Shown one piece after another: positions 1-64,000 of a DNA stretch of 64,000 nucleotides. The stretch covers positions 15,437 to 79,436 of the forward strand of contig JBBQYX010000006.1 of the NCBI GenBank assembly GCA_038208295.1. The letters are read 5' to 3'. Below the pieces are notes generated by a model. That model saw nothing but the letters and a program-made list of their open reading frames with translations, was not told the origin of the DNA and did no database searches. Each line of letters begins with the position of its first letter. The first letter of the stretch is position 1. The translations under genes were made by a program, and so were the position numbers. The DNA comes from Candidatus Nanopelagicales bacterium (GTDB taxonomy: Bacteria; Actinomycetota; Actinomycetes; S36-B12; JBBQYX01).

Positions 1-289
1 ACCCCGTGGTCGACAATTCAAGATCCAACTCGACCACCAGCGCCCACTCGCGAAAACCGAGGCGCCAGGACCGCCCATTCGTGGCGATCAAGGCGGCGGC
101 GTACGGGGCTGAGCAACCACCAAAGCCCACTCGCGGTGATCTTGACGTCCGGACCTCCCACTCAGCGCGGAAGCGCGGCCACCAGGACCAGCCCGAACAG
201 AGCGACCAGAACCACGACGGTGATCCATCGGCGGGTTCGCGGGTCCACGGGGTCAGACCCTATGCCGCGACACGGACTACGGTCGCGGC

Positions 290-661
290 GTGCCGCATCA
301 TTCCGGACCGGATGACGAACCGCCCGCAGCCGAAAACGCAGTAGCGCCTGTCCCCGCACGGCCTGGCCTCGACGGGCACCGTCGCGACCGACACGGACCC
401 GACCCCGCTGTCACCGACCCGGAAGCGCTCCTTGAGGAGGTCCGGCCGCTGGACGTGGACGGCGTCGCGGCGGTGTCGGTGGGCACGGTCGGCTGGCTCA
501 TCGCGCTGGCGGTACTGCTCGTGTTCCGCTCGCGCCTGGCCGAGTCCGACGCACAGTGGTGGCTGTGGGTGTGCGGTGCCGGGGCGACGTTGGGGGTGCC
601 CGGCCTGTGGTATGTGCGGCGCCGCCGCCGGCACGCCGGTAGCGGCGCAGACTCGTCCTGA
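290..661 (+). CDS. DUF2530-like small membrane protein
   Basis: ORF 290..661. The C-terminal half has two hydrophobic helices (GTVGWLIALAVLLVF; WWLWVCGAGATLGVPGLWYV) followed by RRRRR. It sits next to DUF3027 and csp, as in many actinobacteria. The true start is probably downstream of 290. Confidence 0.5.
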   Translation: MPHHSGPDDEPPAAENAVAPVPARPGLDGHRRDRHGPDPAVTDPEALLEEVRPLDVDGVAAVSVGTVGWLIALAVLLVFRSRLAESDAQWWLWVCGAGATLGVPGLWYVRRRRRHAGSGADSS

Positions 662-716
662 CCGGCCCGCGCTGCTGACCCGCGTCAGGACTGAGTCAGG
701 AATGACTCGGCCCGTC

Positions 717-1592
717 TCAGGAGTGGCCCAGATCGAGCAGGTCGTAACCGACCTCGTCGACGACGTGGGCGCTGTCCGCGTCGCGCGGTTCGGTAGTTGC
801 CTCGGAGTGGGCGCCGCAGCCGTGGTCGAGGGAGACGACCTGGCCGTCGCCGGGCGACATCTCCTGGGCGCAGACCCCGAACGCCTGGCCCAAGGGCCCG
901 CCCAGAGTCAGCAGGAAGCCGCAACTGCCGCAGCGGGCCGGTGCCGACTTCGCGATCGGTGCGCTAGGGCCATGGTCGGAGGAATACCAGCGCTCGAAGG
1001 CTTCGTCGCGGCCCTCGGCGGACAGCACCCGTACACGGCCCAGCCCGAGCTCCCACTGAGGCGGCCACAACGCACCCTCCTCATCGGCATCCGCGGTGTA
1101 GCCGGGCGCCAGTCGAGGGTCATCCACCGGCGTGAGCAGTACGTCGCCGACCCCAAGATCGCCCGGCTGGACCCGTTCGTGCCACGGCACCCAGGCGGGG
1201 GCGAGCAAGCTGTCCGGGCCGGGGATGAGAACGACCTCATCCACCGTGACCGTCTTCCCCCGGGACGCCCGGGCGACCGTAACCGCCCAGCGCCAACCGA
1301 CATAGCCAGGGGAACGGCACTCGAAGGCATGGGTGACCAGTCGCTCACCGTCGGCGAAGACCTCCAGGTTCGCACCGACCGCGCCGACCGGCGCCTCCGA
1401 CTCGGCGGCAGCGCGGGCCAACTCGACGGCCTGGGCGCAGGCAGCGTCCAAGGTCACCCTGCGGGTGCGAGGGGCGGGGGCACGCGCGGTCAGCGTGGCG
1501 GCAGGCTCAGACACGGTCACCGGGAGATTGTCGCGCACTCCCCAGGTCGGCACGTGCAGACCGGGCCGGTAACCTGCCCACATAGCCTGCAC
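717..1592 (-). CDS. DUF3027 domain protein
   Basis: ORF 717..1592. C-terminal Cys cluster (ARCGSCGFLL...FGVCAQE...DHGCGAHSE) and overall layout are typical of the actinobacterial DUF3027 family found beside cold-shock genes. Confidence 0.8.
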   Translation of the reverse strand: MQAMWAGYRPGLHVPTWGVRDNLPVTVSEPAATLTARAPAPRTRRVTLDAACAQAVELARAAAESEAPVGAVGANLEVFADGERLVTHAFECRSPGYVGWRWAVTVARASRGKTVTVDEVVLIPGPDSLLAPAWVPWHERVQPGDLGVGDVLLTPVDDPRLAPGYTADADEEGALWPPQWELGLGRVRVLSAEGRDEAFERWYSSDHGPSAPIAKSAPARCGSCGFLLTLGGPLGQAFGVCAQEMSPGDGQVVSLDHGCGAHSEATTEPRDADSAHVVDEVGYDLLDLGHS

Positions 1593-1709
1593 TGGTGTCC
1601 GGACAACCCGCGCTGGTGCCCGTCGGAGCCTTCGATGCCGCTGCGGGATGTCGCGACCGTTCGACCACCACTGTTCCTGCCGTTGCTTGCTGGTGAATCA
1701 GGAGTCCCT

Positions 1710-2171
1710 ATGACCCGCGCCCGCCACCTGGCCGCCGCCGCCGCCGTCGCCGTCGTGGCGTTCGGCTTGAGCGGCTGCGAGAAGCCCGGTCCCCTGGTGT
1801 CGGTGTGGTCCGGGACGTCGTCGGTCCACCAGGAGGCCCTGTGCTGGGAGTTCAACGGCGACAACCTGGCACCGGGCGCGTGCGCGGCGGACATCTTGTC
1901 CGGTACGGCGGGCACTGCCCCGACGCTGCGGGTGACGGCAGGCTCGACGGTCGGCATCAGCGTGGACACCACCGTGGCCGATGTTGGCTGGACCCCCGTG
2001 ATCGGTGGCCAGAAACTCACCACCACGCCGATCAACGAGACCTACTACCGGTTCACGTTCCCCCAGGTCGAGGTGCCCGCCGAAGGCTATCGGCTGCAGA
2101 TCGTCGCGGGGCGGGACACCAAGACCCGAGGCATCTGGTCGTTCAAACTGGTGTCTGCCCGCGCGTCCTGA
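1710..2171 (+). CDS. Secreted lipoprotein (DUF2771-like)
   Basis: In-frame ATG at 1710 within the artefactual long ORF 432..2171, with GGAG at 1701-1704. Signal peptide plus lipobox: MTRARHLAAAAAVAVVAFGLSGC. Confidence 0.7.
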   Translation: MTRARHLAAAAAVAVVAFGLSGCEKPGPLVSVWSGTSSVHQEALCWEFNGDNLAPGACAADILSGTAGTAPTLRVTAGSTVGISVDTTVADVGWTPVIGGQKLTTTPINETYYRFTFPQVEVPAEGYRLQIVAGRDTKTRGIWSFKLVSARAS

Positions 2172-2202
2172 CGATCGTCGTGCGTACGCCCGTACGCGAC
2201 CC

Positions 2203-2586
2203 TCAGACGTCCAGGTCGTCGGCGACAGCCCGCAGCAAGGCTGCGACCTTCTTGCCGCTGCGGTCCTCTGGGTAACGCCCGCGGCGCAACTGGTTGGACA
2301 GCCCATCGAGCAACTTGATGACGTCCTCGATGATCACGGCCATGTCGTCGGCCGGTTTGCGCTGCGCCTTCACCACTGAAGGCGCCGGCTCCAACAACGC
2401 CACCGACAGGGCCTGCTTACCGCGTTTGCCGTCGACGATGCCGAACTCAATCCGGGCGCCGGGCTTCAGCGCAGTAATTCCCGCTGGCAGCGTGGAGGCA
2501 TGCACGAAGACGTCCTCGCCGTCATCAGACGCCACGAAGCCGAAACCCTTGTCGACGTCGTACCACTTCACCTTGCCGGTGGGCAC
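2203..2586 (-). CDS. Cold-shock domain protein with C-terminal extension (CspB-like long form)
   Basis: GKVKWYDVDKGFGFV and DVFVH RNP motifs. The likely start is the GTG at 2586 just before PTGKVKWY; the ORF track extends to 2646. Confidence 0.85.
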   Translation of the reverse strand: MPTGKVKWYDVDKGFGFVASDDGEDVFVHASTLPAGITALKPGARIEFGIVDGKRGKQALSVALLEPAPSVVKAQRKPADDMAVIIEDVIKLLDGLSNQLRRGRYPEDRSGKKVAALLRAVADDLDV

Positions 2587-2711
2587 GGCACACCCCTTCA
2601 GCTGACAACACGAACGAGCACGGATTGCGCCATGAGTGGGGCGCAATGCCGACAGGCTACGGCTCGCCTTGCCGAGACCCTAACCGGAGGCGGGGAACTA
2701 CTGTGCTGGCC

Positions 2712-2996
2712 ATGAACGCCAGCAGCAACCGCGTTTCCGGCCCGGCCCCCCACGCCGCGCATGTACCCGGCGACCGGCTGATGCGCGCCGGGCTGGTCAC
2801 GACCACCGTTGGCCTGATGTTCCTGCTGATCGCCATCGTGCCGCTCGTCGTCCCGTCGGTGACCTTGCCAAGCGTCTTCTGGGGCCTGTCGATGATCACC
2901 GGGGTGGGGTTGGCGATGGTCCTGGTCGGCCTGTGGCAGGCGGCCCGGGGACGGGGCCGCCGGGCCGCGGCTGCGGTGGGCCAACGCCCGAGCTGA
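2712..2996 (+). CDS. Small two-TM membrane protein, unknown function
   Basis: In-frame ATG at 2712 of ORF 2625..2996. Two hydrophobic helices (LVTTTVGLMFLLIAIVPLVV; VFWGLSMITGVGLAMVLVGLW). No recognisable family. Confidence 0.45.
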   Translation: MNASSNRVSGPAPHAAHVPGDRLMRAGLVTTTVGLMFLLIAIVPLVVPSVTLPSVFWGLSMITGVGLAMVLVGLWQAARGRGRRAAAAVGQRPS

Positions 2997-3017
2997 GCCC
3001 GTACAGGCACCCCGGAG

Positions 3018-4454
3018 TCAGCCCAGAGCCTCGTTCAAGGACCCGGACCGGAATCCCTGCGGGTCAATCTCGACCCGGGCGAAGCCGGCCGCCCGAACGC
3101 TGTCAGTCGCGGCCGGCAGCGCCGCGACGGCGGCCACTACCGTCGCGTCGACCTCGATGCGGGCGAGGTCGCCGAGGTCGCGGACCCGCAGGTTGACGAC
3201 GGGGATGTCGGCCTGGTGCATGGCGGCCCGCAATGCCGCTTCGGCACGGTCGACACGGGCCAGCACCGCCGGGGTGATGTGCAGCCCGTACGCGATCCGG
3301 CTGGACAGGCAGGCCGCCTGCGGCTTGTCCCAGGTGGGCAGGTCCCAGGCCCGGGACGCGGTCCTGATCTGCGCCTTGGTCAGCCCGGCGTCGGCCAGGG
3401 GCGTCCGGGCGCCCCGTTCGGACGCGGCCTGGATACCGGGTCGGAACTCGGCGAGCAGATCGTCGGCGTTCGTGCCCGTCGCGACGCACGCGACACCCAG
3501 CTCCGCCGCCAGTGGCACCAGCACGTCGAGCAGTTCACTCTTGCAGTGGTAACAGCGGTCCGACCCGTTGGCTCGGTAGCCTTCGCGACCCATTTCGTCG
3601 GTGAACGGCTGCAGATGCCGGACTCCCAGCCCGGCGGCGAAATGCGCGGCCTCGGTCAGTTCACCCTCGGCAAGCGATGCGGACACCGCGGTGGCGGCGA
3701 TGACGCGATCTGGCCCGAGGGCTCGAGCGGCAGCCGCGAGCAGGAAGGCCGAGTCGGCGCCACCACTGAACGCCACCAGCACTGAGCCGTACGCGGTGAG
3801 CCGGTCGGCGAGATCGGCAAGACGCCGGTCGAGCATCCGGTCAGGCATCCGGTCGTGCATCCAGGAGTCCAACCACTCGGGGAAGCCGGCAAGGTCGGGT
3901 AGGACCAGGTCGGCATCGGCGAGTTCGGCGATCGGCGTGGGTCCGGTGGCGACACCGACGGCCACAACGCCCGCTGAGCGCGCCGCCGCGACGTCAGCGT
4001 GGTGATCGCCTATGTAGATCGCCACCCCCTGCTCCCGCAGGGCTGCGGCCTTACCCGCGGCGAACCGTTCCCCGACGACCTCGTCCACCGCCAGACCGAC
4101 CACGTCCAGGACCGCCTGCGCATGTCCGGCCCGCTTGGCAGTGATCACCACCACCCGGGCACCATGCGCGCGGGCCGCCGCTACCGCTTCGGCCGCGTGC
4201 GGCAGCAGCCGGGAGTGGGGAGTGACGTGCTCGGAGTAGTGCGCCCGGTAGGCGGCTAGGGCGTCCGCGTACGGCACCTGCGGCAACCACCGGGGGAAGA
4301 CCTGGTCCAGCGGCAGCCCGACCGTGGCGTGCACGTCGCCCGGGTCCGGCTGGACCCCGTGCGCCGCGCACACGGCTGCGATGGTCGCGACGATCCCGTC
4401 GGCGGAGTCGACCAACGTCATGTCAAGGTCGAAACCGACGACCAAGTCGCTCAT
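3018..4454 (-). CDS. HAD-family phosphatase fused in frame to LarE-type PP-loop ATP-dependent sulfur transferase
   Basis: Last 478 codons of ORF 3018..6104, starting at the ATG at 4454. The N-terminal part has HAD motif I FDLDMTLVDS and GDHHADV. The C-terminal part has the SGGADS PP-loop, CYHC and AACLSSR (LarE-like). There is no stop between the two domains. Internal ATGs at 3860, 3848 and 3836 could also give a stand-alone LarE. Confidence 0.8.
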   Translation of the reverse strand: MSDLVVGFDLDMTLVDSADGIVATIAAVCAAHGVQPDPGDVHATVGLPLDQVFPRWLPQVPYADALAAYRAHYSEHVTPHSRLLPHAAEAVAAARAHGARVVVITAKRAGHAQAVLDVVGLAVDEVVGERFAAGKAAALREQGVAIYIGDHHADVAAARSAGVVAVGVATGPTPIAELADADLVLPDLAGFPEWLDSWMHDRMPDRMLDRRLADLADRLTAYGSVLVAFSGGADSAFLLAAAARALGPDRVIAATAVSASLAEGELTEAAHFAAGLGVRHLQPFTDEMGREGYRANGSDRCYHCKSELLDVLVPLAAELGVACVATGTNADDLLAEFRPGIQAASERGARTPLADAGLTKAQIRTASRAWDLPTWDKPQAACLSSRIAYGLHITPAVLARVDRAEAALRAAMHQADIPVVNLRVRDLGDLARIEVDATVVAAVAALPAATDSVRAAGFARVEIDPQGFRSGSLNEALG

Positions 4455-4521
4455 GCCGGGCAGCGTACGTCGCAGCGCCGCCATCGTGCTGCCTGGCAGC
4501 CGACCGCGTAGCGTTACCCGG

Positions 4522-6915
4522 ATGGCCATGCAGCGACCCCACCGGGGGCAGGGGGCGACCCCCGCGGTACCGGCCATACCGCCGCGCAGCCTGGCCGAAG
4601 ACCTGCGTACCCGCTCTGCCGATGCGCTCCGGGAGTTGCTGCAGGCCCGCCCCGACCTACTGCACCCCATGCCCCCGGACCTGGGCCAGCTGGCGGCTCG
4701 GGCCGCTACCGGGGCTTCTACGGCCCGAGCGATGGACGCGCTGGACTCATTGGCGCTGCAGGTCCTGGAGGTTTTGGCCGCGGCCGCCGGGCCGGTCAGC
4801 ATCGCAGCGGTACTCAGCGCGTTCGGTGCGGACGAGGAGGCCGGCAATGGTGATCCCGTTCCGCCTGCATCCGACCTCCCCGAGGCAATCACTGAGCGAG
4901 TGGACCTGCTGCGCCGATTGGCGTTGGCGTGGGGACCGACCCAGGCGATGCAGGCGGTCCGGCCCGTACGCGAGATGTTTGGGCCGTTCCCCTGCGGCCT
5001 GGCACCCAGCACGCTGACAACCCATCGCGTCGCCCGGTACGTGGACGATCCGGAGCAGTTGGCACAGGTGCTCGCCGACGCGCCGGAGCAGGCGTTGGGA
5101 GCCCTGGACCGCCTCGCCTGGGGGCCACCTGGTGGCCAGGTCAGCGACGCCCGCCGCCTCGTGAGCCGCAGCAGCGCAGCGACTGCGGTGGAGTGGCTGC
5201 TCGCTCGAGACCTGCTGATTCCGACCGACGACACGACAGTGGTCATCCCCCGCGTGGTGGCGCTGGCCCGGCGGGCAGGCCGCTGGATCACCGCTCCCGC
5301 CTGGCCGGGCCCGGCTGCCGGTCGTCCCCCCAGTCTGCCCAGCACCCGGGTCGAGGCCACCGCGGGAGCGGCGGCGGCTGACTTCGTCCGAGCGGTCACG
5401 GACCTGCTGGAGGCCTGGTCGGTGCAGCCGCCCGCCGTCCTGCGCGGTGGCGGGGTGTCGCTGCGTGACCTGTCCGCCGCGGCCCGACTGGTCGATGCCG
5501 ACGAGCCGACCGCGGCGGCCGTGATCGAGACCGCCCACGCCGCTGGTCTGCTGGTCGGGGACGGGGAGGTGGCCGAGACCTGGCTGCCCAGCCTGGCGTA
5601 CGACGCCTGGTTGACCCGGCCCGTGGCGGAGCAGTGGGCCACACTCGCGCTGGCCTGGATGCAGACATCCCGGCTGCCCGGCCTGGCCGGGACCCGGGAC
5701 GAGCGCGGCTCCCGGCGCAACGCCTTGGCGCCCGAATCGGTTGCCGGGACGGCCGCCGCGGTGCGCGCCGAGGTCCTGGCGGTGCTGGCCGACCTACCCC
5801 CGGGGCTGCCGGGCGATCCGGACGGGGTACGCGCCGCGCTGGGCTGGCGACGCCCGAGGCTCGGCGGTCCCGCCCGAGACCAGCAGGGGGCCTGGGTGCT
5901 GGCCGAGGCGGAGATCCTCGGTGTGACCGCTGCCGGTGCCTTGTCCGCGCCGGGCCGGGCTCTGGTCGCAGTTGGCCCCCCGCAGCGTTCCGCCATCGCC
6001 GCTGCCCTCGCGCCGCACCTCCCCACGCCGCTGGACCACGTCCTGCTGCAGGCGGACCTCACCGCGGTGGCCCCCGGTCCGCTGGAACCTGCCCTAGCTC
6101 GCACACTGACGCTGCTGGCCGATGTGGAGTCGACCGGCGGGGCGACGGTGCTGCGGTTCAGCGAGTCTTCGCTGCGCCGAGGGCTGGACGCCGGCCAAAC
6201 CGCCGAGCAGATTCTCGCTCTGCTCGAACGGCATTCCCGTACGCCGGTCCCTCAGCCACTGCGCTACCTGGTCAGCGATGTCGCCCGCCGCCATGGCGGC
6301 ATCCGGGTCGGCCTCGCCGGTTCCTATATTCGCAGCGACGACGAGCCGGCGCTGCGCGAACTGCTCGTCGACCGCCGCCTGCGCGGCCTGGGCCTGATCC
6401 GGCTGGCCCCGACCGTCCTCGCCGCGACCGCGAGCACCGATGAGGTGCTGCGGGCACTGCGGACGGCCGGGCGGGCGCCGGTCGCGGAGGCTCCCGACGG
6501 CACCGTCCTGATCCGCCGCCCGGACTCCCGCCGGGCGGCGACGCGGCCGAGTGCGCCACTGCTGGCTGGCCCGTTCCCGGTGCCGCCGGACCGGGTGCTC
6601 GACGCGGCCGTACGGGCATTGCTGGCCGCCGAGCGGGACCGGTCGCCCGGCGAGGGCACCGACGAACCCGGCCCGGGTGCCGCCCTGCCCCGGGGCACGG
6701 CACGGGAGACGATGGTGGCGCTGCGGGCGGCCATCGCCGCGGGTGCCGCCGTTCGCATCGGGTACGCGGACGAGACCGGCGCGGCCGCGGTCCGGCTGGT
6801 GGAGCCACTGGGACTACAGGGCGGCCACCTGACCGCGTATGACCACCGGGCTCAGCGCGTCACCACCTTCGCCGTCTCCCGGGTGACCGGCATCGCGCCG
6901 GCAGGCGGGTCATGA
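4522..6915 (+). CDS. XPB-associated large protein (helicase-associated / Rv0862c-like) with WYL-like C-terminus
   Basis: In-frame ATG at 4522 of ORF 4324..6915. It lies immediately upstream of XPB, like the mycobacterial Rv0862c-Rv0861c pair as I recall it. The C-terminus VRIGYADETG..RLVEP..LTAYDHRAQRVTTFAVSRV resembles a WYL-type barrel. Confidence 0.75.
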   Translation: MAMQRPHRGQGATPAVPAIPPRSLAEDLRTRSADALRELLQARPDLLHPMPPDLGQLAARAATGASTARAMDALDSLALQVLEVLAAAAGPVSIAAVLSAFGADEEAGNGDPVPPASDLPEAITERVDLLRRLALAWGPTQAMQAVRPVREMFGPFPCGLAPSTLTTHRVARYVDDPEQLAQVLADAPEQALGALDRLAWGPPGGQVSDARRLVSRSSAATAVEWLLARDLLIPTDDTTVVIPRVVALARRAGRWITAPAWPGPAAGRPPSLPSTRVEATAGAAAADFVRAVTDLLEAWSVQPPAVLRGGGVSLRDLSAAARLVDADEPTAAAVIETAHAAGLLVGDGEVAETWLPSLAYDAWLTRPVAEQWATLALAWMQTSRLPGLAGTRDERGSRRNALAPESVAGTAAAVRAEVLAVLADLPPGLPGDPDGVRAALGWRRPRLGGPARDQQGAWVLAEAEILGVTAAGALSAPGRALVAVGPPQRSAIAAALAPHLPTPLDHVLLQADLTAVAPGPLEPALARTLTLLADVESTGGATVLRFSESSLRRGLDAGQTAEQILALLERHSRTPVPQPLRYLVSDVARRHGGIRVGLAGSYIRSDDEPALRELLVDRRLRGLGLIRLAPTVLAATASTDEVLRALRTAGRAPVAEAPDGTVLIRRPDSRRAATRPSAPLLAGPFPVPPDRVLDAAVRALLAAERDRSPGEGTDEPGPGAALPRGTARETMVALRAAIAAGAAVRIGYADETGAAAVRLVEPLGLQGGHLTAYDHRAQRVTTFAVSRVTGIAPAGGS

Positions 6916-7003
6916 CATCGCGCCGGCAGGCGGGTCATGAGCTCAGACCGCAGCTCACCCGCCATGGTTCGTCCCAGCACCCGCACCGAGGGACAATGAG
7001 CGG

Positions 7004-8659
7004 ATGACCGATGGCCCCCTGATCGTCCAGAGCGACAAGACCCTGCTGCTGGAGGTCGATCACGAAGCGGCCGAGGACTGCCGCCGGGCGATCGCGCCGT
7101 TCGCCGAGCTGGAGCGGGCCCCCGAACACATCCATACCTACCGGCTGACGCCGCTGGGCCTGTGGAACGCCCGGGCCGCCGGGCATGATGCCGAACAGGT
7201 CGTCGACATCCTGCTGTCGTACTCGCGCTATCCCGTACCGCATGCGCTGCTGGTCGATGTCGCCGACACGATGGGCCGCTATGGCCGGCTGCAACTGCAG
7301 AACGACCCCGCACACGGCCTGACCCTGCATGCCCACGACCGGGCCGTGCTCGAAGAAGTGTTGCGCAGCAAGAAGATCCAGCCGCTGGTCGGCGCGCGGG
7401 TGGATCCCGACACCGTCGTCGTGCACCCCAGTGAGCGTGGCCACCTCAAGCAGGTGCTGCTGCGGCTCGGCTGGCCGGCTGAAGACCTCGCCGGCTATGT
7501 CGACGGGGAGGCACATCACATCGAGCTGGTCGAGGACGGCTGGTCGCTGCGCGACTATCAGCGGCAAGCGGCCGAGGGCTTCTGGCACGGCGGCAGCGGC
7601 GTGGTAGTGCTGCCCTGCGGTGCGGGAAAGACCCTGGTCGGCGCAGCGGCGATGGCGCTGGCGAAAGCGACCACGCTGATCCTGGTCACCAACACCGTCT
7701 CGGCCCGGCAGTGGAAGTCCGAACTGCTACGGCGGACCAGCCTGACCGAGGACGAGATCGGGGAGTATTCCGGCGCCCGCAAGGAGATCCGGCCAGTCAC
7801 GATCGCGACGTATCAAGTCATGACGACCAAGCGGAAGGGCGTCTACGCCCACCTAGAGCTGTTCGACGCTCGCGACTGGGGACTGATCCTGTACGACGAG
7901 GTGCACCTGCTGCCCGCGCCGATCTTCCGGTTCACCGCCGATATCCAGGCCCGTCGCCGGCTGGGGCTGACCGCGACCCTGGTTCGGGAGGACGGCCACG
8001 AGGCCGAGGTGTTCAGCCTCATCGGTCCCAAGCGGTTCGACGCGCCCTGGCGGGAGATCGAGGCACAAGGCTGGATCGCCCCAGCCGATTGTGTCGAGGT
8101 CCGGGTGGCCCTGACCGAGTCCGAGCGGCTGGCGTACGCCGTGGCCGAGCCGGAGGAGCGTTACCGGCTGGCCGCCTCCTCCGCGGTGAAGAACAAGGTG
8201 GTCGAGCGGCTGGTCGCGCGGCACGCCGACGACCATGTGCTGGTGATCGGGCAGTACCTCGACCAGCTCGACGAGCTCGGTGAGCACCTGCAGGCCCCGG
8301 TGATCACCGGGCAGACGACGGTACGGGAACGGGAACGGCTCTTCGAGTCGTTCCGGTCCGGCGAGACCCGGCTGCTCGTGGTCAGTAAGGTCGCCAACTT
8401 CTCCGTGGACCTGCCCGAGGCGGGCGTCGCGGTCCAGGTGTCGGGCACCTTCGGGTCCCGCCAGGAGGAGGCGCAGCGGCTCGGCCGGGTGCTGCGGCCG
8501 AAGGGCGACAAGCGCACCGCGCACTTCTATACCGTCGTCGCGCGGGACACCGTCGATGCGGAGTTTGCCGCGCACCGGCAACGGTTCCTCACCGAGCAGG
8601 GCTACGCCTACCGAATCGTGGACGCCGATGACGTGCTGGACGAGGCCAACCCCGGCTGA
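7004..8659 (+). CDS. xpb: XPB/Ercc3-type DNA repair helicase (SF2)
   Basis: N-terminal damage-recognition-like domain (PLIVQSDKTLLLEV...HTYRLTPLGLWNA), Walker A PCGAGKT, DEVH box, TATLVRED, and a C-terminal helicase domain. Confidence 0.93.
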   Translation: MTDGPLIVQSDKTLLLEVDHEAAEDCRRAIAPFAELERAPEHIHTYRLTPLGLWNARAAGHDAEQVVDILLSYSRYPVPHALLVDVADTMGRYGRLQLQNDPAHGLTLHAHDRAVLEEVLRSKKIQPLVGARVDPDTVVVHPSERGHLKQVLLRLGWPAEDLAGYVDGEAHHIELVEDGWSLRDYQRQAAEGFWHGGSGVVVLPCGAGKTLVGAAAMALAKATTLILVTNTVSARQWKSELLRRTSLTEDEIGEYSGARKEIRPVTIATYQVMTTKRKGVYAHLELFDARDWGLILYDEVHLLPAPIFRFTADIQARRRLGLTATLVREDGHEAEVFSLIGPKRFDAPWREIEAQGWIAPADCVEVRVALTESERLAYAVAEPEERYRLAASSAVKNKVVERLVARHADDHVLVIGQYLDQLDELGEHLQAPVITGQTTVRERERLFESFRSGETRLLVVSKVANFSVDLPEAGVAVQVSGTFGSRQEEAQRLGRVLRPKGDKRTAHFYTVVARDTVDAEFAAHRQRFLTEQGYAYRIVDADDVLDEANPG

Positions 8660-8685
8660 GCGACCCGCGCGGGCGAGCGGTCGGC

Positions 8686-9468
8686 TCAGCCGAAGCGGCC
8701 GGAGACGTAGTCCTCAGTGGACTTTTCGCTGGGGTTGGAGAAGATCTTGTCGGTCGGGCCCATCTCGACCAACCGGCCCGGCTGACCCACCCCGGCCAGG
8801 TTGAAGAAGCCGGTTGTGTCGCTGACCCGGCCGGCCTGCTGCATGTTGTGCGTCACGATGACGATCGTGTAGTTGTCCTTCAACTGCTCGATCAGGTCCT
8901 CGATGGCTAGCGTGGAGATCGGGTCCAGCGCCGAGCACGGCTCGTCCATCAGGAGCACCTCCGGCTCCACCGCGATCGCCCGGGCGATGCACAGCCGCTG
9001 CTGCTGACCACCGGACAGTCCCGAGCCGGGCCGTGGCAGCCGGTGCTTGACCTCTTCCCACAGGTTCGCCGAGCGCAGCGACTTCTCCACCACGTCATCG
9101 AGGTCGGACTTCTTCAGCTTGCGCGACGACTCCAGCTTCAGGCCGGCGATGACGTTGTCGTAAATGGACATCGTGGGGAACGGGTTGGGCCGCTGGAAGA
9201 CCATGCCGATGGTGCGCCGTACATTCACGGGGTCGACGTCGGAGGCATAGATGTCCTCGCCGTCGAGGAGGACCTTGCCCTTGGCGTAGGCACCGGGGAT
9301 CACCTCGTGCATGCGGTTCAGCGTCCGCAGCACGGTGGACTTGCCGCACCCGGACGGGCCGATGAAGGCCGTCACTGAGCGGGGTTCCACGGAGAGGTTG
9401 ACGCCCTCGACCGCGAGGAACTTGCTGTAGTAGATGTCGAGGTCGACGATGTCGATGCGCTTGGCCAT
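8686..9468 (-). CDS. pstB: Phosphate ABC transporter ATP-binding protein PstB
   Basis: ATG at 9468 ([14 protein letters not shown]). [33 protein letters not shown] and the C-terminal [10 protein letters not shown] typical of PstB. Confidence 0.95.
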
Positions 9469-9500
9469 GGCCTGTCCTGAGGTGTCGGGGGCGAGAGGAG

Positions 9501-10574
9501 TCAGCGAGCGTCGATCTTGAACCGGCGGGCGACGAGCTTGGCCGCAACGTAGAGCACCACCACGAAGAGGATCAGCAGCATGGCGCCGGCCCACGCCCGA
9601 TTGATCGAGGCATCGGTGCCGCTACCGATCTGGTCCCACACAAAGGTGGGTAGGGACGCCTGCGGACCGGTGATCGGGTTCCAGTTGATGCTCTGCGAAA
9701 GGAACGTGGTCAGCAGCAGCGGGGCGGTCTCGCCGGACACGCGGGCGACGGCGAGCATGACGCCGGTGATGATGCCGGCCGAAGCGGTCGGCAGCACGAT
9801 CCGCAGGATCGTCTTCCACTTCGGTACGCCGAGGGCGTAGGACGCCTCGCGCAGATCGTTCGGGACGATCTTGAGCATTTCCTCGGTCGTGCGGATGATC
9901 ACCGGAATCATGAGGATCACCAACGAAATGGCCGCGGCAAAACCTGATCTCCCCAGCCCGAAGGTGAGCACCAACCCGGTGAACACGAACAGGCCAGCCA
10001 CGATGGACGGCACGCCGGTCATCACGTCGACGAAGAAAGACACCCACTTGGCCAGGGGACCGCCGCCGTATTCGACGAGGTAGATCGCGGCCATGATGCC
10101 AATCGGGACGGCAATGATCGTGGCGATCCCGACCTGCTCGATGGTGCCGATCATGGCGTGCAGCGCGCCCCCCCCGGGGGATCGCGGGCTGACGTTACGC
10201 ATCGAGCTCGTCAGGAACTCCCAGTTGAACACGGTGATGCCGCGGGCGACGACGCTGATGAGGACCGACGCCAGTGGCGCCAGGGCCACCAGGAACGTCG
10301 TGTACACCAGGGTCGTCGCCAACCGGTCGATGGCGTGCCGACGCCCCTCGACGGCGAACGACCACCCCGTCTGCAGCACCAAATACAGCAGGGCGGCGAC
10401 GATCAACGTGCCCGCAACGCCGTCCACGGAGGTGAACGCGTTCGCCAGCCAGGCGAGCAGCAAGGCCGCGGCCGCAGCGGCGTACGGCGCCCAGCGCGGC
10501 AGTTTCCCGCCGGTCAGCGTCGAGTGCAGGTCCGGGTCGGTGACGGCCGCCTGCTGCGGAGTGGTGGTGCTCAT
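9501..10574 (-). CDS. pstA: Phosphate ABC transporter permease PstA
   Basis: ATG at 10574 (MSTTTPQQ) within the longer ORF 9501..11135. Multi-TM protein with an EAS-loop-like region ([14 protein letters not shown]). Its start overlaps the pstC stop (ATGA). Confidence 0.93.
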
Positions 10575-11569
10575 CAGTTCGCTCCGGAGAAGTCGCGGCG
10601 GCGGGCGATGATCAGCCTCGCAGCCACGTTGACCAGCAGGGTGATGATGAACAACACCAGACCGGAGGCGATGAGCGCCGACAGCCCCGTCGAGCCCGCC
10701 TCGTTCCACTTCAGGGCGATGTTGGCTGCGAAAGTGTTGCCACCGGGTTCGGTGACGTGCCAGTTGATCTCGAACACCGCGGAGAGGATCAGCGCGACGG
10801 CGATGGTCTCCCCCAGTGCCCGGCCCAGCCCGAGCATCGAGGCTGAAATGACACCGGGCCGACCGAAGGGGAAGACGGCCATGCGCACCATCTCCCAACG
10901 GGTAGCACCCAGCGCCAGCGAGGCCTCGATGTGCGCCGAGGGCACCTGGACGAACACCTCCCGCGACACCGCGGAGATGGTCGGAAGGATCATGATCGCC
11001 AGCACCACCCCGGCAATGAAGATGCTCTTGGTGTAGATCCCCAGGGTGTTGTTGAACAACGGGATCCAGCCCAGGTACTGGTCCAGCCAGGTGCCCAGCC
11101 CGTTCATGTTCGGCATCAGGACCTGCAGTCCCCACAGGCCGAAGATGATCGACGGCACCGCGGCGAGCAAGTCCACGATGAACGCCAGGCTGGAGGCGAG
11201 ACGCCGATGGGCGTAGTGCGCGATGAACAGCGCGATCCCCACCCCGACCGGCACGGCGATGATCATCGCGAGGACCGCCGACATGATCGTGCCGAACGCC
11301 AGGGACGCAATACCGAAGACGACCGGGTCGGAGTCGGGGAACCAGTCCGAGGTGGTGAAGAAGTTCGCGGTGTTCGCCTGAAAGGAGGGAATGGCGCGCC
11401 AGATCAGGAAGATGCCGATCGCGGCCATGATGACCAGGACCAGAATGCCGGCACCCCGGGACAGGCCCAGGAATACCCGGTCACCTCGGCGTACCGCACT
11501 GCCACTGAGTTTCGGCGAGTCCGGTTCGGAGTCGGGCGCCATCGCGCCGGCGAGGGGAGTGCTCATCAC
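10574..11569 (-). CDS. pstC: Phosphate ABC transporter permease PstC
   Basis: ORF 10574..11569. Multi-TM with IEASLALGATRWE. Position is between pstS and pstA. Confidence 0.93.
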   Translation of the reverse strand: MMSTPLAGAMAPDSEPDSPKLSGSAVRRGDRVFLGLSRGAGILVLVIMAAIGIFLIWRAIPSFQANTANFFTTSDWFPDSDPVVFGIASLAFGTIMSAVLAMIIAVPVGVGIALFIAHYAHRRLASSLAFIVDLLAAVPSIIFGLWGLQVLMPNMNGLGTWLDQYLGWIPLFNNTLGIYTKSIFIAGVVLAIMILPTISAVSREVFVQVPSAHIEASLALGATRWEMVRMAVFPFGRPGVISASMLGLGRALGETIAVALILSAVFEINWHVTEPGGNTFAANIALKWNEAGSTGLSALIASGLVLFIITLLVNVAARLIIARRRDFSGAN

Positions 11570-11674
11570 GCCTTCCTGAGGTGCCGATCAGTGGTGGCCC
11601 ACGGCACGCCGTGGCCGGCTGAGGAGCCCGCCTTGCGGGCCGGGCGGGAGGATCGAGGGTGCCCCGTACCGGAT

Positions 11675-11716
11675 CGGCCCCGCAACCCCCAGCGGAGAGC
11701 TGCGGATGCGGGGCCG
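11675..11716 (-). terminator. GC-rich hairpin in the 166-nt pstS-pstC spacer (possible partial terminator or processing site)
   Basis: cggccccgca (11675-11684) pairs perfectly with tgcggggccg (11707-11716). The loop contains a further cagc/gctg mini-stem. Confidence 0.45.
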
Positions 11717-11735
11717 TCCGACGGCACAGGTTCGA

Positions 11736-12863
11736 CTAGGACAGGGCGTCCACCGAAGAGCGCACCTTGGTGATCAGGTCACCGGTGATCGGCACGTAGC
11801 CCAGGTCGGGCAGCATCTCCTGCGCCGCGTCGCTTGCGGTGTAGGTCAGGAAGGACTTGGTGAGCGCCAACTGTTCGGCCGGCAGGCCCTGCTCGCAAGT
11901 GATCTCGTAGGTGAGCAGCACGATCGGGTAGGAGCCGGCGTCCTTGGTGGCGTAGTCCAACTTCAGGGCCAGGTCGTTCCCGGTGCCGACGACCTCGCCG
12001 GAGGCGATCGTCTTGGCCGCGGTGTCACTGCTGGCCTCGACCGCACCGCCGCCGTTGTCCACCATGGCCATGCCCAGCTTGGCATCCTGCGCGAACGACA
12101 ACTCGGTGTAGCCGATGGAGTTCGGCGTCGACTTGACCGAGGAGGTCACGCCGTCGGATCCCTTGGAGCCCTGGCCGCCCGGGGCCTTCCACTCCTTGCC
12201 GGCGCCGAACGTCCACACCTTCGGGGCGCTGGCCTCGAGGTACTTGGTGAAGTTGTCGGTGGTGCCGGAGGAGTCGCTGCGGTGGAACTGCGCGATCGTC
12301 GCATCCGGCAGCGTGACGCCAGGATTCGCAGCGGCGATCGCTGGATCGTTCCACTTGGTGATCTTGCCAGCGAAGATGCCGGCGATGTCATCGGCAGTCA
12401 GGGTGAGCTTGTCCACCCCGGGCAGGTTGTAGGCCATCGCGATGGCGCCACCGACCATGGGCATGTTGATTGCCTTGCCAGGCGCGCAGCGAGCGTTCGC
12501 CTTGGTCAGGTCATCCTCCTTGATGGCCGAGTCCGAGCCGGCGAAACTGGTCTGCTTGTTGATGAAGTCCTGGATACCGGCGCCGGAGCCGTTGCCCTGG
12601 TAGTTGATCGTGGCGCCTGGGCACTTGGTCTGGTAGGCGTTGATCCACTCGGCCATGGCGTTCTTCTGCGCCGACGACCCGGACGCCTTGATCGACCCCT
12701 GGACGCAGTCGCCGGCGGCGGCGCTGCCGGTGTCGCTGGCGCTGGCCGTGTCGCTGGCGGCCGAGGTCGTCGTGCCGCTGCCGCTGTCCGAGCCGCAGCC
12801 GGCCAGGGCCAAGACGCCGACGGCCACGACGGCCGACAACGAGACGAGGCGGTTCTTCTTCAC
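11736..12863 (-). CDS. pstS: Phosphate-binding lipoprotein PstS
   Basis: Lipobox LALAGC. Phosphate-binding motifs ASGSSAQ, GNGSGAG and RSDSSGTT, plus LTADDIAGIFAGKITKWNDP. Confidence 0.93.
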   Translation of the reverse strand: MKKNRLVSLSAVVAVGVLALAGCGSDSGSGTTTSAASDTASASDTGSAAAGDCVQGSIKASGSSAQKNAMAEWINAYQTKCPGATINYQGNGSGAGIQDFINKQTSFAGSDSAIKEDDLTKANARCAPGKAINMPMVGGAIAMAYNLPGVDKLTLTADDIAGIFAGKITKWNDPAIAAANPGVTLPDATIAQFHRSDSSGTTDNFTKYLEASAPKVWTFGAGKEWKAPGGQGSKGSDGVTSSVKSTPNSIGYTELSFAQDAKLGMAMVDNGGGAVEASSDTAAKTIASGEVVGTGNDLALKLDYATKDAGSYPIVLLTYEITCEQGLPAEQLALTKSFLTYTASDAAQEMLPDLGYVPITGDLITKVRSSVDALS

Positions 12864-12944
12864 CGGAAGTTCCTCCGAGGTGTCGCACGGGTAGGTGGGC
12901 GATCGCCGCAGACGCTAAGGAGGGCGGGTGTCCGCGCGGCCGGT

Positions 12945-12966
12945 GGCCGGTGAACAGACCGTGAAC
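12945..12966 (-). promoter_or_regulatory. PHO-box-like operator: two 11-nt direct repeats GTTCACGGTCT GTTCACCGGCC
   Basis: Read on the pstS strand, 82-103 nt upstream of the pstS start. It has the exact 11-nt periodicity and GTTCAC core described for actinobacterial PhoP/RegX3-type operators. Confidence 0.5.
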
Positions 12967-13078
12967 GCCGCATGTCATGCCGACCAACGCCGCAGCGGGA
13001 CAACGGATCAGGCCCGTATACGACGCTCACATGGGACCTAAGGCGCCCAGTTCGCTCACGCTCGATCACCCAGTTCGC

Positions 13079-14080
13079 TCACGCTCCGTGCCGCTCCACG
13101 GACACGATGCACGGGTCCTGTGGGACGTCGCCTCCTTCGCCGCCTGGGCCCGTCGAGGACGGGTCGGTGGCAGGCAGTCGCCGGTGCAGCACCACCGCTG
13201 ACCCGGGACGCATCTTCGGACTGAAGCCGCGGGCGGGCACACCGTCGGCCGCCACCGCTGCGGCAGCGCCCAGCACGGTGGGCAGCACCGGCCGGTGGCT
13301 GCACACCACCAGCGGCCGCGCGGCCCCCAGCAGCTCTTCGGCCCGTCGACGGGCCTGATCGGGGGCTCGGGTATGCCCCTCCTCGGACAGCACGGGTTCG
13401 TCCTCGATCGTCGCCCGAATCAGGTCCGCATAAGGCCGGACGGTGTCGTGACACCGGGTCGCATCCGAGGAGTACACGGCCGCAACGCCGTACGCACCAA
13501 GCACAGCGGTCAGGTGCTGCGCCTGGCTGCGGCCCTTGCCCGACAGCGGGCGGTGGGCGTCCGCCCCGTGCCACTGCGCCCGCTTTACGGCCTGGGCATG
13601 CCGGAGCACGACCAGCGGCTCGGTCGCGCCCACGGCCACCGCCGCGGTCACCAGGTCCACGTCCCGGGGGTAGGTCAGCACCGCGGCGCAGGAGGAGGCC
13701 GGCACCCAGCGCCGCTCGTCCACCTCGTCATCGGGCAGATGCCCCAGGTCCGCCGCAGCGCGGGCCACCCAATAACGCACCACCTTGGGCCGACCCAGCG
13801 CCTCGTACCGCTGGTTCGCCAGCCGCGGGCCGAGCACCGGAGTGATGCCGGTCTCCTCAGCGCACTCGCGGACGGCCGCCGCGACCCACGACTCACCCGG
13901 ATCCAGCTTCCCCTTGGGCAGTGACCAGTCCCGGCGTTTCGGCCGGTGCACCACCAGCACCTGCGGGCCGGCCGGCGACTGGCGCAGCAGCACGACGCCG
14001 GCAGCGCGGACCACGCCGTCGGGTGCGATCACCATCACCGCGGCCGCCCCCCGGGGACCGGCCGTGGTAGGTATCCGCAA
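13079..14080 (-). CDS. mutT1: MutT1-type bifunctional protein: N-terminal NUDIX hydrolase plus C-terminal histidine phosphatase domain
   Basis: NUDIX box GKLDPGESWVAAAVRECAEETGI. The C-terminal part has the VVLRHAQA (RHG-type) motif and CSHRPVL. Adjacent to the ppk1 region as in mycobacteria. Confidence 0.85.
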   Translation of the reverse strand: MRIPTTAGPRGAAAVMVIAPDGVVRAAGVVLLRQSPAGPQVLVVHRPKRRDWSLPKGKLDPGESWVAAAVRECAEETGITPVLGPRLANQRYEALGRPKVVRYWVARAAADLGHLPDDEVDERRWVPASSCAAVLTYPRDVDLVTAAVAVGATEPLVVLRHAQAVKRAQWHGADAHRPLSGKGRSQAQHLTAVLGAYGVAAVYSSDATRCHDTVRPYADLIRATIEDEPVLSEEGHTRAPDQARRRAEELLGAARPLVVCSHRPVLPTVLGAAAAVAADGVPARGFSPKMRPGSAVVLHRRLPATDPSSTGPGGEGGDVPQDPCIVSVERHGA

Positions 14081-14094
14081 CTCATCGCCGGTGG

Positions 14095-15627
14095 TCAGCC
14101 CAGCCGGGTGCGCTGGTGCACCTTGCGTACGCGCGGCCAGGCCTTGACGAACTGCAGCCGAGCGCGGTGCTCGGCTTCCACCTCCACGCCGTGCAACAGG
14201 CCCAGCGCGAAGCCGGTGCGCCCGTCGATGCCGTCATGGCCGGCGATCTCCCGAACGGTGTCCTGGGCGATGGCCGCGTCCTGGTGCTCGCCCAACACCT
14301 CGGTCACCATTGACAGCTGCTCGGCCAGCGCCTTGGCCGGCGCCCCGAAGACCGGGACCACCGCCTCCACCGCGTACCGCGCCTTCTTGGCCGCGATCCG
14401 GGTCTCGTGCCAGTCGGTGCTGGGGCCGTCCAGCCGCAGCCCGCGTACGTCCCGGCGCAACCGCCGCCAGGCCTTGTCGACTAACGCGGGCAGCACATCG
14501 CGGGCCGGGGCCTGCGCGGCGTCGGTCAGCAACGGCGCGTGCGCCGCCTGCACCAGCGCGACCAGCAGGTCACGGTGCCGCTGGCTGCGCAGGGCCTCCA
14601 AGGCCTCCTCGCGGGCGTGCGTCAACCGCTCGCGCAGCACTCGGTCCACGGCCTCGCAGGCCAGCGCCGCGTCGTCCGGTGCCAGTCGAGCCGCGTGCGC
14701 ATCGAGGCGACCCAGCAGCACTTCGGTGTCCCGAATCGCGCCCAGTTCGCTGGCCGCCCAGCCCAGTTCAGTCCGCAGTGCCGCGGCCCATTCCGGGTCC
14801 ACCAGCGGCCCGAACGCGTGCAGGCCACTGCGCAGCCGCCGGGCGGCGACCCGCATCTGGTGGACCGCGTCGGGCAGGTCCCGACGGACCCGGACGTCCT
14901 GCAGCAGGAACCGGCGGACGTGGGTGGCCAGGTGGGCCCGTACCGCGTCGGCGGCGGGGTCCTTCGGCGACACCGGTCCGGGCGGTACGAGGTCGGGGGG
15001 CGCGGATGCGCGCGGGCCCAGGGCGTGCGCGGCCTTGGACGACGTCCCGGGGACGGCGCCGAGGTCGACGAGCAGGTCCACCACCTCACTGAGCACGGCC
15101 GCCGAGGCCTCCAGGTCGTCCCCGACAACCTCCACCTCGATCTCGCGGAAGCGGGCCGCGACGTGCTCGCCGTCCAGCACCGAGACGGTGTCATCCACCA
15201 GTTCGGCCAGGATTCGCCCGTCGTGGTCACGCAGCAGGTGCGGCACCCGGACGTTGCGCAGCGTCGCGACCGCGGTAAGCGGGTGCTCTCGGGTCAGGGC
15301 CGTCACCAGGTCGGCGAGTTCCCACGGAACCGCACCGTCCACACCGTGGTCCAGGGGCACCCGGACCTCGTCCCGCACCCCCAACCCGAAACCCTCGACG
15401 GGGAGTTTCAGATGCCAGCCGGCGTCGTGGCCACCCTCCCGCCGCCGCAGGGTGATGCCCCAGCGGAACAGCCGGAGATCCTCAGTGTCGTGATAGACCG
15501 CGGTCAACGTCAGGGGCTCCTGCCGCTCGACCGAGGCCACCAGGGACAGCGCGTCGTTCAGGTCGGGCAGCCGGAACAGCGCATGGACACGGAGTTTGCG
15601 CTCGACCTCGCGATAGGTGTCGCTCAT
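14095..15627 (-). CDS. CYTH plus CHAD domain protein (triphosphate-tunnel enzyme fused to polyphosphate-binding CHAD)
   Basis: N-terminal EVERKL (ExExK) CYTH signature. Long helical His/Arg-rich C-terminal CHAD-like half. The ATG at 15627 overlaps the ppk1 stop (TGATG). Confidence 0.88.
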   Translation of the reverse strand: MSDTYREVERKLRVHALFRLPDLNDALSLVASVERQEPLTLTAVYHDTEDLRLFRWGITLRRREGGHDAGWHLKLPVEGFGLGVRDEVRVPLDHGVDGAVPWELADLVTALTREHPLTAVATLRNVRVPHLLRDHDGRILAELVDDTVSVLDGEHVAARFREIEVEVVGDDLEASAAVLSEVVDLLVDLGAVPGTSSKAAHALGPRASAPPDLVPPGPVSPKDPAADAVRAHLATHVRRFLLQDVRVRRDLPDAVHQMRVAARRLRSGLHAFGPLVDPEWAAALRTELGWAASELGAIRDTEVLLGRLDAHAARLAPDDAALACEAVDRVLRERLTHAREEALEALRSQRHRDLLVALVQAAHAPLLTDAAQAPARDVLPALVDKAWRRLRRDVRGLRLDGPSTDWHETRIAAKKARYAVEAVVPVFGAPAKALAEQLSMVTEVLGEHQDAAIAQDTVREIAGHDGIDGRTGFALGLLHGVEVEAEHRARLQFVKAWPRVRKVHQRTRLG

Positions 15628-17804
15628 CAATGGGCCCGGCGCAGTTGCTTAGTGACGATGAGGGTCTCCTGGTAGTCGGTGAGGGGCGTGCCGTCCTCGG
15701 CGTGGGTCATCCGTGTCCAGTTGCCGTCCGGACCCAGTCGCCACGAACTGGTGCCCGGGTCCAGGGCGAAGTCGAACAGAGTCGCGATCTCGCGGACCTG
15801 ATCCGCACTACCCAGCCGGACCAGGGTTTCCACCCGCCGGTCCAGATTGCGGTGCATCAGATCCGCCGAGCCGATCCACACCTCGGGCTGACCGGCAGTC
15901 TCGAACTCGTACGCCCGGGAATGCTCCAGGAAACGACCGAGCACGCTGACGACCCGGACGTTGTCCGACAGGCCCGGGACACCCGGTCGGATCGCGCAGA
16001 TCCCCCGGACCCAGACATCGACCGGCACGCCGGCCTGCGACGCGCGGTATAGCGCGTCGATGATCCGTTCGTCCACGATCGAGTTGCACTTGAAACGAAC
16101 CCGGGCGGGCTGGCCGGCCCGGTGGTTCTCGACCTCCCGCTCGATGCGCGTGATCAACCCGGTACGGATGGAATGCGGCGCGACCAACAGTCGGTCGTAA
16201 TCGGTGTTGCGGGAATACCCGGAGAGTACGTTGAACAGCCGGGCGACGTCCTCACCAACCACCTTATCCGTGGTCAGCAGGCCGTAGTCCTCGTACAACC
16301 GGGCCGTCTTGGGGTGATAGTTACCGGTGCCCAGATGGCAGTAGCGGCGCAGCTGATCGCCGTCGTCGCGCACCACCATGGACAGCTTGCAGTGCGTCTT
16401 CAGCCCGACGAGGCCGTAGACGACGTGGACCCCGGCCTCCTCCAGTTTGCGACCCCAGTCGATGTTGGCCTTCTCGTCGAACCGGGCCTTGATTTCCACC
16501 AGGGCCAGCACCTGTTTGCCCGCCTCGGCGGCGTCGATGAGGGCGTCGATGATCGGAGAATCCCCGGACGTGCGATAGAGGGTCTGCTTGATGGCCAGCA
16601 CGTTCGGGTCCGCAGCCGCCTGCTCCAGGAACCGCTGCACGCTGGTGGAGAAGGAGTCGTACGGATGGTGAATCAGGACATCGCGCTGGCGCATCGCATC
16701 CAGGACGTCCGGAGCCATCGCGGTCTCGACGTCGGTCAGTGCACGGCTGGTCTTCGGCACGAAGGCGGGGAGTTTCAGGTCGTCCCGGTTGACGCCGACC
16801 AGGGCCCACAGCCCGGTCAGATCCAGTGGCCCCCGGAGCTGGACGACCTCCTGCTCGCTGATGCCGAGTTCGCCTACCAGCAGTTCGCGTACGTACGGAT
16901 CGATCGACTCCTCTACCTCCAGGCGGACCGGCGGACCGAACCGGCGTCGGGTGAGTTCACGCTCCAGCGCGGCGAGAAGGTTCTCGGCGTCGTCCTCCTC
17001 CACCTCCATGTCCTCGTTGCGGGTGACCCGGAAGGTGTGGTGCTGCAACACCTCCATCCCCGGGAACAACTCCCCGAGGTTGACCGCGATCACGTCCTCC
17101 AGGGGTACGAACCGCTCACCACCGAGGGCGACGAACCGCGGCAGTAGCGGTGGCACCTTGACCCGAGCGAACAACTCGGTGCCGGTCTGCGGGTTGCGGA
17201 CCACGACCGCCAAGTTCAACGACAGTCCCGAGATGTACGGGAACGGGTGCGACGGATCGACCGCGAGCGGGGTGAGCACCGGGAAAACCCGATCGACGAA
17301 CATGTCGTTCATTCGTACGCGCTCGGACTCGGTCAACTGCTCCCAGCGCAGGATCTCGATGCCCTCGCCCTGCATCGCGGGCAGCACCTCACGGTGGAAC
17401 ACCTCGGCCTGGCGCATCATCAGATCCCGGCTGCGCAGCCAGATCGCCTCGAGCACCTCCCGCGGCAACCGGCGACTGGCGGCCCGCACCGCGATACCCG
17501 TCACGATCCGCCGCTTCAGACCCGCGACCCGGACCATGAAGAACTCGTCCAGGTTGCTGGCGAAGATGGCCAGGAACTTCGCTCGCTCCAGCAGCGGCAG
17601 GTTCGCGTCCTCGGCCAGCTCCAGCACCCGCTCGTTGAACGCCAGCCAGGAAAGCTCCCGGTCCAGGAAGCGGTTTTCGGGCAGCGGCTCGTCGGTGGCC
17701 GACGGCGGCAGCGGCGTCTCCAGCGCTGGCTGGGGTGCCGAAGCCGGCTCGGAAGCCGGTGCGGCGGACTCGGCTGCGGCCTCGACGTCCTGACTCATGG
17801 TCAT
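15627..17804 (-). CDS. ppk1: Polyphosphate kinase 1
   Basis: 725 aa. [20 protein letters not shown]-terminus, the KTHCK autophosphorylation-site region ([12 protein letters not shown]), and two PLD-like C-terminal domains. Confidence 0.96.
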
Positions 17805-17874
17805 GATGCTGTCACATACGCAGACGTAGGACCGGCGAGCGGACGACCCGGTCCGCGGTCACTGACGGAACCGG

Positions 17875-18879
17875 TCAGCGCCGATACAGGACGTCGGTGT
17901 CCCAGCGAGTGAAACCCAGCGATTCGTAGACCCGGATGGCCGCGGTGTTGACGGCGTCCACATACAGCATCGCGTCGGGCAGACCGCGGGCGCGCAGATG
18001 CTGCAGTCCCGCAATCGTCAGCGAGCGGCCCAGCCCCTGCCCGCGCCGCTGGGGCGAGACCCCGACCACGTAGACCTCGCCGATCGGCGCATGCCCGTGG
18101 TCGTCATGCCGGTGGGCCGGTCCCCCGTCGTGGCTGTGGATCGCCTCACCCCCGTGCATCTTGGTCCAGTGGAATCCCACCAGCGGGCCGAAGCCGGTCG
18201 GGTCGCCCGCCCCGGGCCCGGGCGCCGACGTGCTCTGCGCCACCAGGAACCCCTCAGGGTCGAACCACGGCTCAGCCATCCGACGGTGCAGGTCTGCGAC
18301 CGTCCAGCCGGCCTGATCGGGCAGTTCGACGAAGGCGGCCGCATTCAGGGCGACCCAGTGCTCGTCGTCCTCCCCCGGGTGGAAGGCGCGGATCGTGACG
18401 TCGGCGGGCAGCCGATAGCTGGGCAGCGGCGCGTACAGGGACCGGCGCATCTGCCACAGCACGCGGGCGCGGGTGAATCCCAGCTCCCGGGCCAGCCGGC
18501 CGGCCGCCGGGTGCTCCCCGTGGGCCCACAGCCGCAGCCGACCGTCCGGGCTCTCGGCGAGCAGGCGTCGGGCCAGCAGTCGGCCCAGGCCCTGGCTGCG
18601 GAAGTGCGGATCGACGGCCATCTCGGCGCTGGAACCCTCCACCACGTCGGTGACGTCGAGATGGGCGTAGCCGGCCAGCCGGGGACCGGTGGCCGCTTCT
18701 GCCCAGACCAGGACGTGGCGCACGTCGTAGTCGCCGCCGTAGCGCAGGTGCAACGTGACGTGCTCGGACAGCGGCCGTACCCCGTCCGCCTCGGTGACCC
18801 GCTCGACCAGCATTGCCACCGCGTCCACCTCGACCGGTTCCAGGTGCGGCACCACCTCGACGCTTCCGACCCCGGCCAT
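17875..18879 (-). CDS. mshD: Mycothiol synthase MshD (tandem GNAT)
   Basis: Two GNAT repeats (RSQGLGRLL and RRGQGLGRSL acetyl-CoA loops). Length and N-terminal region are typical of MshD. Confidence 0.88.
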   Translation of the reverse strand: MAGVGSVEVVPHLEPVEVDAVAMLVERVTEADGVRPLSEHVTLHLRYGGDYDVRHVLVWAEAATGPRLAGYAHLDVTDVVEGSSAEMAVDPHFRSQGLGRLLARRLLAESPDGRLRLWAHGEHPAAGRLARELGFTRARVLWQMRRSLYAPLPSYRLPADVTIRAFHPGEDDEHWVALNAAAFVELPDQAGWTVADLHRRMAEPWFDPEGFLVAQSTSAPGPGAGDPTGFGPLVGFHWTKMHGGEAIHSHDGGPAHRHDDHGHAPIGEVYVVGVSPQRRGQGLGRSLTIAGLQHLRARGLPDAMLYVDAVNTAAIRVYESLGFTRWDTDVLYRR

Positions 18880-18916
18880 GCGCGGACTGTACGCAGGCCC
18901 GGTGCCGAACCGATCG

Positions 18917-20671
18917 TCAGCCGGAGTGCGGCACGTGCAGCCGCCGACGCACTGAGGTAAGTCGGCGCGAGGACAGCCGCCCCCAGCCCCGCCCGCCCAG
19001 CAGCGCCGCGACCGCCAGCGTCGCCAGCACGGCCACCAGGATCACCGCGGCGGCCGCAGCTCCCCCGCCGCTGCCGGAATCCAGTTGGAGCACGGTCGGC
19101 TGCAGCGCGGCGTAGACCCCGGCGTCGACGCCGCCGCCCGCTGCAGCACCGGCCCCGGCGGCCCCACCGCCCACCGGGGCGGCCCCCACGCCGCCGACGG
19201 CCGCCACCGTTCCGGACCTGCCGGTCACCGTGCCACGGGCCGTCCCCGGCCCGGCGACCGTGCCACCACCCGGTGCCACGGTGCCGGCGCCGGGCAGGGC
19301 ACCGGTCGAACCGCCCGCCGTCGAGCCGGACCCGGCCGGAGTCCCCCCGCCGGTCGAGCCGCCGCCGGTCGGGCCACCGCCAGTCGGGCCACCGGCACCA
19401 CCCGCCGCAGGTGCACTGCCCCCGTCGAAAGTGCCGCTCCCGGGGACCGCACCCGCCCCCGGTGTCCAGGCCGCACTGCCGGGCAGGATGTCGGTGGCTC
19501 CCTGGCCCAGCGACCCGGTCAGCGCCGGGTTGGCACAGTTCGCCGCCGTGGGCGCCGGAAAGTTCGCGTGGCCCGGCACCTGCCCGATGGCGTCGAAGAC
19601 GACCTTGACCAGGTTGGCCGGCAACGGCGAGTAACCCAGGATCGTGGCCTTCTGCTGGCCGGCGCAGGCGAAGTACGCCATGAACTTCGAGATCACGTCA
19701 CCCTTGGCCGGATCCAGCCCAGTGGTAGGCACGATCATGTAGGAGTAGCTGGACATCGGGTAGACGTTCGGGTCGGGGTTGACATACACCGCGTCCAGGT
19801 TCTGCGTCTGGTCGGAGTTGAGCCGGGCCAGGGTTAGCGCCGTGGCGACGTTGCGCGACGTCGGCAGGACATAGCGTCCCGACCTGTTCTTCAGCGCCGC
19901 CACGGGGAAGCGTCGCTGGACCGCGTACCCGGTCTCGACGTACCCGATCGATCCGACGCCGGTGCCCGGGTTCGCCACGAAGTTCGCGACCCCGTCGGAA
20001 CCCTTCTGGGCGACGGAGTTGCTGAACGCAGGCCAGTTGGACGTTGATTCGGCGGGGATCCCCTGCTCCCGGGCGAACTTCCCCCAGATGCCGGAGGTCT
20101 GCCTGGCCAGATAGGCGGAGAACTGCGCCGATGTGCCCGACCCGTCGGACCGGATCACCGGCGTGATCGGCCGCTTCGGCAGTGCCTTGCCGTAGTCGGC
20201 CGTGATCACCGGGTCCGACCAGTCGGTGATCTGCCCCGTGAAGATCTTCCCCACGGTGTCCGGCGACAGCCGCAGGTCGCGGACCGCACGGCCGGCCGGG
20301 TCGGTCAGGTTGTACATGAACGAGGTGCCGCCGGCGACAATCGGCAGGTACGCCCAGGTTCGTCCGCGACCCTTCAGCTGACCGACCTCATCGGGCAGGA
20401 AAGGGATCTCCGAGACGGCGAAGTCCACCTGGTTGATGACGAAGAACTGCCGGCCGGCGCTGGACCCCACGCCGGAATAGTTGACGTTCAGCGCCTGTGC
20501 GCTGGCCACGTCGGCCCGCCACTGATCGACCGCGATCTGGCTCCAGGTGGATCCGGCCCCCGTGACAGTCGGGCCGTCGGCGAGGGCCGGCGGAGCGACC
20601 AGCACCACCGGAACGGCGGCGCTCACCAGGGCGAGCACCGCGGCGACAAGCCGCCGGGACGAGACCACCAT
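18917..20671 (-). CDS. PstS-family periplasmic-binding-fold protein with Gly-rich low-complexity tail, C-terminal TM helix and basic tail
   Basis: ATG at 20671 (MVVSSRRL) within ORF 18917..21094. Signal peptide ending ALADG. PstS-like motifs GAGSTWS, GVGSSAG, RSDGSGTS and LSPDTVGKIFTGQITDWSDP. The tail is about 130 aa of G/A/T/P-rich sequence, then AAAAAVILVAVLATLAVAALLGG and RLSSRRLTSVRRR. Confidence 0.8.
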   Translation of the reverse strand: MVVSSRRLVAAVLALVSAAVPVVLVAPPALADGPTVTGAGSTWSQIAVDQWRADVASAQALNVNYSGVGSSAGRQFFVINQVDFAVSEIPFLPDEVGQLKGRGRTWAYLPIVAGGTSFMYNLTDPAGRAVRDLRLSPDTVGKIFTGQITDWSDPVITADYGKALPKRPITPVIRSDGSGTSAQFSAYLARQTSGIWGKFAREQGIPAESTSNWPAFSNSVAQKGSDGVANFVANPGTGVGSIGYVETGYAVQRRFPVAALKNRSGRYVLPTSRNVATALTLARLNSDQTQNLDAVYVNPDPNVYPMSSYSYMIVPTTGLDPAKGDVISKFMAYFACAGQQKATILGYSPLPANLVKVVFDAIGQVPGHANFPAPTAANCANPALTGSLGQGATDILPGSAAWTPGAGAVPGSGTFDGGSAPAAGGAGGPTGGGPTGGGSTGGGTPAGSGSTAGGSTGALPGAGTVAPGGGTVAGPGTARGTVTGRSGTVAAVGGVGAAPVGGGAAGAGAAAGGGVDAGVYAALQPTVLQLDSGSGGGAAAAAVILVAVLATLAVAALLGGRGWGRLSSRRLTSVRRRLHVPHSG

Positions 20672-21483
20672 CAGCCGAACCTTCCGTTCACATAGTCCGC
20701 GGTACGCGAGTCCTGCGGGTCGCTGAACAACTGGTGGGTATCGCCGTGCTCGACGATGTAGCCCGGCCGGTTCTCGGCGGCGAGGAAGAACGCGCATTGC
20801 TGCGAGACCCGCTGGGCCTGCTGCATGTTGTGCGTCACGATCACGATGGTCACCCGCTGGGAGATCTCCGCCATCGTCTCCTCGATCACCCGGGTGGAGG
20901 TGGGGTCCAGCGCCGAGCACGGCTCGTCCATCAGGAGCACCTCGGGGTCCACCGCCAGGGACCGCGCGATGCACAGTCGCTGCTGCTGCCCGCCGGACAG
21001 CGCCCCGCCGGGTTGGTCCAGTCGGTCGGCCACCTCCCGCCACAATCCGGCCCGACGAAGTGACATCTCGGTGAGCTCGTCCTTGTCCGCGCACCTGATC
21101 CCGGCGAGCTTCAGACCCGACAGCACGTTGTCGCGGATCGACATCGCCGGGAACGGGTTCGGTTTCTGGAACACCATCCCGATCCGTTTGCGGGTCTCGG
21201 TCGCACGCATCTCGACGCCGTAGACGTCCTGGTGGTCCAGCAGTACCCGGCCGGCCAGCCGGGCGCCGGGGATCAGCTCGTGCATCCGGTTGAGGATCCG
21301 GAGAAACGTCGACTTGCCGCAGCCGGACGGGCCGATCAGGGCGGTCACCGTGCGCGGCGGCATCGCCAGGTCCACTCGGTCGAGCACCTTGCGCTCGCCG
21401 AACCAGGCACTGACCGCCTCGGCGACAATGCCGCCGCGTTCGGGGACGGAAACCGGTTCGAGAGCGTCCAGGGTCGCGGTCAC
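20671..21483 (-). CDS. PstB-type ABC ATPase, second copy
   Basis: GTG at 21483 overlaps the upstream stop (GTGA). [33 protein letters not shown] and the C-terminal [10 protein letters not shown] (PstB hallmark). Confidence 0.9.
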
Positions 21484-22607
21484 GATCTCCTCCTCGCGAA
21501 ACGGCGGACCCGGGAACTCCCCGTTCGGGTCCGGCCGAGGTAACGGGCGATGCTGAACAGCAGCAGGACTATGAACACCAGCACGAATGCGCCGCCGTAG
21601 GCCCGTTCCTGCTGCGCGGCGAACGGGTTCGTGAGCAACTGGTACACCGACAGGGGCAGGCTGGCCTGAGCCCCGGCGAACGGGTTCGCATTCATCGCGG
21701 TCGAGCCGAACGATGTCATGATCAGCGGCGCGGTCTCTCCGACCACCCGGGCCACGCCCAGCACCACGGCCGTGATCAGCCCGGATCGCGCAGTGGGCAG
21801 CACGACGCTCCACACGGTACGGAACTCCGTGGAGCCCAACGCCAACGAGGCCTCGCGGAGCCCGTCGGGCACCAACCGGAGGACCTCCTCCGAGGTCCGC
21901 GCGATGGTGGGCAGCATCAGGACCGACAACGCCATCGCTGCCGCGAAACCGCTGAAGGAGAAACCGAACTGCACGATCCACACCGCGTAGATGAACAGGC
22001 CCGCAACGATGGATGGCACGCCACTCATGGCGTCGATGAACATGCGCACCGGCCGGCGCAGCGGGCCGCCGACCTCGTTCAGGAACACCGCGGTCAACAC
22101 ACCCAGCGGCACCGAGATGACCACGGCCAGCGAAACCTGTTGCAGGGTGCCGACCAGGGCATGCGCCAGGCCGCCGCCGGCGTCCAGGGTACCGGTGAGC
22201 GAGAGATCCCGGGTGAAGAAGTCGGGTTTCAGCGCCGCCACGCCGCGGCCGAACACGAACAGCAGGATCAGCATCAATGGGACCAACAGCATCGCCGTCC
22301 CCAGCGTCACCACGGTCGTTGCCACCCGGTCCCGGGCCGGCAGCCGACCCAGCGTGGCCCGACAGACCACCCAGTAGAGAGCCCAGAAGGCCAATAGCCA
22401 CAGGACCAGGAAGCCCGCAATACCGGTGGTGGGGAGCAACTGGGTCCACAGCAGCCAGACCACGGACAGGGACGAAACCGCCGCACCGAACAGCAGCATC
22501 CGGTCCTCGGTGGTCGAGCCGTGGATGTGCCGTTCGACCTCCGGAGATTCCAGCGGCCGCTCGCCCGTCACCGTGGTGCGTTCGGTGAGGCTCACAGTCC
22601 TATCCAT
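21480..22607 (-). CDS. PstA-type permease, second copy
   Basis: ATG at 22607 (MDRTVSL) in ORF 21480..22676. Multi-TM with [14 protein letters not shown]. Collinear with the canonical PstA at 9501..10574. Confidence 0.85.
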
Positions 22608-22623
22608 TCGCTCGGTCCGGTGC

Positions 22624-23637
22624 TCACAGCTCCACCCCCGCACCGCTTCTCGACCGCGCCACGATCGCCGAGGCAACGAAGTTGACGGTCAGCGCCAGCG
22701 CGAACAGGGCCAGCCCGGCGGCCATCAGGGCTGACAACTGCAACGGGTCGGCCTCGCCGAAGCGCAGGGCGATCAGGGCGGCGACCGAGTTCGCTCCGGT
22801 CTGCAGCAGGTTGGGCCGGATCTCGAAGATCGGCGAGATGATCAGCGCCACCGCGATGGTCTCGCCCAGCGCCCGGCCCAGGCCCAGCATCGCGCCGCCG
22901 ATGATGCCGCCACGGCCGAACGGCAGGACGACCGCGCGCACCATGCCCCAGCGGGTGCTGCCCAGCGCCAGCGCCGCCTCCTTCTCTCCCGGCGGCGTCT
23001 GGCTGAAAACCTCCCGCACGACCGACGTGGTGATCGGCAGCACCATCAGCGACACGACCACCCCCGCGATGAACGCCGAGGACGAGTACGACTCCGCCGT
23101 GACCGCGAAGAACGGGATGAACGACAAGTGCGTCGACAGCGCCTGTGCCAGGGGCACCAGGTACTGCTGCAGGAAGATCAGTCCCCACATGCCGTAGATG
23201 AGGCTGGGAATGGCGGCCAGCAGATCGACCAGAGAGCGAAGCGGTCCGCGCAGCCGGCGCGGGGCATAGTCCGTCAGGTATAGCGCAGCCAGAATGCTCA
23301 GCGGCACCGCGATCACCAGGGCGATGAGCGCGATGACGACCGTCCAGTACAGGACCGCAGCGATCCCGAACGTGGGCGGCGTCCGGTCCGGATTCCACCT
23401 TTGCTCGGTGAAGAACGACCACCCCTGACTGGCCAGGGCTGGTTCGGCCCGGATGAGCAGAAACGCGCCGATCAGCACCAGAATCAGCAACGTGGCGATC
23501 CCGGCAGCCAGCGCGAAACCTCGGTAGACCCGGTCGACCCTGGTCCGGGCCGAGGTCAACTCGCGCGGTTGGTCCGCTTCGTTCTCCTCGATCGCGAGAT
23601 CCGAGTCGCCGAAGAACGGTTCCAGCGGCGACGACAT
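22624..23637 (-). CDS. PstC-type permease, second copy
   Basis: ATG at 23637 (MSSPLEPFF) in ORF 22624..24003. Multi-TM with KEAALALGSTRWGM. Collinear with PstC at 10574..11569. Confidence 0.85.
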   Translation of the reverse strand: MSSPLEPFFGDSDLAIEENEADQPRELTSARTRVDRVYRGFALAAGIATLLILVLIGAFLLIRAEPALASQGWSFFTEQRWNPDRTPPTFGIAAVLYWTVVIALIALVIAVPLSILAALYLTDYAPRRLRGPLRSLVDLLAAIPSLIYGMWGLIFLQQYLVPLAQALSTHLSFIPFFAVTAESYSSSAFIAGVVVSLMVLPITTSVVREVFSQTPPGEKEAALALGSTRWGMVRAVVLPFGRGGIIGGAMLGLGRALGETIAVALIISPIFEIRPNLLQTGANSVAALIALRFGEADPLQLSALMAAGLALFALALTVNFVASAIVARSRSGAGVEL

Positions 23638-23781
23638 GGGGCTCCTCGGTCGTGGATCGGCGCCGGTGTCGGTGGTTCGCTGTACGCAGTCCACCGGCGG
23701 GCGCATTGACGGCGGCCGCGCATAGGTGCGCCCCGGCTGCGCCGCAGAGCATCCGCGGCCTCGCGCAACGGCAGGGCGATA

Positions 23782-23814
23782 CCGGCGGGAACAAGCCGTG
23801 ACGAGCAGATGAAC
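23782..23814 (-). promoter_or_regulatory. Three consecutive 11-nt GTTCA-type units (GTTCATCTGCT CGTCACGGCTT GTTCCCGCCGG), PHO-operator-like
   Basis: Read on the minus strand, 145-177 nt upstream of the second pstC start, in the 254-nt divergent intergenic region. The periodicity is exact but the core conservation is only partial. Confidence 0.4.
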
Positions 23815-23891
23815 AGTCAGCGATCTGCGTTTGCACCGGCTTGACGCCATGCGGCGATGCCGCGCACCGTGCTCCCCGGTCCTGCCGAGCC

Positions 23892-25865
23892 ATGGCGGGG
23901 CCGTCGGCGAGACTGTGGGGAGTTGAGCGCGTGCGCGCCGGGACTCGTGCCGTGCTGGCCGCCGCCACGGCGGTGGTGACGGTGTTCTGCGGGATCCAAA
24001 CAATCCCGGCGTCCGCCGCCGCGAACTCGGGGCCGCGCACCGTCTCGGTCGTTCCGGCCGGCGGGCTGACCGACGACCAGACGCTCACCGTGTCCTGGTC
24101 GGGTTTCGCGCCGATCGCGGGCGTGGTGATCCGCCAGTGCGGCCCCGACCCCACCGAGGCGTCCGCCTGCAGCACGGCGCTGGTCGCCGGGGAGTCCTCC
24201 GACGAGTCCGGCCGAGGCACGGCCTCGATCCCGGTCGTCATCACCGACCCGGTGAACAACCGGCTCCTGGAGGGGGCACCGGAGGCGCGCTGCGACGCAA
24301 CGCATCCGTGCTCCATCGCCGTAGTGCCGCAGACCGCCCCCGATGACCTCAGCCAGGCAGCCATCGCGGCGATCACCTTCGCCAAGAGCCGCGCCGCCTG
24401 CCCTGAGCCGGGTGCCCTGACCCTGCGCGGGGAAGGCAGCGACAGCCTGGAACGGGCCATGCTCGCGTGGATCCCGCAGGTCTGCGACCCACCGCTGTCG
24501 GTGTCAGCCGACTACGTACCCAAGAACGACCCCAGTGGTGTGGAGGATGTGGCCTGCGGGCTGCGCGACATCGCGGGTGTCCAGGCGGCTCCCCCCGATG
24601 ACTCCTGCCCGTTCACCGGCAAGAGCCGGCCGGCGTCAGCGGTTGCGCCGGTGGCTGTTTCCGGGCTGGCCTTCGCGTTCAACATGCGCGACACCGACAC
24701 CGGGCGGCGCATCGATGCACTGAAACTCACCCCGGACGTCCTGGCCGAGATCTTCACCGGCCAGATCCTGTCCGGGCGCGATCCACGCATCACGAAACTC
24801 AACCCCGGCGTGAAACTGCCCACAAAACTGCGTCCCATCGCCCGCGCCGACCGCAGCCAGCTCACCGTGCAGATGTCCACGTTCTTCTGGCAGACCGCGC
24901 ACACGGCGTACACCTCCGGCGGTCCCGCGTTCAGCGCCGGGCCGATCGATGTCTTCCCCACGCTGGGCGGGGTGGACGCCCGCACCGGTGGCGACCCAGT
25001 GGCTCTCGCCGTCGCCCGACCGCCGGACAACAACCCAAAGTCGGACCCGACGTACGGCTACATCGGCGTGCTCGACACCAGCATGGCCGCTGCCTACGGG
25101 CTGCCCAGCGCCTCGATCCTGGGCACCGACGACAAGACGTGGGTACCGCCGACCGCCGACTCACTGGCCCGTGGGCTGGCCGCGATGAAGCCCGGTCCCA
25201 CCGGGACCCTCGTCGCGAACCCGGCACCCAAGGATCCGCGGGCGTACCGGCTGCCGGTCGTCTCCTACTTCCTGCTGCCTCCGGCCGATTCGCCGGCCAC
25301 GGTAACCGCGGCCGGGGTCCTGTTCACCGGCTGGGTGACCACCACCGGGCAAAGCAAGGACATCCTGCCGCTGGGCTACCTGGCATTGCCGCCGACGCTG
25401 GTCAGCCAGGCAGCCAACGCGTACGGACTGCGCGGGGACAGCAAGCGTGCGCCCGCCGCGGCCGACCCCAGCCCAGCACCTTCGGCCAGCGCCTCCGGCT
25501 CGGCGCCCTCGGCCGGTCCAGCCACGGCCGCCCCTGCCCCCGCGCCCGTCCAGCCCGGCGTCCCGGTCCCCGCATCGGTGGGGCCGGCAACTGCTCCGGT
25601 CGTCCCGATTGCCCCGACCGCCCTGGCTGCAGGCCAGCCGACCAACGCGCCCACGCGCCGGCCCAGCGCCTCGGCAGGCGTCACCGACCCGGTCATGGCC
25701 GCTCCCGACGCGGCAGTGCCGGCGGTCGTGACGACGTCGGTGTTCGCTCCGGCTGCCCCAGAGGGGCTGCCGGCATCATCCTGGTTGTTCCTCGCCCTCG
25801 TCTTCGGTGCCGTGACCGCGCTGCTGGCAGCGCCGCGCAGCCGCCGCCGCGGGAGCCAGTCGTGA
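23892..25865 (+). CDS. Exported multi-domain protein: neocarzinostatin-like N-domain, divergent PstS-like binding fold, Pro/Ala linker, sorting-signal-like C-terminus
   Basis: ATG at 23892 in ORF 23841..25865. Signal peptide ending PASAAA. TVSVVPAGGLTDDQTLTVSWSGF...VIRQCG...PCSIAV resembles the NCS/Ig-like domain. LTPDVLAEIFTGQILSGRDP matches the PstS-family motif. The tail is LPASS, then WLFLALVFGAVTALLAA, then PRSRRRGSQS. Confidence 0.75.
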   Translation: MAGPSARLWGVERVRAGTRAVLAAATAVVTVFCGIQTIPASAAANSGPRTVSVVPAGGLTDDQTLTVSWSGFAPIAGVVIRQCGPDPTEASACSTALVAGESSDESGRGTASIPVVITDPVNNRLLEGAPEARCDATHPCSIAVVPQTAPDDLSQAAIAAITFAKSRAACPEPGALTLRGEGSDSLERAMLAWIPQVCDPPLSVSADYVPKNDPSGVEDVACGLRDIAGVQAAPPDDSCPFTGKSRPASAVAPVAVSGLAFAFNMRDTDTGRRIDALKLTPDVLAEIFTGQILSGRDPRITKLNPGVKLPTKLRPIARADRSQLTVQMSTFFWQTAHTAYTSGGPAFSAGPIDVFPTLGGVDARTGGDPVALAVARPPDNNPKSDPTYGYIGVLDTSMAAAYGLPSASILGTDDKTWVPPTADSLARGLAAMKPGPTGTLVANPAPKDPRAYRLPVVSYFLLPPADSPATVTAAGVLFTGWVTTTGQSKDILPLGYLALPPTLVSQAANAYGLRGDSKRAPAAADPSPAPSASASGSAPSAGPATAAPAPAPVQPGVPVPASVGPATAPVVPIAPTALAAGQPTNAPTRRPSASAGVTDPVMAAPDAAVPAVVTTSVFAPAAPEGLPASSWLFLALVFGAVTALLAAPRSRRRGSQS

Positions 25866-26851
25866 GCGCACCCACGGACCACGTCCGGGAAATGATTCCG
25901 CCACCGACCGCGCCAGTGCCGACGGCGGAACTGCTGGCGGCGGACGTGGAAAATCTTCCGGACGACCCTTTCGAGACGCCCGAGCCGCCGCCCGTGGCCG
26001 CCGTCGCCCGCTACTCCGACTCCCGGTGGCCCCGTCCGACGCGGGCGCAGCTGCTGCTGGGCGTCGGCGTGTTGATTGTTTCCATGCTCGCCGTGCAGTT
26101 CCTGCTCGGCGCGCCCCTGCAGGCGCGCAGCCAGACCGTGCTGCACCAGCAGTTCGCCGACAAGCTCGCCACCGCTGCATCGACCGCCGGCCAGGTCGGC
26201 CTGTCCCCCCTACCGCCGTACCCCCCGGCCACCGGCGAGCCGGTGGCCCTGCTGCGGATCCCGGCGCTCGGGCTCAGCCAGGTGGTCACCGAAGGGGCGG
26301 ACGGGGCCACCCTGCAGAACGGCCCGGGTCACGTCCCCGGGACCGCCGGGCCGGGCGAGCCGGGCAACTCAGTCATCAGCGCGCACCGAACCGCATGGGG
26401 CGCCGCATTCCGCGGGCTGACCGGGCTGCGCGTCGGCGATCCGATCGCTGTCACCACCGTCGCCGGTACAGCCCGCTACATCGTCACCGGCACCGGGACG
26501 CCGGACCCGTTGGCGCTGACCGCCGACAACCGGCTCACCCTGGTCACCTCCGACCCGCCGCTGCTCGCATCGACCGACTACGCGGTGAGCGCTGCGTTGC
26601 AGGGGGCGCCGTTCCCGCCCACCGCTCAGAACGGCCTCGTCGACCGGCCGTTGCACTCCGGGTCACCGGCCGCGTGGGCGCAACTGGTGTTCTGGCTGTC
26701 CCTGGGGTTGGGCCTGCTCGCCGCCGTCGTCGTGGCGCTGCGCATCGGGCTGGCGCGACCCGTCATCTGGCTGCTGGCGACCCCGCTGGCCCTGGCCCTA
26801 CTGGTCGTGCTCACCCGGACCCTGGACACGTTCCTGCCCCCGACGCTGTGA
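25862..26851 (+). CDS. Sortase-fold membrane protein lacking the catalytic Cys (class E-like, TLVTS variant)
   Basis: GTG at 25862 overlaps the upstream stop (GTGA). N-terminal TM helix. GHVPGTAGPGEPGNSVISAHR matches the sortase His region. RLTLVTSDP replaces TLxTC(H)P. The translated 329 aa contain no Cys. Two extra C-terminal TM helices. Confidence 0.7.
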   Translation: MSAPTDHVREMIPPPTAPVPTAELLAADVENLPDDPFETPEPPPVAAVARYSDSRWPRPTRAQLLLGVGVLIVSMLAVQFLLGAPLQARSQTVLHQQFADKLATAASTAGQVGLSPLPPYPPATGEPVALLRIPALGLSQVVTEGADGATLQNGPGHVPGTAGPGEPGNSVISAHRTAWGAAFRGLTGLRVGDPIAVTTVAGTARYIVTGTGTPDPLALTADNRLTLVTSDPPLLASTDYAVSAALQGAPFPPTAQNGLVDRPLHSGSPAAWAQLVFWLSLGLGLLAAVVVALRIGLARPVIWLLATPLALALLVVLTRTLDTFLPPTL

Positions 26852-26941
26852 CCTGACGGCCACCGCATTGCGGTGCAGATTGGCGGCGGCAACCCGAGTT
26901 TCTGACCGGTCCGGAACCAGGTCAAACTCCTTGCCGGGTGA

Positions 26942-26963
26942 GTTCATCATTCGTTCATCATCG
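26942..26963 (+). promoter_or_regulatory. PHO-box-like operator: GTTCATCATTC GTTCATCATCG (two exact-period 11-nt direct repeats)
   Basis: Lies in an AT-richer intergenic patch 140-160 nt upstream of the GTG at 27103, in the same orientation as the downstream PstS-like gene. Confidence 0.5.
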
Positions 26964-27102
26964 CGATACGTGTGATACCGCGAACTGATCCCGGTCGATT
27001 CCCTGGAGCCGTCATAGTTCGCCCGGCCCGGGCTCGACCGGGCCCGGGCCCCCAACCCGGTGGCTCGTCTTCGTCCACGCCCTGCGTGAAGGGAACACCC
27101 AC

Positions 27103-28464
27103 GTGCGAGTCACCACCAAGGTCGGCGCTGCGATCGCCATCTGCGCCGCCGTCGGCGTCGTCGCGACGACGCTGCCCGCCTCCGCGGCCGCCGGTTGGAC
27201 CACCGGCAAACCCGTCATGATCGTCGGACAGGGCTCCGACACCAACTACGACGTCATGACGAAGCTGGACGCGTTGTACAACAACGCGCCCGGGTGCGGC
27301 GTCATCGCAAACCCCGGTGTGTCGATCGGCACGGCCGACCTGGGTTCCTGCATCGACCCGGCCACCGGCAAGGTTGCCACCCCCGACGCCAACGACGCCA
27401 TGTACCTCAATCCCCAGCACGACCAGGTGAACGAGGCGTTCCCGGTCGGTTCTGGCAGCGGCATCAAACTATTGGTCAACCAGGGCGGCGCCGGCGTACC
27501 GCAGGTCGACTTCGCCCGCTCCTCCCGGGGCCCCGGGACCGACGCGAAGACCACGAAGTTCGTGGCGTTCGCCCGTGACGGCGTCACCTGGTTCCACTTC
27601 ACCAAGGCCGCGGGGAAGTTCACCCCCTCCGCGCAGATCACGAACCTGACCCAGCAGCAACTCCTAGACGTCTTCACCGGCAAGACCACGAACTGGAAGG
27701 ACATCTCCTCGCTGGAGACGGTCCGGGTCACGAAGTACGTCGTGAAGCCGGTTTACCGCAAGGACCCCAAGACCGGACGTTTCGTCAAGGTGTTCAAGAA
27801 GGACGCGAAGACCGGCAAGGTGGTGCCCGTCACCTCCGTAGTCAAGACGTACGTGAATCAGCAGAAGACCATCACCGGCGGCGACGCCCCGATCAAGCTC
27901 TACATCGCACAGCCGGGCTCCGGCACGCTGTCGACATGGAACTCGTTCCTGGGTATCGGGACCGGCAGCAACGCGTACCCCACGGGTGACGCAGCGCCGA
28001 AGTCGATCTTCGAGAACAATGCCAACCCGATTGTGGACAATGGGGACGCGGCCAACGCCATCTTCTTCTTCTCAACCGGCCGGTACGCCCAGTCGGTCGG
28101 CAAGGCCGGCCAACTGGTGGGCAACTCCACCGGGCGGCCGAACTACACCGATGCGATCGGCAAGATCGCCGGTATCGCCCCGACCCCCGACACCATCGGC
28201 GGCAAGGACTTCCCCGGCTTCCGCAACCTCTACTTCGTGACCAACGACCCGGTCAAGGCGAACGTCGCCAACTACCTCGACCCGATCAACGGCTTCCTGT
28301 GCGGGACCAAGTCCGAGACCGTGAAGAACGCCCAGGGCGCCACGTTCCGCAGCGTCATCGAGAAGACCATCGCGAGCGAGGGCTTCGTTCCGATCGTCAA
28401 GAAGACCATCACCGACGGCGCCGCCACTGGCAGCTCCTACTGCGAGGTCTCCCGGGTTTCCTGA
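27103..28464 (+). CDS. Exported PstS-family binding-fold protein with Lys-rich insertion
   Basis: GTG at 27103 preceded by GAAGGGA. Signal peptide ending PASAAA. VGSGSGIKLL, FARSSRGPG, QPGSGTLSTW and LTQQQLLDVFTGKTTNWKDI parallel the PstS motifs. An insertion follows (KYVVKPVYRKDPKTGRFVKVFKKDAKTGKVVPV). Confidence 0.8.
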   Translation: MRVTTKVGAAIAICAAVGVVATTLPASAAAGWTTGKPVMIVGQGSDTNYDVMTKLDALYNNAPGCGVIANPGVSIGTADLGSCIDPATGKVATPDANDAMYLNPQHDQVNEAFPVGSGSGIKLLVNQGGAGVPQVDFARSSRGPGTDAKTTKFVAFARDGVTWFHFTKAAGKFTPSAQITNLTQQQLLDVFTGKTTNWKDISSLETVRVTKYVVKPVYRKDPKTGRFVKVFKKDAKTGKVVPVTSVVKTYVNQQKTITGGDAPIKLYIAQPGSGTLSTWNSFLGIGTGSNAYPTGDAAPKSIFENNANPIVDNGDAANAIFFFSTGRYAQSVGKAGQLVGNSTGRPNYTDAIGKIAGIAPTPDTIGGKDFPGFRNLYFVTNDPVKANVANYLDPINGFLCGTKSETVKNAQGATFRSVIEKTIASEGFVPIVKKTITDGAATGSSYCEVSRVS

Positions 28465-28503
28465 GCACTCCTGATCACCCGGCGGCCCAGTCCCGCCAAT
28501 AGT

Positions 28504-28546
28504 GACAAGGGCCGGTCCCCCCGCCAACGGGAGACCGGCCCTTGTC
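28504..28546. terminator. Bidirectional hairpin between convergent genes
   Basis: gacaagggccggtc (28504-28517) pairs perfectly with gaccggcccttgtc (28533-28546). It sits between the stop at 28464 (+) and the stop at 28564 (-). Confidence 0.55.
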
Positions 28547-28563
28547 GTACAGATGGGCCGCGA

Positions 28564-29298
28564 CTAGCGGGCTACCTGGAGGTCCTCGGCCAGGGTGGCC
28601 AGCGTGGTCTCGTCGGCCCGCGGCGGGACGAACCGGTAGCCGACGTTTCGGACGGTCCCGATCAGTTGGTCGTGCTCGATCCCGAGCTTGGCGCGCAGCC
28701 GCCGAACGTGGACATCCACGGTTCGCGTCCCGCCGAAGTAGTCGTAACCCCAGACCTCCTGCAGCAACTGCGCCCGGGTGAAGACACGACCCGGGTGCTG
28801 GGCCAGGAACTTGATGAGCTCGAACTCCTTGAACGTCAGGTCGAGGGTCCGCGACCGGATCCGGGCGGTGTAGGTGGCCTCGTCGATCACCAGCTCGCCG
28901 GACCGGATCTCGTCCGGCGGCTCGTCCGGCACCTGGTCGCGGGTCGCGGCCAGCCGACCGGCGGCGAACCGCAACCGGGCCTCGACCTCGGCGGGACCAG
29001 CCGAGTCCAGCAGCACCTCGTCGACCCCCCAGTCGGCGTGCACCCCGACAATGCCCCCCTCGGTGACCACCAGCAGCACCGGGACGTCGACGCCGGTCTG
29101 TCGGATCAGCCGGGTCAGGGACCGTACGTGCGGCAGGTCGCGCCGCCCGTCGACCAGGATCGCGTCCACGTGCGGGGCGTCCAGCAGCGCGCTGCCCTCT
29201 GCCGGCATGGCGCGCACCTGATGGGTCAGCAGGCCCAGCGCCGGCAGCACCTCGGTGGAGGGCACCATCGCGTTGGTCAGCAGCAGCAGTCGGCTCAT
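28564..29298 (-). CDS. glnR: GlnR, orphan OmpR-family global nitrogen regulator
   Basis: [24 protein letters not shown]... and the C-terminal [51 protein letters not shown] closely match the Streptomyces GlnR sequence as I recall it. No cognate kinase is adjacent. Confidence 0.85.
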
Positions 29299-29402
29299 GC
29301 CACGCCCTTCTCGACGACGGCCCCACGAGGCCCTGGCACTCGGGGATACGGCAAGGGACCCGCGGCGCCATCGCCTGGATCCCGGGGTGAGAATAGCCCA
29401 CC

Positions 29403-30296
29403 ATGTCTGCCCAGGCTCTGCGCGCAGTCGATCACCAGCGCTCCGATGACCCGCAGCAGCGCACGCTGCTGACCGGCGACGGCGTACGGATCAGTGCCGT
29501 GCACTGGCCCGGCATTTCACCGCTGGGGCAGGCCGCCGGGCCCAGCACCGCCGTCGTCGTGGCGCACGGTTTCGGCGGCTCGCTCGGACGGCCCATCCTC
29601 GGTACGGTGCTGGACCGGTTCGCGGGCCACGGCCTGGGCGTGCTGGGTTTCGACTTCCGGGGCCACGGGCGGTCCGCCGGGCGCTGCACGCTGGGCGACC
29701 GGGAGGTCCAGGACCTGACGGCAGTGATCGCATGGGCTCGGGTCCTGGGTTATCGCCGGGTAGCGGTGGTCGGGTTCTCCATGGGCGCCTCGGTGGCCGT
29801 CCGCACCGCCGGCCTCGTGGGCGGCGTCGACGCGGTCGTCAGCGTCAGTGGCCCGGCGTTCTGGTATTACCGCGGCACGATCATCATGAGGCGGCTGCAC
29901 TGGGCCGTCGATCATCGCGCGGGCCGCGCGTACATCCGCTCAATCCTGCGTACCCGGCTGGACGACGAGCAGTGGCCCACGCCGCCACCGATGCCACCCG
30001 TCGAGGCCGCTGCTCTGATCGCACCCACACCGCTGCTGATCGTGCATGGCACGGCGGATGCCTTCTTCCCGCTGGAGCATCCGCGGGCGCTGTACGCCGC
30101 AGCTCAGTGCGGGACGAGCCGCTCCGGTGGCCCGCAACCGCAACTGTGGATGGAGCCGTTCGGACACGCCGAGGCAGCGGCGCCGGGCCCGCTGTTGGAC
30201 CGCATCGCCAGCTGGATCGAGAAGGTGATCGACATGGACATCGACGATGACACGACGCATGGCGCATCCCGCGGGCAGCAGCGGTTTGCCTCATGA
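29403..30296 (+). CDS. Alpha/beta-fold hydrolase
   Basis: VVAHGFGGS oxyanion region, nucleophile elbow GFSMGA, and a late HG..D..F/H pattern. Confidence 0.8.
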
Positions 30297-30589
30297 GCGA
30301 GCCCACCGGCCCGGCACCGGCTGAGTGCCGGGCTGACTGCACCGTGCGGTACTGGGCCGCCGCCCGGGCAGCCGCCGGCTGTGCCGAGGAGCAATACCCC
30401 TGCCCGCCCTATCTGGGTGACCTGCTGGCTGCGATCCGCGCTCGGCATGACTCACCCCAGTTGGCCGCCGTCCTCGCCGTGTGCTCTTACCTGATCGACG
30501 GCGCCCCCGTCGGCAGCCGCGACCCGGCCTGGCTCGCACTGCCGCCCGGCGCGGTCGTGGAGGCGCTGCCCCCCTTCGCCGGGGGCTGA
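30293..30589 (+). CDS. MoaD/ThiS-family small sulfur-carrier-like protein (C-terminal Gly-Gly)
   Basis: 98 aa ending PPFAGG. The start overlaps the hydrolase stop (ATGA). Confidence 0.7.
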   Translation: MSEPTGPAPAECRADCTVRYWAAARAAAGCAEEQYPCPPYLGDLLAAIRARHDSPQLAAVLAVCSYLIDGAPVGSRDPAWLALPPGAVVEALPPFAGG

Positions 30590-30644
30590 CTTTCACGACG
30601 TTCTCACCACGGCTTCCGGAGGCTGCGGCTCGTAGTCTGCGGGC

Positions 30645-31007
30645 ATGCCCCGTTCCCTCGTGGTCAAGGTCACTGCCGGGTCCGATGCGCCGGAACGCTG
30701 TAGCCAGGGATTCACCGTCGCGGCGACGGCTGCCCTGGCGGATGTCGACATCTCTTTGTGGCTGGTGGGCGAGGCCGCGTGGCTGGCCATCCCAGGCCGG
30801 GCGGAGCGGTTCGTCCTGCCCTTCGCCACCCCGATGGCCGAACTGCTCGGCACCGTCCTGGAGTCGGGCACGGTGACCGTATGCACCCAGTGCGCGCAGC
30901 GGCGGGGTATCGAGCCGGCGCACCTCATCGGCGGGATCCGGATCGGTGGGACGGCCGGCTACCTTGAGGAGATCCTGCGACCCGGGGCCCAGGCCGTCGT
31001 CTATTGA
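30645..31007 (+). CDS. DsrE/DsrF-like sulfur-relay family protein
   Basis: 120 aa. The N-terminal SLVVKVTAGSDAPERCSQGF pattern and the size are typical of the DsrE family. Confidence 0.7.
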   Translation: MPRSLVVKVTAGSDAPERCSQGFTVAATAALADVDISLWLVGEAAWLAIPGRAERFVLPFATPMAELLGTVLESGTVTVCTQCAQRRGIEPAHLIGGIRIGGTAGYLEEILRPGAQAVVY

Positions 31008-31026
31008 ACCGGACCTCCCGGCTAGA

Positions 31027-31137
31027 GTGTCCGGCGTGGTCGAAGCCTTCTATACGACGATTCTGGTCCTGGTGAGCCTGCTCATCGTGTGGTTCGCGGG
31101 CTACGTCGTCTTCAAGCTGTACAAGGGCCAGGCCTGA
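31027..31137 (+). CDS. Possible tiny single-TM protein
   Basis: GTG at 31027 or 31036. Encodes VVEAFYTTILVLVSLLIVWFAGYVVFKLYKGQA and ends one nt before the next gene. Support is ORF and hydrophobicity only. Confidence 0.3.
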   Translation: MSGVVEAFYTTILVLVSLLIVWFAGYVVFKLYKGQA

Positions 31138-31680
31138 GTGAGCCAGGTCGACGCGCCGGAGCCTGCCGCAGCGGCGGTGCCCCCGGCTCTGCTGCCGTGG
31201 TCATGGCTGATCGGCCGCTGGCTCGGCGTCGGTTTGGGGCAATACCCCACCATCGAGGATTTCCGCTTCGGCCAGGAGGTCCAGTTCGCCACCGACGGTC
31301 GGCCCCTGCTTACGTACTGGTCGCGGACCTGGCTGCTTGATGAGCACGGTGATCGGGTCCGTCCGCTGGCCAGTGAGACCGGATTCTGGCGCCCCCAACC
31401 GGACAATCAGATCGAGGTCGTGCTGGCCCATGGCAGCGGTTTCGCCGAGGTCTGGTACGGGAGTCTCACCGTCACCGGAATGGACAATGCCGTCATCACC
31501 GGGGCCCGGGCTGAACTGCACACCGATGTCGTGGCCCGCACCGGGTCCGCCAAGGAGGTCACGGCCGGTCACCGGCTGTACGGCCTGGTCGAGGGCGATC
31601 TGCTCTGGACCTACGACATGGCGGCGGTGGGCCAACCGCTGCAGAACCACCTGTCCACCCGACTGCAGTTGGCTGATTGA
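31138..31680 (+). CDS. Nitrobindin / FABP-family (DUF1794) heme-binding beta-barrel protein
   Basis: LLPWSWLIGRWLGVGLGQYPTIEDFRFGQEVQFATDGRPLLTYWSRTW matches the actinobacterial nitrobindin (Rv2717c-like) N-terminal signature. Confidence 0.8.
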   Translation: MSQVDAPEPAAAAVPPALLPWSWLIGRWLGVGLGQYPTIEDFRFGQEVQFATDGRPLLTYWSRTWLLDEHGDRVRPLASETGFWRPQPDNQIEVVLAHGSGFAEVWYGSLTVTGMDNAVITGARAELHTDVVARTGSAKEVTAGHRLYGLVEGDLLWTYDMAAVGQPLQNHLSTRLQLAD

Positions 31681-31689
31681 TCTGCAGCC

Positions 31690-32220
31690 ATGACCGGCTC
31701 CCGGGAGACCGATGCAGCGGCAGTCCCTGCCCGAAGTGGTGCGGTCGAGGACTGGCGTCGACGGCTGCGTGCTCATGGATACCGCATCACTCCACAGCGG
31801 CAGCTGGTGCTCGCGGCGGTCAATCGGCTGAAGCACGCGAGCCCGGAGCAGATCCTCAGCGAGGTTCAGCTCACCGCACCCAATGTGAATCTGTCCACCG
31901 TCTACCGCACTCTGGACGTCCTGGAATCCGTACGCCTGGTGACCCATGCGCACATCGAGCACCGGGCCCCGACCTATCACTCCGTCGACGACCGGCCGCA
32001 CATCCACCTCGTCTGTGATCACTGCCACGAGGTCCAGGGTGTGCCGGGTGCGATCGCCGAGCCGCTGTCCGCGGCCCTTCAGCAGGACTGGGGTTTCGGC
32101 CTGGAAGTCGGGCACATCGCACTGCACGGCAGGTGCGCCGACTGTGCCGGGTCAGCGGAATCCCTTGCGGCGGCGGTAGAACCGGGTAGGCCCGGTGCGG
32201 GCGCAGTGGAATCCGGGTAG
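31690..32220 (+). CDS. Fur-family metalloregulator
   Basis: RITPQRQLVL..., LSTVYRTLDVL (wHTH), and HLVCDHCHEV ... HGRCADC (two CxxC). Confidence 0.85.
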   Translation: MTGSRETDAAAVPARSGAVEDWRRRLRAHGYRITPQRQLVLAAVNRLKHASPEQILSEVQLTAPNVNLSTVYRTLDVLESVRLVTHAHIEHRAPTYHSVDDRPHIHLVCDHCHEVQGVPGAIAEPLSAALQQDWGFGLEVGHIALHGRCADCAGSAESLAAAVEPGRPGAGAVESG

Positions 32221-32334
32221 TCCCGCTTGGTCCGGGCTGCTGCCGTGGCCTCGGTAAGTCCGGTGCCGCACCGACGGCATACAACCAGCCACCTGACCTG
32301 ACCTGACCAGCCACATGACCTGCGAGGTGCCACG

Positions 32335-33393
32335 ATGACCAGCAACCCGGGACAAGCCGGCCCGAGCCTGGACCTGCCTGGCGCATGCCCGGCCACGGAC
32401 ACCAGTGCGGACCTGGGCGTGGCGTGGCACTACGGCGATCCGCATGCCGAGCAACGGACCCTGCTCGCAGGTGCCGGCATCGTTGACCTGTCCCACCACG
32501 GCGTGGTCCGCGTGACCGGTCCGGACCGGCTGACCTGGCTGCACGATCTGACCACCGGATGGCTGCGGGACCTACCGGCCGGCGCCAGCGCCCTGGCCCT
32601 GATCCTCGACCCGCATGGCCACGTCGAGCATGAATTGCACGTCGTCGACGACGGGACGAGCAGCTGGTTGATGGTCGAACCGGGCACCGCGGCGGACCTG
32701 ATCGCCTACCTGGACTCGATGCGTTTCCTGCTCCGCGTGGAGGTCTCCGACGCCGCCTCCCAGTGGGCGGTCCTCGGGCTGCCGGAGATCGCCCAGCCGC
32801 CCGAGCAGGCATTGTCCTGGTTGATGCCGGCGGAGTGGCGGGGCACCGGTCACACCGACGCCGGGTCGGATGCGGGCGGGGACGCCTCGCGCTATGTCCC
32901 GCAGCGCCCCGATGTCATGCCCGTACGGGAGATCCTGGTCCCCCGAACCGCCGCGGCCGACCTGCTGACCGGTGACCTGCGCCCGGTCGGTACCTGGGCG
33001 TGGGAGGCACTGCGGGTGGCGGCTGCGATCCCCCGGCTGAATCACGAGACCGATCACCGCACCCTGCCGCACGAGGTCGGCTGGGTAGGTCCGGCCGTCC
33101 ACCTGGCGAAGGGGTGTTACCGCGGCCAGGAGGCCGTGGCCCGAGTGCACAACCTGGGCCGCCCGCCGCGCCGACTGGTGCTGCTGCACCTGGACGGAAG
33201 CCTGGAGCAGGTGCCCGCGCACGCCGATCCCGTCCGACACGGCGGCCGGGACATCGGCTGGGTTGCCAGCGTGGCCCGCCACCACGAGCTCGGCCCGATC
33301 GCCACGGCGGTGATTCGGCGTTCGACGCCCATTGCTGACCCGTTGGCCGTCGGGCCGGTCTCCGCCACCCAGGAGGTCGTCGTTGCTGGGTGA
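32335..33393 (+). CDS. ygfZ: YgfZ/GcvT-like folate-binding protein
   Basis: DLSHHGVVRVTGPDRLTWLH and the C-terminal KGCYRGQE motif are characteristic of YgfZ. Confidence 0.85.
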   Translation: MTSNPGQAGPSLDLPGACPATDTSADLGVAWHYGDPHAEQRTLLAGAGIVDLSHHGVVRVTGPDRLTWLHDLTTGWLRDLPAGASALALILDPHGHVEHELHVVDDGTSSWLMVEPGTAADLIAYLDSMRFLLRVEVSDAASQWAVLGLPEIAQPPEQALSWLMPAEWRGTGHTDAGSDAGGDASRYVPQRPDVMPVREILVPRTAAADLLTGDLRPVGTWAWEALRVAAAIPRLNHETDHRTLPHEVGWVGPAVHLAKGCYRGQEAVARVHNLGRPPRRLVLLHLDGSLEQVPAHADPVRHGGRDIGWVASVARHHELGPIATAVIRRSTPIADPLAVGPVSATQEVVVAG

Positions 33394-33421
33394 TTCCGTG
33401 GTGTGGCAAGCGCCCGTCGGG

Positions 33422-35875
33422 TCAGCGGAAGAAGCCCCGCCGCTGCTTGCGGGTCTCGCGCTGCGGGGTCGCCGACCGGACGGTGGTCGGGCGACCGGGG
33501 GCCGCTGCACGCGGCTCCTCGGCACCGAAGCCACCGAGACTGGACAGTTCCCGGAGCAGCGCGGCGGTGTCGGTCTGGTCGTCACGGGCCCCGCTGCCGT
33601 CCTGCATCCCGGACAGGCCGGCGCGCTCCTGGGGCTCGGCAACTGCCGCGGTAGGGGACACCTCGGGGGCCGGCTGCTCGGGCGCCGCCGGGGCGTCCAA
33701 CGACAGTTCGTGCAACAGCGCGGCAACCTGGGCGGCTGATACGGGACTCGGCACCACCGCGTGCTGGAATCCGTCACCGGGGGAGGACGGCTGGGGCGGC
33801 GCGCCATGCGCTGCGTCGATGAGGACGGGACGTCCGGGTCCGGTCGGCACCGCCGCGGGAGCGACCGCAGGGGCAGCCGATCCACTGGGAACGTTGGCTG
33901 CTGAGTCGTTCACGGCACGGTCCGCTGCCGGCTGGATCCCGACCTGGAACTCTTCGCTCGCAGCCATGTCCGTCAACTGCTCAGCAGCTGTCTCGACAGT
34001 GCCGTCGACTGCAGTGCCGTCGACTGCAGTGCCGTCGGCAGGGGCGTCAGCTGCTGCCGCGGTCGGCCCGCGCTCGTGGGCGCCGTGCCGGACATCGGCG
34101 GGGTCGCAGAAGAGCTGATCGGCGGGTGCCGGGACATCCGCCGTGCTTGGCGTCTGGTCCAGCTGGGTCGCCACGAGCGCTGTCGCGCCCAGGTCAGCCT
34201 CGTCCAGCGCCGTGTTGTCCAGTCCTGTCTCGCCCGGTGCTGTCGCGTCCAGCTCAGCCTCGTCCAGCGCCGTGTTGTCCAGTGCTGTCTCGCCCGGTGC
34301 TGTCGCGTCCACCTCGGTCTCGACGCACGCCGTACCGACCGGTGCTGTCGCGTCCAGCTCGGTCTCGACGCTCGCCGTCTCGTCCAGCGTCTCGATTGGC
34401 CCGGTGTCGGCGCGCCCCGTCTCGTCGTTCCCGGCCGCTTCGACAAACGGTGTCTGGTCGAGGTGCTCGGCGACGTGCTGATCGTCCTCGTTCTCATCGG
34501 TCGAGACCTGCTGGGGAGCACTCTCCTCGACCGGAATCTGTTGTGCCGCAGCTTCTTCGACCGAGGACTGCAGTGCCGCACTCCCATCGGCCGGGAACGC
34601 CGGCGCCACGCTCTCGTCGGCCAGGGCCTGCTGCGCCACGCTCTCGTCGACCGAGAGTGGCTGGGCCGCAGTCTCGTCGGCGGCGTTCTCGTCGACCGGA
34701 ATCTCGGCGACCGGAACTTCGTCGGCGGCGTTCTCGTCGGACGCCAGCTCCGCCGACTCGGCGTCCCCCGAAGCCGTGCCATCGGAGGCCGCAATGTCGG
34801 AGGCCGCAGTGTCGCAGGCCGCATCGCGGGCGGTGAAGTCGAACGCATCCGCGTGCGCGGCCGGGTCACCGTTGGTTGCCCGCTCGCGATCGGACGCGTC
34901 CGTACCGATTGCGTTCACACTGCCCACGGCCGGCGCGGCCGACTCGCCGAACAGGCCGCCGAGGGCGGCTAGCGCCCAGGCGGCGTCGTCCACGACGTCT
35001 CGGTCGGGCCACGCCGGCTCCGTCATCGGCGCCGCGTCGCCATCCTCCGGCCGCAGGCACAGGACGTCCGCCAGCGCGGAATCGGAGAAGTCGGTGTCCC
35101 CGTCGTTCCAGTAGTCCCCGTCGACGTCGTCGTCCAACTCCACCAAGCCGGCATCGAGCAGCCCGCGGACCACCTCGGCGGCCTCGAAAATGGTGAAGCC
35201 ACAGTCGTAGGCCAGGTCCGTGACGGTGCGGCCACCGTCGACCTTGCATAGCAGCGACCAGTCCCCAGGCCCGAGCACCACGTCGGCCCCCGGCACCGAA
35301 CTGGTCGACAGCACCGGGACGCTGGAGGCGCCACCCAACTCGGCGAGCAGCAACTCCCAGCTGTCCCGCCGCTCCCGCGCCGCGGTGATCAACTGTCGGG
35401 CGTCTAGATGGATCTCTCGCGCGATGGTGCTGTCGAGGATCTCACCCGGCTCGCCCCCTTCGTCGAACCAGGCATCGGCAGCGGTCTGCCGGACCAGTTC
35501 GGCGACCTGGTCCACGATCTCCTCGGTCAGGTATTCCAGGACGACCGCGCGGTCCACATACCCCTCGGTGCTGAGCAGGTCCACCAAAGCTGGGCTCGGG
35601 CGTCGGGCGGCCCGCTCATCCAGTGCCGACTCCAGCGCCTGCGGGCTCAGGACCCCCGCGGAGACCATGCGCAGGCCGAGGTCGGGGCGTCGACCGGGGA
35701 CATCAGCGGCGACCACCGCGCCGATCCGCAACCAGACCCGCGCCTGTCCAGCGGGGGTGGCCGGCACCACGATGGCGCCGGTGGCCTCGTCATGAGACAG
35801 CCGGTGCAGCAGTGCCTCGAAGGCAGGTTCGACCGAGGCCTTCAGGCCGGTGCGTACATAACCATCCACGGTCAT
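33422..35875 (-). CDS. DUF4388-like N-terminal domains followed by a ~450-aa acidic tandem-repeat region and a basic C-terminus
   Basis: ATG at 35875 (MTVDGYV) in ORF 33422..36022. The N-terminal 270 aa are globular. The rest is D/E/A/T-rich with 20-aa and 5-aa repeats. The tail is LLRELSSLGG...RKQRRGFFR. Confidence 0.7.
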   Translation of the reverse strand: MTVDGYVRTGLKASVEPAFEALLHRLSHDEATGAIVVPATPAGQARVWLRIGAVVAADVPGRRPDLGLRMVSAGVLSPQALESALDERAARRPSPALVDLLSTEGYVDRAVVLEYLTEEIVDQVAELVRQTAADAWFDEGGEPGEILDSTIAREIHLDARQLITAARERRDSWELLLAELGGASSVPVLSTSSVPGADVVLGPGDWSLLCKVDGGRTVTDLAYDCGFTIFEAAEVVRGLLDAGLVELDDDVDGDYWNDGDTDFSDSALADVLCLRPEDGDAAPMTEPAWPDRDVVDDAAWALAALGGLFGESAAPAVGSVNAIGTDASDRERATNGDPAAHADAFDFTARDAACDTAASDIAASDGTASGDAESAELASDENAADEVPVAEIPVDENAADETAAQPLSVDESVAQQALADESVAPAFPADGSAALQSSVEEAAAQQIPVEESAPQQVSTDENEDDQHVAEHLDQTPFVEAAGNDETGRADTGPIETLDETASVETELDATAPVGTACVETEVDATAPGETALDNTALDEAELDATAPGETGLDNTALDEADLGATALVATQLDQTPSTADVPAPADQLFCDPADVRHGAHERGPTAAAADAPADGTAVDGTAVDGTVETAAEQLTDMAASEEFQVGIQPAADRAVNDSAANVPSGSAAPAVAPAAVPTGPGRPVLIDAAHGAPPQPSSPGDGFQHAVVPSPVSAAQVAALLHELSLDAPAAPEQPAPEVSPTAAVAEPQERAGLSGMQDGSGARDDQTDTAALLRELSSLGGFGAEEPRAAAPGRPTTVRSATPQRETRKQRRGFFR
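33998..34042. repeat. 15-nt tandem repeat x3 (agtgccgtcgactgc) inside the acidic protein gene
   Basis: Direct reading of the sequence. Encodes (DGTAV)n on the minus strand. Confidence 0.9.
34181..34385. repeat. 60-nt tandem repeat (~3.4 copies) inside the acidic protein gene
   Basis: 34181-34240 and 34241-34300 are near identical, followed by 45-nt and partial copies. Encodes ATAPGETxLDNTALDEAxL-type 20-aa repeats. Confidence 0.9.
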
Positions 35876-36042
35876 GAGCACCTCCTTCGTGCTGCGGGCG
35901 AGCAGTGGTCCGGCCGGCCTGCGCCGGGCGTCGTCGACTGCCACGGTGTGCAGGCACCGTGGCAACAGCTGGGTCGTCGTGCCCGTGCATCGACGCCACC
36001 GGCGCGCTGTGTTGAACTTCACTACGCCGAAAGGGTGAGAGC

Positions 36043-36966
36043 ATGACGAGCATGCCGGGTGCTGCCGTGATGATCACTGTCGCTCCCACCGGAGCCGAGA
36101 CCCGCGCAGCCGACGCCCCCGGCCTGCCGGTGACCCTCGATGACCTGGTCCGCACTGCCGTGACCTGCGAGCAAGCCGGTGCCGCGCTGATCCACGTCCA
36201 TGTACGCGATGGTCACGATGCGCCGTCGCTGGACATCGCGCGCCTGACCGAAACGGTCGACGCGCTGCGTGCGCACACCGATCTCGTGGTCCAGTTGTCA
36301 ACCGGCGGCGCAGTGACAGATTCCCTGGATGCCCGGCTGGCGGTGCTCGAGGCCCAACCGGACTCGTGCTCGCTGACCTGCGGGACGGTCAACTTCGGCA
36401 CCGACGTGTTCTTGAACCCGTGGCCGTTCATCGTGGAGCTCTACCGGACGACCCAGGCCCGCGGGATTGTCCCGGAGTTCGAGTTGTTCGACCTGGGCCA
36501 CATCGCCACGCTGCACCGCCTGTTGGACGCTGAGGGTCCGCCCTGTGGCGGGCGGGTGCACTGCGACTTGGTCCTGGGCGTGCCGGGCGGCCTGCCGGGC
36601 ACCCTGCCGGCGATGGCCGCCGCGGTGGCGGCGCTGCCCAGTGACGCCAGCTGGTCGGCTACCGGAGTGGGTCGTAACACCCTTCCGGTCCTGCTGACGG
36701 CGATCGCTCACGGTGGTCACGCGCGGGTTGGCATGGAGGACACGTTGACCTATGCCCCGGGGCGTCCGGTACGCGAGAATGCCGAACTGGTCGCCCGAGC
36801 GGCTTGGTTGGCCGCCGCTGCACTGCGTCCGGTGGCCACCCCGGCGCAGGCCCGCGAACTGCTCGGACTGGTCCAGCCTGCCGAGGTCCCCGCTGATTCC
36901 AGCGAGGATTCGGGCGCGACGGCTTCCGCAACTGCGACGCCGCACCCTCTGGAGGAGCGCCGATGA
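36043..36966 (+). CDS. BKACE-family (3-keto-5-aminohexanoate cleavage enzyme-like, DUF849) protein
   Basis: VMITVAPTGAE, LIHVHVRD (Zn-binding His pair), and GGHARVGMEDT near the C-terminus. Confidence 0.85.
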   Translation: MTSMPGAAVMITVAPTGAETRAADAPGLPVTLDDLVRTAVTCEQAGAALIHVHVRDGHDAPSLDIARLTETVDALRAHTDLVVQLSTGGAVTDSLDARLAVLEAQPDSCSLTCGTVNFGTDVFLNPWPFIVELYRTTQARGIVPEFELFDLGHIATLHRLLDAEGPPCGGRVHCDLVLGVPGGLPGTLPAMAAAVAALPSDASWSATGVGRNTLPVLLTAIAHGGHARVGMEDTLTYAPGRPVRENAELVARAAWLAAAALRPVATPAQARELLGLVQPAEVPADSSEDSGATASATATPHPLEERR

Positions 36967-37697
36967 ACGTCGAGGGGCCGACCCCGAGCAACGAACCTCC
37001 GGGCGCCGACGCGAGTACGCCGACCCGGCGCCGACGCGACCGGGTCCTCGCCACCCCTGCCGATGCGGACCTGGCAGTGCTGACGATCGAGCAGGTGCGC
37101 ACCCGCCGGCAGGAGGCGGAGCAGGAGGAGGCCGATCTGTCCTACCAGCGACGCATGCTGCAGGGGCGCATCGACCTCGTCGCCGCCGAGTTGCGCGCCC
37201 GCGAGCTGCGTAGCTCCACCGATCAGTCCGGCGGCTCGGCCCTGGCCGCGGCCGTCGTGGAGCCAGCCGGGACTACGGGCTCCGACCCGGTGGCCGGTAG
37301 CGCAGCGCACGCTGCCGCACCCGACGGCGAGCGGGCAGGGGCCAGGCCGGCCGGTGGCACGGACGCGGCACTGGTGGAGAAACTGGTGGCCGTGCTTTCC
37401 GACGGCAGCACGCGTTCGACGCGAGGACTGGGTCGCCATCTGTCGGTCGAGCCCAGCTCCGCCGAGAGCGGCCGCCGCGCCCTGGACCGGGTCGGCCTGG
37501 GCGCGACCGCCACCGACATCGCCACGGATACCGACGATGATCTGCGCGAGTTGCTCGACCGACTGCGCGCGTACGAGGCCGATGTGTCGCAACTGCGGCA
37601 CACGGTGCAGCGGGTGGCCGACGACCTGTCCGCCGAACTGGTCCGCCGCCACCGGGCCGGACTCACCAACATCGACGACCTGATCCCGCGTACGTAG
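36963..37697 (+). CDS. rsiG: RsiG-like c-di-GMP-binding anti-sigma factor (anti-sigma-WhiG type)
   Basis: Two exact E-x3-S-x2-R-x3-Q-x3-D motifs: EADLSYQRRMLQGRID (nt 37128-37175) and EADVSQLRHTVQRVAD (nt 37575-37622). They lie on two predicted helices separated by a disordered linker. The start overlaps the upstream stop (ATGA). Confidence 0.75.
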   Translation: MNVEGPTPSNEPPGADASTPTRRRRDRVLATPADADLAVLTIEQVRTRRQEAEQEEADLSYQRRMLQGRIDLVAAELRARELRSSTDQSGGSALAAAVVEPAGTTGSDPVAGSAAHAAAPDGERAGARPAGGTDAALVEKLVAVLSDGSTRSTRGLGRHLSVEPSSAESGRRALDRVGLGATATDIATDTDDDLRELLDRLRAYEADVSQLRHTVQRVADDLSAELVRRHRAGLTNIDDLIPRT

Positions 37698-37870
37698 ACC
37701 GCGCCTTCTTGATCACCGCGAGCGGGGGCTGGTGATGGGCTTGTGGGGACGCCAATGACTCCGGTCCCTTGGCCCCAGCCGGGGGGATCTGCCACCAGCG
37801 TGAGGCAGGTCACGGGCAGACTGCTAGCCAGCCGCTTGCAATTGCAAGCACCTCCGCGCAGACTGGAGCC

Positions 37871-38335
37871 ATGGCTCGGATCGACGTAGGAGCGGTAGGT
37901 GCATACATCCGCGAACAGCGGGATGTGGCGCAGATGTCGCTGCGGCAACTGGCCCGCACCGCCGAAGTCTCCAACCCGTATCTGAGCCAGGTAGAACGCG
38001 GACTGCGCCACCCAAGCGCAGAGATCCTTGCCAGGATCGCCACCGCGCTGCGGATCTCGGCCGAAACACTCTATGTCCGGGCCGGAATCCTGGAGGAACG
38101 CCTCGGTGACGCCGACGTCACCAACGCGATAGCGGCGGACGCCACGCTTAGCGAGCGGCAGCGCAAGGTAGTCCTGGAGATCTACGCCGCGTTCCAGGCG
38201 GAGAACGCCGCAACCGCGCCGTCGGGGGACAGACCTCGACCAGCGCCGACGGCGACCGCCGCGGCCGAGCAACCAGCCGGTGACTCGGCAACCTCGACCA
38301 ACCCAGACCCAGCACCCCGAAAGGTCGCATCATGA
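37871..38335 (+). CDS. XRE-family helix-turn-helix transcriptional regulator
   Basis: ATG at 37871. MSLRQLARTAEVSNPYLSQVERGLRHPS is a classic Cro/C1 HTH. Confidence 0.85.
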   Translation: MARIDVGAVGAYIREQRDVAQMSLRQLARTAEVSNPYLSQVERGLRHPSAEILARIATALRISAETLYVRAGILEERLGDADVTNAIAADATLSERQRKVVLEIYAAFQAENAATAPSGDRPRPAPTATAAAEQPAGDSATSTNPDPAPRKVAS

Positions 38336-39021
38336 CAACCCCCACTCCTGAGCCCACGGTGACTCCGGCCACGGCAGCGCCGAAGGCCCGCAAACCGCGT
38401 ACGAATAGCGCCAAGGCCGCCCCGAAGGCGACCGCGTCCACAACCACATCCGCGCCCAAGGCAGCACCGAAGAGCGAGCCGAAGTCCGCTCCCCAGGCGA
38501 AGACCTTGCGCGACCGACTGCCCAAGAGCCTCGGCGACCTGTCCGCGCTCGACCCTCGTACGTTCGAGCTGCCCAAGGTCACCCTGCCCAAGCTGGAGAT
38601 GCCGAACTTCGACCTGCCCAAGGTCGACATGCCGAAGGTGGATCTGCCCACCGTGGACCTGTCCACGCTGGAGCTGCCGAGCCTGGAGGAGATGCGGGCG
38701 TCCCTGGTGAAGATGCTCGACGAGATCCAAGAGGCGGTCATGGACGCCCCCACCCGGGTCGAGGACCTGCGTAAGTGGATGTCCACCGAAACGGACGACC
38801 TGCGGCACTGGATGACCACCGAGGTCGAGGCGTTCCGCGACGACCCGACCGAGGTCGCCAAGGACCTGCGCACGTGGGTCAGCACCGAAGCCGACGACCT
38901 GCGGCACTGGATGACCACCGAGGTCGAGGCGTTCCGCGAGGACCCGACCGAGGCCGCCAAGGACTTGCAGGCTCAGGTCACCAAGGCCGTGACCCGCGTC
39001 CGCGAGGCCGTCAGCCGCTGA
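38332..39021 (+). CDS. Repeat-containing protein with Lys/Pro/Ala-rich N-terminus and helical repeats (HbhA-neighbourhood-like)
   Basis: The start overlaps the XRE stop (ATGA). AAPKARKPRTNSAKAAPKA... N-terminus, (D/E)LPK short repeats, and two 33-aa repeats DDLRHWMTTEVEAFR(D/E)DPTE.AKDL. Confidence 0.6.
   Translation: MTTPTPEPTVTPATAAPKARKPRTNSAKAAPKATASTTTSAPKAAPKSEPKSAPQAKTLRDRLPKSLGDLSALDPRTFELPKVTLPKLEMPNFDLPKVDMPKVDLPTVDLSTLELPSLEEMRASLVKMLDEIQEAVMDAPTRVEDLRKWMSTETDDLRHWMTTEVEAFRDDPTEVAKDLRTWVSTEADDLRHWMTTEVEAFREDPTEAAKDLQAQVTKAVTRVREAVSR
38794..38970. repeat. 99-nt tandem duplication within the HbhA-like gene
   Basis: gacgacctgcggcactggatgaccaccgaggtcgaggcgttccgcga occurs at 38794 and again at 38893. 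Confidence 0.9.
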
Positions 39022-39294
39022 CGTCACCGACCACGGTCGGCATCCGTGACGACCACCCCGAGTGCCGACCGTGCAGCAGGGCCCGTTCCGCTTCGGCGGG
39101 CGGGCCCTGCGTACGTTCTGGGCTGCTGCCTGCGGCCCCCGGTGACCGCAGCAGCACACCGCCGCGGCGCCCGAATTCTGAGTCCTTCAGGCGCCGAGCG
39201 GGTTCGGTCCGCGAGCAGGTGCGCCGCAACGTGGCCACCCGATCGTGATGACCGGCTGCGAGCCGAGTCGCGTTGCGCCGGATACCGTGACTCC

Positions 39295-39588
39295 ATGCTG
39301 TTCTACGAGACGCAGAACCTGGTCCAGCTCGTCCTGTGGGTGGTGTTCGGCATCCTGAAGATCTGGGCGTTCGTCGACTGCCTGCGTCAGCGTGAGGACG
39401 CGTTCCCTGCCGTGGGTCGCCAGTCCAAGAACCTGTGGCTCATCCTGACCGGGATCACCGCGTTGACTGCCCTGCTGCCCGGCCTGACCCTCGGCCTGAT
39501 CGGGTTCGCTGGACTGGTGGTGGCGATGATTTACCTGTTCGACATTCGACCCCGGATCGCCGAGCTCAGCGGCGGCCCGCGCTGGTAG
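39295..39588 (+). CDS. DUF2516 membrane protein
   Basis: ATG at 39295. MLFYETQNLVQLVLWVVFGILKIWAFVDCL... has three TM helices typical of DUF2516 (Rv0476-like position after XRE and HbhA-like genes). Confidence 0.8.
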   Translation: MLFYETQNLVQLVLWVVFGILKIWAFVDCLRQREDAFPAVGRQSKNLWLILTGITALTALLPGLTLGLIGFAGLVVAMIYLFDIRPRIAELSGGPRW

Positions 39589-40622
39589 CGCGGCGGGCTG
39601 CGATCGGTGTCGTCACCCGCGGGACGACGCACCCGCAGCGACTGCGCCGAGCCGATCGTTGGCTGATCGCCGCAGCAGGTCCCGCCCTGCGCCGGGCAGC
39701 CGATCCGCTGGTCGTGGATCTGGGCTACGGCGGGGTTCCCACGACCACCGTGGAGCTGCTTCGTCGACTGCGTCGCAGCGTGCGGGCGGACATCGAGGTC
39801 GTCGGTGTTGAGATCGACCCGGAGCGGGTGGCCGCGGCCCAGCCCTTTGCGCAGCCTGGGCTCTCGTTCGTACGCGGTGGATTCGAGGTGCCGCTGCCCG
39901 GTCGCCGACCCGTGGTGATCCGTGCCTTCAACGTGCTGCGCCAGTACGACGAGTCGGAGGTCGCCGCGATCTGGACGATGCTGCGCGACCGATTGACACC
40001 CGACGGTCTGCTCGTCGAGGGCACCTGTGACGAGCTCGGGCGGCTGGCCACCTGGGTCACGCTGGCCGGGCATCCCGAATCGGGTGGGTTCGGCATGTCG
40101 GCCGATGGTTCGATCGCTGCTTCGACCGCAGTGTCGAATGCTGTGTCGGCGCCAGTGTCGGCTGCTGTGTCGGCTGCAGTGTCGGCTGCTGTGTCGGCAG
40201 AGCCGGTGTCCTTGACGCTGGCGGCCGACCTGGCGCGATTGGAGCGACCCGGCCGGTTCGCCGAGCGGCTGCCGAAGGCTTTGATCCATCGCAATGTCCC
40301 CGGCGAAGCCGTCCACGAGGTGCTCGCCCAACTGGACCGGGCCTGGTCGGTGACAGCGGGGCAGGCAGTGTTCGGCCCGCGGCAGCACTGGCGAGCGGCG
40401 CTGTTCGAGGCCCGAGCGGCCGGTCTGGCAGTGCTGGACGACCCGCGCCGCTGGCGGTTCGGCGAGGCCACGCTGGCGTGGACCGCCGTCACGCCAGGCG
40501 GCAGTGGGCCCCTACTCCATTCGACTGGTGGCGAGTGGCTGCCGTCCACGATCCACAACGACCGCAGACCACCGCTCGCGACTAGCGGACGAACACAACC
40601 GCATACACGCGGCGACAGCTAG
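39435..40622 (+). CDS. Class I SAM-dependent methyltransferase-like protein; start unresolved
   Basis: VVDLGYGG (motif I-like), VVGVEIDP, IRAFNVLRQY. The only in-frame ATG/GTG upstream of motif I is the GTG at 39435, which overlaps DUF2516 by 154 nt. Otherwise only CTG codons are available. Confidence 0.55.
   Translation: MAHPDRDHRVDCPAARPDPRPDRVRWTGGGDDLPVRHSTPDRRAQRRPALVARRAAIGVVTRGTTHPQRLRRADRWLIAAAGPALRRAADPLVVDLGYGGVPTTTVELLRRLRRSVRADIEVVGVEIDPERVAAAQPFAQPGLSFVRGGFEVPLPGRRPVVIRAFNVLRQYDESEVAAIWTMLRDRLTPDGLLVEGTCDELGRLATWVTLAGHPESGGFGMSADGSIAASTAVSNAVSAPVSAAVSAAVSAAVSAEPVSLTLAADLARLERPGRFAERLPKALIHRNVPGEAVHEVLAQLDRAWSVTAGQAVFGPRQHWRAALFEARAAGLAVLDDPRRWRFGEATLAWTAVTPGGSGPLLHSTGGEWLPSTIHNDRRPPLATSGRTQPHTRGDS
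40131..40202. repeat. 12-nt tandem repeat x6 (gtgtcggctgct family) in the methyltransferase-like gene
   Basis: Direct reading. Encodes an AVSNAVSAPVSAAVSAAVSAAVSAE tract, in frame. Confidence 0.9.
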
Positions 40623-41149
40623 CCCTTCATCAGGGCGGCCAGCGCCGCGGCGAAGGCCTCGTAGGCGGCACCACCCCACAGCACGAAGCGCACCTCGCGC
40701 ACAGCGCTGTGCGACCCGGCGACCGCGGCCAGGGCGATCTGCGCGGCGGAGGCCAGCGGCCAGCCGTACACCCCCGTGGAGATCGCCGGAAACGCCACAG
40801 TCTCGGCGCCGATCTCGTCGGCCACCCGCAAGGCCTCGACATAGCAGGACGCCAGCAGCGCGGGGCCGTCGCCGCTGGCAGCGCCATAGACGGGCCCCAC
40901 AGTGTGGATCACCCAGCGGGCCGGGAGGGCGCCGGCCGTCGTGGCCACCGCGGAGCCGGTGGGTAGCCCGTCGGGAAACCGGGTTCGGCGCAGCTCCCGG
41001 GACTCCTCCAGGATCGTGGATCCCCCGGCCCGGTGGATCGCCCCGTCCACGCCGCCGCCACCCAGCAGCGAACGGTTGGCGGCGTTGACGATCGCGTCGA
41101 CGTCCTGGGTGGTGATGTCGCCTTCGACCAGGGTGAGGTGAGGGGCCAT
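40619..41149 (-). CDS. Macro-domain protein (O-acetyl-ADP-ribose deacetylase / ADP-ribose-binding)
   Basis: GDITTQDVDAIVNAAN..LLGGGGVDGAIH and FPAISTGVYG are canonical macro-domain motifs. Confidence 0.88.
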   Translation of the reverse strand: MAPHLTLVEGDITTQDVDAIVNAANRSLLGGGGVDGAIHRAGGSTILEESRELRRTRFPDGLPTGSAVATTAGALPARWVIHTVGPVYGAASGDGPALLASCYVEALRVADEIGAETVAFPAISTGVYGWPLASAAQIALAAVAGSHSAVREVRFVLWGGAAYEAFAAALAALMKG

Positions 41150-41221
41150 CCGGCTAGCCTGCCGTGTCGGCGGGCGCCCGCGCAGGCATCCCGGCGATCA
41201 CGGGACCAACGGGGCGGGCGT

Positions 41222-41980
41222 TCAGGACTTGCCCTGGTTGGCGACTGCTGCGGCTGCCGCTGCGGCCGCCTGCGGGTCCAGGTATTCCCCGCCGGCGACC
41301 ACCGGGCGCAGGTCCCTGTTGAGGCGGTAGACCAGCGGGATCCCGGTGGGGATGTTCAGCCCGGCGATGTCCGCGTCGCTGATGCCATCCAGGTGCTTAA
41401 CCAGCGCGCGCAGCGAGTTGCCGTGCGCGGCGACCAGCACCGTCCTGCTGGCGCGCAGGTCCGGGACGACGACGTCCTCCCAATAGGGGATCAGTCGTCG
41501 CACGACGTCGGCTAAGCACTCCGTGGCCGGATTGGACTCTGGTGGCAGCCAGGCGTAGCGGGGGTCGTAGGTCTGGGCGAACTCGTCGTCGGGGTCGATG
41601 GGCGGGGGCGGGGTGTCGTAGGAGCGGCGCCAGAGCATGAACTGCTCCTCGCCGTACTCCTGCAGGGTCTGCTTCTTGTTCTTCCCCTGCAGCGCGCCGT
41701 AATGGCGCTCGTTCAACCGCCAGTTGCGGATCACCGGAATCCAGTGCCGGTCGCACACGTCCAACCCGATCTGTGCCGTACGGATAGCCCGGCGCAGCAG
41801 CGAGGTATGCACAACATCCGGCAGTAAGCCGCTGTCCCGCAACAACTCCCCACCACGCAGCGCCTCCGCGACGCCCTTGTCGGACAGGTCGACGTCGACC
41901 CAGCCGGTGAACTGGTTCAGCGCGTTCCAGGTGCTCTCCCCGTGGCGCAGCAGGATCAGGGTGTACGGCGCATCGCTCAT
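41222..41980 (-). CDS. gpmA: 2,3-bisphosphoglycerate-dependent phosphoglycerate mutase
   Basis: [38 protein letters not shown] at 41980 (an alternative is at 41989). Confidence 0.93.
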
Positions 41981-42030
41981 GCGGCACATCCTGCCGTAGC
42001 GGCCTGACCGGAACGACGCCGACCGGCCCG

Positions 42031-42546
42031 TCAGGCTGGCTCAGCTGGCAGGCCGAACAGGTGCCGGAAGGCTGCCAGGTTGGTGGTCGGCTCGTCGTGG
42101 GCCACCCGCCAGGCCCACTCCCGCCGGATCGCGCCGGAGAAACCCAACTCCAGCAGCGTGTTGAATGAGGTATCGGCGTATTCCAGAACGGCACCGAATA
42201 CACGGTCGAGTTCGGCCTCGGACATTGCGCTCAGCGGCAGCCGACCGCTGAGGTAGACGTCGCCGAGATGGTCCAGGCAGAAAGCCACGGCATACAGCCG
42301 ACGGTTGCGCTCCAGCAACCAGCGGTAGACGGCTTCCTGGTTCTCATCGGCATGCCGCACCACGAACGCGTTGACGCTCCAAGCGTGGGTCCCGACCACC
42401 AGGGACACGGTCGTGCGCAACTTCGCCTCGCCCGGCAGCACGATGGCAAACGATCCGGGCGTCGGTTCCTCGTGCTCCAAGTCGCCGGCCGCCAGGTAGT
42501 CGCGGACGACCTGAACCGCCTCCGGCGCCGCGACGGGGCCGGTCAC
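42031..42546 (-). CDS. YbjN-domain protein (Rv0487-like, mshA-linked)
   Basis: Size, position immediately downstream of mshA with a 4-nt overlap, and the motif pattern [17 protein letters not shown]. Confidence 0.8.
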
Positions 42547-43868
42547 CCGCCCACCGCCTCTCGGCGGTCTCGGTCGACGCGGCGACCGAGCAGGGCGCGG
42601 GTGTACGTCTTCAGCGTTCCCGCGGCGGTCGCCGACCAGCTGAACGACTGAGCATGCCCACGGGCGCCGGCGGCCAGGTGGGCACGCCAGCGAGGTTCGT
42701 CGATCAGCCGCTCCAGCACGTCGGCATAGTCGCGGGGATCGTGCCCCTCGATCAGGACACCACTGACTCCGTCGGCGACCGCGGTGCGCAGCCCGCCCAC
42801 GGCTGCGGCGACGACCGGTGTCCCGCAGGCCTGCGCCTCGACCGCCACCAGCCCGAACGATTCCGAATGGGACGGGACGACGGCAACGTCGGCGGCGACG
42901 TACCAGTCGGCCAGCGTCTCGCGGTCCGCGGGCGGTTCACAGCGGACCACGTCGCTGACGTCCAGTTCTGCCGCCAGATCCAGCAGTGCATCGGGACGCG
43001 CGAGTCCGTTGCCGGAGGGGCCACCGCAGATCACCACGGCCAGCCGCTCCCGCAGCTCGGGCCGTCCGCGCAGCAGTTCGGCGGTCGCCCGGACCAGGAC
43101 ATCCGGGGCCTTCAGCGGCTGTACCCGGCCCACGAACAGCAGCACGATGGCATCCGGTCGCAGCCCGAGCCGCCGGCGCGCCTCCCCCATATCACCGGGG
43201 CGGAACACGTCAAGGTCCACGCCCGGGTGCACCACGGCCACCCGGTCCGGGTCGGCGTCGTACAGGTCGATGAGCTGGTCTGCCTCGTCCGCGGTGTTGG
43301 CGATCAGCGCATCGCTGGCATCGACCACCTGCTGCTCACCGATCAGGCGTACGGCCGGCTCGGGGGTATCCCCCGCGGCCAGTTGCAAGTTTTTGACCTT
43401 CGCCAGGGTGTGCATCGAGTGGACCAGCGGCACGCCCCAGCGTTCGGCGGCCAGCCAGCCGACCTGACCGGACAGCCAATAGTGGGAGTGCAGCAGGTCG
43501 TACCAGCCTTCCGGGCGGCGGGCCTCCATGCGCAGCACCCCGGCACTGACCGCGCACAGCTGCCCGGGCAGGTCTTCCTTGCGCAGCCCTTCGTACGGAC
43601 CAGCGGTGACATGCCGCACAGTCACCCCGGGAGCCAGCGGGACCGCGGCCGGCAGCCGCGAGGAGGTGGACCGGGTGAAGATGTCGACCTCGACACCGGC
43701 AGCCGCGATCCGCCGGGCGGTCTCGACGACGTAGACGTTCATGCCACCGGCATCACCGGTGCCCGGCTGCTCCAGCGGCGATGTGTGGATCGACAGCATG
43801 GCGACCCGGCGGGGCAGCCAGCGCCCGGTGCCCAGCACTGTCACAACTACAGTCCTTCCGGTACGCAA
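42543..43868 (-). CDS. mshA: D-inositol-3-phosphate glycosyltransferase MshA
   Basis: [28 protein letters not shown] is the MshA N-terminal signature. GT4 C-terminal E..FGLV..EAQACG. The start could be the ATG near 43799 instead. Confidence 0.92.
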
Positions 43869-44076
43869 CTCAACAAAGCGTGATCCCGCGAGCTCAAGAT
43901 TTCGAGGGTCGAGGTCGATCCCTACGCCAGGTCACTGTGACCCGCCAGGCGAGCATCGAAACCGCGTCGGCGCAGCCAAAGACCCAGGTGGGTCGACCCT
44001 CGCGGGCCAACCGCGGTGGAGTCTGGCCTATTCCCCGTAAGCCCGCGACCGGGACCGAATGCGCGTGGGTCGGCGG

Positions 44077-44742
44077 TCAGAGCCGGTCGGCGGTCAGGTC
44101 CGCGTACGGCTCACCGGTGACGATGTGCACGACCCGGCGAGCCACCGTGACCGCATGATCGGCGAACCGCTCGTAATAGCGCGACAGCAGCGTCGTGTCG
44201 ACGGCCTCCTCGGTGCCGTAGGCCCACGACGGCGACAGCACGATCTCGAACAATTCCCGGTGCAGGTCGTCCATGGCGTCGTCGTGGCGCTCGATGTCGG
44301 CCGCGAGATGGACGTCCTTGGTGGCGATGACCGAACCGGTCTTGGAGGTGATGGCCTCGGCCAACGCGCCCATCTGCGCGAAGGTGGCCCGCAGTTCCTG
44401 CGGTACGGCCGGCTTGGGGTAGCGCAGTCGGGCCTGCTTGGCGACGTGGGCAGCGAGGTCGCCCATCCGTTCCATCGACGAGGCCATCCGCATGCCGCTC
44501 ATCACGATGCGCAGGTCCGTGGCGACCGGCTGCTGCCGCGCTGCGACGTTGAAGCACTTCTCGTCGATCTCCGCGGCGAGGGTGTCGACGGAGTCGTCAC
44601 CGGCGATGACGCTCTCGGCGAGCTGCAGATCGGCGTCGAGCAAAGCCTGGGTGGCGCGGTTCATTGCCGAGCCGACCAGGCGAGTCATCTGCACGAGTTC
44701 GTCACTGATGACATCGAGTTGCTCGTGATAGAGGTCGCGCAT
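44077..44742 (-). CDS. phoU: Phosphate signalling complex protein PhoU
   Basis: Two PhoU repeats with ERMGDLAAHV / ERFADHAVTV-type motifs. 221 aa. Confidence 0.93.
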   Translation of the reverse strand: MRDLYHEQLDVISDELVQMTRLVGSAMNRATQALLDADLQLAESVIAGDDSVDTLAAEIDEKCFNVAARQQPVATDLRIVMSGMRMASSMERMGDLAAHVAKQARLRYPKPAVPQELRATFAQMGALAEAITSKTGSVIATKDVHLAADIERHDDAMDDLHRELFEIVLSPSWAYGTEEAVDTTLLSRYYERFADHAVTVARRVVHIVTGEPYADLTADRL

Positions 44743-44929
44743 GACGTGCCCTTCGTTTCAAGCCCCTGCAGGCCTGCAGGTAGGTGAGCGGGTGAGCGGG
44801 ACGACCGGCGAGCTGGCGGCGGCCGTCCCACCCTCGGTTCGCCGGGTGCAGCGGTCGTCAGCCTAGAGGCGCTGCCGTCCGGGGAGCAGTCTGCGGGTTA
44901 ACGTCGGACGGCCGGCAGGCGAACGCTAG

Positions 44930-46330
44930 GTGGAGCGGATGAACGCTGCGCAAACACCGGGGTTCGCCCGGTCGAGCCAGCCAGCGCGAGCCGGCCACCG
45001 GCCTATTGTCCTGCTCGTGGACGCAGCAGTGGCCGCGGGCCTGACCGGCACCGTGGGCGTGATGGTGGGGGGCATGGTTGCCGTCCGCGGTCGGTTCACC
45101 CGCACGCCGGTCCCCTCGACCGCCCATCTGCCGGGCGCCCGACGGATGCCGGTCGATCTGGGTCGGGCTGAGGCGAGGATCTTCTCCCCTCGAACTTCCA
45201 CCCCCGTTGCGGTCGAGACGCCGCCGGGACCCGACTCTGCCCTGGATCCGGACACGGTCGCCCTGCTCGGGGTGCTGCCCGGCGCTGCCGTCGTCGTGGC
45301 TGCCGACGACCGGGTGATTTTTGCCTCGCCACGGGCTCGGGCGCTGGGTCTGCTGCGTCGCGAACGGCTGGCCTTCGACGAGCTGACCGCCTGCGCCAGC
45401 GCGGCGCGCTCGGCCGGGGTCGCGCGTGAATGCGAGCTGGCCGTGCGTCGACTCCCGATGCGCAAGGGTCGGCTGGAACTGCGGGTGCGTTCGGCCCCAC
45501 TGGCAGCGGGCAACGTGGCGCTGATGATCGACGATCTGACCGAGGAGCGCCGGGTCGATGCCGTACGCCGGGACTTCATCGCCAACGTCAGCCACGAACT
45601 CAAGACCCCGGTCGGGGCACTGTCCCTGCTGGCGGAGGCCGTCCGCAGTGCTACCGACGACCCGGCTGCTATCCAGCGCTTCGCCGCTCGGATGCAGACG
45701 GAAGCCGTCCGGTTGTCGAACCTGGTCACCGACCTAATCGACCTGTCCCGGCTGCAAGGCGACGATCCGCTGTCGCACGCGCATCGGGTGGAGGTCGACC
45801 GAGTCGTCGCCGAGGCGGTCGACTCCACCCGCCAGGTGGCCGCCGCCAAGGAGATCGAACTGGTCGTCGGCGGCACCCCGGACCTGGAGGTCTATGGCGA
45901 GGAATCCCAGTTGGTCACCGCGCTGCGCAACCTGCTGACCAATGCCATTGCCTACTCGCCACCTCGCACCCGGGTTGCGGTGGCCACGTTGTCGACGAAG
46001 GGCGTCGTCGAGATGGCCGTCAAGGACCAGGGCATCGGGATCCCCGAGCGGGAGTTGACCCGGATCTTCGAACGCTTCTACCGGGTGGACCCGGCCCGGT
46101 CCCGGGTCACCGGTGGCACCGGACTTGGCCTGGCGATCGTCAACCATGTCTGCAGCAACCACGGCGGGGACGTCACGGTGTGGTCGGTGGCGGGCGAGGG
46201 TTCGACGTTCACCCTGAGACTGCCCGCATACGGCCCCGCCACGGTCGAACTCACCGAGCGCGAACTCGCAGAGGAAGAGACGCCGGAGCCGGTCGGCCAC
46301 GACAACACGGACGGGAGTGCTATCCGGTGA
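44930..46330 (+). CDS. senX3: Sensor histidine kinase SenX3/PhoR type
   Basis: H-box FIANVSHELKTPV, N-box LLTNAIAYSP, G-boxes DQGIGIP / GTGLGLAIV. N-terminal TM. Start is the GTG at 44930 or the ATG at 44939. Confidence 0.9.
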   Translation: MERMNAAQTPGFARSSQPARAGHRPIVLLVDAAVAAGLTGTVGVMVGGMVAVRGRFTRTPVPSTAHLPGARRMPVDLGRAEARIFSPRTSTPVAVETPPGPDSALDPDTVALLGVLPGAAVVVAADDRVIFASPRARALGLLRRERLAFDELTACASAARSAGVARECELAVRRLPMRKGRLELRVRSAPLAAGNVALMIDDLTEERRVDAVRRDFIANVSHELKTPVGALSLLAEAVRSATDDPAAIQRFAARMQTEAVRLSNLVTDLIDLSRLQGDDPLSHAHRVEVDRVVAEAVDSTRQVAAAKEIELVVGGTPDLEVYGEESQLVTALRNLLTNAIAYSPPRTRVAVATLSTKGVVEMAVKDQGIGIPERELTRIFERFYRVDPARSRVTGGTGLGLAIVNHVCSNHGGDVTVWSVAGEGSTFTLRLPAYGPATVELTERELAEEETPEPVGHDNTDGSAIR

Positions 46331-47007
46331 CGCGAGTGCTGGTGGTGGAGGACGAAGAGTCGTTCAGCGACGCCCTGTCTTTCATGTTGCGCAAGGAGGG
46401 CTTCGAGGTCGGCATTGCCGCGACCGGCCCGGACGCTCTGGCGGAATTCGACCGGCACGGCGCCGATCTGGTGCTGCTGGATCTGATGCTGCCGGGCATC
46501 CCCGGTACGGAGGTCTGCCGGACCCTGCGCGCCAAGTCCAACGTCCCGATCATCATGGTGACCGCCAAGGACGGCGAGATCGACAAGGTGGTGGGCCTGG
46601 AACTGGGCGCTGACGATTACGTAACCAAGCCGTTCTCCTCCCGCGAGCTCATCGCCCGCGTCCGGGCCGTGCTGCGCCGCAAGGGTGACGGGGACGACCT
46701 GTTGCCGCCGACGCTGGAGGTCGGGCCGATCCGGATGGACGTCGAACGGCACGTGGTCACCATCGCAGGGGTGCCAACCACATTGCCGTTGAAGGAGTTC
46801 GAACTATTAGAGATCCTTCTGCGCAACGCTGGCCGGGTCCTGACCCGAGGACAGTTGATCGACCGGGTCTGGGGATCGGACTACGTCGGGGACACCAAGA
46901 CCCTCGACGTGCACGTCAAACGACTCCGGTCCAAGATCGAACCCGACCCCTCACAGCCGCGCTTCCTGGTGACCGTCCGGGGTCTGGGCTACAAGTTGGA
47001 GACGTGA
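46327..47007 (+). CDS. regX3: OmpR-family response regulator RegX3/PhoP type
   Basis: GTG at 46327 overlaps the kinase stop (GTGA). VLVVEDEESFSDALSFMLRKEGFEV...LLDLMLPG...KVVGLELGADDYVTKPFS is near-identical in pattern to RegX3. Confidence 0.93.
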   Translation: MTRVLVVEDEESFSDALSFMLRKEGFEVGIAATGPDALAEFDRHGADLVLLDLMLPGIPGTEVCRTLRAKSNVPIIMVTAKDGEIDKVVGLELGADDYVTKPFSSRELIARVRAVLRRKGDGDDLLPPTLEVGPIRMDVERHVVTIAGVPTTLPLKEFELLEILLRNAGRVLTRGQLIDRVWGSDYVGDTKTLDVHVKRLRSKIEPDPSQPRFLVTVRGLGYKLET

Positions 47008-47017
47008 CTTCGGGCCA

Positions 47018-47527
47018 CTATGAGGTGGGCGGGGCCACGGGCCTGGGGGCGATCCCCTCGTATATCCCGGTGGGCGGCACGGTCAACGCCTGGAAGGTCA
47101 TCCGACCGGCCCGCTCAAAGGTCAGGGTGACGGCGACGAACTGACTGGGTACGAGGTCCTTGCCGTAGGTGTTGACGAAGTGCTCGCTGTCCCAGCCCAA
47201 CCCCACCGAGACCGAGGGCAACAGTTCGATCTTGCCGCCGGTGATGTAGGTGGTAACGCTGGCAGGATCGGTGCTGATGCCCACCAATGCATCCGGTTCG
47301 GTGCCGGTGTTGAGCAGCGTGCCGATCAGCGTGGCGCTGCCGCCCTGCGGCCCGGTCACCAGGGTCGCGCCGTTGATCTGCACATCCCCTGAGGTGGCCT
47401 GGGCCCCGTTGCCGGCGGCCTCCAGGCTCAGCGTCGCGGCGTTCTGGCCCTGCCAGCAGCCAGCCAGCGAAGGAACCAGGGCCACCGTCATCAGGGCGGC
47501 GGCGGCAGTACGACGGATGCGGGTCAC
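47018..47527 (-). CDS. Putative secreted lipoprotein
   Basis: Signal peptide plus lipobox SLAGC. No recognised catalytic motif. Confidence 0.65.
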   Translation of the reverse strand: MTRIRRTAAAALMTVALVPSLAGCWQGQNAATLSLEAAGNGAQATSGDVQINGATLVTGPQGGSATLIGTLLNTGTEPDALVGISTDPASVTTYITGGKIELLPSVSVGLGWDSEHFVNTYGKDLVPSQFVAVTLTFERAGRMTFQALTVPPTGIYEGIAPRPVAPPTS

Positions 47528-47656
47528 GGGGGGGCTCGCTCCCTGCTCGGTAACGGGGGTGGCAACGCTGCCCGGTTGGTTCCGCCGACACCGCAGGGGC
47601 GGTGCGTCGGGGGCAGCCGATCGGCTCCGACTGGGCGGCCGAGGCTGGTCGGCACC

Positions 47657-48478
47657 TTAGCGGGCCGCTGCCCCCGGCGAGGCGAGGGTCCGCAGGAGCG
47701 CGTCCAGCGGCTGCCCGGCCCGGTGGTCGCGGATGACCTCGGCGACGATGCCGTCGGCGTGGACCGCAACCAACGTCAGACCGGTCGGTCGGTAGACGCT
47801 CAGCGCCTGCTGGGCATCCGTCAAGGCGACGGAGCCCGGTGCTGCCTGCGCAATGGCCGTACGGATCGCCGCCCGGTCGCTACCGGCGACGATCAACCGC
47901 AGCCCCTGGCTGCGGGCGGCGCGGGAGGCGTCGGCCAAGGCCGCGGCGCAATCCGCACAGCCGCCCTGCGGCCACAGCGCCAGCACACTGGGGCGCAGGT
48001 CCCGCAGGGAGCGCACGCCCCCGTTGACCTGGACCTGGGCCGCCGGTAGCAGAGCCCCAGCGGAACCGATCGGTGCGTCGGTTGTAGCCGACAGTGCCAA
48101 CGTGTCCGGCCGGGCACTCAGGCGCGGCGCCACAGTCATCACGATTGCCGCGGCGACGACCATGAAAGCCACAACGGTGATCACCAGCGCCCCGACGCCC
48201 CAACGCTCCACCGCCGATTGTTCGGCTGGCAACGTAGGCGAGCGGCGATCATCGCCCTCGGCCAGGTCGCCACGCTCGGGACGCGCCCGCGGCCCGAACC
48301 GGGGCGGCTCACGGCGGCCGCTGCGTCGTAGGACGAACCGGCGGCGACCACGCGGCACGTCGGCGATCTCGCGCAGGTAGGCCTGCCGGTCCGCCTCCAA
48401 CGCACGGGCGTCGTCCGGGGCGCACAAATGACGCAGCGCCGGCGGCAGGTCATCGGGTTCGAGGGCGCTCACGCGCAT
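47657..48478 (-). CDS. Single-pass membrane protein with thioredoxin-like-looking ectodomain, unknown function
   Basis: ATG at 48478 (MRVSALEPDD) in ORF 47657..48655. Central TM GVGALVITVVAFMVVAAAIVMTV. A CADC pair in the C-terminal domain. Confidence 0.5.
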   Translation of the reverse strand: MRVSALEPDDLPPALRHLCAPDDARALEADRQAYLREIADVPRGRRRFVLRRSGRREPPRFGPRARPERGDLAEGDDRRSPTLPAEQSAVERWGVGALVITVVAFMVVAAAIVMTVAPRLSARPDTLALSATTDAPIGSAGALLPAAQVQVNGGVRSLRDLRPSVLALWPQGGCADCAAALADASRAARSQGLRLIVAGSDRAAIRTAIAQAAPGSVALTDAQQALSVYRPTGLTLVAVHADGIVAEVIRDHRAGQPLDALLRTLASPGAAAR

Positions 48479-48613
48479 GAGTATGGGCCGAACAGGACGA
48501 TTGGGCGAGGGGGTCGTTACCCAGGACCCTTGACAATTTCCGACCAGGGGAGCATCAACAGGATGATCATGGTTACGTGGTAGCCTAGGGAGCCTGGAAA
48601 GGGGTACCACTAC

Positions 48614-49096
48614 ATGGCGTTCAAGGTCGGCGATACGGTCGTCTACCCCCATCACGGGGCCGCTCTCATCGAATCCATCGAGATTCGTCAGATCAAGGGA
48701 GTCGATCGCGAATATCTCGTTCTCCGAGTCGCCCAGGGTGATTTAACGGTACGCGTACCCGCCGACAACGTCGACCTCGTGGGCGTGCGTGACGTCGTCA
48801 ATGCCGAAGGCCTCGACCGGGTCTTCGAGGTGCTGCGCCAGCCGTACACCGAGGAGCCGACGAACTGGTCCCGCCGGTATAAGGCAAACCTGGAGAAGCT
48901 TGCTTCCGGCGACGTCATCAAGGTCGCCGAGGTGGTTCGTGATCTGTGGCGCCGGGAACGTGAGCGAGGCCTATCGGCCGGCGAAAAGCGGATGCTGGCC
49001 AAAGCCCGTCAGATTCTCGTGAGTGAGTTGGCGCTGGCGGAGAAGACCAACGAGGACAAGGCCGAGGCCATCCTCGACGAGGTCCTCGCCAGCTGA
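48614..49096 (+). CDS. carD: RNA polymerase-binding transcription factor CarD
   Basis: [23 protein letters not shown]... and NWSRRYKAN are CarD hallmarks. Confidence 0.95.
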
Positions 49097-49144
49097 TCCA
49101 GACCTCCAGCCGGGCGCCTGCCTGCTGATTCCGCACCGTGTGGC

Positions 49145-49182
49145 CATCGAGCCCGGTCGTCCCCCGACGGCCGGGCTCGATG
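49145..49182 (+). terminator. Hairpin downstream of carD
   Basis: catcgagcccggtcgtc / gacggccgggctcgatg form a 17-bp stem (one G-U pair) with loop cccc. No U-tract, as is common in high-GC actinobacteria. Confidence 0.45.
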
Positions 49183-49276
49183 CATGTCGCGGCGTGGAAC
49201 ACGATCGGCTCCCCGCGGCGCGGCGGCGATGCCCTACCGTCAACGCCGTCCTACCGTCGAAGAAGGTGCGTTCGTC

Positions 49277-50530
49277 GTGACCGTGCGCCTGTCCCGCGTC
49301 CCCAGCATCGCCGTGGAGGCGTTGCGGCTGCTCGTCGTGGCCTTCGGCGCGGGTTTGGGATTCGAAGTGGCGCAGCGGCTCGGAGCCACCCGTAGTGATC
49401 CCGTGCTGGGTTCCTTCGACGGCGTCTGGGTCGGCGTGATCATCGGCGCAGGGCTGGGCTACTCGCTGGGTGGGGTCGTCGCTCGCACGCTGGTCCGCGC
49501 CATCGACTCCGGGGAACGGGCCCTGGATCGGCTCAGCCCGGAACAGGTCGTAGCCGGCAGCTTTGGTGCGCTGCTCGGCGCATTGCTCATCACCGTCGTT
49601 GGCTGGCCGCTGTTCCTGCTCGGTAGGCCGATCCTGGTCCTGCCGGTGTTCCTGCTCCTCGTACTCACCGGGGCCATGTTTGGCTTCCGGGTCGGCCGCG
49701 CCCGCCGCAGCGCGGTGCTGACGATGGCCGGACCTCGTACGGGCATCGCCGCGCCGCCGAGAGCCACCGCCTCGCTGCCTCGACTGCTGGACACCTCCGT
49801 GGCGATCGACGGTCGACTGCTGGACGTCGTCCGAGCCGGCTTCGTCCACGGCAGGCTGCTGATCTGCACCCCGGTGCTCGGCGAACTGCAGGCCTTGGCC
49901 GATTCCGCCGATGATCTGCGCCGGGCGCGCGGGCGCCGCGGCCTGGACGTCCTACAAGCCCTGGAGCGCGAACAGGGCGTGGAGCTGGAGCCCATCGGCG
50001 ACGAGGCCCCCGGCGTCTCCGACGTCGACGCCAAACTCATCCGCATCGCCTTGGACCGGCAGGCCGGCCTGCTGACCTTCGACACGAACCTGGCCAAGGT
50101 CGCCGCCCTGGCAGGGGCCCGGGTGTTGAACATGCACGCGCTGGCGCTAGCCCTGCGCCCCCCGGTCGTGGTCGGCGACGAGGTCGATGTCGTCCTGGCC
50201 AAGCCCGGCAAGGAGCCAGGACAGGCGGTCGGCTACCTCGACGACGGCACGATGGTCGTTGTAGAGGCGGCCCGGCCCCGGGTCGGCCAGGATGCCCGAG
50301 TGATCGTCACCAGTGTGCTCACCACGGCGAACGGCCGGATGGTGTTCGCCCGACTGGCGGGCCGGGGCGATGTGACCGGCGGCCTCGTCGGCAAGGACCC
50401 CGGCAAGGACCCTGGCAAGGACCCTGGCAAGGACCCTGGCGATGCCACCACCGCCGGGTCCGACCCGGCTCGGCCGACCGCACACCCGCTGCACGATCCG
50501 GTCGAATCCGCCCGGGCGCGGCAGCGATGA
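49277..50530 (+). CDS. PIN/TRAM-domain membrane protein (YacL-like)
   Basis: GTG at 49277. Four N-terminal TM helices. PIN region LLDTSVAIDGRL...ELQALADS. TRAM region GQAVGYLDDGTMVVVE. C-terminal (GKDP)4 repeat. Confidence 0.8.
   Translation: MTVRLSRVPSIAVEALRLLVVAFGAGLGFEVAQRLGATRSDPVLGSFDGVWVGVIIGAGLGYSLGGVVARTLVRAIDSGERALDRLSPEQVVAGSFGALLGALLITVVGWPLFLLGRPILVLPVFLLLVLTGAMFGFRVGRARRSAVLTMAGPRTGIAAPPRATASLPRLLDTSVAIDGRLLDVVRAGFVHGRLLICTPVLGELQALADSADDLRRARGRRGLDVLQALEREQGVELEPIGDEAPGVSDVDAKLIRIALDRQAGLLTFDTNLAKVAALAGARVLNMHALALALRPPVVVGDEVDVVLAKPGKEPGQAVGYLDDGTMVVVEAARPRVGQDARVIVTSVLTTANGRMVFARLAGRGDVTGGLVGKDPGKDPGKDPGKDPGDATTAGSDPARPTAHPLHDPVESARARQR
50390..50437. repeat. 12-nt tandem repeat x4 (ggcaaggaccc[ct]) encoding (GKDP)4
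   Basis: Direct reading of the sequence. Confidence 0.9.
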
Positions 50531-51249
50531 GCGGCGCCGAGACGACCGGCCGGACCGCTGCCGTCGTCCCCGCGGCCGGTCGCGGGGAACGGCTGGGTCC
50601 TGGCGCCCCCAAGGCGCTGCGTGAGCTCGGCGGGCTGCCGATGCTGGTGCACGCCGTACGCGCGCTGGCCGCCGCGCGCAGCGTCGCCTTGGTCGTGGTT
50701 GCTGCCCCGGCCGAGGAGGTCGATGCCGTCCGTGACCTGCTGGCCGACCATGTCCTGGACGCCGAGTTGCGCGTCGTGCCCGGCGGACCTACCCGAGCAC
50801 GGTCCGTGGCCGCTGCCCTGGCCGCGCTGCCGCCCGACGTCGACGTCGTCCTGGTGCACGACGCCGCCCGGCCGCTGGCGCCGGTCGGCCTGATCGACGA
50901 CGTGACGGCCGCGGTACGGCGCGGCGCGGATGCGGTCGTCCCGGTGCTGCCGGTCGTTGACACCATCAAGCAGGTCGACGACGCGGGCACCGTCGTACGG
51001 ACCGTGGACCGTACGACGCTGCGCGCCGTGCAGACCCCGCAGGGGTTCCGACGGGCAACACTGGTCGCCGCGCAGCAGGCAGCGCCCGACGACGAGATCA
51101 CCGACGATGCCGGACTCGTGGAGCGGGCGGGCCATCGCGTGGTCACCGTGGCCGGTCACGAGGAAGCGTTCAAGGTGACCCGGCCATTGGATCTCGTGCT
51201 GGCCGAAGCGGTCCTCGCGCGACGACGGGCCGCCGGTGTCCTGGGCTGA
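50527..51249 (+). CDS. ispD: 2-C-methyl-D-erythritol 4-phosphate cytidylyltransferase
   Basis: [29 protein letters not shown]. Confidence 0.92.
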
Positions 51250-51733
51250 CGGCGTCGCGGTCCCCCGGGTCGGGATCGGGGTGGACGTCCACCCGTACGA
51301 CGCGGACCGACCGCTATGGCTCGCCGGCCTACTCTGGCCCGGTGAGGTCGGCCTGGCCGGGCACTCCGACGCCGACGTCGCGGCCCATGCGGTCTGCGAC
51401 GCGCTGCTGTCCGCCGCCGGTCTTGGGGACCTGGGGGTCGTCTTCGGCACGTCCGACCCACGGTGGGCCGGCGCCAGTGGGGCCGCACTGCTCGCCGAGA
51501 CGGCCCGCCTGGTCCGAGCAGCCGGCTACGAGATCGGCAACGCCAGCGTTCAGGTGATCGGCAACCGGCCGCGGCTGGGCGCCCGCCGCACCGAGGCCGC
51601 GGCCACCCTGTCCGCCGCCTGCGGCGCGGACGTTCACGTCAGCGCCACCACGACGGACGGGCTGGGGCTCACCGGCCGGGGCGAGGGCGTAGCCGCCATC
51701 GCGACGGCTCTGGTCATGGGCCCGCGGCAGTGA
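51236..51733 (+). CDS. ispF: 2-C-methyl-D-erythritol 2,4-cyclodiphosphate synthase
   Basis: [24 protein letters not shown], and the TTTDGLG-type C-terminus. The GTG at 51236 overlaps ispD. Confidence 0.92.
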
Positions 51734-51880
51734 TCATCGGCCTACGGCAGCGACCCCGGGCCTACGGAGGTGATCATGGGCCTGCGGCAGCGACCCCGGG
51801 CCTACGGCAGCGACCCCGGGCCTACGGAGGTGATCATGGGCCTGCGGCGGTGACCTTGTAACCTGCGGCGGTGAGCCTGC
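51721..51880. repeat. 20-nt tandem repeat, ~8 units (two 60-nt super-units), spanning the ispF stop to the cysS start
   Basis: Units cct[ag]cggcagcgaccccggg and cctacggaggtgatcatggg alternate at exact 20-nt phase from 51721 to 51880. Confidence 0.9.
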
Positions 51881-53313
51881 GCCTGTACGACACCGCCACG
51901 CGGACCGTCCGCGACTTCGTCCCCCTGCAACCGGGCCGGGTGTCGATCTACCTGTGTGGCGCAACCGTGCAGGCGCCCCCGCATATCGGGCACATCCGGT
52001 CGGGGCTCAACTTCGATGTCGCTCAGCGGTGGCTGGCGTACCGCGGCTACGAGGTGACGTTCATCCGCAACGTCACCGATATCGACGACAAGATCATCGC
52101 CAGGGCGGCGGACGAGGGTGTCCCGTACTGGCTGATCGCGATGCGCAACGAGCGGGCCTTCACTGCCGCCTACGACGTGCTGGGGTGCCTGCCGCCGGCC
52201 TATGAGCCACGCGCCACCGGGCACGTGCCCGAGATGATCTCGCTGATGCACCGGCTGATCGACGACGGCCACGCCTACGCCGCGGGGGGGGACGTCTACT
52301 TCGACGTGCGTGCCTGGCCATCGTACGGCGCGCTGTCCGGGCAGCGGATCGACGAGATGCTCCCCGCCGCTGATTCCGACCTGCCCGGCAAGCGGGACCC
52401 CCGCGATTTCGCGCTGTGGAAGGCGTCCCGCCCCGGCGAGCCTTCCTGGGACACCCCTTGGGGGCCCGGGCGTCCGGGTTGGCACCTGGAGTGCTCAGCG
52501 ATGGCGCACAAGTACAACGGGCCCGCCTTCGACATTCACGGCGGCGGCCTGGACCTGGTCTTCCCACACCATGAGAACGAGATCGCGCAGTCCCAGGCGG
52601 CTGGCGACGGGTTCGCCCGCTGGTGGCTGCACAACGCCTGGGTGACCACTAGCGGGGAGAAGATGAGCAAGTCGCTGGGGAACTCGTTGCTGGTCAGCGA
52701 GGTCGTCCAGCGGGTACGCCCGGTCCAGTTGCGCTACTACCTCGTCGCGGCCCACTACCGCTCGATGATCGAGTTCTCCGAGGAGGCGCTGGCCGAGGCC
52801 GGGGTGGCGTACGCGCGGATCGAGGGTTTCGTCCGGCATGCGATCGAGCGGGTTGGGGCGCCTCGTACGACGGTGCCCACAGCCAGCCCGCAGGGCTTCG
52901 CGGCGGCAACTCCCACAGCCATCCCGCCCGCCTTCGCCGCCGGGATGGATGACGACCTCGGTGTTCCGCAGGCCCTCGCGGTGCTGCACGACACCATCCG
53001 GGCGGGCAACTCCGCGCTGGCGGCCGGCGATGACACCGCCACCGCGACGGCCCTGGGCGAGGTGCTGGCCATGACCGGCATCCTCGGCCTGGACCCCACC
53101 GATTCGCACTGGTCGCAGGCGTCCGCCGGCGACCAGGCGCTGCGCGGCGCCGTCGACGGCCTGGTGGCCGTGGCCCTGGACCAGCGCACGCAGGCCCGTG
53201 ACCGACGCGACTATGCCGCTGCGGATGCCGTCCGCGACGGCCTGCGCGATGCCGGTATCGCCGTCGAGGACACCCCCGCCGGACCCCGCTGGACCCTCGC
53301 AGGAAGGCCCTGA
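51871..53313 (+). CDS. cysS: Cysteine--tRNA ligase
   Basis: HIGH-type [13 protein letters not shown] (KMSKSLGN), and Zn ligand pattern CGAT...C..H. Confidence 0.95.
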
Positions 53314-53316
53314 ACC

Positions 53317-54609
53317 ATGGCCGGCAACTCCTCCCGACGCGGCGCTACCCGCAATCCCCGAAGCAAGAAGGGCCCAGTCGTCGGTTCCGGCGGGCAACGC
53401 CGCCGTGGCCTGGAGCCCAAGGGCCCGACCCCCAAGGCGGTCGACCGCGACAAGCACTCGGCCGCCAAGCGCGCCCGCACTGCCAGCTCAGGCACCAACT
53501 CCGGCTCCGGCACCAACTCCGGCTCCGGCTCCGGCTGGGGCTCCGGCTCCGGCTGGGGCACCAGCTCCAGCTCCGGGCCTGGCGTCCGCTCCGGACCTGG
53601 CACTCGCTCCGGACCTGGCGCTCGCTCCGGACCTGGCACCGGCTCTGGTCCTGGCGCTCGCTCCGGACTTGGCACCGGCTCTGGACCGCGCACCGGCTCT
53701 GGACCGCGGACCGGCTCCGGCTCGGGTGCGGACGCTCCCAGGCGGAGCGGCGGGCCGTCGGGTAGCGGGCAGTCCGGCGGCGGCCAGCAACGTGGCGCCA
53801 AACGCACCGGCGGTAGTCGCACGGGTGGCAATCGACCTGGCAACAATCGGCCTGGTGGCAACCGCACATCGCGGGAGACGACCGAACTGGTCTTCGGCCG
53901 CAACAGCGTCGTCGAGGCGCTGCGCGCCCACGTACCTGCCACCGCGGTGTTCGTCCAGCAGTATCTCGACAGCGACGACCGCGTCCGCGAGGTACTGCAG
54001 ATCGCCGCCGACCGGCGCATTCCGCTGCTTGAGGCCCCGCGGCCCGAACTGGACCGGATGACCGCCCACGGCGTGCACCAGGGCTTGGCCCTGAAGGTCC
54101 CGGTCTATGACTATGCGGACGCCGCCGAGTTGCTCGACCGGCCCGGGACACCGCTGATCGCGGTGCTCGATGGCATCACCGACCCGCGCAATCTCGGGGC
54201 CGTTGTCAGGTCCGCGGCCGCCTTCGGCTGCCAGGGCGTGGTCGTGCCCGAGCGCCGCGCCGCCGGGATGACCGCCGCAGCCTGGAAGACCTCCGCCGGG
54301 GCGGCGGCGCGGGTGCCGGTCGCCCGTACGGTCAACATCACCCGACTGCTGCGCACCTACCAGCAGGCCGGTGCCACGGTGATCGGCCTGGCCGCCGACG
54401 GCGCCGTGCCGCTGACCGACCTCGACCCCGAGGTGCTCACCGGCCCGGTCATCCTGGTTGTGGGCAGCGAGGGCGCCGGTCTGCATGCGCTGGTCGCCAA
54501 GACCTGTGATCACCTGGTGTCGATCCCGATGACCTCGGACACCGAGTCACTGAACGCCGGAGTCGCGGCCGGCATCGCGCTGTACGCCGTGGCCGCTGCG
54601 CGCCGCTGA
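53317..54609 (+). CDS. rlmB: 23S rRNA (guanosine-2'-O)-methyltransferase RlmB (SpoU/TrmH) with long Gly/Ser/Arg-rich N-terminal extension
   Basis: The C-terminal 240 aa are a SpoU-type core (VFGRNSVVEAL, LDGITDPRNLGAVVRSA, VVGSEGAGL, IPMTSDTESLNAGVAAGIALY). Residues ~57-184 are low-complexity. Confidence 0.88.
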   Translation: MAGNSSRRGATRNPRSKKGPVVGSGGQRRRGLEPKGPTPKAVDRDKHSAAKRARTASSGTNSGSGTNSGSGSGWGSGSGWGTSSSSGPGVRSGPGTRSGPGARSGPGTGSGPGARSGLGTGSGPRTGSGPRTGSGSGADAPRRSGGPSGSGQSGGGQQRGAKRTGGSRTGGNRPGNNRPGGNRTSRETTELVFGRNSVVEALRAHVPATAVFVQQYLDSDDRVREVLQIAADRRIPLLEAPRPELDRMTAHGVHQGLALKVPVYDYADAAELLDRPGTPLIAVLDGITDPRNLGAVVRSAAAFGCQGVVVPERRAAGMTAAAWKTSAGAAARVPVARTVNITRLLRTYQQAGATVIGLAADGAVPLTDLDPEVLTGPVILVVGSEGAGLHALVAKTCDHLVSIPMTSDTESLNAGVAAGIALYAVAAARR

Positions 54610-54624
54610 GACGAAACCGCGCAC

Positions 54625-55890
54625 TCACTGCGCGGGCAGCACGATCCGCAGTTCGGCCGTGTCGTCGCTGGGGGTCCCCAGGCGGGCCCCCAGCACCGCC
54701 TGCTCGTCCGGTTTGTGTGCCAGCACGTCGCGTACGTAACTGGCCGTCGCCGCCTGCAACCCGACGTCGGAACCCTGCCGCTCGGACAGGAACCAGCGGT
54801 GTTCCAACACCTCGTGGAATACCTCGGCGGGTTCGAGTTTGCCGCGGTATTCGCTCGGGATCGCGAGCACGACCGGCTCGAACACCTCGCTGACCCATCG
54901 ATGGGCGACGATGTCCTCGTCCCGGGCGGCAATGCCGAGCCCGGACCGATAAGCATCCAGATCGTTGAGCAGCCGCCGGGCCTGATTCTCCTGGACGTCG
55001 AGACCAGTCAGGCGAATCAGTCGGCGGGAATGGTGACCGGCGTCCACGACCTTCGGCGTCACCGTGATGGTGCTGCCCTCGCCGTCCGAGCGAGCCGACA
55101 ACTCGGCGATGTCGAAACCCAGGGAATTGAGTTTGCGAATTCGCGCGTCCAGCAGATATCGCTCGTTCGGCCTGATTTGCAACGGTTCGGTGAGTGCCTT
55201 CCACAGCGCGTCATAGCGGGTACGCACCGCCACCCCGGTGACGATCGGGTCCAGCGAGTCGTGCAACCGGCCGCCGGCATCCAGGTCCATGAGTTCCCCG
55301 GCGACGTTGGTACCGGCGAGTTCCAGATCGTAAGAGCGCTGCCCGTCGGACAGCCGCTCACGCAGTTCACCGGTCTCCGCGTCCACCAGATAGGCCGCGA
55401 AGGCGCCCGCATCACGGCGGAACAGGGTGTTGGACAGCGAGCAGTCACCCCAGGCGAAACCCACGACATGCAACCGGACCAGCAGGACCGCCAGCGCATC
55501 CAGCAACCGGCTCGACGTGTCCGGGCGCAGCACGGAGGAGAACAGCGCACGGTAAGGCAGGGAGAACTGCAGGTGCCGGGTGATCAACGCTGCGGGCAAG
55601 GCCTCGCCGGTGGAATCCGTACGACCGGAGACGATGCCGACCGGTTCCACACACGGGACGTCCCGACGGCCGAGTTCGAACAACAACGAGTATTCGCGCT
55701 CCGCCAGCGGCTGCTCGACCTCCTTCACGGCGTACACCCGCGGGCCCAGGCGTACGAACCGCACCACATGCCGGGAGATACCGCGCGGCAGCGCCACGAT
55801 CGCGTCCGCCGGCCACTCCTCCAATGGGGTGGACCAGGGCAGGAACAACATGTCGGGGTCCTCCGGGGACCCGGTCAGTCGCAGACTCAT
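54625..55890 (-). CDS. DUF4032 protein with Kdo/WaaP-like kinase-fold N-domain
   Basis: GDCSLSNTLFRRDAGAFAAYLVDAETGE (lipopolysaccharide-kinase-like catalytic loop) followed by the conserved DUF4032 C-terminal region EVLEHRWFLSE. Confidence 0.8.
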   Translation of the reverse strand: MSLRLTGSPEDPDMLFLPWSTPLEEWPADAIVALPRGISRHVVRFVRLGPRVYAVKEVEQPLAEREYSLLFELGRRDVPCVEPVGIVSGRTDSTGEALPAALITRHLQFSLPYRALFSSVLRPDTSSRLLDALAVLLVRLHVVGFAWGDCSLSNTLFRRDAGAFAAYLVDAETGELRERLSDGQRSYDLELAGTNVAGELMDLDAGGRLHDSLDPIVTGVAVRTRYDALWKALTEPLQIRPNERYLLDARIRKLNSLGFDIAELSARSDGEGSTITVTPKVVDAGHHSRRLIRLTGLDVQENQARRLLNDLDAYRSGLGIAARDEDIVAHRWVSEVFEPVVLAIPSEYRGKLEPAEVFHEVLEHRWFLSERQGSDVGLQAATASYVRDVLAHKPDEQAVLGARLGTPSDDTAELRIVLPAQ

Positions 55891-55950
55891 CGATGCACTC
55901 CGCTCACGAGCGAACCCCGCGGCCTCGGTAGCACTGCCTGTGCACGCGAT

Positions 55951-55976
55951 CGGGGCCCCCCCATGCGGGGGCCCCG
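55951..55976 (-). terminator. GC hairpin downstream of the sugar ABC ATPase gene
   Basis: cggggccccc / gggggccccg form a perfect 10-bp stem with a 6-nt loop, about 70 nt after the stop at 56044. Confidence 0.4.
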
Positions 55977-56043
55977 ACAGGTGTCACAGCTTTCAGGTGT
56001 CACAGCCTGGGTGGATCGGTCAGAACGCGACCGTGGGAATCGG

Positions 56044-57138
56044 TCAGTCGCCGAGTCGCGCGCCGTCGGTCGTGGAGAACACGTGTGCGTGATCGGGCTT
56101 GATGGCCAGGTGCACCCGCTCGTCCCGCTTGGGTGGCCGGCGCCCGTCGGTGCGCACGATGATGTCCTTGGTGGAGCCGTCCAGCAGGGTCAGATGCCCG
56201 TAGACGTAGGCATCGGCGCCCAGGCTCTCGACCACGTCGACGTCGATCGGCCAGCCGGTGCCGTCGCCGGAGACCAGCAGGTCCTCGGGCCGGAATCCCA
56301 GCGTGACCGTCTTCGCGCCGTGAGCGGTCGCGTCGGCGACGACGTCGCGTTCCAGCGGCACGACGATCTGCCCGATGCGGGCACCCTCAGAGTTGACGGG
56401 CACCTCCACCAGGTTCATCGCTGGCGACCCGATGAAGCCCGCGACGAACACGTTGTTGGGCCGGTCGTAGAGGTTTCCGGGGCTGTCGACCTGCTGTAGC
56501 AGTCCGTCCTTGAGGACCGCGACGCGGTCGCCCATCGTCATGGCCTCGATCTGGTCGTGGGTGACGTAGACGGTGGTGATCCCCAGGCGGTGCACCAGTG
56601 AGGAGATCTGCGTACGGGTCTGGACGCGCAACTTGGCGTCGAGGTTGGACAGCGGCTCGTCCATCAGGAAGACCTGCGGCTCCCGGACGATTGCCCGGCC
56701 CATGGCGACCCGTTGGCGCTGGCCGCCGGACAGTGCCTTCGGCTTGCGGTCGACGTAGGGCTCGAGGTCCAGCAGTTTGGCGGCCTCGGCCACCCGCCGC
56801 TTGATCTCGTCCTTGCTGACGCCCGCGATTTTCAGGGCGAAGCCCATGTTCTCCCCGACGGTCATGTGCGGGTAGAGGGCGTAGTTCTGGAAAACCATCG
56901 CGATGTCGCGGTCCTTGGGCGGCAGGTACGTGACGTCGCGCTCGCCGATCCGGATGGACCCGGAGTCGACGTCCTCGAGGCCGGCGAGCATCCGTAGGCT
57001 GGTGGACTTGCCACAGCCGGAGGGCCCGACGAGGACCAGGAACTCTCCGTCGGCGATGTCCAAGTCGAGCGCATCGACGGCCGGCGTGGTGGACCCGGGA
57101 TAGATGCGGGTCGCCTTGTCGAATACGACAGTGGTCAT
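56044..57138 (-). CDS. Sugar ABC transporter ATP-binding protein (MsiK/UgpC/MalK type), no adjacent permease
   Basis: [34 protein letters not shown], and a C-terminal regulatory TOBE-like domain. Confidence 0.9.
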   Translation of the reverse strand: MTTVVFDKATRIYPGSTTPAVDALDLDIADGEFLVLVGPSGCGKSTSLRMLAGLEDVDSGSIRIGERDVTYLPPKDRDIAMVFQNYALYPHMTVGENMGFALKIAGVSKDEIKRRVAEAAKLLDLEPYVDRKPKALSGGQRQRVAMGRAIVREPQVFLMDEPLSNLDAKLRVQTRTQISSLVHRLGITTVYVTHDQIEAMTMGDRVAVLKDGLLQQVDSPGNLYDRPNNVFVAGFIGSPAMNLVEVPVNSEGARIGQIVVPLERDVVADATAHGAKTVTLGFRPEDLLVSGDGTGWPIDVDVVESLGADAYVYGHLTLLDGSTKDIIVRTDGRRPPKRDERVHLAIKPDHAHVFSTTDGARLGD

Positions 57139-57384
57139 GTGGGGGTCATCCCTTCACCGGCAGGAACGTGCCGGACGATCCGTAGTGGAAGGAATCGGCA
57201 CGCTGGTGCCGACCGTGTGCAGTTGTGATCGGGACTTTACGCGCGCGTGCCCGTGCTGACCATGCTTTGTCGACAGTAGATTCCGACGAGGGTTCAGCCA
57301 GGCGACGCCGCTCGATCAGCACGACCGGCGCCGCGCCCGTGGCCACGGCTCCCCTAGACTCGGCGGTCGCCGTACGCCGTACCC

Positions 57385-57456
57385 GCCCCTGTAGCTCAGT
57401 GGTAGAGCATTCGCCTTGTAAGCGAAGGGTCTTCGGTTCAATCCCGAACAGGGGCT
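57385..57456 (+). tRNA. tRNA-Thr (anticodon UGU)
   Basis: Manual cloverleaf: acceptor gcccctg/caggggc, D stem gctc/gagc, anticodon stem ttcgc/gcgaa with loop cTTGTAa, T stem ttcgg/ccgaa with loop ttcaatc. CCA is not cleanly encoded. Confidence 0.9.
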
Positions 57457-57532
57457 CACCAAGCCGCACTCACCAAGCCGCATAGGTGTGCCTTCGCGAC
57501 ACAGCGACCGCCGTGGCCACCGGCCTTGCGGC

Positions 57533-58090
57533 TCAATCGCGGACAGGCAACACGATCTCGTTGCGCCGCAGGAACCACGGCGTCCAGGGTGGGTCGAACC
57601 GGGCCCACCGTGCCGGGCCGGAGGCCGTCAGGCCGGCGGCCACGACCGATGCTCGCAGCCGGAGTTCGGCGTCGGCATACCCTGACTCCGACCAGCGACC
57701 GGAATACCGCAGCGCCGCAGCGGTCTCCGCCAAAACCGCCCGCACCGTCACGGCCTCATCGGTGGGCGTCGGCAGCGTTTCCAGGGTCTCCCCAGCCGGC
57801 AGCACGAACGCGACCGTGAACCCAGTGTCCGCGGGCTGCTGGACAACCGGGGCAGTCATCGCCAGCTTGCGGCCAGTCGCCGGCGCACCGACCACGGGAG
57901 CCGTCATCGCCATGGACCGACCGGCGTCGTTCTTCCCGCCGATGTAACCCACCAGCGACCGGAATGCCCGGTTGCCAGCACTGTCCCGGGGGCCGGGGAC
58001 AGTCACCTCCGCAACGACGTGCGCGTCGTAACGCCGTAGCTCGAAGTCCCCGTACGACCGGATTACGGCGTACGGCTGCTGCTCGGTCAT
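57533..58090 (-). CDS. SOUL heme-binding family protein
   Basis: YAVIRSYGDFELRRY, AFRSLVGYIGGKN, MTAPV repeated, and the RFDPPWTPWFLRRNEI C-terminus are typical of the SOUL/HEBP family. Confidence 0.8.
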   Translation of the reverse strand: MTEQQPYAVIRSYGDFELRRYDAHVVAEVTVPGPRDSAGNRAFRSLVGYIGGKNDAGRSMAMTAPVVGAPATGRKLAMTAPVVQQPADTGFTVAFVLPAGETLETLPTPTDEAVTVRAVLAETAAALRYSGRWSESGYADAELRLRASVVAAGLTASGPARWARFDPPWTPWFLRRNEIVLPVRD

Positions 58091-58126
58091 CCCGGCAGGC
58101 TACGTCGCCATGGACGCCCTCGCCGG

Positions 58127-58615
58127 TCAGGCGGGGAGGAGGTCATCGATCTGAGCCACCGCGGTGGTGAACCCCTCGACCATGCCCATGTCCAGCAGCT
58201 TCTGCATCGCCTCGAGGGAGCCGGACTTCGACACCAGCGTCATGCGACTGCTCCCGTTGCCAGCGTCCACGATCTCAACGTGCGTGGTGGTGACCGGCAT
58301 GTTCGGGTCGGGTGTTCCGCCGTCGTCGGCGAACCCGTCCTGGAAGTCCAGTGACCGTGGCGCATCGACCGCGGTCACCTCCCACCAGCCGGGGTATTTC
58401 TCGCCTTCGGGGCCGGTCATGTAATAACTGACCCGGCCGCCCGGGCGCAGATCATGCTCGACCACAGTCGCCGGGTATGACGGCGGCCCCCACCAGCGTT
58501 CCAGCAGCCGCGGGTCCGCCCAGATCTGCCAGACCCGTTCGACCGCAGCAGTGAACTCCGCTGTCACGGTGAGTGTCAGCGCCTCAGCGTCCTGGACGAC
58601 ATCGGTCACGGTCAT
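58127..58615 (-). CDS. SRPBCC (AHSA1/START-like) domain protein
   Basis: ATG at 58615 (MTVTDVV). VERVWQIWADPRLLERWWGPP and the size are typical of the Aha1-like SRPBCC family. Confidence 0.8.
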   Translation of the reverse strand: MTVTDVVQDAEALTLTVTAEFTAAVERVWQIWADPRLLERWWGPPSYPATVVEHDLRPGGRVSYYMTGPEGEKYPGWWEVTAVDAPRSLDFQDGFADDGGTPDPNMPVTTTHVEIVDAGNGSSRMTLVSKSGSLEAMQKLLDMGMVEGFTTAVAQIDDLLPA

Positions 58616-58664
58616 GAGTTCTCCTCCTGGTAACACCGGCATAGGGCTCCGTACGCTGGCATAC

Positions 58665-58898
58665 ATGGAGCACCCGATGGCCAGAATCCCCGAGGATCTG
58701 GAGGCTCGAACCCGGCACGGCGCCGCGGCCGGGAACGCCGCCAACTCGGACATCAGCCGTGCAGCAATCGAAGCGCAACTGGGCTCTCACGGCTACCGAA
58801 CCCTGCTGGCAGCCGGCGCGGGCCGTAGCGGCCGCAGCGATATCTCGGAGCACATCGAGGAGATCCTCGCCGTTGAGGGCACGACAACTCCGCGCTGA
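58665..58898 (+). CDS. Hypothetical small protein (weak call)
   Basis: ATG at 58665 or 58677 in ORF 58551..58898. Moderate GC3, no recognisable motif. Confidence 0.25.
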   Translation: MEHPMARIPEDLEARTRHGAAAGNAANSDISRAAIEAQLGSHGYRTLLAAGAGRSGRSDISEHIEEILAVEGTTTPR

Positions 58899-58984
58899 CC
58901 GGCGATTCCAGCCGTCTTGAACAGTTCAGGCGATACCCATTGCGCCTCCTCGTTCAGGCGATGCCCATTGCGCCGTGACTTCAA

Positions 58985-59443
58985 TTAGGAGACAAAACGG
59001 CGCTTCGACAGCGACCGGTGCATCCGGTGGACCAGCCCGACCGGCTCCAGGAACATCATCGGGCAGGCCCCGTCGACGACGTCGACGCGGTTGTCGTGAC
59101 ACACCTGCACGGCCTCGTCGGTGACCGAGCCGGTGCCGGTGCCCCGGTGCAGCCACACCCGCGGGATGCCCCGCGCGACGGCAGCTCGTACGACGTCGGC
59201 AGCCGCGGCCGGCGGCACCATCACCACCACGCCCTCAACCGGATCGGGAACGTCGGCCAGGCTGGCGTAACACGGCTGACCGGAGATCTCCTTGGCGTTG
59301 GGGTTGACCGGGTAGACGGTGTGGCCGTGCATTTGCAGCGCGGCGAAGACAGTGGCCGACATGTCCTTGGGATCCCGCGAGACGCCGACGAATGCCAGGT
59401 GCGGCTGGACCAGGAAATCCTCGATCAGCGCGCGGCTGGGCAT
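58985..59443 (-). CDS. CoA-binding domain protein
   Basis: ATG at 59443. LAFVGVSRDP...YPVNPNA...GQPCYASLADVP...VVVMVPP is the CoA_binding_2 pattern. Confidence 0.8.
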   Translation of the reverse strand: MPSRALIEDFLVQPHLAFVGVSRDPKDMSATVFAALQMHGHTVYPVNPNAKEISGQPCYASLADVPDPVEGVVVMVPPAAAADVVRAAVARGIPRVWLHRGTGTGSVTDEAVQVCHDNRVDVVDGACPMMFLEPVGLVHRMHRSLSKRRFVS

Positions 59444-59711
59444 GGCGCTCCTCCTCATTCTGGGCAACATTCTCGGCAACATTTCGCGACGAACGCCACC
59501 GTGACGCATCGCTCGCCCCAGCGTGTGGCTGCCTATGCATGACCGGGCAGAGCCCAACGGCCCGCGGCCCGTGTCGGCTGCGACACGTCACCAGTCCTAG
59601 CGGTGAATGACATGGCTGGGATTCCACCCCGTACGATGCTGCGGCGACCAGGGCACCTGCCGGTCCGCGACCGCCGGTGACCCGACCGACCGTTACGAGG
59701 GAGACGCCTGC

Positions 59712-60002
59712 ATGGACGCCGCACTGTCGTTCGCGAACCAGGACCCGAGCAGCGAGTTGTCCGAGCGGGACCGGGGGATCCTGGAGTTCGAGCGGCAGTG
59801 GTGGAAGTACGCGGGGGCCAAGGAGCAGGCGGTCCGCTCGCTGTTCGACATGAGCGCGACCCGCTACTACCAGATCCTCAACGGCCTGATCGATACGCCG
59901 CAGGCGCTGGCGTTCGACCCGATGCTGGTCAAGCGGCTACGGCGGCTGCGTACCGCGCGGCAGCGGGCCCGGTCCGCCCGGCGGCTGGGCATCGAGCCGT
60001 AA
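59712..60002 (+). CDS. DUF3263 protein
   Basis: LSERDRGILEFERQWWKYAGAKEQAVRSLFDMSATRYYQILNGLID. Located beside gpgS as in mycobacteria (Rv1209/Rv1208 arrangement as I recall). Confidence 0.8.
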   Translation: MDAALSFANQDPSSELSERDRGILEFERQWWKYAGAKEQAVRSLFDMSATRYYQILNGLIDTPQALAFDPMLVKRLRRLRTARQRARSARRLGIEP

Positions 60003-60021
60003 CCCTCGCTGGTACGAATGC

Positions 60022-61026
60022 TCAGGTACGCGCATACCGGCAGGCGTACTCCGGCACCGTGATCAGCGGCGGCCGCTCCAACCCGGACACCTCGTGGGTC
60101 GTCACGGTGAATCCGTCGTCGCCACGATCGAACTGGGCCAACGTCGTCCCGATCCCCCGCTCGATGGCGACGCCCGGCTCACCAGCACCAGCCCGCAGCC
60201 GCCCGTCCGGATCCAGCCGGTCCAGCGCCGTCTGCCAGATCTCGGCGGCCATCCGACCCAGCTTGCGCTCGTCGTGGTGGCGGTGCAGGCGTACGCCCAG
60301 ATCGACTTGGGCGATGGCGTCCAGCCCGACCAGACCGAGGGTGTCCACCAGAATCGCGAACTCCACGCCGTAGCCACATGGGAACGGCAGTCGCTCCAAC
60401 AGGCTGCGGCGGGCGGCATATTCGCCGGCCAGCGGCTGGATCACTCCCGCCAGGTCCGGCCAGTGCATATTCAGCAGCGGGCGGGCCACCAGCTCGGTCA
60501 CCCGACCGCCACCGGCCGCCACGACCCGCTCCCCTTGGACCAGCGGCCGCTCGTACACCGCCTTGACCAGCTGTACGCCGGGATCGCACAGCAGCGGACC
60601 GAGCAGACCGCTGACATAGGCCGGGGTGAACGAGCGCAGGTCGGCGTCGATGAACACCACGACCTCGGCATCGGTTGCAGCCAGCGCCCGCCACATCGCC
60701 TCGCCCTTGCCAGCGACGGTGGGCAGCCGGGGAAGAACGTGGTCGCGGGCGACTACCCGGGCACCGGCGTCGGTCGCAACGCGGGCCGTGGCATCAGTGC
60801 TGCCGGAGTCGAGGACGACCAGATCGTCCACGATCTGTTGGTTGGAATGGCTCATGAGGGCACGCCGCAGCACCCGCACGATGTCCCCGACGGTCTGTTC
60901 CTCGTTCAACGCGGGCAGGATCACCGCAACGCTGGTCGCGCCCTTGGCCGTGAGAAGTACGTCCAGCGGCCAGTCCTGGGCCGTCGAGGTACGCCGGACG
61001 AACCAGTCGCCTACGTGCGGCAGCAT
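60022..61026 (-). CDS. gpgS: Glucosyl-3-phosphoglycerate synthase
   Basis: ATG at 61026. VAVILPALNEE, VLDSGSTD, FIDADL (DxD), PLAGEYAARR, GYGVEFAILVD. Confidence 0.88.
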   Translation of the reverse strand: MLPHVGDWFVRRTSTAQDWPLDVLLTAKGATSVAVILPALNEEQTVGDIVRVLRRALMSHSNQQIVDDLVVLDSGSTDATARVATDAGARVVARDHVLPRLPTVAGKGEAMWRALAATDAEVVVFIDADLRSFTPAYVSGLLGPLLCDPGVQLVKAVYERPLVQGERVVAAGGGRVTELVARPLLNMHWPDLAGVIQPLAGEYAARRSLLERLPFPCGYGVEFAILVDTLGLVGLDAIAQVDLGVRLHRHHDERKLGRMAAEIWQTALDRLDPDGRLRAGAGEPGVAIERGIGTTLAQFDRGDDGFTVTTHEVSGLERPPLITVPEYACRYART

Positions 61027-61133
61027 CGCCAATCCCCTAGCCCGACTCCTCGCCAAGTCCCCCGGGGCCCCGGCGCACCCGAGAGAGTGCCGGGACCCCG
61101 AATCATCCCGTACGGGCTGCAGTGCCGTTCGGC

Positions 61134-61478
61134 TCAGCTGGGGTCGTACAGGCTCAGGCGCTCGCGGGCGGCCGGCGTCATATCGGGGTCGCTGTCGAGG
61201 TCGTCGGCGTCGACGTAGTGCAGGGCCGCCTCCTCGGGTGACAGACCGACCACGTCGCGACTGTCATGGGCCACGGCCTCGGCGGTGACATCTGGATGCG
61301 CGCCCTCGTCGTCGGCGATCAGGCGACCCACCAGGGACTCGTCGGGATGGCCGAACGTCTCCGCTGGGCCATCCGTGCCCAACTCCTCGGACAGCTCTGC
61401 GAACAGCGCCTCGACCACGTCGCGCGCAGGGTCGTCCTGCCAGCCGCGACCGGACCCCGGTCCACCGTTGCGGGTCAT
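61134..61478 (-). CDS. Acidic small protein (DUF5709-like)
   Basis: ATG at 61478 in ORF 61134..61805. D/E-rich with GLSPEEAALH. The upstream part of the ORF looks non-coding. Confidence 0.55.
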   Translation of the reverse strand: MTRNGGPGSGRGWQDDPARDVVEALFAELSEELGTDGPAETFGHPDESLVGRLIADDEGAHPDVTAEAVAHDSRDVVGLSPEEAALHYVDADDLDSDPDMTPAARERLSLYDPS

Positions 61479-61812
61479 GGCCCGCCTCCTCCCACATCGT
61501 CCCGGCCGGGCATTTCTGGTCGGCGCGCCCACTGTTCCCGGTGGGCGGGACGCGGACCTCGTGCGGTCGGCGTCGGGCGAGACCCGACGGATACAGCATG
61601 GACCCGAGTAGCGGGCTGTGTCGCGGTCTGGTGGCCCTTGCGTGTCGGATCCACCCCAATTCCACAACTGAGCACTCGTGGTCGAGTTTGATCTTGGAAA
61701 AGCGACCACGCCGTCCCAGTCGGATGGATCAAGTCCCCACTCGCGGTGATCAAGGTCAAGTCGGGCCTCGCCTCGCTGGTTGCGTGCGTCGAGTCGCAGT
61801 TGCATACGCGGC

Positions 61813-61838
61813 TTGCACTCAAGGGCCCCGAGTGCTCA
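61813..61838 (+). promoter_or_regulatory. CIRCE-like HrcA operator 1 (TTGCACTC-N9-GAGTGCTCA)
   Basis: Inverted repeat with 9-nt spacer, close to the consensus TTAGCACTC-N9-GAGTGCTAA. About 170 nt upstream of groEL. Confidence 0.7.
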
Positions 61839-61847
61839 TCATTAGCG

Positions 61848-63632
<1,785 letters not shown>

Positions 63633-63763
63633 GGAGAGACTGAGGAGCGGTAGGGATCGGCATGTCTTTCGCCGGTCCCTGCCGATCCGAAGGATCGACG
63701 CTAGAAGTCCAATAAGCACTGGCTTCTAAGGAACAGGGACGCCAGTCGCAGCACCTCATCTCA

Positions 63764-63799
63764 AGCAGCGGCGCCGCCCGACAGGGCGGCGCCGCTGCT
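63764..63799 (+). terminator. Perfect 16-bp GC hairpin downstream of groEL
   Basis: agcagcggcgccgccc gaca gggcggcgccgctgct, 130 nt after the groEL stop. A weaker hairpin, ggatcggca...tgccgatcc, lies at ~63653-63690. Confidence 0.5.
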
Positions 63800-64000
63800 G
63801 CCTTCCTGCGACCGCACACCGGCGGCGCGCAGCGCGCCGCTAACGATTCGCCAGCCAACCGCACCACCAAACACCCCCGGGAATCCCACCACCCCCCCGA
63901 TCGTCACATCACCGGTAGGCGAATCAGGGAGGCGAGCCACCCGCCTTCGACGTACCCGCCTGTGTTCCACTGGATCCAGCTGCCCCCGATCGAGGAGTTC

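Follow-up and report, generated by a model that had tools for sequence, protein, structure and literature searches.

A second Pst-type gene set with three PstS-related exported proteins and a Cys-less sortase-fold protein recurs in Actinomycetota

Described systems and layout of the locus

PstSCAB is known from E. coli, and multiple PstS paralogues are known from Mycobacterium tuberculosis. Dedicated sortases with a single adjacent substrate also exist; TIGR03784, the 'marine' sortase of class GN, forms such a pair with its target, and sortases of this kind keep the catalytic Cys. In the rhomboid family, iRhoms and Derlins are pseudo-proteases that bind their former substrates and do not cut them. 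Among the class E sortases of Actinobacteria are SrtE1 and SrtE2 of Streptomyces coelicolor, whose signal is LAXTG (PMC5148588).

In this study, a 64 kb stretch of DNA from a Candidatus Nanopelagicales bacterium (64,000 nucleotides, the window) was analysed. Positions 18917-28464 contained pstC, pstA and pstB (products PstC', PstA' and PstB'), the genes of three PstS-related exported proteins (P1, P2, and P3), and the gene of a Cys-less sortase-fold protein. The original prediction described a second Pst-type set in which three exported proteins of the PstS family are joined by a non-catalytic sortase-fold protein; gene calls and profile scores bore it out almost in full. The canonical pstSCAB predicted at 8686-12863 of the same window passed all four equivalog cutoffs.

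The second set was similar to PstSCAB in several respects: PstC', PstA', and P1 passed the NCBIfam equivalog cutoffs and PstB' nearly did, the phosphate-ligand set was kept in P1, and PHO-box-like repeats occurred upstream. In contrast to PstSCAB, the gene order was C-A-B-S, D56 was Glu in P1, and the anchor of P1 was a C-terminal TM helix, placed behind a long Gly-rich tail, instead of an N-terminal lipid. This cluster also contained two further PstS-derived proteins and the sortase-fold protein. The predicted tight couplings were present: GTGA at 21480-21483 combined the pstA' stop with the GTG start of PstB', and TGATG at 20669-20673 combined the TGA stop of PstB' with the ATG of P1. The original prediction had quoted LTADDIAGIFAGKITKWNDP, which we take to be the family motif of canonical PstS, and peptide motifs for P1, P2, and P3; the latter were all found in the translations. 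The peptides listed as anion-binding motifs were also present, but the orders of the lists were mismatched, with QPGSGTLS belonging to P3 and RADRSQLT to P2. The adjacency of the locus to ppk, mshD, and a GlnR-like gene was not conserved in other loci.

The best explanation, to which we tentatively assign a probability of about 0.45, was a Pho-controlled accessory Pst system in which P2 and the sortase-fold protein associate non-covalently as a membrane complex.

Transporter genes, P1 and upstream repeats

PstC' (22624-23637, minus strand) and PstA' (21480-22607, minus strand) were recognised as permeases by the Pst equivalog models TIGR02138 (269 bits, cutoff 196.45) and TIGR00974 (261.6 bits, cutoff 193.45). 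The start of PstA' is uncertain, another candidate ATG being at 22499. For the PstB' ATPase (20671-21483, minus strand; ABC_tran 4e-31), TIGR00972 was by far the best-scoring family, yet its 331.3 bits were slightly below the cutoff of 343.2. P1 (18917-20671, minus strand, 584 aa) matched PBP_like_2 (3e-42) and the PstS model TIGR00975 (208.2 bits, cutoff 205). Its translation showed a signal peptide, a PstS domain, a Gly/Ala/Thr-rich tail of ~175 aa, and a C-terminal TM helix followed by a basic end. P1 was the paralogue for which a Gly-rich tail and TM anchor had been foreseen.

The phosphate-ligand set was defined by eight residues of E. coli PstS: T10, F11, S38, D56, R135, S139, G140, and T141. 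In the alignment, P1 retained seven of the eight (T10/W11/S38/R135/S139/G140/T141), and D56 was replaced by Glu in P1 as in 64 of the 65 relatives aligned with it. To our knowledge, all characterised PstS proteins have D56. This replacement and the PstB' score were both counted against the best explanation. PstC'A'B' and the tail-anchored PstS paralogue P1 would form a working ABC importer for phosphate or a close oxyanion, and we infer that phosphate is the ligand.

The D56E replacement is uniform in the P1 family, PstB' scored under the equivalog cutoff, P3 has Gln for Arg135 plus Asp in the first loop (GSDTT), and the window already has a canonical pstSCAB. These points favour a transporter and binding proteins that handle or sense a compound other than orthophosphate (arsenate, phosphite, pyrophosphate/polyphosphate, or organophosphate), or a set whose main task is to sense phosphate for the Pho two-component system instead of importing it. 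However, such roles were judged unlikely: the other seven P1 ligands were unchanged, PstC' and PstA' were above the Pst equivalog thresholds, the best fold matches of P3 were all orthophosphate binders, and no signalling domain was found in any cluster protein.

Three PHO-box-like units phased at 11 nt (GTTCATCTGCT CGTCACGGCTT GTTCCCGCCGG) were read at 23782-23814 on the minus strand, 145-177 nt upstream of pstC' and in the divergent promoter region common to P2. Their core TGAACAGTC recurred at the corresponding place in L087, the closest relative locus. Two direct-repeat units (GTTCATCATTC GTTCATCATCG) were located at 26942-26963 on the plus strand, ~140-160 nt upstream of P3, and L087 had similar units upstream of its P3. 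The GTTCA-type 11-nt repeats expected before two transcription units correspond to those of pstC' and P3. The exact pattern GTTCAn6GTTCA had only two occurrences in the 64 kb, one before canonical pstS (12951-12966) and one before P3 (26942-26957); this count was not above chance (shuffle mean 1.3), and the placement is the relevant point. In relatives, 21 of 77 PHO-box-like matches fell within the 8.9% of strand-positions just upstream of cluster genes (p ≈ 3e-6, a value that takes no account of relatedness among the loci or of intergenic DNA being lower in G+C). Besides the window, L087 and Acidimicrobiales loci had sequence matches; roughly 45 Amycolatopsis loci had no such pair at the same stringency, a result that was counted against the best explanation. 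Expression is probably controlled by a PhoP-type regulator under phosphate limitation.

The sortase-fold protein and its partner P2

The sortase-fold protein (25862-26851, plus strand) matched PF04203 with 65.6 bits. Its N-terminal cytoplasmic tail is followed by TM1, an extracytoplasmic domain with the sortase fold, and a pair of TM helices at the C-terminus. The best Foldseek matches of its AF2 model (pLDDT 85) were sortases D and E, with target-normalised TM-scores of 0.79 (sortase D) and 0.65-0.71 (sortase E); the single best PDB match was the class D structure 4d70, and the sortase E matches included 5go5, 9iok, and 5cuw. The best sequence match was the class E sortase HMM, and the protein has the GPGH…PG.PGN motif and an N-terminal TM helix in common with class E sortases. 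However, its score of 82.8 bits was half of the cutoff of 160 for that class. It also differed by a PTPQNG motif and by the two additional TM helices at the C-terminus, which are conserved, and the partner P2 had no LAXTG.

The Cys/His/Arg triad is needed for sortase activity (PMC5148588). The protein in the window had LTLVTS where TLxTC was expected, retained the His (AHR), lacked the beta8 Arg (STDYAV), and contained no Cys anywhere. The active site was compared among 150 family representatives at 50% identity. The Cys position was occupied by Ser in 109, Ala in 22, Thr in 6, Gly in 2, and Asn, Leu, or Val in one each, and never by Cys; Ser accounted for ~77% of the aligned representatives and for 78 of 80 genome loci. 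The position of the catalytic His was Arg in 127, His in 13, and Lys in 2, and the beta8 Arg was kept in about 57 of the 150. Proteins with Ala or Gly at the Cys position were housed in intact clusters. Since none of the 150 had the catalytic Cys and 127 had Arg for His, the Cys-less protein of the original prediction is, judged by these residues, a non-catalytic pseudo-sortase. Some residual or altered activity is conceivable because Ser is the majority state at the Cys position and the window protein keeps the His.

P2 (23892-25865, plus strand) consists of a signal peptide, a neocarzinostatin-like Ig domain (aa 51-163), a degenerate PstS domain (aa ~173-512), a P/A-rich linker, and a C-terminal anchor. 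The NCS-like N-domain and P/A linker predicted for one paralogue were those of P2. The public gene call of P2 starts at an alternative GTG, 23931. The N-domain scored above the cutoff of Pfam PF00960 (36.7 bits, cutoff 25) and below that of the NCBIfam chromoprotein equivalog (49.3, cutoff 86); the identification as an antibiotic apoprotein was rejected, and the domain was regarded as a fold relative. P2 relatives of other lineages were not recognised by Pfam.

Sequence searches supported a PstS-type binding fold in P2, with matches to TIGR00975 (1e-19, aa 179-510), to PstS in the PDB (5e-10), and to P1 (28% identity across 346 aa, E 3e-19); the PDB search also gave the C-1027 apoprotein (2e-4). 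Five of the eight phosphate ligands were replaced in P2 of the window (T10→D, F11→S, D56→Q, G140→Q, and T141→L). The S38 position was also not conserved in the family alignment and was ambiguous in the pairwise alignment, and the family pocket was mostly acidic in the former, which is the less certain alignment. Because most phosphate ligands are lost, P2 is probably not a phosphate binder. P2 may be a PstS-derived surface protein that is held in the membrane by its own C-terminal helix and has no canonical phosphate binding.

The last 33 aa of P2 (25764-25862, plus strand) contained a GLPASSW motif, a TM helix, and the basic cluster RSRRRG. The P2 relatives in 80 loci had a family signature of [IV]P.[FY].G or S(P/A)ASW, then a TM helix, then (S/T)(S/A)GR. 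The tail of the window P2 was the most divergent version and had no SGR, which was counted against the best explanation. No LPXTG/LAXTG-type sorting signal was found in the P2 tails of the 80 loci, whose [IV]P.[FY].G or (P/A)ASW motifs have no Thr-Gly.

P2 and the pseudo-sortase are also linked by gene structure. The predicted translational coupling was present as a GTGA overlap of the P2 stop and the pseudo-sortase start at 25862-25865, and the 4-nt overlap also occurred in L087. Natural fusions of the two proteins were found in 14 of the 150 representatives (943-1090 aa), in the order P2, motif, TM helix, short loop, pseudo-sortase; one was located within the same type of pst operon. Since these fusions keep the C-terminal segment of P2 as an internal TM helix, the tail, predicted to be sorting-signal-like, most likely anchors P2 in the membrane permanently and carries a family-specific motif, in place of an LPXTG signal for sortase cleavage. 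In Herbihabitans, only a 181-aa signature protein and the pseudo-sortase were kept.

The arrangement resembles dedicated sortase–substrate pairs in that one sortase-fold gene adjoins one protein with a family-specific motif, TM helix, and basic C-terminus, whereas the sortase-fold protein described here has lost its nucleophile and in some cases forms a single polypeptide with P2. A likeness to iRhoms and Derlins is that a dead relative of an intramembrane or juxtamembrane processing enzyme is retained under selection with a TM-anchored client; the fold is unrelated, the organisms belong to another domain of life, and client binding is putative here. The pseudo-sortase would bind, without cleaving, the C-terminal helix of P2 and the short motif just outside it, and the two proteins would therefore act as one non-covalent membrane complex.

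It is very unlikely that the sortase-fold protein is an active transpeptidase or peptidase with a Ser nucleophile, cleaving the P2 motif and freeing P2 or linking it to the cell wall. The prevalence of Ser at the Cys position, the His of the window protein, the tripartite P2 tails (motif, hydrophobic helix, basic residues), and the known arrangement of dedicated gene pairs would all suit such an enzyme. However, this position is Ala, Gly, Val, Leu, or Asn in about a fifth of the representatives, which belong to intact clusters; 129 of 150 have Arg or Lys in the His position, and most lack the beta8 Arg. Moreover, the P2 motif has no Thr-Gly scissile pair, and the fusions retain the P2 segment within the membrane.

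Recurrence of the gene set and the secreted protein P3

The sortase-like gene was used to retrieve 80 genome loci, from genomes including Amycolatopsis, Actinomadura, Spirillospora, and many Acidimicrobiales. P2 relatives were nearby in 79 of the 80 loci, P3 in 71, P1 in 67, and PstCAB in 66; 65 loci had the full set, and most gaps were due to short flanks. L087 had an identical gene order in a different genomic context. In Acidimicrobiia, pstCAB, P1, P3, further genes, P2, and the pseudo-sortase formed a same-strand run. The original prediction had named absence of co-conservation in relatives as a refutation; this strong co-conservation showed the opposite. No paper or curated family describing the package was found. 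The package of a second Pst set and a pseudo-sortase recurs in many actinobacterial genomes and is so far undescribed, and the locus may represent an 'extended Pst' gene cluster that is widespread in Actinomycetota.

P2, the pseudo-sortase, and P3 might instead be a structural or adhesive surface complex unrelated to transport that merely travels with the pst operon. The loss of phosphate ligands in P2 agrees with this, as do the fn3, NCS-like, and WxLIP peptidoglycan-binding-domain proteins in the Acidimicrobiia cluster and the absence of pst genes within 10 kb at some loci. Nevertheless, the module occurs together with PstCAB and P1 in 65-66 of 80 loci, spanning two classes, the Acidimicrobiia genes share one run, most exceptions have truncated flanks or long inserted gene runs, and P2 and P3 are both PstS-derived. 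A pure surface role was accordingly considered a rather poor prospect, slightly behind that of a different ligand or a sensor.

P3 (27103-28464, plus strand) is a secreted, divergent PstS-fold protein (PBP_like_2, 44 bits, cutoff 27) with an SPase-I type signal and neither lipobox nor TM anchor. The family alignment showed the invariant motifs GSDTT, GSG.G, DFARSS, Q(not R)..SGT, and ENN and a C-terminal Cys pair. Gln invariantly replaces the phosphate-binding Arg (R135→Q), and this incomplete ligand set was counted against the best explanation. The AF2 model (pLDDT 79) gave target-normalised TM-scores of up to 0.83, and the top 38 PDB matches were all phosphate-binding proteins, in agreement with a PstS-type type-II binding fold. 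In the accessory Pst system proposed here, P3 would be the secreted partner of the P2–pseudo-sortase complex and may serve as an outer component for capture or hand-over.

The Lys-rich insertion predicted for P3 (~55 aa, 27706-27870, plus strand) was present but is private to this organism and not a family feature, being absent from all 15 aligned homologues. It is predicted to be a long beta-hairpin arm, with strands 202-216 and 244-258 in the AF2 model (pLDDT ~86-91).

Gene content of the accessory Pst locus

The G+C content of the window was about 70%, and genuine genes were told apart from spurious ORFs by third-position G+C and family searches. The second Pst transporter set was encoded on the minus strand, in the order pstC' (22624-23637; TIGR02138, 269 bits, cutoff 196), pstA' (21480-22607; TIGR00974, 261.6 bits, cutoff 193), and pstB' (20671-21483; TIGR00972, 331.3 bits, slightly under the cutoff of 343.2). 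It was followed on the same strand by the gene of the PstS-related exported protein P1 (18917-20671; TIGR00975, 208.2 bits, cutoff 205). Three genes were divergent on the plus strand: a second PstS-related protein, P2 (23892-25865), a sortase-fold protein (25862-26851; PF04203, 65.6 bits), and a third PstS-related protein, P3 (27103-28464; PBP_like_2, 44 bits, cutoff 27).

The tight coupling described in the original prediction was confirmed. The GTG start of pstB' overlapped the TGA stop of pstA' as GTGA (21480-21483), and the TGA of pstB' overlapped the ATG of P1 as TGATG (20669-20673). The P2 stop was overlapped by the GTG start of the sortase-fold gene, and a gap of 251 nt separated that gene from P3. 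The canonical pstSCAB operon claimed at 8686-12863 passed all four equivalog cutoffs. The appendages ascribed to the exported proteins were likewise present: a Gly-rich tail of about 175 aa with a C-terminal TM helix in P1; a P/A-rich linker and a C-terminal GLPASSW–TM–RSRRRG tail in P2; and a Lys-rich insertion of about 55 aa in P3. A decaying duplicate was rejected on the strong third-position G+C bias, the intact reading frames, and deep conservation.

P2 consisted of a neocarzinostatin-like (NCS-like) domain (PF00960, aa 51-163, 36.7 bits) and a PstS-related domain (aa ~173-512), which matched TIGR00975 at 1e-19 and solved PstS structures at 5e-10 and was 28% identical to P1 over 346 aa. 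An enediyne apoprotein was rejected as its identity, the score being under the equivalog cutoff and the relatives not being recognised. Neither NCBIfam nor Pfam had a model specific to P2 or to P3.

The locus directly adjoined a phosphate/polyphosphate island (8686-18879) comprising the canonical pstBACS, a NUDIX/His-phosphatase (MutT1-like) gene, CYTH-CHAD, ppk1, and mshD. Upstream of the canonical pstB were two adjoining helicase genes (4324-8659), one with Helicase_C_3 and WYL and the other of ERCC3/XPB type with Helicase_C_3. The neighbours on the opposite side of the locus were a GlnR-like regulator and an alpha/beta hydrolase. The regulator gene (28564-29298, minus strand; GlnR_1st 1e-40 and Trans_reg_C) encoded an orphan GlnR-family response regulator and lay immediately downstream of P3 on the opposite strand.

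The sortase-fold protein and its pairing with P2

As predicted, the sortase-fold protein contained no cysteine and had LTLVTS at the place of the sortase TLxTC motif. Its AlphaFold2 model (32 sequences, pLDDT 85) showed a long N-terminal TM/stalk helix, a beta-barrel, and two C-terminal TM helices. The Foldseek matches in the PDB were all sortases, with target-normalised TM-scores of 0.79 for class D and 0.65-0.71 for class E. A His/Cys/Arg triad is needed for sortase activity: His120/Cys184/Arg197 in SrtA and His251/Cys320/Arg329 in SrtE1 (PMC5148588). When 1.84 billion representative proteins (clusters at 50% identity) were searched with a profile, 1,565 were returned at E ≤ 1e-30, and residues were counted in the best 150 of these, all full-length or nearly so against the family profile. 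The Cys position held Ser in 109, Ala in 22, Thr in 6, Gly in 2, and Asn, Leu, and Val in one each; Cys never occurred. The His position was occupied by Arg in 127, His in 13, and Lys in 2, and no more than about 57 retained the beta8 Arg. The window protein kept the His, a minority state, and lacked the beta8 Arg. Its closest relatives were only about 39% identical, with LTLVT[S/A/G] in nearly all.

That the protein is an active Ser-dependent enzyme is very improbable, since an Ala variant (in the relative P0030) and a Gly variant (in P0003) were located in intact clusters, which means that the Ser is not an obligatory nucleophile. The sortase-fold protein is most probably a pseudo-enzyme and is referred to below as the pseudo-sortase. 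The conserved features of its family were the class E scaffold motifs GPGH…PG.PGN, PTPQNG after the barrel, and the two C-terminal helices (LYRR…AYLLT.P…AE..SRLLPAW). There was no curated NCBIfam model, and no specific Pfam model, for the family; the class E model scored 83-84 bits against a cutoff of 160. Some members were labelled 'sortase', 'sortase A', or 'class E sortase' in database sources, an annotation error worth correcting for Cys-less proteins with no catalytic Cys in the best 150 of 1,565. There is a fair chance that the pseudo-sortase defines a new functional class, and the family would show in nature how a processing enzyme can become a binding module.

P2 relatives had little common sequence beyond the PstS-like C-lobe, yet they shared a C-terminal signature: a short motif, a TM helix of about 20 residues, and, in most cases, a cytoplasmic (S/T)(S/A)GR. 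Actinomycetes and many Acidimicrobiia had [IV]P.[FY].G as the motif; Acidimicrobiaceae had S(P/A)ASW, and the window had GLPASSW. The P2 and pseudo-sortase genes were neighbours in 79 of 80 loci and overlapped by 4 nt in the window and in two relative loci, L087 and L002. A minimal module was found in Herbihabitans rhizosphaerae (L005/L047, 9459-10915), where a 181-aa protein corresponding to little more than the IPLFPG–TM–…SG… tail was followed by the pseudo-sortase. Fusions of P2 and pseudo-sortase (943-1090 aa) made up 14 of the best 150 of the 1,565 representatives. Each fusion contained an entire P2 (NCS-like domain, degenerate PstS domain, linker, motif, and TM) that led through a short cytoplasmic loop into the pseudo-sortase TM1 and barrel. 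One fusion was located within an operon of the order permease–ATPase–PBP–PBP–fn3–…–fusion. Gene pairing, shared signature, Herbihabitans pair, fusions, and fusion-bearing operon all point the same way, namely that P2 and the pseudo-sortase form one functional unit.

The topology of the fusions was self-consistent (outside, TM, inside, TM, outside) and kept the 'sorting-signal-like' segment in the membrane as an internal helix. The sorting-signal-like tail predicted on P2 did show a motif–TM–basic arrangement. Retention of the segment in the fusions argues that it is a stable anchor beside the former substrate groove rather than a cleaved signal. The P2 motif may be bound by that groove. The P2 tail is a clear candidate client of the pseudo-sortase, and the natural fusions can guide experiments. 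Downstream of the fusion on the metagenome contig carrying the relative P0136 (JGI 3300047160), an 863-aa protein combined subtilisin (Peptidase_S8) and PBP_like_2 domains.

Conservation of the cluster and PHO-box-like repeats

A 10-sequence alignment of sortase-fold proteins was used to scan one genome per species; 220 relatives were found and 80 loci were returned. The loci came from about 45 Amycolatopsis species, Actinomadura, Spirillospora, Herbihabitans, a Kineosporiaceae MAG, a Lapillicoccus MAG, Aquihabitans, and many Acidimicrobiales (Iamiaceae, Microthrixaceae, Acidimicrobiaceae). The window proteins and their relatives were placed on these loci by tblastn. A P2-like gene was near the sortase-like gene in 79 of the 80, a P3-like gene was present in 71, a P1-like gene in 67, and PstC/A/B in 66. 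The complete set was found in 65 of 80 loci, so the cluster was clearly co-conserved in relatives. Most missing genes coincided with flanks shorter than 10 kb; others belonged to Acidimicrobiia operons in which extra fn3/NCS-like genes push pst out of range. Neither pst genes nor P3 were near the Herbihabitans pair. A surface complex with a function unrelated to transport was weighed against the pst genes of the other loci and is unlikely.

The usual order in Acidimicrobiia was pstC-pstA-pstB-P1-P3-(NCS/fn3 genes)-P2-pseudo-sortase on a single strand, and the two arms, pst and P2, were divergent in Actinomycetes, like those of the window. The closest relative locus was L087 on a 63.8 kb metagenome contig, with P2 46% and the pseudo-sortase 49% identical to those of the window. 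Its gene order was exactly that of the window, and its flanks were unrelated. In the other genomes, the cluster was not accompanied by the pst/ppk1/mshD island, the GlnR-like regulator, or the alpha/beta hydrolase, which makes it an autonomous module. The adjacency of the GlnR-family gene is probably synteny rather than function. A functional tie to the GlnR-like regulator, mshD, or ppk was rejected on the same ground.

Several loci carried additional genes. L002 (1081-11456), L004 (5153-7882), and other Acidimicrobiales loci encoded extra secreted proteins starting with the NCS-like Ig domain of P2, namely small proteins of about 180-230 aa and fn3 proteins. L002 also encoded a C-terminally anchored protein with a WxLIP peptidoglycan-binding domain (10356-11456). 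In Actinomadura rugatobispora and Spirillospora (L016, 11090-13111, and L044), the pseudo-sortase and P2 were separated by an LPKTG-signal protein and an authentic class E sortase (AGHR…LTLTTC…R).

PhoP-binding units of Streptomyces are 11-nt direct repeats with a GTTCA core. The GTTCA-type 11-nt repeats reported before two transcription units were seen upstream of pstC' and P3. Those upstream of pstC' were three 11-nt-phased units, GTTCATCTGCT/CGTCACGGCTT/GTTCCCGCCGG. Exact GTTCAn6GTTCA occurred twice in 64 kb, 90-100 nt upstream of the canonical pstS and 140-160 nt upstream of P3; this count was not above chance (shuffle mean 1.3), and both matches were in promoters of Pst-type genes. L087 had comparable units before its P3, and TGAACAGTC was common to its divergent promoter and that of the window. 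In related loci, the promoter zone was taken to span the 400 nt before and the 50 nt after each start of a cluster gene (8.9% of strand-positions). It contained 21 of 77 matches with at most one mismatch (p ≈ 3e-6, uncorrected for intergenic composition and relatedness). Almost all promoter-zone matches were from Acidimicrobiales, and no pairs at ≤1 mismatch were seen in Amycolatopsis promoters. Pho control of the cluster is to be taken as plausible.

Ligand-binding residues and the proposed apparatus

The P1, P2, and P3 families were each aligned to what we take to be the E. coli PstS reference sequence, with T10, F11, S38, D56, R135, S139, G140, and T141 as ligands. The P1 family retained S/T10, Y/W11, S38, R135, S139, G140, and T141, and D56 was replaced by Glu in 64 of 65 aligned relatives. 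Judged by these residues, phosphate binding by P1 is credible; the single change specific to the family falls on the residue that discriminates phosphate from sulfate. The transporter set might instead handle a different oxyanion or have a sensing role, a reading that is unlikely beside the seven retained P1 ligands.

In the window P2, only R135 and S139 were kept among the ligands, together with the D137 salt-bridge partner; positions 10, 11, 56, 140, and 141 were D, S, Q, Q, and L. The P2 pocket of other lineages, where alignment was less certain, consisted mostly of Asp/Glu, Arg, and Gly/Ala. Canonical phosphate binding by P2 appears unlikely because most of its ligand residues are replaced.

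The P3 family was divergent, with invariant GSDTT, GSG.G, DFARSS, Q…SGT, ENN, and a C-terminal Cys pair. The Arg135 equivalent was always Gln. The type-2 binding fold expected of P3 was borne out by the AF2 model (pLDDT 79), whose top 38 PDB matches were all phosphate-binding proteins with target-normalised TM-scores up to 0.83 (4gd5). P3 had a signal peptide with neither a lipobox nor a TM anchor, and a lipoprotein anchor was rejected because the AxA cleavage site was of SPase-I type. Retention of P3, if any, would thus be through binding to something, and P2 is, speculatively, the obvious candidate. The Lys-rich insertion (27706-27870, aa ~202-256) contained internal repeats (…KDPKTGRFVKVFKKDAKTGKVVPV…) and was confidently predicted to form a long beta-hairpin arm. 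It was absent from all 15 aligned P3 homologues, which marks it, on these alignments, as peculiar to this organism.

The model with the best support combines four elements. PstC'A'B' and the tail-anchored P1 would form an accessory Pst-type importer, probably Pho-controlled. The degenerate PstS-derived surface protein P2 and the catalytically dead sortase would form a membrane complex. P3 would be a secreted PstS-fold component, and further NCS-like and fn3 surface proteins may take part in some lineages. The complex could contribute an outer capture/hand-over station across the thick wall, P3 retention, or transporter regulation.

The broader reading is that this is the first recognised family of pseudo-sortases, having given up catalysis to serve as the dedicated non-covalent docking partner, in some lineages as a fused domain, for the C-terminal signature of a PstS-derived protein. 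In combination with a secreted PstS-like protein and a PstS held by a tail anchor, it would build an envelope-spanning phosphate capture/hand-over apparatus on a second Pst. This reading is tentative, with a probability of about 0.3. Pst transporters and the PstS and sortase folds are all of known kinds. To the extent that this could be established, the novelty lies in their combination, the lost catalysis, the conserved P2 tail, and the fusions. Literature searches turned up nothing on the cluster or on sortases that lack the Cys.

The cluster suggests that phosphate acquisition in thick-walled, mycelial or filamentous Actinomycetota has a layer as yet unexplored. Among its carriers are Amycolatopsis and Actinomadura, both antibiotic producers, and the wastewater/freshwater Acidimicrobiales families Microthrixaceae and Iamiaceae. 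Antibiotic production in actinomycetes is tightly linked to phosphate control, which makes a second, Pho-box-bearing Pst system of practical interest.

The window itself comes from an otherwise unsampled lineage. Six of its proteins, polyphosphate kinase included, were found in a collection of about 15 billion proteins, all as singletons at 90% identity.

Follow-up and report, generated by a model that had tools for sequence, protein, structure and literature searches.

The window, the whole stretch of DNA analysed here, comprises 64,000 nucleotides from Candidatus Nanopelagicales bacterium, an organism with a GC content of about 70%. On its forward strand lie two overlapping genes. The upstream gene (23841..25865) encodes a PstS-like, tail-anchored protein of 674 aa from a TTG start, with an ATG at 23892 as another possible start. 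Its TGA stop codon (25863-25865) shares a 4-nt GTGA overlap with the GTG start codon (25862) of the downstream gene, and GGGAG is present 7 nt 5' of this GTG. The downstream gene (25862..26851), studied by translation, profile searches, AF2 and Foldseek, encodes a protein of 329 aa, which we refer to as a pseudo-sortase.

From the N- to the C-terminus, the pseudo-sortase consists of a cytoplasmic tail, TM1, an extracytoplasmic sortase domain, TM2, TM3 and an extracytoplasmic LPPTL-COOH tail, all encoded on the forward strand. In the AF2 model, TM1 covers approximately residues 63-85 (26048..26116) and resembles the N-terminal signal-anchor of class E sortases; its helix extends to residue 109 as one long helix (61-109). 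The sortase beta-barrel domain spans approximately residues 124-247 (26231..26602) according to Pfam, AF2 and Foldseek. TM2 (271-295) and TM3 (299-322), separated by a short basic loop (26672..26827), are modelled at pLDDT ~95, in agreement with the two extra C-terminal helices described in the initial annotation. The predicted extracytoplasmic tail (26834..26848) is the window version of a family motif, [LF]P-x-[T/W]-x-COOH.

A sortase fold without the catalytic triad

Sortases attach surface proteins to the cell walls of Gram-positive bacteria; as cysteine transpeptidases they are textbook enzymes, and they also serve as drug targets. By homology, profile and fold, the window protein is a member of the sortase superfamily (PF04203 / MEROPS C60). 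The Pfam Sortase profile PF04203 matched residues 131-233 with 65.6 bits (gathering score 26.6; E 4.6e-18) and TIGR01076 scored 42.9 (cutoff 39.35), while the NCBIfam class E sortase model NF033747 gave 82.8 bits, far under its cutoff of 160, in a match confined to positions 5-153 of the 211 in the profile. The AF2 model has a pLDDT of 87, and its top Foldseek folds were sortase D (4d70; TM-score 0.81 on target) and SrtE (5go5; 0.70), confirming the sortase-like fold that had been proposed from the sequence. The by-eye assignments of the His region and the active-site strand were likewise reproduced: GHVPGTAGPGEPGNSVISAHR aligns with the PGExGNxxxAGHR region of the solved sortases D and E, and RLTLVTSDPP aligns with LLTLTTCNPKF of canonical class E sortases from related loci.

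The best sequence and fold matches are class E sortases, namely those of Streptomyces coelicolor (SrtE1/SrtE2), S. avermitilis (SrtE) and Thermobifida fusca. These enzymes belong to the same phylum and share with the window protein the N-terminal signal-anchor, the extracytoplasmic beta-barrel and the PG-x-x-GN...(A/G)HR and LTLxT motifs. In contrast to class E sortases, the window protein lacks both the Cys and the catalytic Arg, and the family norm lacks the His as well. Pseudo-sortases also differ from class E enzymes by Val or Leu in place of the S3 Tyr, by the addition of a C-terminal two-TM hairpin with an LPxT or LPAW tail, and by a cognate neighbour that carries neither LAxTG nor LPxTG. 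We propose that pseudo-sortases descend from class E-like sortases.

Related loci were collected with a 25-sequence alignment, and HMM searches located 86 family ORFs, derived from 80 species genomes, 5 metagenome loci and the window; a wider sample comprised 148 representatives at 50% identity. The window protein scores 294.9 bits against the family HMM and possesses the features that define the family, that is, a Cys-less sortase domain (Ser230), the C-terminal TM2/TM3 helical hairpin, which is the family hallmark, and the LPPTL end.

In the family alignment, the catalytic-Cys site of the TLxTC strand is occupied by Ser230 (TCC; 26549-26551), as initially annotated. The orthologue count that had been suggested as a check gave Ser in 85 of the 86 ORFs, Thr in 1 and Cys in 0. 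His175 (CAC; 26384-26386) occupies the catalytic-His site, at which the other 85 ORFs encode Arg. The catalytic-Arg site is Ala in 81/86 ORFs and Asp239 (26576-26578) in the window protein, in the column that holds Arg in the canonical class E sortases of loci L015, L040 and L044; the downstream Arg is indeed missing. The triad thus reads H-S-D in the window protein, with R-S-A or R-S-R as the family norm and R-S-D in the three nearest relatives. Judging from this distribution, His175 is probably a secondary change. Among the 148 representatives, only 3 keep the H-C-R triad. Since the 329-aa translation contains no Cys, Cys-thioester chemistry is impossible for the window protein, and the earlier exclusion of thioester-based transpeptidation stands.

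At E<=1e-30 and 50% identity, the family amounts to ~1785 clusters, roughly 1,800. Its members have a near-invariant GPGHVPGTAGPGQPGNS motif, a mean column identity of 35-43% and a strongly conserved TLxT(S) strand; in the window protein, the family's most conserved motif is GPGHVPGTAGPGEPGNS (26321..26371), which includes Val158. On these sequence measures (the near-invariant motif, the column identity and the number of clusters), the family is under selection. Its members occur in Amycolatopsis, Actinomadura, Spirillospora and many Acidimicrobiia (Actinomycetota), and databases name them "class E sortase", "sortase A" or "sortase". Full-text literature searches, most of them directed at inactive or Cys-less sortases, turned up no account of a conserved sortase branch that is catalytically dead, and the family is apparently undescribed so far.

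The PstS-like partner and a variant pst locus

The upstream protein, hereafter the partner, begins with a signal peptide, followed by a Cys-rich Ig-like (neocarzinostatin-like) domain and a degenerate PstS-like domain; its C-terminal part contains a Pro/Ala-rich stalk, the sequence VPAV..TSVFA, a TM helix and the tail RSRRRGSQS. A twin-arginine motif is absent from it, so that published work on Tat tail anchors does not apply. It scores 301 bits against the partner HMM. Gene pairing is a directly observed property of the family: a homologue of the partner (~700 aa, tail-anchored) is located within 10 kb in 84/86 family loci, in most cases as the immediately preceding gene in the same orientation, and the 4-nt gene overlap of the window recurs in L002 and L004. 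Moreover, 17 of the 148 representatives are fusions of partner and pseudo-sortase, and both TM helices are in consistent topology in 4 of the 5 fusion junctions examined. No partner is present in the context of P0017, a Cys-bearing two-TM relative, but this context is only 2 kb long and uninformative.

The initial annotation had suggested a pseudo-enzyme that serves as scaffold or receptor for its coupled neighbour. Of the readings compared, a pseudo-enzyme tied to its neighbour has the best support, given the 84 paired loci and the fusions; its scaffold or receptor role is a putative one. The element it had pointed to in the neighbour, "LPASS", was abandoned, because it is unconserved even in the partner of the closest relative (L087). 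Instead, the partner family motif is [ILVM]-P-x-[FY], located ~7-15 residues before the TM helix and degenerate in the window (VPAV, then TSVFA). In the partner alignment, the window segment from this juxtamembrane motif (VPAV, aligned to the family IP-x-F) through the C-terminal TM helix is encoded at 25716..25835 (+). The pattern of [ILVM]P-x-[FYLW], TM helix and basic (A/S)GR(P/R) was matched in 63/72 non-redundant partners; a few of these 63 matches (LPLL/LPFL, APEW) lie inside or against the TM helix and are not genuine motifs. With its TM helix and basic tail, the arrangement resembles a sorting signal in sequence, and LPXTG/LAXTG and the Thr-Gly scissile pair are absent from the motif both in the family and in the window.

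Divergent from the pair lies a variant phosphate ABC operon on the reverse strand (18917..23636), which encodes PstC (22624-23636), PstA (21480-about 22676), PstB (20671-about 21500) and a tail-anchored PstS (18917-20680) composed of a PstS domain, a Gly-rich stalk and a C-terminal TM helix. This PstS domain matches solved PstS structures with E 1e-35. The variant operon thus has PstC, PstA and PstB in common with canonical PstSCAB, along with a bona fide PstS domain. It departs from the canonical system with its lipoprotein PstS in that the genes are arranged as pstC-A-B-S, that PstS lacks a lipobox and is tail-anchored via a Gly-rich stalk, and that the locus additionally carries the PstS-like partner and the pseudo-sortase. 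Downstream of the pair, a profile search identified a secreted PBP_like_2 (PstS-family) protein of 453 aa (27103..28464, +), a homologue of which likewise lies behind the gene of the closest relative in L086. The pst linkage extends across the family, with a tail-anchored PstS and pstB within 10 kb in 72/85 related loci.

The window also contains a separate canonical pstSCAB operon (8686-12914). The region upstream of the canonical pstS carries a PHO box, unlike the divergent promoter region of the variant locus (23637-23891), where exact GTTCACC is absent and only weak half-sites, forming no convincing PHO box, were found. The phosphate-binding RSDGSGT motif is mostly lost in the partner's PstS-like domain; it reads RADRSQLT in the window and is unconserved across partners. 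A phosphate-related role is suggested mainly by the gene neighbourhood.

The proposed membrane complex and the former substrate groove

On balance, we favour the explanation that a catalytically inactive sortase homologue acts as the membrane partner of the PstS-like protein and is accessory to the second, variant Pst locus. According to this model, a sortase that lost the His-Cys-Arg triad and gained a C-terminal two-helix membrane hairpin ending in LPxT-x or LPAW-x would neither cleave nor transfer proteins. Instead, it would pair 1:1 in the membrane, as a fixed partner, with the PstS-like, tail-anchored surface protein that is encoded immediately upstream and co-translated with it. Association of the two proteins, which would be non-covalent, most likely occurs via a bundle formed by the partner TM helix and the three pseudo-sortase TM helices; the partner TM helix is modelled by AF2 at pLDDT 75-82. 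The former substrate groove may still bind a peptide, which would be either the pseudo-sortase's own C-terminal tail or the juxtamembrane [ILVM]P-x-[FY] of the partner, and the pair would constitute an accessory module of the second Pst phosphate-uptake locus.

At the S3 subsite of class E sortases, a Tyr in the beta3/beta4 loop has been put forward as the reason why Ala is preferred to Pro at P3 (PMC5148588). In this column, the window protein has Val158 (GPGH-V-PG), as against the class E Tyr (Tyr229 of SrtE1), and the family has Val in 183, Leu in 42 and Tyr in 19 of 274 sequences. The Tyr is present in 7 of 10 Cys-bearing relatives, and the residue is mostly aliphatic in nearly all pseudo-sortases, which fits a Pro-containing ligand.

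It is possible, but rather doubtful, that the pseudo-sortase's own [LF]P-x-[T/W]-x-COOH tail permanently fills the groove in cis, like a pseudo-substrate built into the protein, with the partner contacted solely via TM helices. This alternative is a sub-variant of the favoured explanation that differs in the groove ligand and in which the domain is only a structural ectodomain. The tail motif resembles a sorting signal, is found in nearly all family members and forms the extreme C-terminal end of the chain, which is predicted to lie outside the membrane. Its AF2 pLDDT is 88 in the window protein and 93 in the natural fusion P0064, as against ~48 for the partner's IPAF motif, the docking of which on the sortase domain was tested in the P0064 model and is unsupported at this confidence. 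Furthermore, the catalytic Arg of sortases touches the bound LPxT peptide (PMC5148588), and in pseudo-sortases the tail covaries with this site: Thr co-occurs with Arg in 61/81 cases, whereas Trp co-occurs with the Arg-to-Ala change in 159/165 cases and never with Arg. However, this covariation tracks two clades and may stem from a single evolutionary event, and the 5-7 residues after TM3 may fall short of the groove, should the domain be mounted on the long 61-109 helix.

A related masking of the active site is known in class C (pilin-polymerising) sortases, in which an N-terminal loop of the active enzyme, a Pro-aromatic segment termed the "lid" (DP[FWY]), occupies the active site. By analogy, the LPAW/LPxT tail could mask the substrate groove intramolecularly; unlike the lid, it is the extreme C-terminus of the protein, follows two TM helices and belongs to a dead enzyme.

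Possible residual Ser chemistry and the meaning of the family

It appears improbable that the pseudo-sortase is a Ser-based active enzyme, in which Ser230, together with His175 in the window protein or with Arg in other members, would be the nucleophile that hydrolyses or transpeptidates the partner tail or the protein's own LPxT tail. Such an enzyme would account for the prevalence of Ser (85 of 86 ORFs and the majority of representatives), for its maintenance through synonymous variation across both Ser codon families (TCG 55, TCC 19, TCA 7, TCT 1 and AGC 3 among the 85 ORFs), for the strong conservation of the TLxT(S) strand and for the His of the window protein at the catalytic-His site. 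This His is, however, unique to the window protein; nearly all members carry Arg, as do its three nearest relatives, which makes the His175/Ser230 dyad envisaged in the initial annotation unlikely. The oxyanion- and substrate-positioning Arg is Asp in the window and Ala in most members. In the wider sample, the former Cys site is not Ser in ~20% of representatives, which have Ala (~17 of the 148), Gly, Thr, Asn, Pro or Leu and include H-A-R, R-A-R and K-A-R proteins in the window's own LPxT-tail clade. This variability is incompatible with an obligate nucleophile and fits a pseudo-enzyme, and it speaks against the Ser-based variant that had been considered at first. Retention of Ser in ~85% of members, with R-S-A almost invariant in the LPAW clade, means that some chemistry or specific hydrogen bonding at this site is possible.

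That the Ser reflects a mistake in sequencing, a TGC>TCC mutation of this strain or a decaying class E pseudogene, as might be suspected because Cys to Ser is a single nucleotide change and relatives are named "class E sortase" in databases, has practically no probability left and is refuted by the Ser in 85/86 ORFs with five different codons, the absence of Cys at this site from all 86, the intact ORF, the strongly conserved domain, the high AF2 confidence and the conserved gene context.

Returning to the inactive membrane partner that we favour, we can tentatively extend it to the whole of this large dead-sortase family, in which the groove might have become a permanent clamp, on the LPxT/LPAW tail or on the partner's juxtamembrane segment, within a four-helix membrane complex that serves a second Pst phosphate-acquisition system as a novel accessory subunit. 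Inactive rhomboids, the iRhoms and Derlins, are thought to keep client binding and to act as chaperones or adaptors for single-pass membrane proteins. The pseudo-sortase may be analogous as a membrane enzyme fold without catalytic residues; it differs in that neither its fold nor its domain of life is related to theirs, and client trafficking would apply to pseudo-sortases as an analogy only.

If the proposed model is true, it would provide the first case of a sortase fold that keeps a surface protein at the membrane non-covalently rather than attaching it covalently to the wall. As members are annotated as sortases, genome-based sortase counts and predicted surface proteomes are inflated in Amycolatopsis, Actinomadura and Acidimicrobiia. 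Pseudo-sortases offer a clean natural system for the role of the sortase groove once its chemistry has been removed. Finally, that these proteins are strictly paired and repeatedly fused with a tail-anchored PstS-like protein, next to a variant Pst transporter, points to an unstudied layer of phosphate acquisition, among others in actinobacteria of soil and wastewater (for example Microthrixaceae and Iamiaceae).

A sortase fold without its catalytic residues

The open reading frame at 25862-26851 (+) encodes a 329-residue protein, here called pseudo-sortase together with its homologues. The GTG start codon and the TGA stop of the preceding gene share the sequence GTGA (25862-25865), GGGAG lies 7 nt 5' of the start, and an identical protein is present in public data (P0001). 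PF04203 (Pfam Sortase) matched residues 131-233 with 65.6 bits (E 4.6e-18; gathering score 26.6). Sequence comparison with solved sortases aligned PGEPGNSVISAHR of pseudo-sortase with PGENGNFSIAGHR of sortase D, and also with SrtE. An AF2 model built with 42 homologues was confident (mean pLDDT 86.8, pTM 0.77) and contains a long N-terminal helix formed by TM1 and a stalk (residues 61-109), a beta-barrel (residues about 124-247) and two C-terminal helices (residues 271-295 and 299-322). The top Foldseek matches of this model in the PDB were all sortases, with sortase D (4d70) first (TM-score 0.81 on target) and SrtE (5go5) at 0.70.

By homology, pseudo-sortase is a relative of sortases and nearest to those of class E, but it differs from an active sortase in the absence of the catalytic Cys and Arg. 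The Cys site is occupied by Ser230 (TCC, 26549-26551, +) and the catalytic-His site by His175 (CAC, 26384-26386, +), while Asp239 falls in the catalytic-Arg column in a common HMM alignment with canonical class E sortases of related loci. Moreover, its top NCBIfam match, class_E_sortase, scores far under the curated cutoff (82.8 versus 160 bits) and ends ahead of the Cys strand, and the class E Tyr of the S3 subsite is missing. This Tyr, which follows GH (Tyr229 of SrtE1), has been proposed to confer the preference for Ala over Pro at P3 (PMC5148588). Nearly all pseudo-sortases carry Val, Leu or another mostly aliphatic residue there, and the Tyr is present in 7 of 10 Cys-bearing relatives. 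The initial annotation had reported zero cysteines in the translation, Ser230 at the Cys site, a missing Arg and two extra C-terminal helices, all of which proved correct on re-checking.

Loss of the triad across the family

A word-indexed search yielded 48 relatives, with Ser in the Cys column in 41 and Cys in only 4. Scanning one genome per species with a pattern identified a relative in 228 species, and 80 loci were retained, from many Amycolatopsis species, Actinomadura, Spirillospora, Herbihabitans and Kineosporiaceae as well as many Acidimicrobiia (Iamia, Microthrixaceae, Aquihabitans). With five metagenome loci and the window, these gave 86 family ORFs. The family HMM alignment revealed Ser at the former Cys site in 85 and Thr in one, Arg at the catalytic-His site in 85, with the window His as the sole exception, and Ala at the catalytic-Arg site in 81. 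The Ser codons (TCG 55, TCC 19, TCA 7, TCT 1, AGC 3) include many synonyms from both codon families, so the residue has been maintained through extensive synonymous change. This family-wide count rules out a sequencing error or strain mutation as the source of Ser230, and refutes the idea of a pseudogene.

When 1.84 billion representatives were searched with the profile and without filters, 1785 proteins scored E<=1e-30. Because canonical sortases reach only about 105 bits (roughly E 1e-25) against this profile, most of the 1785 should be true members; membership was checked for the best 148. His-Cys-Arg is kept in just 3 of these 148. Their former Cys site is mostly Ser, with Ala in about 17 and also Gly, Thr, Asn, Pro or Leu, and Arg, His, Ser, Lys, Ala and Pro all occur at their catalytic-His site.

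Cys-based catalysis has certainly been lost. The widespread retention of Ser at this site would suit a Ser-based enzyme, the variant that the initial annotation had allowed for with a His175/Ser230 dyad. However, a site that also takes Ala, Gly, Pro or Leu holds no obligate nucleophile, and the His and Arg are lost as well. The three nearest relatives of the window protein (42-50% identity) read R-S-D at the triad sites, so His175, unique among the 86 ORFs, is most simply read from the sequences as a secondary substitution (CGC to CAC) in an already inactive lineage, and the proposed dyad loses its basis. We therefore regard a Ser-based enzyme as improbable. The sequences best support the view that pseudo-sortase arose from a class E-like sortase by loss of activity, and it is very probably devoid of any catalysis.

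Four proteins (P0017, P0146, P0182, P0194) combine the two-TM C-terminal architecture with an intact His-Cys-Arg triad; their C-termini read LPxN[YF], they possess the class E Tyr, and they may represent the active ancestral form. The only available genomic context, a 2-kb locus (L088), contains no partner gene. Separately, canonical class E sortases with His, Cys and Arg (LTLTTCNPKF...QRLIVHA) are encoded near pseudo-sortase in Actinomadura and Spirillospora (locus L015, 11090-11821, -; L040, 15172-16002, +; L044, 11001-11732, -); in L015 and L044 the gene lies between those of pseudo-sortase and its partner.

The C-terminal two-helix hairpin, whose connecting loop is basic (consensus LYRRxxxR), is common to all members. 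The positive-inside rule and analogy to class E sortases would place the N-terminus and the TM2-TM3 loop in the cytoplasm, and the sortase domain and C-terminus outside. The linker between sortase domain and TM2 (26603-26671, residues 248-270) is conserved (PFxPTPQxGR...G..GD) and modeled as an ordered coil (pLDDT 83-92). The final five residues are nearly always [LF]P-x-[T/W]-x-COOH (LPAW 39, LPAT 27, LPST 17, LPGT 11, and others; LPPTL in the window), and the tail is predicted to be ordered (pLDDT 88 for the window protein and 93 for a fusion). By its sequence, an LPxT at the extreme C-terminus of a dead sortase is sorting-signal-like. Among 274 non-redundant sequences, 159 of 165 with tail Trp have Ala in place of the catalytic Arg, 61 of 81 with tail Thr retain the Arg, and none combines Trp with Arg. 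This covariation tracks a two-clade split and may thus reflect a single evolutionary event.

A tail-anchored PstS-like partner

The partner gene (23841-25865, +) lies directly upstream of pseudo-sortase. Its product has a signal peptide, a Cys-rich Ig-like domain (Neocarzinostatin match, 36.7 bits), a degenerate PstS-like domain (TIGR00975, 70 bits versus a cutoff of 205) in which the phosphate-binding motif RSDGSGTT has become RADRSQLT, a Pro/Ala-rich stalk, a TM and a terminal RSRRRGSQS. A homologue (at least 150 bits on the partner HMM, at most 10 kb away) was found in 84 of 86 loci, with fragments present in the other two. It is usually immediately upstream on the same strand, downstream in a few loci, and two loci (L002, L004) share the 4-nt overlap of the window.

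Furthermore, 17 of the 148 representatives (within P0062-P0117) carry both proteins on one chain of about 600-1090 residues; a further fusion lies at 260-3262 of locus L075. Such natural fusions are Rosetta-stone evidence that the two proteins associate physically as a 1:1 pair, which we consider highly likely. Four of the five junctions examined retain both TMs in a topologically consistent order (IPAF..TM..SGR..linker..TM1) with a short basic linker; in the fifth, P0068, the TM of the partner appears degenerate. The initial annotation had offered a pseudo-enzyme tied to its coupled neighbour or a Ser-based variant; triad loss, pairing and fusions favor the former.

By pattern search, 63 of 72 non-redundant partners have [ILVM]P-x-[FYLW] about 7-15 residues ahead of the TM and a basic (A/S)GR(P/R) after it, although a few matches overlap or abut the TM and are spurious. 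The layout resembles the tripartite organization of a cell-wall sorting signal, except that no scissile Thr-Gly pair is present. The window sub-clade has a degenerate motif, VPAV followed by TSVFA; the 'LPASS' previously noted in the partner is absent from that of the nearest relative and is not conserved. In the AF2 model of the fusion P0064, the IPAF motif is disordered (pLDDT about 48) and the partner TM reaches 75-82, so the modeling gives more support to TM-TM packing than to motif docking.

A second, variant pst locus

The pair is divergent from variant pstC (start 23636), pstA, pstB and a PstS gene (18917-20680, -). This PstS has a bona fide domain (E 1e-35 versus solved PstS structures), no lipobox, and near its C-terminus a TM followed by a basic tail; a Gly-rich low-complexity stalk of roughly 170 residues precedes the TM, making it tail-anchored rather than a lipoprotein. 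The same arrangement occurs in loci L001-L005, and 72 of 85 related loci have both a tail-anchored-PstS homologue and pstB no more than 10 kb away, several of the rest being truncated contigs. A canonical pstSCAB operon (8686-12914, -) comprises pstS (11736-12914), pstC (10574-11587), pstA (about 9600-10570) and pstB (8686-9621). Therefore, the organism has two Pst systems within 15 kb, and the pseudo-sortase module belongs to the second, variant one. Between them lie ppk (polyphosphate kinase; 15627-17804, -) and a gene for an mshD-like acetyltransferase with two GNAT domains (17875-18879, -).

No convincing PHO box was found in the divergent promoter region; an exact GTTCACC heptamer (12949-12955) lies just 5' of canonical pstS. 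A secreted PBP_like_2 protein is encoded 3' of pseudo-sortase (27103-28464), as in the closest relative's locus, and a GlnR-type orphan response regulator (GlnR_1st and Trans_reg_C; 28564-29298, -) immediately downstream of the module. Elsewhere in the window, an MsiK-like ABC ATPase gene (56044-57153, -) is preceded by the msiK RNA motif (57143-57200, -; Rfam RF01747, 58 bits), with a tRNA gene (57385-57456, +) nearby.

Neither Pfam nor NCBIfam has a model dedicated to this family, whose members are named 'class E sortase', 'sortase A' or 'sortase' in databases, and searches of full-text literature from a subset of journals, most of them aimed at inactive or Cys-less sortases, yielded no description of it. 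The nearest functional analogies are the lid of class C sortases, an intramolecular pseudo-substrate, and inactive rhomboids, membrane pseudo-proteases that retain client binding.

Taken together, an accessory phosphate-uptake locus would encode pseudo-sortase as the obligate membrane partner of the tail-anchored PstS-like protein. The former substrate groove may bind the protein's own tail, a segment of the partner, or nothing; gene neighbourhood gives a role of the pair in phosphate acquisition roughly even chances. The finding is real, extends well beyond the window and opens direct experiments.

Follow-up and report, generated by a model that had tools for sequence, protein, structure and literature searches.

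Does the C-terminus of an exported binding protein encoded directly upstream of a sortase-like gene act as a cell-wall sorting signal, as an element cognate to its neighbour, or simply as a membrane anchor? The question arises in a 64,000-nt stretch of DNA (the window), where an exported protein with neocarzinostatin (NCS)-like and PstS-like domains, hereafter the partner, precedes a sortase-like membrane protein lacking the catalytic cysteine, hereafter pSrt. Coordinates are those of the window and lie on the + strand unless stated otherwise.

Anatomy of the exported protein and its C-terminus

The partner gene spans nt 23931–25865 in the open-reading-frame list and encodes 644 aa from the GTG start of the public annotation; a protein 100% identical to it, P0001, begins MRAGT. 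In-frame starts further upstream, at 23841 and 23889, are also possible. The protein opens with a Sec-type signal peptide, VRAGTRAVLAAATAVVTVFCGIQTIPASA (nt 23931–24017), recognized by direct reading and a hydrophobicity scan, with cleavage predicted before AAN; neither a lipobox nor a twin-arginine motif was read in this signal peptide. A Neocarzinostatin-like Ig domain follows (nt 24042–24380; PF00960, residues 52–164 of the translation from 23889, 36.7 bits, above cut-off), and then a divergent PstS-like periplasmic-binding-protein domain (nt 24408–25421). This second domain is outlined by two sub-threshold matches, PF12849 at residues 174–468 (22.1 bits against a cut-off of 27) and the PstS model TIGR00975 at residues 180–511 (70.6 bits against 205). 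A low-complexity linker of ~100 aa, rich in Pro, Ala and Ser by sequence and composition (nt 25422–25733), leads to the C-terminus; its equivalent is the least conserved stretch of the Amycolatopsis partners.

In translation, the C-terminus reads TSVFAPAAPEGLPASS, then WLFLALVFGAVTALLAA, then PRSRRRGSQS. Aligned tails from 13 subfamily representatives place a juxtamembrane S-Φ-F motif, TSVF, at nt 25734–25745. The 12-residue spacer that follows, APAAPEGLPASS (nt 25746–25781), is variable and not conserved in the subfamily; it includes LPASS (nt 25767–25781, as part of GLPASS at 25764–25781). The 17-residue segment WLFLALVFGAVTALLAA (nt 25782–25832) is predicted to be a transmembrane helix running out-to-in, from its hydrophobicity and, at low confidence, from an AF2 fusion model. 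The cytoplasmic basic tail with its stop closes the gene (nt 25833–25865), PRSRRRGSQS occupying 25833–25862 and TGA 25863–25865. This TGA overlaps the GTG start of pSrt (25862–25864) as GTGA, and a Shine-Dalgarno-like GGGAG (25851–25855) lies within the tail codons, 6 nt 5' of that GTG.

The initial annotation had described LPASS, a hydrophobic helix and a basic tail with the layout of a sorting signal, and a stop overlapping the start of the sortase-like gene. The positions are exact on the translation, which also confirms the overlap. The tripartite layout of juxtamembrane segment, helix and basic tail is real: of 112 full-length representatives of the homologues, 101 carry the helix and basic tail, on average with 4 basic residues past the helix, and this combination is clearly beyond chance. 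The hydrophobic segment and positively charged end of an LPXTG-type signal are therefore present. The pentapeptide is not of that type, since LPASS lacks T-G, and NCBIfam sorting-domain models gave no match to the exported protein at E ≤ 0.01.

The LPASS pentapeptide among homologues

The initial annotation proposed comparing the C-termini of orthologues for conservation of LPASS, and this comparison went against it. A peptide resembling LPx[ST]x lies near the helix in 4 of 101 anchored homologue representatives, the window itself counted, and L[PA]xTG precedes the helix in none of the 101. At these positions, the 12 nearest subfamily members show no relation to LPASS; the closest relatives have GAGAS, GSPAS, KGPIG, SSSTS and LAAPE, and the spacer equivalents read ARTGLTGAGAS, GPAGLLGSPAS, DRDSLAKGPIG, DRDPSSSSTS and RAVQVALAAPE. 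LPASS is the sole match to LP.[ST][STGAN] in the exported protein, and a random 12-mer of linker composition matches this pattern, which was defined post hoc, with p ~0.003. The homologue survey rules it out as a conserved motif. Because it is not conserved among orthologues, LPASS is, as judged from the aligned sequences, neither the recognition motif nor a degenerate LPXTG.

A sortase homologue with serine at the nucleophile position

By the usual view, every sortase is a transpeptidase that depends on cysteine and carries a His-Cys-Arg triad. The downstream gene encodes a sortase-like membrane protein of 329 aa (nt 25862–26851), identified by PF04203, AF2 and Foldseek. Hydrophobic segments and flanking charges indicate a cytoplasmic N-terminus, TM1 (aa 64–82), an extracytoplasmic sortase domain (aa ~125–250), TM2 (271–295), TM3 (299–322) and an external C-terminal tail. 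The sortase domain is well above threshold with PF04203 (65.6 bits, cut-off 26.6), and the class E model NF033747 reaches 82.8 bits, below its cut-off of 160. The AF2 model has a confident sortase fold (mean pLDDT 87.3); its best Foldseek matches are SrtD 4d70 (E = 7.8e-12) and SrtE 5go5, with SrtE 5go6 at E = 1.3e-9.

As the initial annotation had stated, this neighbour is Cys-less. Ser230 (TCC, nt 26549–26551) aligns with the catalytic Cys, within TLVTS where true sortases have TLxTC. Among 124 sequences this column holds Ser in 121 and Cys, Thr and Gly in one each, the Cys being that of P0021. His175 (CAC, nt 26384–26386) aligns with the catalytic His of ...AGHR in SrtD and SrtE, a column that is Arg in 121 sequences and His in 3, these being the window, counted twice, and P0021. 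The catalytic-Arg position is taken by Asp239 (GAC, nt 26576–26578) in the alignment and is Ala in 107 of the 124, Asp in 6 and Arg in 5, with P0021 having Arg. The family therefore reads R-S-A at the three triad positions, and the window reads H175-S230-D239. P0021 is a true Cys sortase with the same three-TM architecture as pSrt. Its 2-kb contig carries no same-strand upstream partner, so it has no bearing on the origin of pSrt.

The S3-subsite Tyr of class E sortases (GHY), Tyr229 in SrtE1 (PMC5148588), is replaced in pSrt by Val158, in a GPGHV string that is invariant in 19 aligned sequences. At its external C-terminus, pSrt carries the LPxT-like heptapeptide TFLPPTL (nt 26828–26848; mean pLDDT of the last block ~90). 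Such ends are conserved, as LPATL in the window's subfamily and as LLPAW in the main clade.

Pairing of the two genes in pst loci

Relatives of the Cys-less sortase number 219 in species genomes, including those of cultivable Amycolatopsis, Actinomadura, Spirillospora and Aquihabitans. At least 82 of 86 loci, drawn from Acidimicrobiia and from several families of Actinomycetes, have partner and pSrt side by side. A partner of ~600–860 aa with a C-terminal helix lies immediately upstream of pSrt in 78 of these loci and immediately downstream in 4 more, and the partner stop overlaps the pSrt start in 75 of the 78 (ATGA in 38, GTGA in 37). These partners form one divergent family with NCS-like and PstS-like domains. 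The two genes are thus adjacent and conserved across genomes, as in a dedicated sortase/target pair, which supports a tight and ancient coupling of the partner to a sortase homologue without the catalytic Cys. Tail type also varies in step with pSrt type: tails of the S-Φ-F or RΦΦLP...GP kind accompany LPATL ends, and ΦPxF/Y tails accompany LLPAW-ended pSrt.

An apparent natural fusion of partner and pSrt, the 980-aa P0072, proved to be a frameshift artefact; the true partner tail, SRYQLLLPGIALVGIVALLAGPAVWGWGRLRARRRP followed by a stop, lies in another frame of the same locus (L090), and pstB on that contig is likewise broken.

Genes of the pst system (pstCAB(S)) flank the pair in ~56 of 85 loci. 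In the window, these form a divergent pstC-pstA-pstB-pstS operon (nt 18917–23640, − strand; PF00528 twice, PF00005), whose PstS scores 208 bits with TIGR00975, above the cut-off of 205, and has its own C-terminal TM anchor. A third gene of the cluster (nt 27103–28464) encodes a secreted PBP-like protein that lacks any C-terminal anchor (PF12849, 44 bits); a homologue occupies the same position in loci L001–L003 and L006.

These observations divide the initial proposal that a degenerate signal is paired with a degenerate enzyme. The tight pairing with a Cys-less sortase homologue, together with the tripartite layout, makes "non-classical signal plus non-classical enzyme" a fair description of the family, but the signal is not a degenerate form of LPXTG.

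Position-specific conservation of the tail

In the window's subfamily (13 representatives, ≤50% identical), the conserved juxtamembrane element is S-Φ-F, represented by TSVF, SYLF, VSVF, ISIF, ASIF, VSIF, TSIF, LSAF, GGVF and ASVF. The distance from its Phe to the first basic residue past the helix has a median of 31 residues (range 28–38), and F+31 is the spacing in the window and five other members. Classical signals are said to need ~31–33 residues between LPXTG and the charged tail.

The main clade has a gap-free tail module of fixed length, in which Φ-P-x-F/Y-x-G is followed by 28 residues and then G-R/K. Counting from the first basic residue, the module has I/V/L/M in 81% of sequences at −35, P in 60% at −34, F/Y in 68% at −32, G in 51% at −30, a small residue in 91% at −25 and G in 75% at −1. 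Mean pairwise identity among 24 non-redundant Amycolatopsis partners is 0.70 in this module, compared with 0.32–0.53 in the linker and 0.55 over the whole protein.

An HMM of the main-clade module, run over every ORF in the fetched loci, returned one match per locus, always the partner; PstS and the tail of the window's own partner both went unmatched. The family-wide argument consequently extends to the window solely by way of its smaller subfamily. A helix and a motif of loosely comparable form, PVxF/YxG, are seen in PstS tails, but PstS as a second client of the module lacks profile support, since the module profile matches no PstS. A search for other passengers, with a 45-aa profile of the main-clade module against 5.8 billion proteins, passed only 3 short fragments because the module is too short for a database of this size.

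Relation to known sorting systems

The partner tail shares several features with the LPXTG/LAXTG signals of class A and E sortases: it forms the extreme C-terminus of a Sec-exported protein, has the order of motif, helix and basic tail, and has a sortase fold nearby. In contrast, its motif is S-Φ-F in the window's subfamily and Φ-P-x-F/Y-x-G in the main clade, its helix and G-R/K end are themselves conserved in sequence, and the adjacent sortase homologue lacks Cys and, across the family, also His and Arg. A single cognate target, a specialized sortase homologue and a non-canonical signal are likewise found in the class GN "marine" sortase (TIGR03784), whose target is encoded next to it, and in SrtB with its neighbouring substrate. 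The window protein matches TIGR03784 weakly (57 bits against a cut-off of 158). Those enzymes retain His-Cys-Arg and cleave their targets, whereas pSrt has Ser at the nucleophile position and its gene is translationally coupled to that of the partner in a pst locus.

Class E sortases (SrtE1 5cuw, SrtE 5go5 and T. fusca SrtE) provide the best sequence match (NF033747) and are among the best structural matches of pSrt, with which they share the GxGH...PGxxGN...(A/G)HR and TLxT motifs. pSrt departs from them in Cys to Ser, Arg to Asp or Ala and S3 Tyr to Val, in its score below the class cut-off, and in two extra C-terminal TM helices with a conserved external LPATL/LLPAW end.

In most Gram-positives, the PstS phosphate-binding protein is a lipoprotein. 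The partner resembles such proteins in its PstS-like fold beside pstCAB and in its membrane tether. It differs in scoring far below the PstS cut-off (70.6 against 205), in its N-terminal NCS-like domain and in being tethered by a C-terminal helix rather than an N-terminal lipid. The tail contains no PEP, PGF or GG motif of the PEP-CTERM/exosortase, PGF-CTERM/archaeosortase or GlyGly-CTERM/rhombosortase systems and has no NCBIfam match to them; the corresponding enzymes were sought at the locus.

Proposed role and alternatives

Taken together, we consider it plausible, at a probability of about 0.45, that nt 25734–25865 encode the membrane-anchor module of an accessory binding protein of the Pst locus, and that this module is the cognate element of a coupled sortase-fold protein without thiol chemistry. 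Sec would export the binding protein, whose C-terminal helix would keep it in the membrane, while the coupled start would allow pSrt to be made in stoichiometric amounts. The remodelled substrate groove of pSrt may engage the extended S-Φ-F/juxtamembrane segment of the partner, and the TM helices of pSrt possibly engage the partner helix as well. pSrt would then serve as a non-covalent receptor or assembly factor beside the PstCAB transporter, with neither cleavage nor wall linkage. The data show the anatomy, the conservation of the module and of the pairing, the loss of catalytic residues, the sortase fold and the association with pst genes; what we infer in this arrangement is that the two proteins recognize each other physically, that no cleavage occurs and that the pair takes part in phosphate uptake. 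The conserved LPxT-like C-terminal tail of pSrt could instead occupy the groove in place of the partner.

A simpler possibility, doubtful yet the closest competitor, is that the C-terminus is only a stop-transfer anchor for a binding protein without a lipobox, and that pSrt shares the phosphate locus without recognizing the tail. This would fit a helix and basic tail that recur in most homologues amid very diverse juxtamembrane sequences, and a PstS at the same locus that has a C-terminal anchor of its own without being matched by the module HMM. It would also fit the AF2 model of the partner tail fused to pSrt (a topologically consistent read-through with an unpaired alignment), where the tail reached pLDDT 41–67, with the juxtamembrane residues below 50 and the helix at ~65, and no confident docking was seen. 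However, no generic anchor maintains a module of fixed length and position-specific sequence that is as conserved as the folded domain, and the motif is found outside the membrane, preceded by a disordered linker of ~100 aa. The frequent stop/start overlap and the co-diversification of tail and pSrt further argue for a functional pair. Comparing pSrt columns with the presence or absence of the motif Pro is uninformative on this point, since the highest-ranking columns are dispersed and reflect phylogeny.

Another alternative, which we judge improbable, is that pSrt is still an enzyme with Ser230 as nucleophile, cleaving the partner near the aromatic motif and then linking it to the envelope or releasing it, so that the tail would be a new sorting signal. 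In 121 of 124 sequences each, the Cys position holds Ser and the His position holds Arg, a near-invariance that looks like selection on chemistry and could reflect retained chemistry rather than mere binding. The order of motif, helix and basic tail has the geometry of a cell-wall sorting signal, ΦPxF/YxG formally resembles LPxTG, and the triad positions of the window's pSrt are filled by His, Ser and Asp. Against this, nearly every member has lost the catalytic His and Arg, and the helix and G-R/K junction past the putative cleavage site are conserved position by position, which is unexpected for a discarded propeptide. The Arg position of sortases does not lie behind the His, so His, Ser and Asp in the window need not form a charge relay.

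That LPASS itself serves as a degenerate LPXTG recognition or cleavage site is scarcely credible, despite its place directly before the helix, its being the only pattern match in the protein and a related [SP]-[PA]-S-W string in some Acidimicrobiaceae partners and in P0004, given its rarity among anchored homologues, the unrelated residues in its nearest relatives and a window in which neither a true sorting signal nor a Cys sortase was seen.

Implications

This work identifies a widespread and well-conserved branch of sortase homologues in which Ser takes the place of the nucleophile. The pairing of partner and pSrt was found in no curated family or paper, the literature searched held nothing relevant on Cys-less or Ser sortases, sortase pseudoenzymes or sortases with PstS, and the pairing appears to be undescribed. 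The R-S-A sortase homologues and the fixed-geometry modules of their NCS/PstS-like partners might, as a more speculative proposition, constitute an unrecognized Actinomycetota sorting or anchoring pathway for phosphate-scavenging binding proteins. In such a pathway, a sortase fold working without a thiol would either receive the signal or, as a Ser-based transpeptidase or protease, process a signal of the Φ-P-x-F/Y (S-Φ-F) type. Amycolatopsis is a genetically tractable carrier in which the pair is directly testable.

If the two proteins interact, pSrt could be the first sortase-fold pseudoenzyme to act as a sorting-signal receptor, or a sortase with non-thiol chemistry. The annotation of sortase homologues and of "LPXTG-less" anchored proteins would change accordingly, and the pair would represent a new component of actinobacterial phosphate acquisition.

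C-terminal architecture of the window protein

The plus-strand ORF ending at 25865, with a start at 23931 in public annotation, encodes a homologue of binding proteins that is exported and ends in a constrained anchor module. It carries a Sec-type signal peptide without a lipobox, together with two domains, one neocarzinostatin (NCS)-like (PF00960, 36.7 bits), the other PstS-like and divergent (TIGR00975, 70.6 bits against a cut-off of 205; PF12849 sub-threshold, 22.1 bits against 27). Its translation ends in ...PAVVTTSVFAPAAPEGLPASSWLFLALVFGAVTALLAAPRSRRRGSQS, in which LPASS (25767-25781, +) precedes a 17-residue hydrophobic segment (25782-25832, +) and a basic tail (25833-25862, +). The TGA stop (25863-25865, +) overlaps the GTG start (25862-25864, +) of the sortase-like gene, pSrt, and a GGGAG ribosome-binding site lies within the tail codons, 6 nt 5' of that GTG (+). 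Translation and coordinates bear out the tripartite-looking terminus and the overlap described in the initial annotation.

Gene pairing within the pst locus

Relatives of pSrt were sought in one genome per species, yielding 219, of which 80 loci were kept. Host taxa include Amycolatopsis, Actinomadura, Spirillospora, Herbihabitans, Aquihabitans, Lapillicoccus and Kineosporiaceae, together with many Acidimicrobiia (Microthrixaceae, Iamiaceae, Acidimicrobiaceae). With the window and loci fetched by protein look-up included, 78 of 86 loci have an ORF of ~600-860 aa with a C-terminal hydrophobic segment directly 5' of pSrt on the same strand. The partner stop overlaps the pSrt start in 75 of these 78 (ATGA in 38, GTGA in 37), and four of the eight exceptions (L006, L015, L043, L064) have the partner directly 3'. 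Homology of the partners to the window protein is distant, their NCS-like and PstS-like matches are weak, and no partner scores high enough for a curated Pfam or NCBIfam family. The two genes form a close and ancient pair, and the partner is translationally coupled to a sortase-fold membrane protein. The pair is embedded in a pst locus: pstC, pstA and pstB, usually with pstS, flank it in ~56 of 85 loci, mostly with divergent transcription, the arrangement also seen in the window. Locus L090 also has phoU and a two-component system.

Several neighbouring features were observed. A bona fide PstS (18917-20683, -; TIGR00975, 208 bits) in the window's divergent pstCAB-S operon bears a low-complexity extension of ~200 aa, rich in Gly, Ala and Thr, and has a C-terminal transmembrane (TM) anchor of its own (...LQLDSGSGGGAAAAAVILVAVLATLAVAALLGGRGWGR...). 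PstS tails in related loci show a PVxF/YxG-like motif ~30 residues ahead of the basic tail, and the partner-module profile does not match these tails. About 10 kb away from the first pst operon there is a second PstC/PstA-like ABC permease pair (9501-11587, -; PF00528, 50 and 78 bits). Just 3' of the cluster is a GlnR-type orphan response regulator (28564-29298, -; PF21695, 138 bits, plus Trans_reg_C); the placement of this nitrogen regulator beside phosphate genes may be of interest for regulation. Where pSrt ends in LPATL, a small gene overlaps its stop (L086 7897-8445, L087 6091-6312, L090 7940-8347; +), with a lipoprotein-like product in L086 and L087 (signals ending ...GGCAS and ...LAACGS); in the window and L001 its place is taken by a gene for a secreted PBP-like protein. 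A second exported protein, encoded 5' of the L004 partner gene (1930-3891, +), begins with a similar NCS-like domain, followed by fn3 and by three repeats of ~130 aa each (LDSRPPPSQVGPFSTPWTGG...). N-terminal modules of the NCS-like kind may recur in the locus.

The 980-aa protein P0072 of L090, considered as a natural fusion, was rejected as a frameshift artefact merging the partner and sortase-like genes. It comes from a 3.15-Mb MAG contig with frameshifts (1801-2625, 6400-6750) and a fragmented pstB. Frameshifted assemblies of this kind call for caution in Rosetta-stone style inferences.

A sortase fold with a remodelled active site

The 329-aa downstream protein matches PF04203 (Sortase) at 65.6 bits and scores 82.8 as a class E sortase, under the cut-off of 160. 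Its AF2 model (mean pLDDT 87.3, 38-sequence alignment) shows an N-terminal TM helix running on as a long stalk, a β-barrel and two more C-terminal TM helices. Foldseek returned sortases only, led by SrtD (4d70, E=7.8e-12) and SrtE (5go5/5go6). Flanking charges place the N-terminus and TM2-TM3 loop in the cytoplasm and the sortase domain and last seven residues outside, the domain being on the same membrane side as the partner's juxtamembrane motif.

The window triad falls at H175, S230 and D239 when pSrt is aligned with solved sortases and with P0021, a genuine Cys sortase of the same architecture. Across 124 family sequences, the His column holds R in 121 and H in 3 (the window twice and P0021), the Cys column S in 121 and C, T and G once each, and the Arg column A in 107, D in 6 and R in 5. 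The thiol nucleophile has been lost, as have the His and Arg in the family. A known substrate-subsite residue is also remodelled. The Tyr after 'GH' makes the S3 subsite of class E enzymes (Tyr229 of SrtE1; PMC5148588); in the pSrt family it is replaced by Val, invariant across the 19 sequences of alignment A2. The family is not a decaying pseudogene but a branch of the sortase fold that is conserved, remodelled and non-thiol; motifs such as GPGHVPGTAGPGxPGN and TLVTS are near-invariant.

The window triad, H-S-D (26384-26386, 26549-26551 and 26576-26578, +), compares with R-S-A in the family and R-S-D in its nearest relatives (L001-L003); among the Cys-less members seen, only the window protein has His at the catalytic-His position. 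After TM3, outside the membrane, it ends in an LPxT-like heptapeptide, TFLPPTL (26828-26848, +), in a last block modelled by AF2 at pLDDT ~90. This end is conserved, as ...LPATL within the window subfamily and as ...RLLPAW within the main clade; 92 of 124 sequences have LLPA or LFPA. The heptapeptide could act on the groove of pSrt itself, as pseudo-substrate or lid. In true sortases, signal specificity depends partly on the β6/β7 loop. In the pSrt family this loop is hypervariable (alignment A1 columns ~300-370, between window residues ~212 and 222), short in the window and carrying Ala/Pro/Thr/Ser-rich insertions of up to ~60 residues in many main-clade members.

Conserved tail types and the LPASS segment

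The last ~45 residues of main-clade partners align without gaps. In 53 non-redundant tails, numbered from the first basic residue past the helix, I/V/L/M stands at -35 (81%), P at -34 (60%), F/Y at -32 (68%, with 11% more at -31), G at -30 (51%), a small residue at -25 (91%) and G at -1 (75%). The module thus reads Φ-P-x-F/Y-x-G, 28 residues, G-R/K, with instances such as IPKFAG, VPEFLG, MPDFVR and IPDYVG. Its mean pairwise identity in 24 non-redundant Amycolatopsis partners (0.70) equals that of the best folded-domain parts, against 0.32-0.53 for the preceding linker and 0.55 for the whole protein. The module profile matches one ORF per locus, the partner.

A HMMER search with the window protein against 1.84 billion representatives gave 82 matches at E<=1e-30 and 217 at E<=1e-10; 101 of 112 full-length homologue representatives end in a hydrophobic segment and basic tail. 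The nearest members keep a juxtamembrane S-Φ-F motif (TSVF, SYLF, VSVF, ISIF, ASIF, VSIF, TSIF, LSAF, GGVF, ASVF), then 9-20 variable residues, the helix core from F+10 to F+21 (typically F+13 to F+15) and the first basic residue at F+28 to F+38 (median 31). Remoter members have another, helix-embedded motif, [SA]-x-R-Φ-Φ-L-P ... G-P (38/101), also found in the L087 and L090 partners. Both tail types accompany a pSrt ending ...LPATL (TFLPPTL in the window), and Φ-P-x-F/Y tails one ending ...LLPAW.

LPASS, initially taken for a degenerate LPXTG sorting signal, failed the comparison with orthologues. The nearest relatives are unrelated at the GLPASS-equivalent positions (GAGAS, GSPAS, KGPIG, SSSTS, LAAPE, LAEPE, etc.), and LPx[ST][STGAN] occurs <=22 residues from the helix in only 4 of 101 anchored homologues, the window among them; L[PA]xTG occurs in none of the 101. 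LPASS is the sole such match in the window protein (p ~0.003 in random 12-mers with the composition of the linker, the pattern being chosen post hoc), and no ORF of the window has a canonical LPxTG/LAxTG signal. The string '[SP]-[PA]-S-W' recurs in protein P0004 and an Acidimicrobiaceae clade (e.g. VSPASW, VTPASW). Made up of small residues plus Trp, it resembles an interface feature rather than a pentapeptide signal. At L026, a neighbouring protein (2495-3826, +) ends in a textbook sorting signal (SLPFTGANSRDLTSGAVLMLALGLFLTARSLRRRP), so canonical LPXTG signals coexist with the partner-pSrt system in these lineages.

Proposed role of the pair

In its working, the partner-pSrt system is closest to a dedicated sortase/target pair, and in appearance to the class E sortases, but the partner tail lacks the pentapeptide of an LPXTG signal and pSrt lacks the Cys and Arg of a sortase enzyme. 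No Pfam or NCBIfam model names either family; public labels are 'hypothetical protein', 'ABC-type phosphate transport system substrate-binding protein', 'sortase A' and 'class E sortase'. A literature search covering few subscription papers turned up neither a Cys-less sortase branch nor a link between sortases and PstS, and an earlier description is possible.

We tentatively favour, with a probability of about 0.45, a role for pSrt as a non-covalent receptor or assembly factor that would bind the S-Φ-F/ΦPxF segment, perhaps with the helix. Certainty is reduced by the AF2 fusion model, which does not dock the tail with confidence, and by the window tail, in which a profile detects no similarity to the main-clade module. 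That the tail is a plain anchor not directly recognised by pSrt is rather unlikely. Ser-based processing of the partner is less probable still: the Ser and Arg that occupy the former Cys and His positions are near-invariant, perhaps for reasons of chemistry, which also tempers the receptor reading, but the helix and G-R/K end are conserved position-specifically, as is unexpected for a discarded propeptide, and retention is therefore favoured over cleavage. Given its lack of conservation, LPASS is most improbable as an LPXTG-type signal. Under the favoured reading, the partner would remain anchored in the membrane next to PstCAB.

Follow-up and report, generated by a model that had tools for sequence, protein, structure and literature searches.

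The open reading frame at positions 36963-37697 of the 64-kb window, i.e. the whole stretch of 64,000 nucleotides that was analysed, encodes on the forward strand a 244-residue member of the RsiG/AmfC family, whose twin-motif members are c-di-GMP-dependent anti-sigma factors. Because sequence, predicted fold and chromosomal position agree, this protein is very probably the organism's RsiG (AmfC) ortholog and would act by c-di-GMP-dependent sigma control. The RsiG family, its Pfam model and its scatter across the Actinobacteria are already published, so the finding is not new in kind; current Pfam or NCBI annotation would name the gene correctly, and the result from the window is mostly confirmatory. 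It would nevertheless extend the c-di-GMP-armed anti-sigma switch, known from sporulation in Streptomyces and from type IV pili in Rubrobacter, to a divergent organism, whose nearest relatives belong to uncultured actinobacterial lineages of fresh water and soil, which no paper in the literature searched names together with RsiG.

The product of the open reading frame scores 89.7 bits in two stretches against the Pfam RsiG family (PF22802), for which the gathering threshold is 27 bits, and Streptomyces venezuelae RsiG (PDB 6pfj_T) aligns with both of its halves (aa 19-80 and 134-241) at an E-value of 1.4e-23. These matches, together with the fold search and the gene order described below, bear out the RsiG-like identity that a first-pass annotation of this DNA had proposed. 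The two perfect E-x3-S-x2-R-x3-Q-x3-D motifs that it had reported are likewise present in the translation, as EADLSYQRRMLQGRID in helix alpha1 (aa 56-71, nt 37128-37175) and EADVSQLRHTVQRVAD in helix alpha5 (aa 205-220, nt 37575-37622). Both follow the twin-motif pattern E(X)3S(X)2R(X)3[Q/H](X)3D, with Q at the variable position and all ten motif residues in place. Across 52 homologs the five residues of motif 2 are invariant; motif 1 shows little or no variation at E, S and R, has either Q or H at the Q position, and in 9 of 37 clade members carries A or S in place of the D. With Q or H allowed, these two sites are the only occurrences of the motif when the window is translated in all six frames (128,000 residues), and at least one strict motif appeared in 80 of 200,000 shuffles of the RsiG protein (4e-4). 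Identity between alpha1 and alpha5 goes beyond the motif, with 16 of 53 positions identical in register (30%), the signature of an intragenic duplication for which the published value in S. venezuelae RsiG is 33% (PMC8325347).

The AlphaFold2 model places motif 1 on a helix spanning aa 42-88 (pLDDT >90) and motif 2 on a second helix spanning aa 191-231 (pLDDT ~95), as expected of the central antiparallel coiled coil of the RsiG fold. When this predicted model was compared with the PDB using Foldseek, the top four matches were the RsiG chains of 6pfv and 6pfj, with a probability of 1.00 and target TM-scores of 0.56-0.63, and every other match had an E-value above 2. Between the two motifs lies an Ala/Gly-rich expanded linker (aa 81-133, nt 37203-37361, forward strand), which is predicted to be disordered (pLDDT ~50).

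The likeness to S. venezuelae RsiG (AmfC, Vnz_19430; 6PFJ/6PFV), the monomeric twin-motif c-di-GMP-armed anti-sigma factor for sigma-WhiG (PMC7005675), extends over the full length of the alignment, with two motifs on two long helices, at an identity of 32-37%. Among the loop residues that touch c-di-GMP in S. venezuelae, the equivalents by alignment of Asp106 and Arg115 are conserved as D147 and R158, the latter being invariant in the 52 homologs, while Ser108, His110 and Ser112 correspond to T150, S152 and G155, respectively; the whole clade departs from Streptomyces at these three positions, and the contact residues His110 and Ser112 are not conserved here. The proteins differ further in the linker, which is 4 aa in S. 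venezuelae and about 53-54 aa in the window protein, against a range of 4-30 aa in 40 sampled homologs, and in the N-terminal tail, which is unlike that of S. venezuelae and bears an RRRxDxVL motif found unchanged in 12 sampled clade members. The window RsiG is an outlier within its own clade, with a mean identity of 45% to the other members, compared with a clade-internal mean of 61%, and 37% to Streptomyces.

The chromosomal position of the gene is that of rsiG in Streptomyces. Three genes identified with Pfam on the same strand anchor the comparison, namely a THAP4-type haem-binding protein (31138-31680), Fur (31690-32220) and YgfZ (32335-33393), with 40, 51 and 49% identity to their S. venezuelae counterparts. 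The region is collinear with THAP4-fur-ygfZ-(dtd)-rsiG of S. venezuelae over window positions 31201-37685, RsiG itself being 32% identical, and on this gene order, with the slot downstream of THAP4-fur-ygfZ common to both, the window gene is the positional ortholog of Streptomyces rsiG. Horizontal acquisition of rsiG was considered and rejected, as the flanking synteny is ancestral and the GC3 of the open reading frame (0.85) matches that of its neighbours and is typical of coding regions in this window of 69.7% GC. Downstream lies an XRE-family HTH regulator gene (37871-38335, forward strand; Pfam HTH_3, 5e-11), a conserved neighbour with homologs in 54 of 80 related loci. These loci come from a scan that returned relatives of at most 42% identity.

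The gene immediately upstream (36043-36966, forward strand) encodes an enzyme of the BKACE (DUF849) family (294 bits against the Pfam BKACE model) and appears to be translationally coupled to rsiG. The junction consists of a Shine-Dalgarno sequence, GGAGGAG (36951-36957), and a start/stop overlap, ATGA (36963-36966), which had been correctly described in the first-pass annotation. The BKACE product aligns over its full length with the 3-keto-5-aminohexanoate cleavage enzyme Kce (PDB 2y7d; E 1.9e-57), its IHVHVR and MEDT segments matching IHLHIR and FEDN, and thereby retains the HxH and ED residues, the Zn and catalytic residues of Kce. Against the NCBIfam Kce equivalog (NF052387), it scores 265.6 bits, under the cut-off of 382, and no lysine-fermentation genes are found near it. 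Judged on its sequence, the upstream gene is best classed no more precisely than as a BKACE family enzyme, with no substrate assigned.

The first-pass annotation had called BKACE an unexpected partner and had suggested checking whether the coupling is conserved. The adjacency stands and the unexpectedness does not, as the pair forms a conserved operon of the clade within a conserved core region: in 76 of the 80 related loci, from several actinobacterial lineages, the gene just before rsiG is a BKACE homolog, with the identical 4-nt NTGA overlap preceded by GGAG in 47 and a gap of -1 to +6 nt in 6 more. Streptomyces differs in that rsiG stands alone after dtd, the S. venezuelae slot reading ygfZ-dtd-rsiG with no BKACE gene, and in Kineococcus (L079 and L080 among the 80 relatives) it reads ygfZ-rsiG, with both the BKACE and PATAN neighbours absent. 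The converse is seen in Bailinhaonella and a Streptosporangiaceae MAG, where the same HTH gene comes after a BKACE gene (69-70% identical) and rsiG is missing; the window HTH gene is 62% identical to the one after BKACE in Streptosporangiales. As each gene occurs alone in the same slot in other lineages, adjacency by itself implies no functional partnership, and we see in BKACE-rsiG an operon particular to its lineage rather than a proven partnership. The operon is nonetheless a reliable genomic marker of the clade, and its arrangement would tie rsiG expression to the promoter of an enzyme gene. Neither a sigma-70 promoter nor an intrinsic terminator was found in 33300-39100, which in a high-GC actinobacterium is uninformative on an internal rsiG promoter.

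The published mechanism of the RsiG family is the c-di-GMP-dependent sequestration of sigma-WhiG (PMC7005675, PMC8325347), and this is the best inference for the window protein as well. All 134 rsiG-bearing genomes surveyed also encode whiG and diguanylate cyclases (PMC7005675), and the presence of RsiG correlates with that of WhiG2 (r = 0.88; PMC12871210). In the published AlphaFold3 benchmark, true pairs reach an ipTM of at least 0.8 and a non-partner 0.14. No sigma factor, GGDEF, EAL or HD-GYP gene was detected by Pfam scans of ~50 open reading frames of the window, in keeping with an earlier remark that it holds no whiG-like sigma or diguanylate cyclase gene. A tblastn search for a sigma-28 gene, made with a B. 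subtilis SigD query and no positive control, gave nothing in the window (best E 1.5) or in 1.17 Mb of related loci, nor did it reveal one up to 10 kb from rsiG in any of the 80 relatives. In S. venezuelae whiG and rsiG are ~1.5 Mb apart, so the lack of whiG in the window is uninformative.

For the window RsiG, binding of c-di-GMP, its sigma partner and its regulon are inferred from the family. Its two long helices (aa 42-88 and 191-231) would pack as an antiparallel coiled coil, each presenting one copy of the motif, and the nucleotide-loaded protein would bind and sequester a WhiG2-clade sigma factor of the sigma-28 family encoded elsewhere in the genome, which would be freed as c-di-GMP falls. 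WhiG2 is told from WhiG1 by a Lys57/Gly61/Arg62 signature and by the sigma-4 contact residues. The gene for this switch would be expressed as the second of a two-gene operon, coupled through the ATGA overlap and the internal Shine-Dalgarno sequence to the BKACE-family gene.

A gene on the opposite strand (33422-35875), divergent from the operon, encodes a protein that has a PATAN (DUF4388) domain (PF14332, E 1.1e-6) and a long, acidic tail rich in repeats. Homologs of it are present in 71 of the 80 related loci, and all 18 that were compared with PF14332 match it (best 5e-21). The family profile also matches PilF (6f8l, 3e-9) and MshE-N (5htl, 3.2e-5), and the N-terminal domain has a helical insertion resembling MshEN, which in the window copy is eroded. 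The c-di-GMP-binding MshEN domain is built of two tandem 24-residue motifs, with the relaxed form [RKPN]hGxxhhxx[GAS]hhxxxxhxxxhxx[QNKRYWST] (PMC5013675); the window motif II, ALVDLLSTEGYVDRAVVLEYLTEE, departs from this pattern at positions 1, 3, 7 and 24 and motif I at position 1. The relatives retain RLGELLVHLGxVDRAVVExFVxEQ, with a spacer of 7 residues, not 5.

In front of the PATAN gene, 111 nt before its ATG and on the same reverse strand, is a degenerate sigma-28/WhiG-type promoter-like element (35987-36015) composed of a -35 TCAA (36015-36012), a 17-nt spacer and the -10 sequence GTCGATGC (35994-35987). WhiG promoters have been defined by T(A/C)AA-N16-GCCGA within 200 nt of the start codon (PMC12871210), from which the window element, TCAA-N17-GTCGA, departs by one mismatch and one extra spacer base. 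It is the best spacer-17 match to the position weight matrix in the whole window, yet a weak one, its 10.6 bits falling below the training median of 35.8, and the exact consensus occurs nowhere in the window, where 1.6 instances would be expected by chance. At the homologous site in the relatives, TCAA-N16-GCCGA is exact in 48 of 66 loci and variant in the rest. The relatives thus appear to carry a conserved predicted promoter of the sigma-28/WhiG type beside the operon, which lends indirect support to a WhiG/c-di-GMP context. No Rfam family, c-di-GMP riboswitches included, was found between the divergent genes, either in the window or in one of the relatives (L012).

It is scarcely credible that the window protein is a chance coiled coil that happens to bear the motif twice. 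The low complexity of the linker is what such a protein might show, but the Pfam and PDB matches are highly significant, the fold search finds RsiG alone, the motif is absent from the rest of the six-frame window and arises in 4e-4 of shuffles, and the chromosomal position is conserved; the chance reading was rejected on this Pfam, PDB, Foldseek, shuffle and synteny evidence. A true RsiG could still have been repurposed, keeping the c-di-GMP clamp and having lost control of a WhiG-type sigma factor, in which case it might buffer c-di-GMP or serve another partner, with the long linker marking the new function. In favour of such an orphan are its standing as the most divergent sampled clade member, with a uniquely long linker, the loss here of the exact sigma-28 promoter match and of MshEN-like motif residues from the neighbouring PATAN gene, and the window's lack of a sigma gene. 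The last of these is meaningless given the distance between whiG and rsiG in S. venezuelae, however, and the retention of all ten motif residues and of loop R158 is evidence of purifying selection; rsiG is, moreover, always accompanied by whiG in published surveys (PMC7005675). We therefore regard the loss of sigma control as improbable.

A somewhat better, though still unlikely, prospect is that BKACE and RsiG form a functional pair, in which the enzyme, its substrate or its product modulates RsiG, or RsiG regulates the enzyme, linking a beta-keto-acid/acetyl-CoA reaction to c-di-GMP and sigma control. The persistence of the pair across several lineages, mostly with the same GGAG-preceded overlap, speaks for this, as does an enzyme that looks active from the alignment of its HxH and ED residues with Kce. 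On the other side, each gene is found without the other in the same slot, RsiG in S. venezuelae and Kineococcus and BKACE in Bailinhaonella and the Streptosporangiaceae MAG, and tight overlaps of unrelated genes are common in high-GC operons. No paper in the literature searched joins RsiG with BKACE, DUF849 or 3-keto-5-aminohexanoate. A c-di-GMP-dependent anti-sigma factor that shares an operon with BKACE by lineage remains the preferred reading.

The family and architecture of the window RsiG are those of the twin-motif proteins known across the Actinobacteria from Kineococcus radiotolerans (Krad_0885), Acidothermus, Cryptosporangium, Geodermatophilaceae and Pseudonocardiaceae (PMC8325347, Table S1). 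Unlike this published set, its nearest relatives come from uncultured MAG lineages labelled Nanopelagicales, Sporichthyaceae, Motilibacteraceae and Frankiaceae; these lineages are not named in the main text of either RsiG paper, and the 2021 supplement contains none of four family or genus names looked up in it. The single-motif RsiG proteins of Rubrobacter and Thermoleophilia (PDB 7LQ2-7LQ4) align with it through helix alpha1 and the motif (E ~5e-5), and the proposed ancestral mechanism is the same. They differ in being homodimers of 84-118 aa with one motif, whereas the window RsiG has both motifs in one chain.

A bolder and less likely reading is that rsiG, in a large clade of mostly uncultured actinobacteria, is part of a compact c-di-GMP/WhiG module of three genes, made up of the BKACE-rsiG operon and a divergent PATAN gene that would be transcribed from the conserved WhiG-type promoter and carries the MshEN-like tandem c-di-GMP-binding insertion. 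On this reading the PATAN protein might serve as a target of the RsiG-controlled sigma factor and also as a further receptor for c-di-GMP, with a possible role in steering type IV pili or cell polarity like that of PATAN proteins in cyanobacteria, and in the lineage of the window the RsiG arm would be intact while the PATAN promoter and MshEN-like motifs are decaying. The conserved predicted promoter also provides a ready-made candidate WhiG target where none has been defined. In its exact form in the relatives the element reads CTCAACA-N13-CCTGCCGATGC, and the start site would be expected 7-10 nt downstream of GCCGATGC.

Translation of the open reading frame at 36963–37697 (+) yields 244 residues and places the motif E-x3-S-x2-R-x3-Q-x3-D at residues 56–71 (EADLSYQRRMLQGRID) and 205–220 (EADVSQLRHTVQRVAD), exactly where the first-pass annotation had located it. 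The pair is not a chance occurrence, because the motif with Q or H has just two sites in the six frames of the window (128,000 residues), both in this gene, rsiG, and at least one strict motif arises in 80 of 200,000 shuffles of the protein. The GC3 of the reading frame (0.85) is similar to that of its neighbours, the window having a GC content of 69.7%. Among 52 homologs there is little or no variation at the five residues of motif 2 and at the Glu, Ser and Arg of motif 1, while the Gln of motif 1 alternates with His, in agreement with the published RsiG family. Arg-158, the equivalent of loop Arg-115 in S. venezuelae RsiG, is also invariant in this set; equivalents of His-110 and Ser-112 are conserved nowhere in the clade. 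The two motif helices share 30% identity in register, which fits the intragenic duplication described as a trait of the family (PMC8325347).

The protein matches the Pfam RsiG model (PF22802) in two stretches with 89.7 bits against a cut-off of 27. Among PDB sequences it best matches the chain titled "AmfC protein" in 6PFJ/6PFV, structures of the S. venezuelae RsiG-WhiG-c-di-GMP complex (E 1.4e-23), followed by the single-motif Rubrobacter-type RsiGs (7LQ2-4, ~5e-5). Residues 19–80 and 134–241 align with both halves of S. venezuelae RsiG, leaving ~53 additional residues (81–133) between the first helix and the remainder. An AlphaFold2 model built with 53 homologs as input (pLDDT 76) predicts long helices at 42–88 and 191–231 (pLDDT >90) and a disordered linker (pLDDT ~50), and Foldseek against the PDB returned four significant matches, all RsiG chains of 6PFV/6PFJ with probability 1.00, the next having an E value of 2.5.

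Scans of the window with Pfam and NCBIfam reveal a typical actinobacterial core region, in which XPB-type helicases, pst genes, NUDIX, CHAD, ppk and a GNAT acetyltransferase precede glnR. Around rsiG the order is a THAP4-type haem protein, fur and ygfZ; a PATAN/DUF4388 gene (33422–35875, -); BKACE and rsiG; and an XRE regulator, a repeat protein and DUF2516, beyond which lie a macro-domain protein, gpm, mshA, phoU, a histidine kinase/response regulator pair, ispD, ispF, cysS and groEL. S. venezuelae has THAP4, fur, ygfZ, dtd (-) and rsiG, and its THAP4, Fur, YgfZ and RsiG are collinear with those of the window at 40%, 51%, 49% and 32% identity, respectively; the gene is therefore the positional ortholog of rsiG, beyond a mere homolog. 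Pfam, PDB sequences, predicted fold and chromosomal position thus agree on the RsiG-like identity proposed in the first-pass annotation, which was correct in both observation and identification. Database neighbours already carry the titles "RsiG family protein" or "aerial mycelium formation protein", and the protein adds a divergent member to a family whose structure and phylogeny have already been characterized and which has its own Pfam model.

The ATG of rsiG at 36963 overlaps the TGA of the preceding reading frame (36043–36966, +) as ATGA, with GGAGGAG 6 nt upstream. Both this overlap and the assignment of the upstream gene to the 3-keto-5-aminohexanoate cleavage (BKACE) family had been proposed from the sequence and hold, the latter on a full-length BKACE domain (294 bits). 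The HxH and ED residues are kept in alignment with the cleavage enzyme Kce, and the score lies below the Kce equivalog cut-off. A genome scan with an RsiG alignment gave 80 loci, nearly all from metagenome-assembled genomes (MAGs) labelled Nanopelagicales, Sporichthyaceae, Motilibacteraceae, Frankiaceae, Mycobacteriales or just Actinomycetes, with Angustibacter and Kineococcus also present. A BKACE gene (45–72% identity) directly precedes a co-oriented rsiG in 76 of these loci, with the identical 4-nt overlap (ATGA, GTGA or TTGA) preceded by GGAG in 47 and a gap of -1 to +6 nt in 6 more. The coupling is thus genuine and conserved, though not obligatory, since either gene occupies the slot without the other in some lineages: S. 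venezuelae and Kineococcus have rsiG there without BKACE, whereas in Bailinhaonella thermotolerans and in a Streptosporangiaceae MAG the slot contains a BKACE gene (69–70% identical) and no rsiG, after which come the same XRE gene (62% identity) and DUF2516, and also mshA in the MAG. Most simply, the gene order is ancestral and allows the loss of either gene, and in the window's clade the two genes meet at a tight operon junction. A literature search for RsiG together with BKACE found no paper linking the two.

As the first-pass annotation had noted, no whiG-like sigma or diguanylate cyclase gene lies in the window, where we found no gene for a sigma factor or for c-di-GMP turnover; tblastn with a sigma-28 query likewise gave no match, either in the window or up to 10 kb away from rsiG in the 80 relatives. 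The result is unsurprising, given that ~1.5 Mb separates the two genes whiG and rsiG in S. venezuelae. Each of the 134 rsiG-bearing genomes surveyed previously has whiG and diguanylate cyclases (PMC7005675), and the occurrence of RsiG is correlated with that of the WhiG2 clade (PMC12871210); this co-occurrence supports a sigma partner. By orthology, c-di-GMP-armed RsiG would sequester a WhiG2-type sigma factor, and we consider it probable that the protein of the window acts in this way.

Scanning the related loci for T(A/C)AA-N15-17-GCCGA, the consensus used in PMC12871210, gave 85 matches against 23 expected. A single homologous site accounts for 48 of them: the divergent intergenic region, on the PATAN-gene strand, 15–116 nt before the presumed start and ~950–1000 nt upstream of rsiG (loci L003–L076); the element is exact in 48 of 66 loci and variant in the other 18 (CTCAAT-N14-GTCCGATGG). 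The 45 distinct sites define the consensus CTCAACA-N13-CCTGCCGATGC, two conserved blocks around a spacer variable in sequence and fixed in length, as in a promoter. The element points indirectly to a sigma-28/WhiG-type sigma factor in the clade, with the PATAN gene beside rsiG among its targets. The promoter-like copy in the window (36015–35987, -; TCAA-N17-GTCGATGC, 111 nt before the PATAN ATG at 35875) outscores every other spacer-17 match of the window and yet is weak (10.6 bits against a training median of 35.8) and degenerate. A subgroup of loci, several labelled Nanopelagicales, has the last Asp of motif 1 replaced by Ala or Ser, e.g. EADLSFLRRMLHGRIA (L002, L005, L006, L013, L015, L016, L024, L031, L062), and these same loci carry the variant promoter form; the joint change may reflect co-variation or relaxation of the module.

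All 18 tested homologs of the PATAN protein match the PATAN domain (PF14332; best 5e-21, window copy 1.1e-6), and cyanobacterial PATAN regulators interact with the type IV pilus motor (bioRxiv 10.1101/2021.06.11.447907). A family profile covering the N-terminal 300 residues matches MshEN/T2SSE_N modules that bind c-di-GMP, those of PilF (6F8L, 3e-9), MshE (5HTL, 3.2e-5) and PilB (5ZFR, 3e-4) across both 24-residue motifs, as defined in PMC5013675. The relatives' proteins read xLGxRLxSSGALxPEALAEALExQ, a 7-residue spacer and RLGELLVHLGxVDRAVVExFVxEQ, two tandem RLG...Q motifs in an MshEN-like helical insertion (35519–35683, -, in the window). In the window copy the Arg, Gly and Gln of motif II are gone (ALVDLL...TEE), and Arg replaces the final Gln of motif I. 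The similarity makes the family a putative c-di-GMP binder, a lead rather than a finding. The remainder of the 817-residue window protein forms an acidic tail rich in Ala, Asp, Glu and Thr, whose coding sequence has tandem repeats of 15 to 60 nt at 33997–34823. Neither the BKACE-rsiG operon nor the adjoining WhiG-type promoter with its PATAN/MshEN-like gene was found in the literature searched; both are worth noting and bear on the clade more than on the window.

The window RsiG has a mean identity of 45% to its clade and 37% to Streptomyces RsiGs, against 61% for clade members among themselves, and a linker of 54 residues against 4–30 in 40 sampled homologs. This divergence, the long linker, the degenerate promoter and the eroded MshEN-like motifs point to a long-branch organism in which RsiG strictly conserves its c-di-GMP clamp while surrounding features drift.

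The 229-residue reading frame at 38332–39021 (+; GC3 0.90), whose start overlaps the XRE stop (ATGA), encodes the repeat protein, which has LPK(V/L)D(M/L)P pentapeptide repeats as well as two 33-residue DLRxWMxTE helical repeats (a 99-nt tandem repeat, 2.1 copies). Its sole Pfam match is weak, apolipoprotein-like and below cut-off, and no homolog occurs in the 80 related loci. Three PstS-like (PBP_like_2) genes (11736–12914, -; 18917–21094, -; 27103–28464, +), four BPD_transp_1 permease genes in two groups (8686–11587, with an ABC ATPase gene, and 21480–24084) and NUDIX-histidine phosphatase, CYTH-CHAD and polyphosphate kinase genes (13079–17858) form an unusually phosphate-centred stretch adjoining glnR. 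A large reading frame with a neocarzinostatin-family domain (23802–25865, +; E 4e-9) overlaps or precedes a sortase-domain frame (25139–26851, +), both with putative boundaries. An Rfam msiK RNA motif (57143–57200, -; 58 bits) precedes an MsiK-type ABC ATPase gene (56044–57153, -), with a tRNA gene nearby (57385–57456, +). A PIN-TRAM domain protein gene (49184–50530, +; weak Pfam matches, ~5e-5) lies just upstream of ispD-ispF-cysS.
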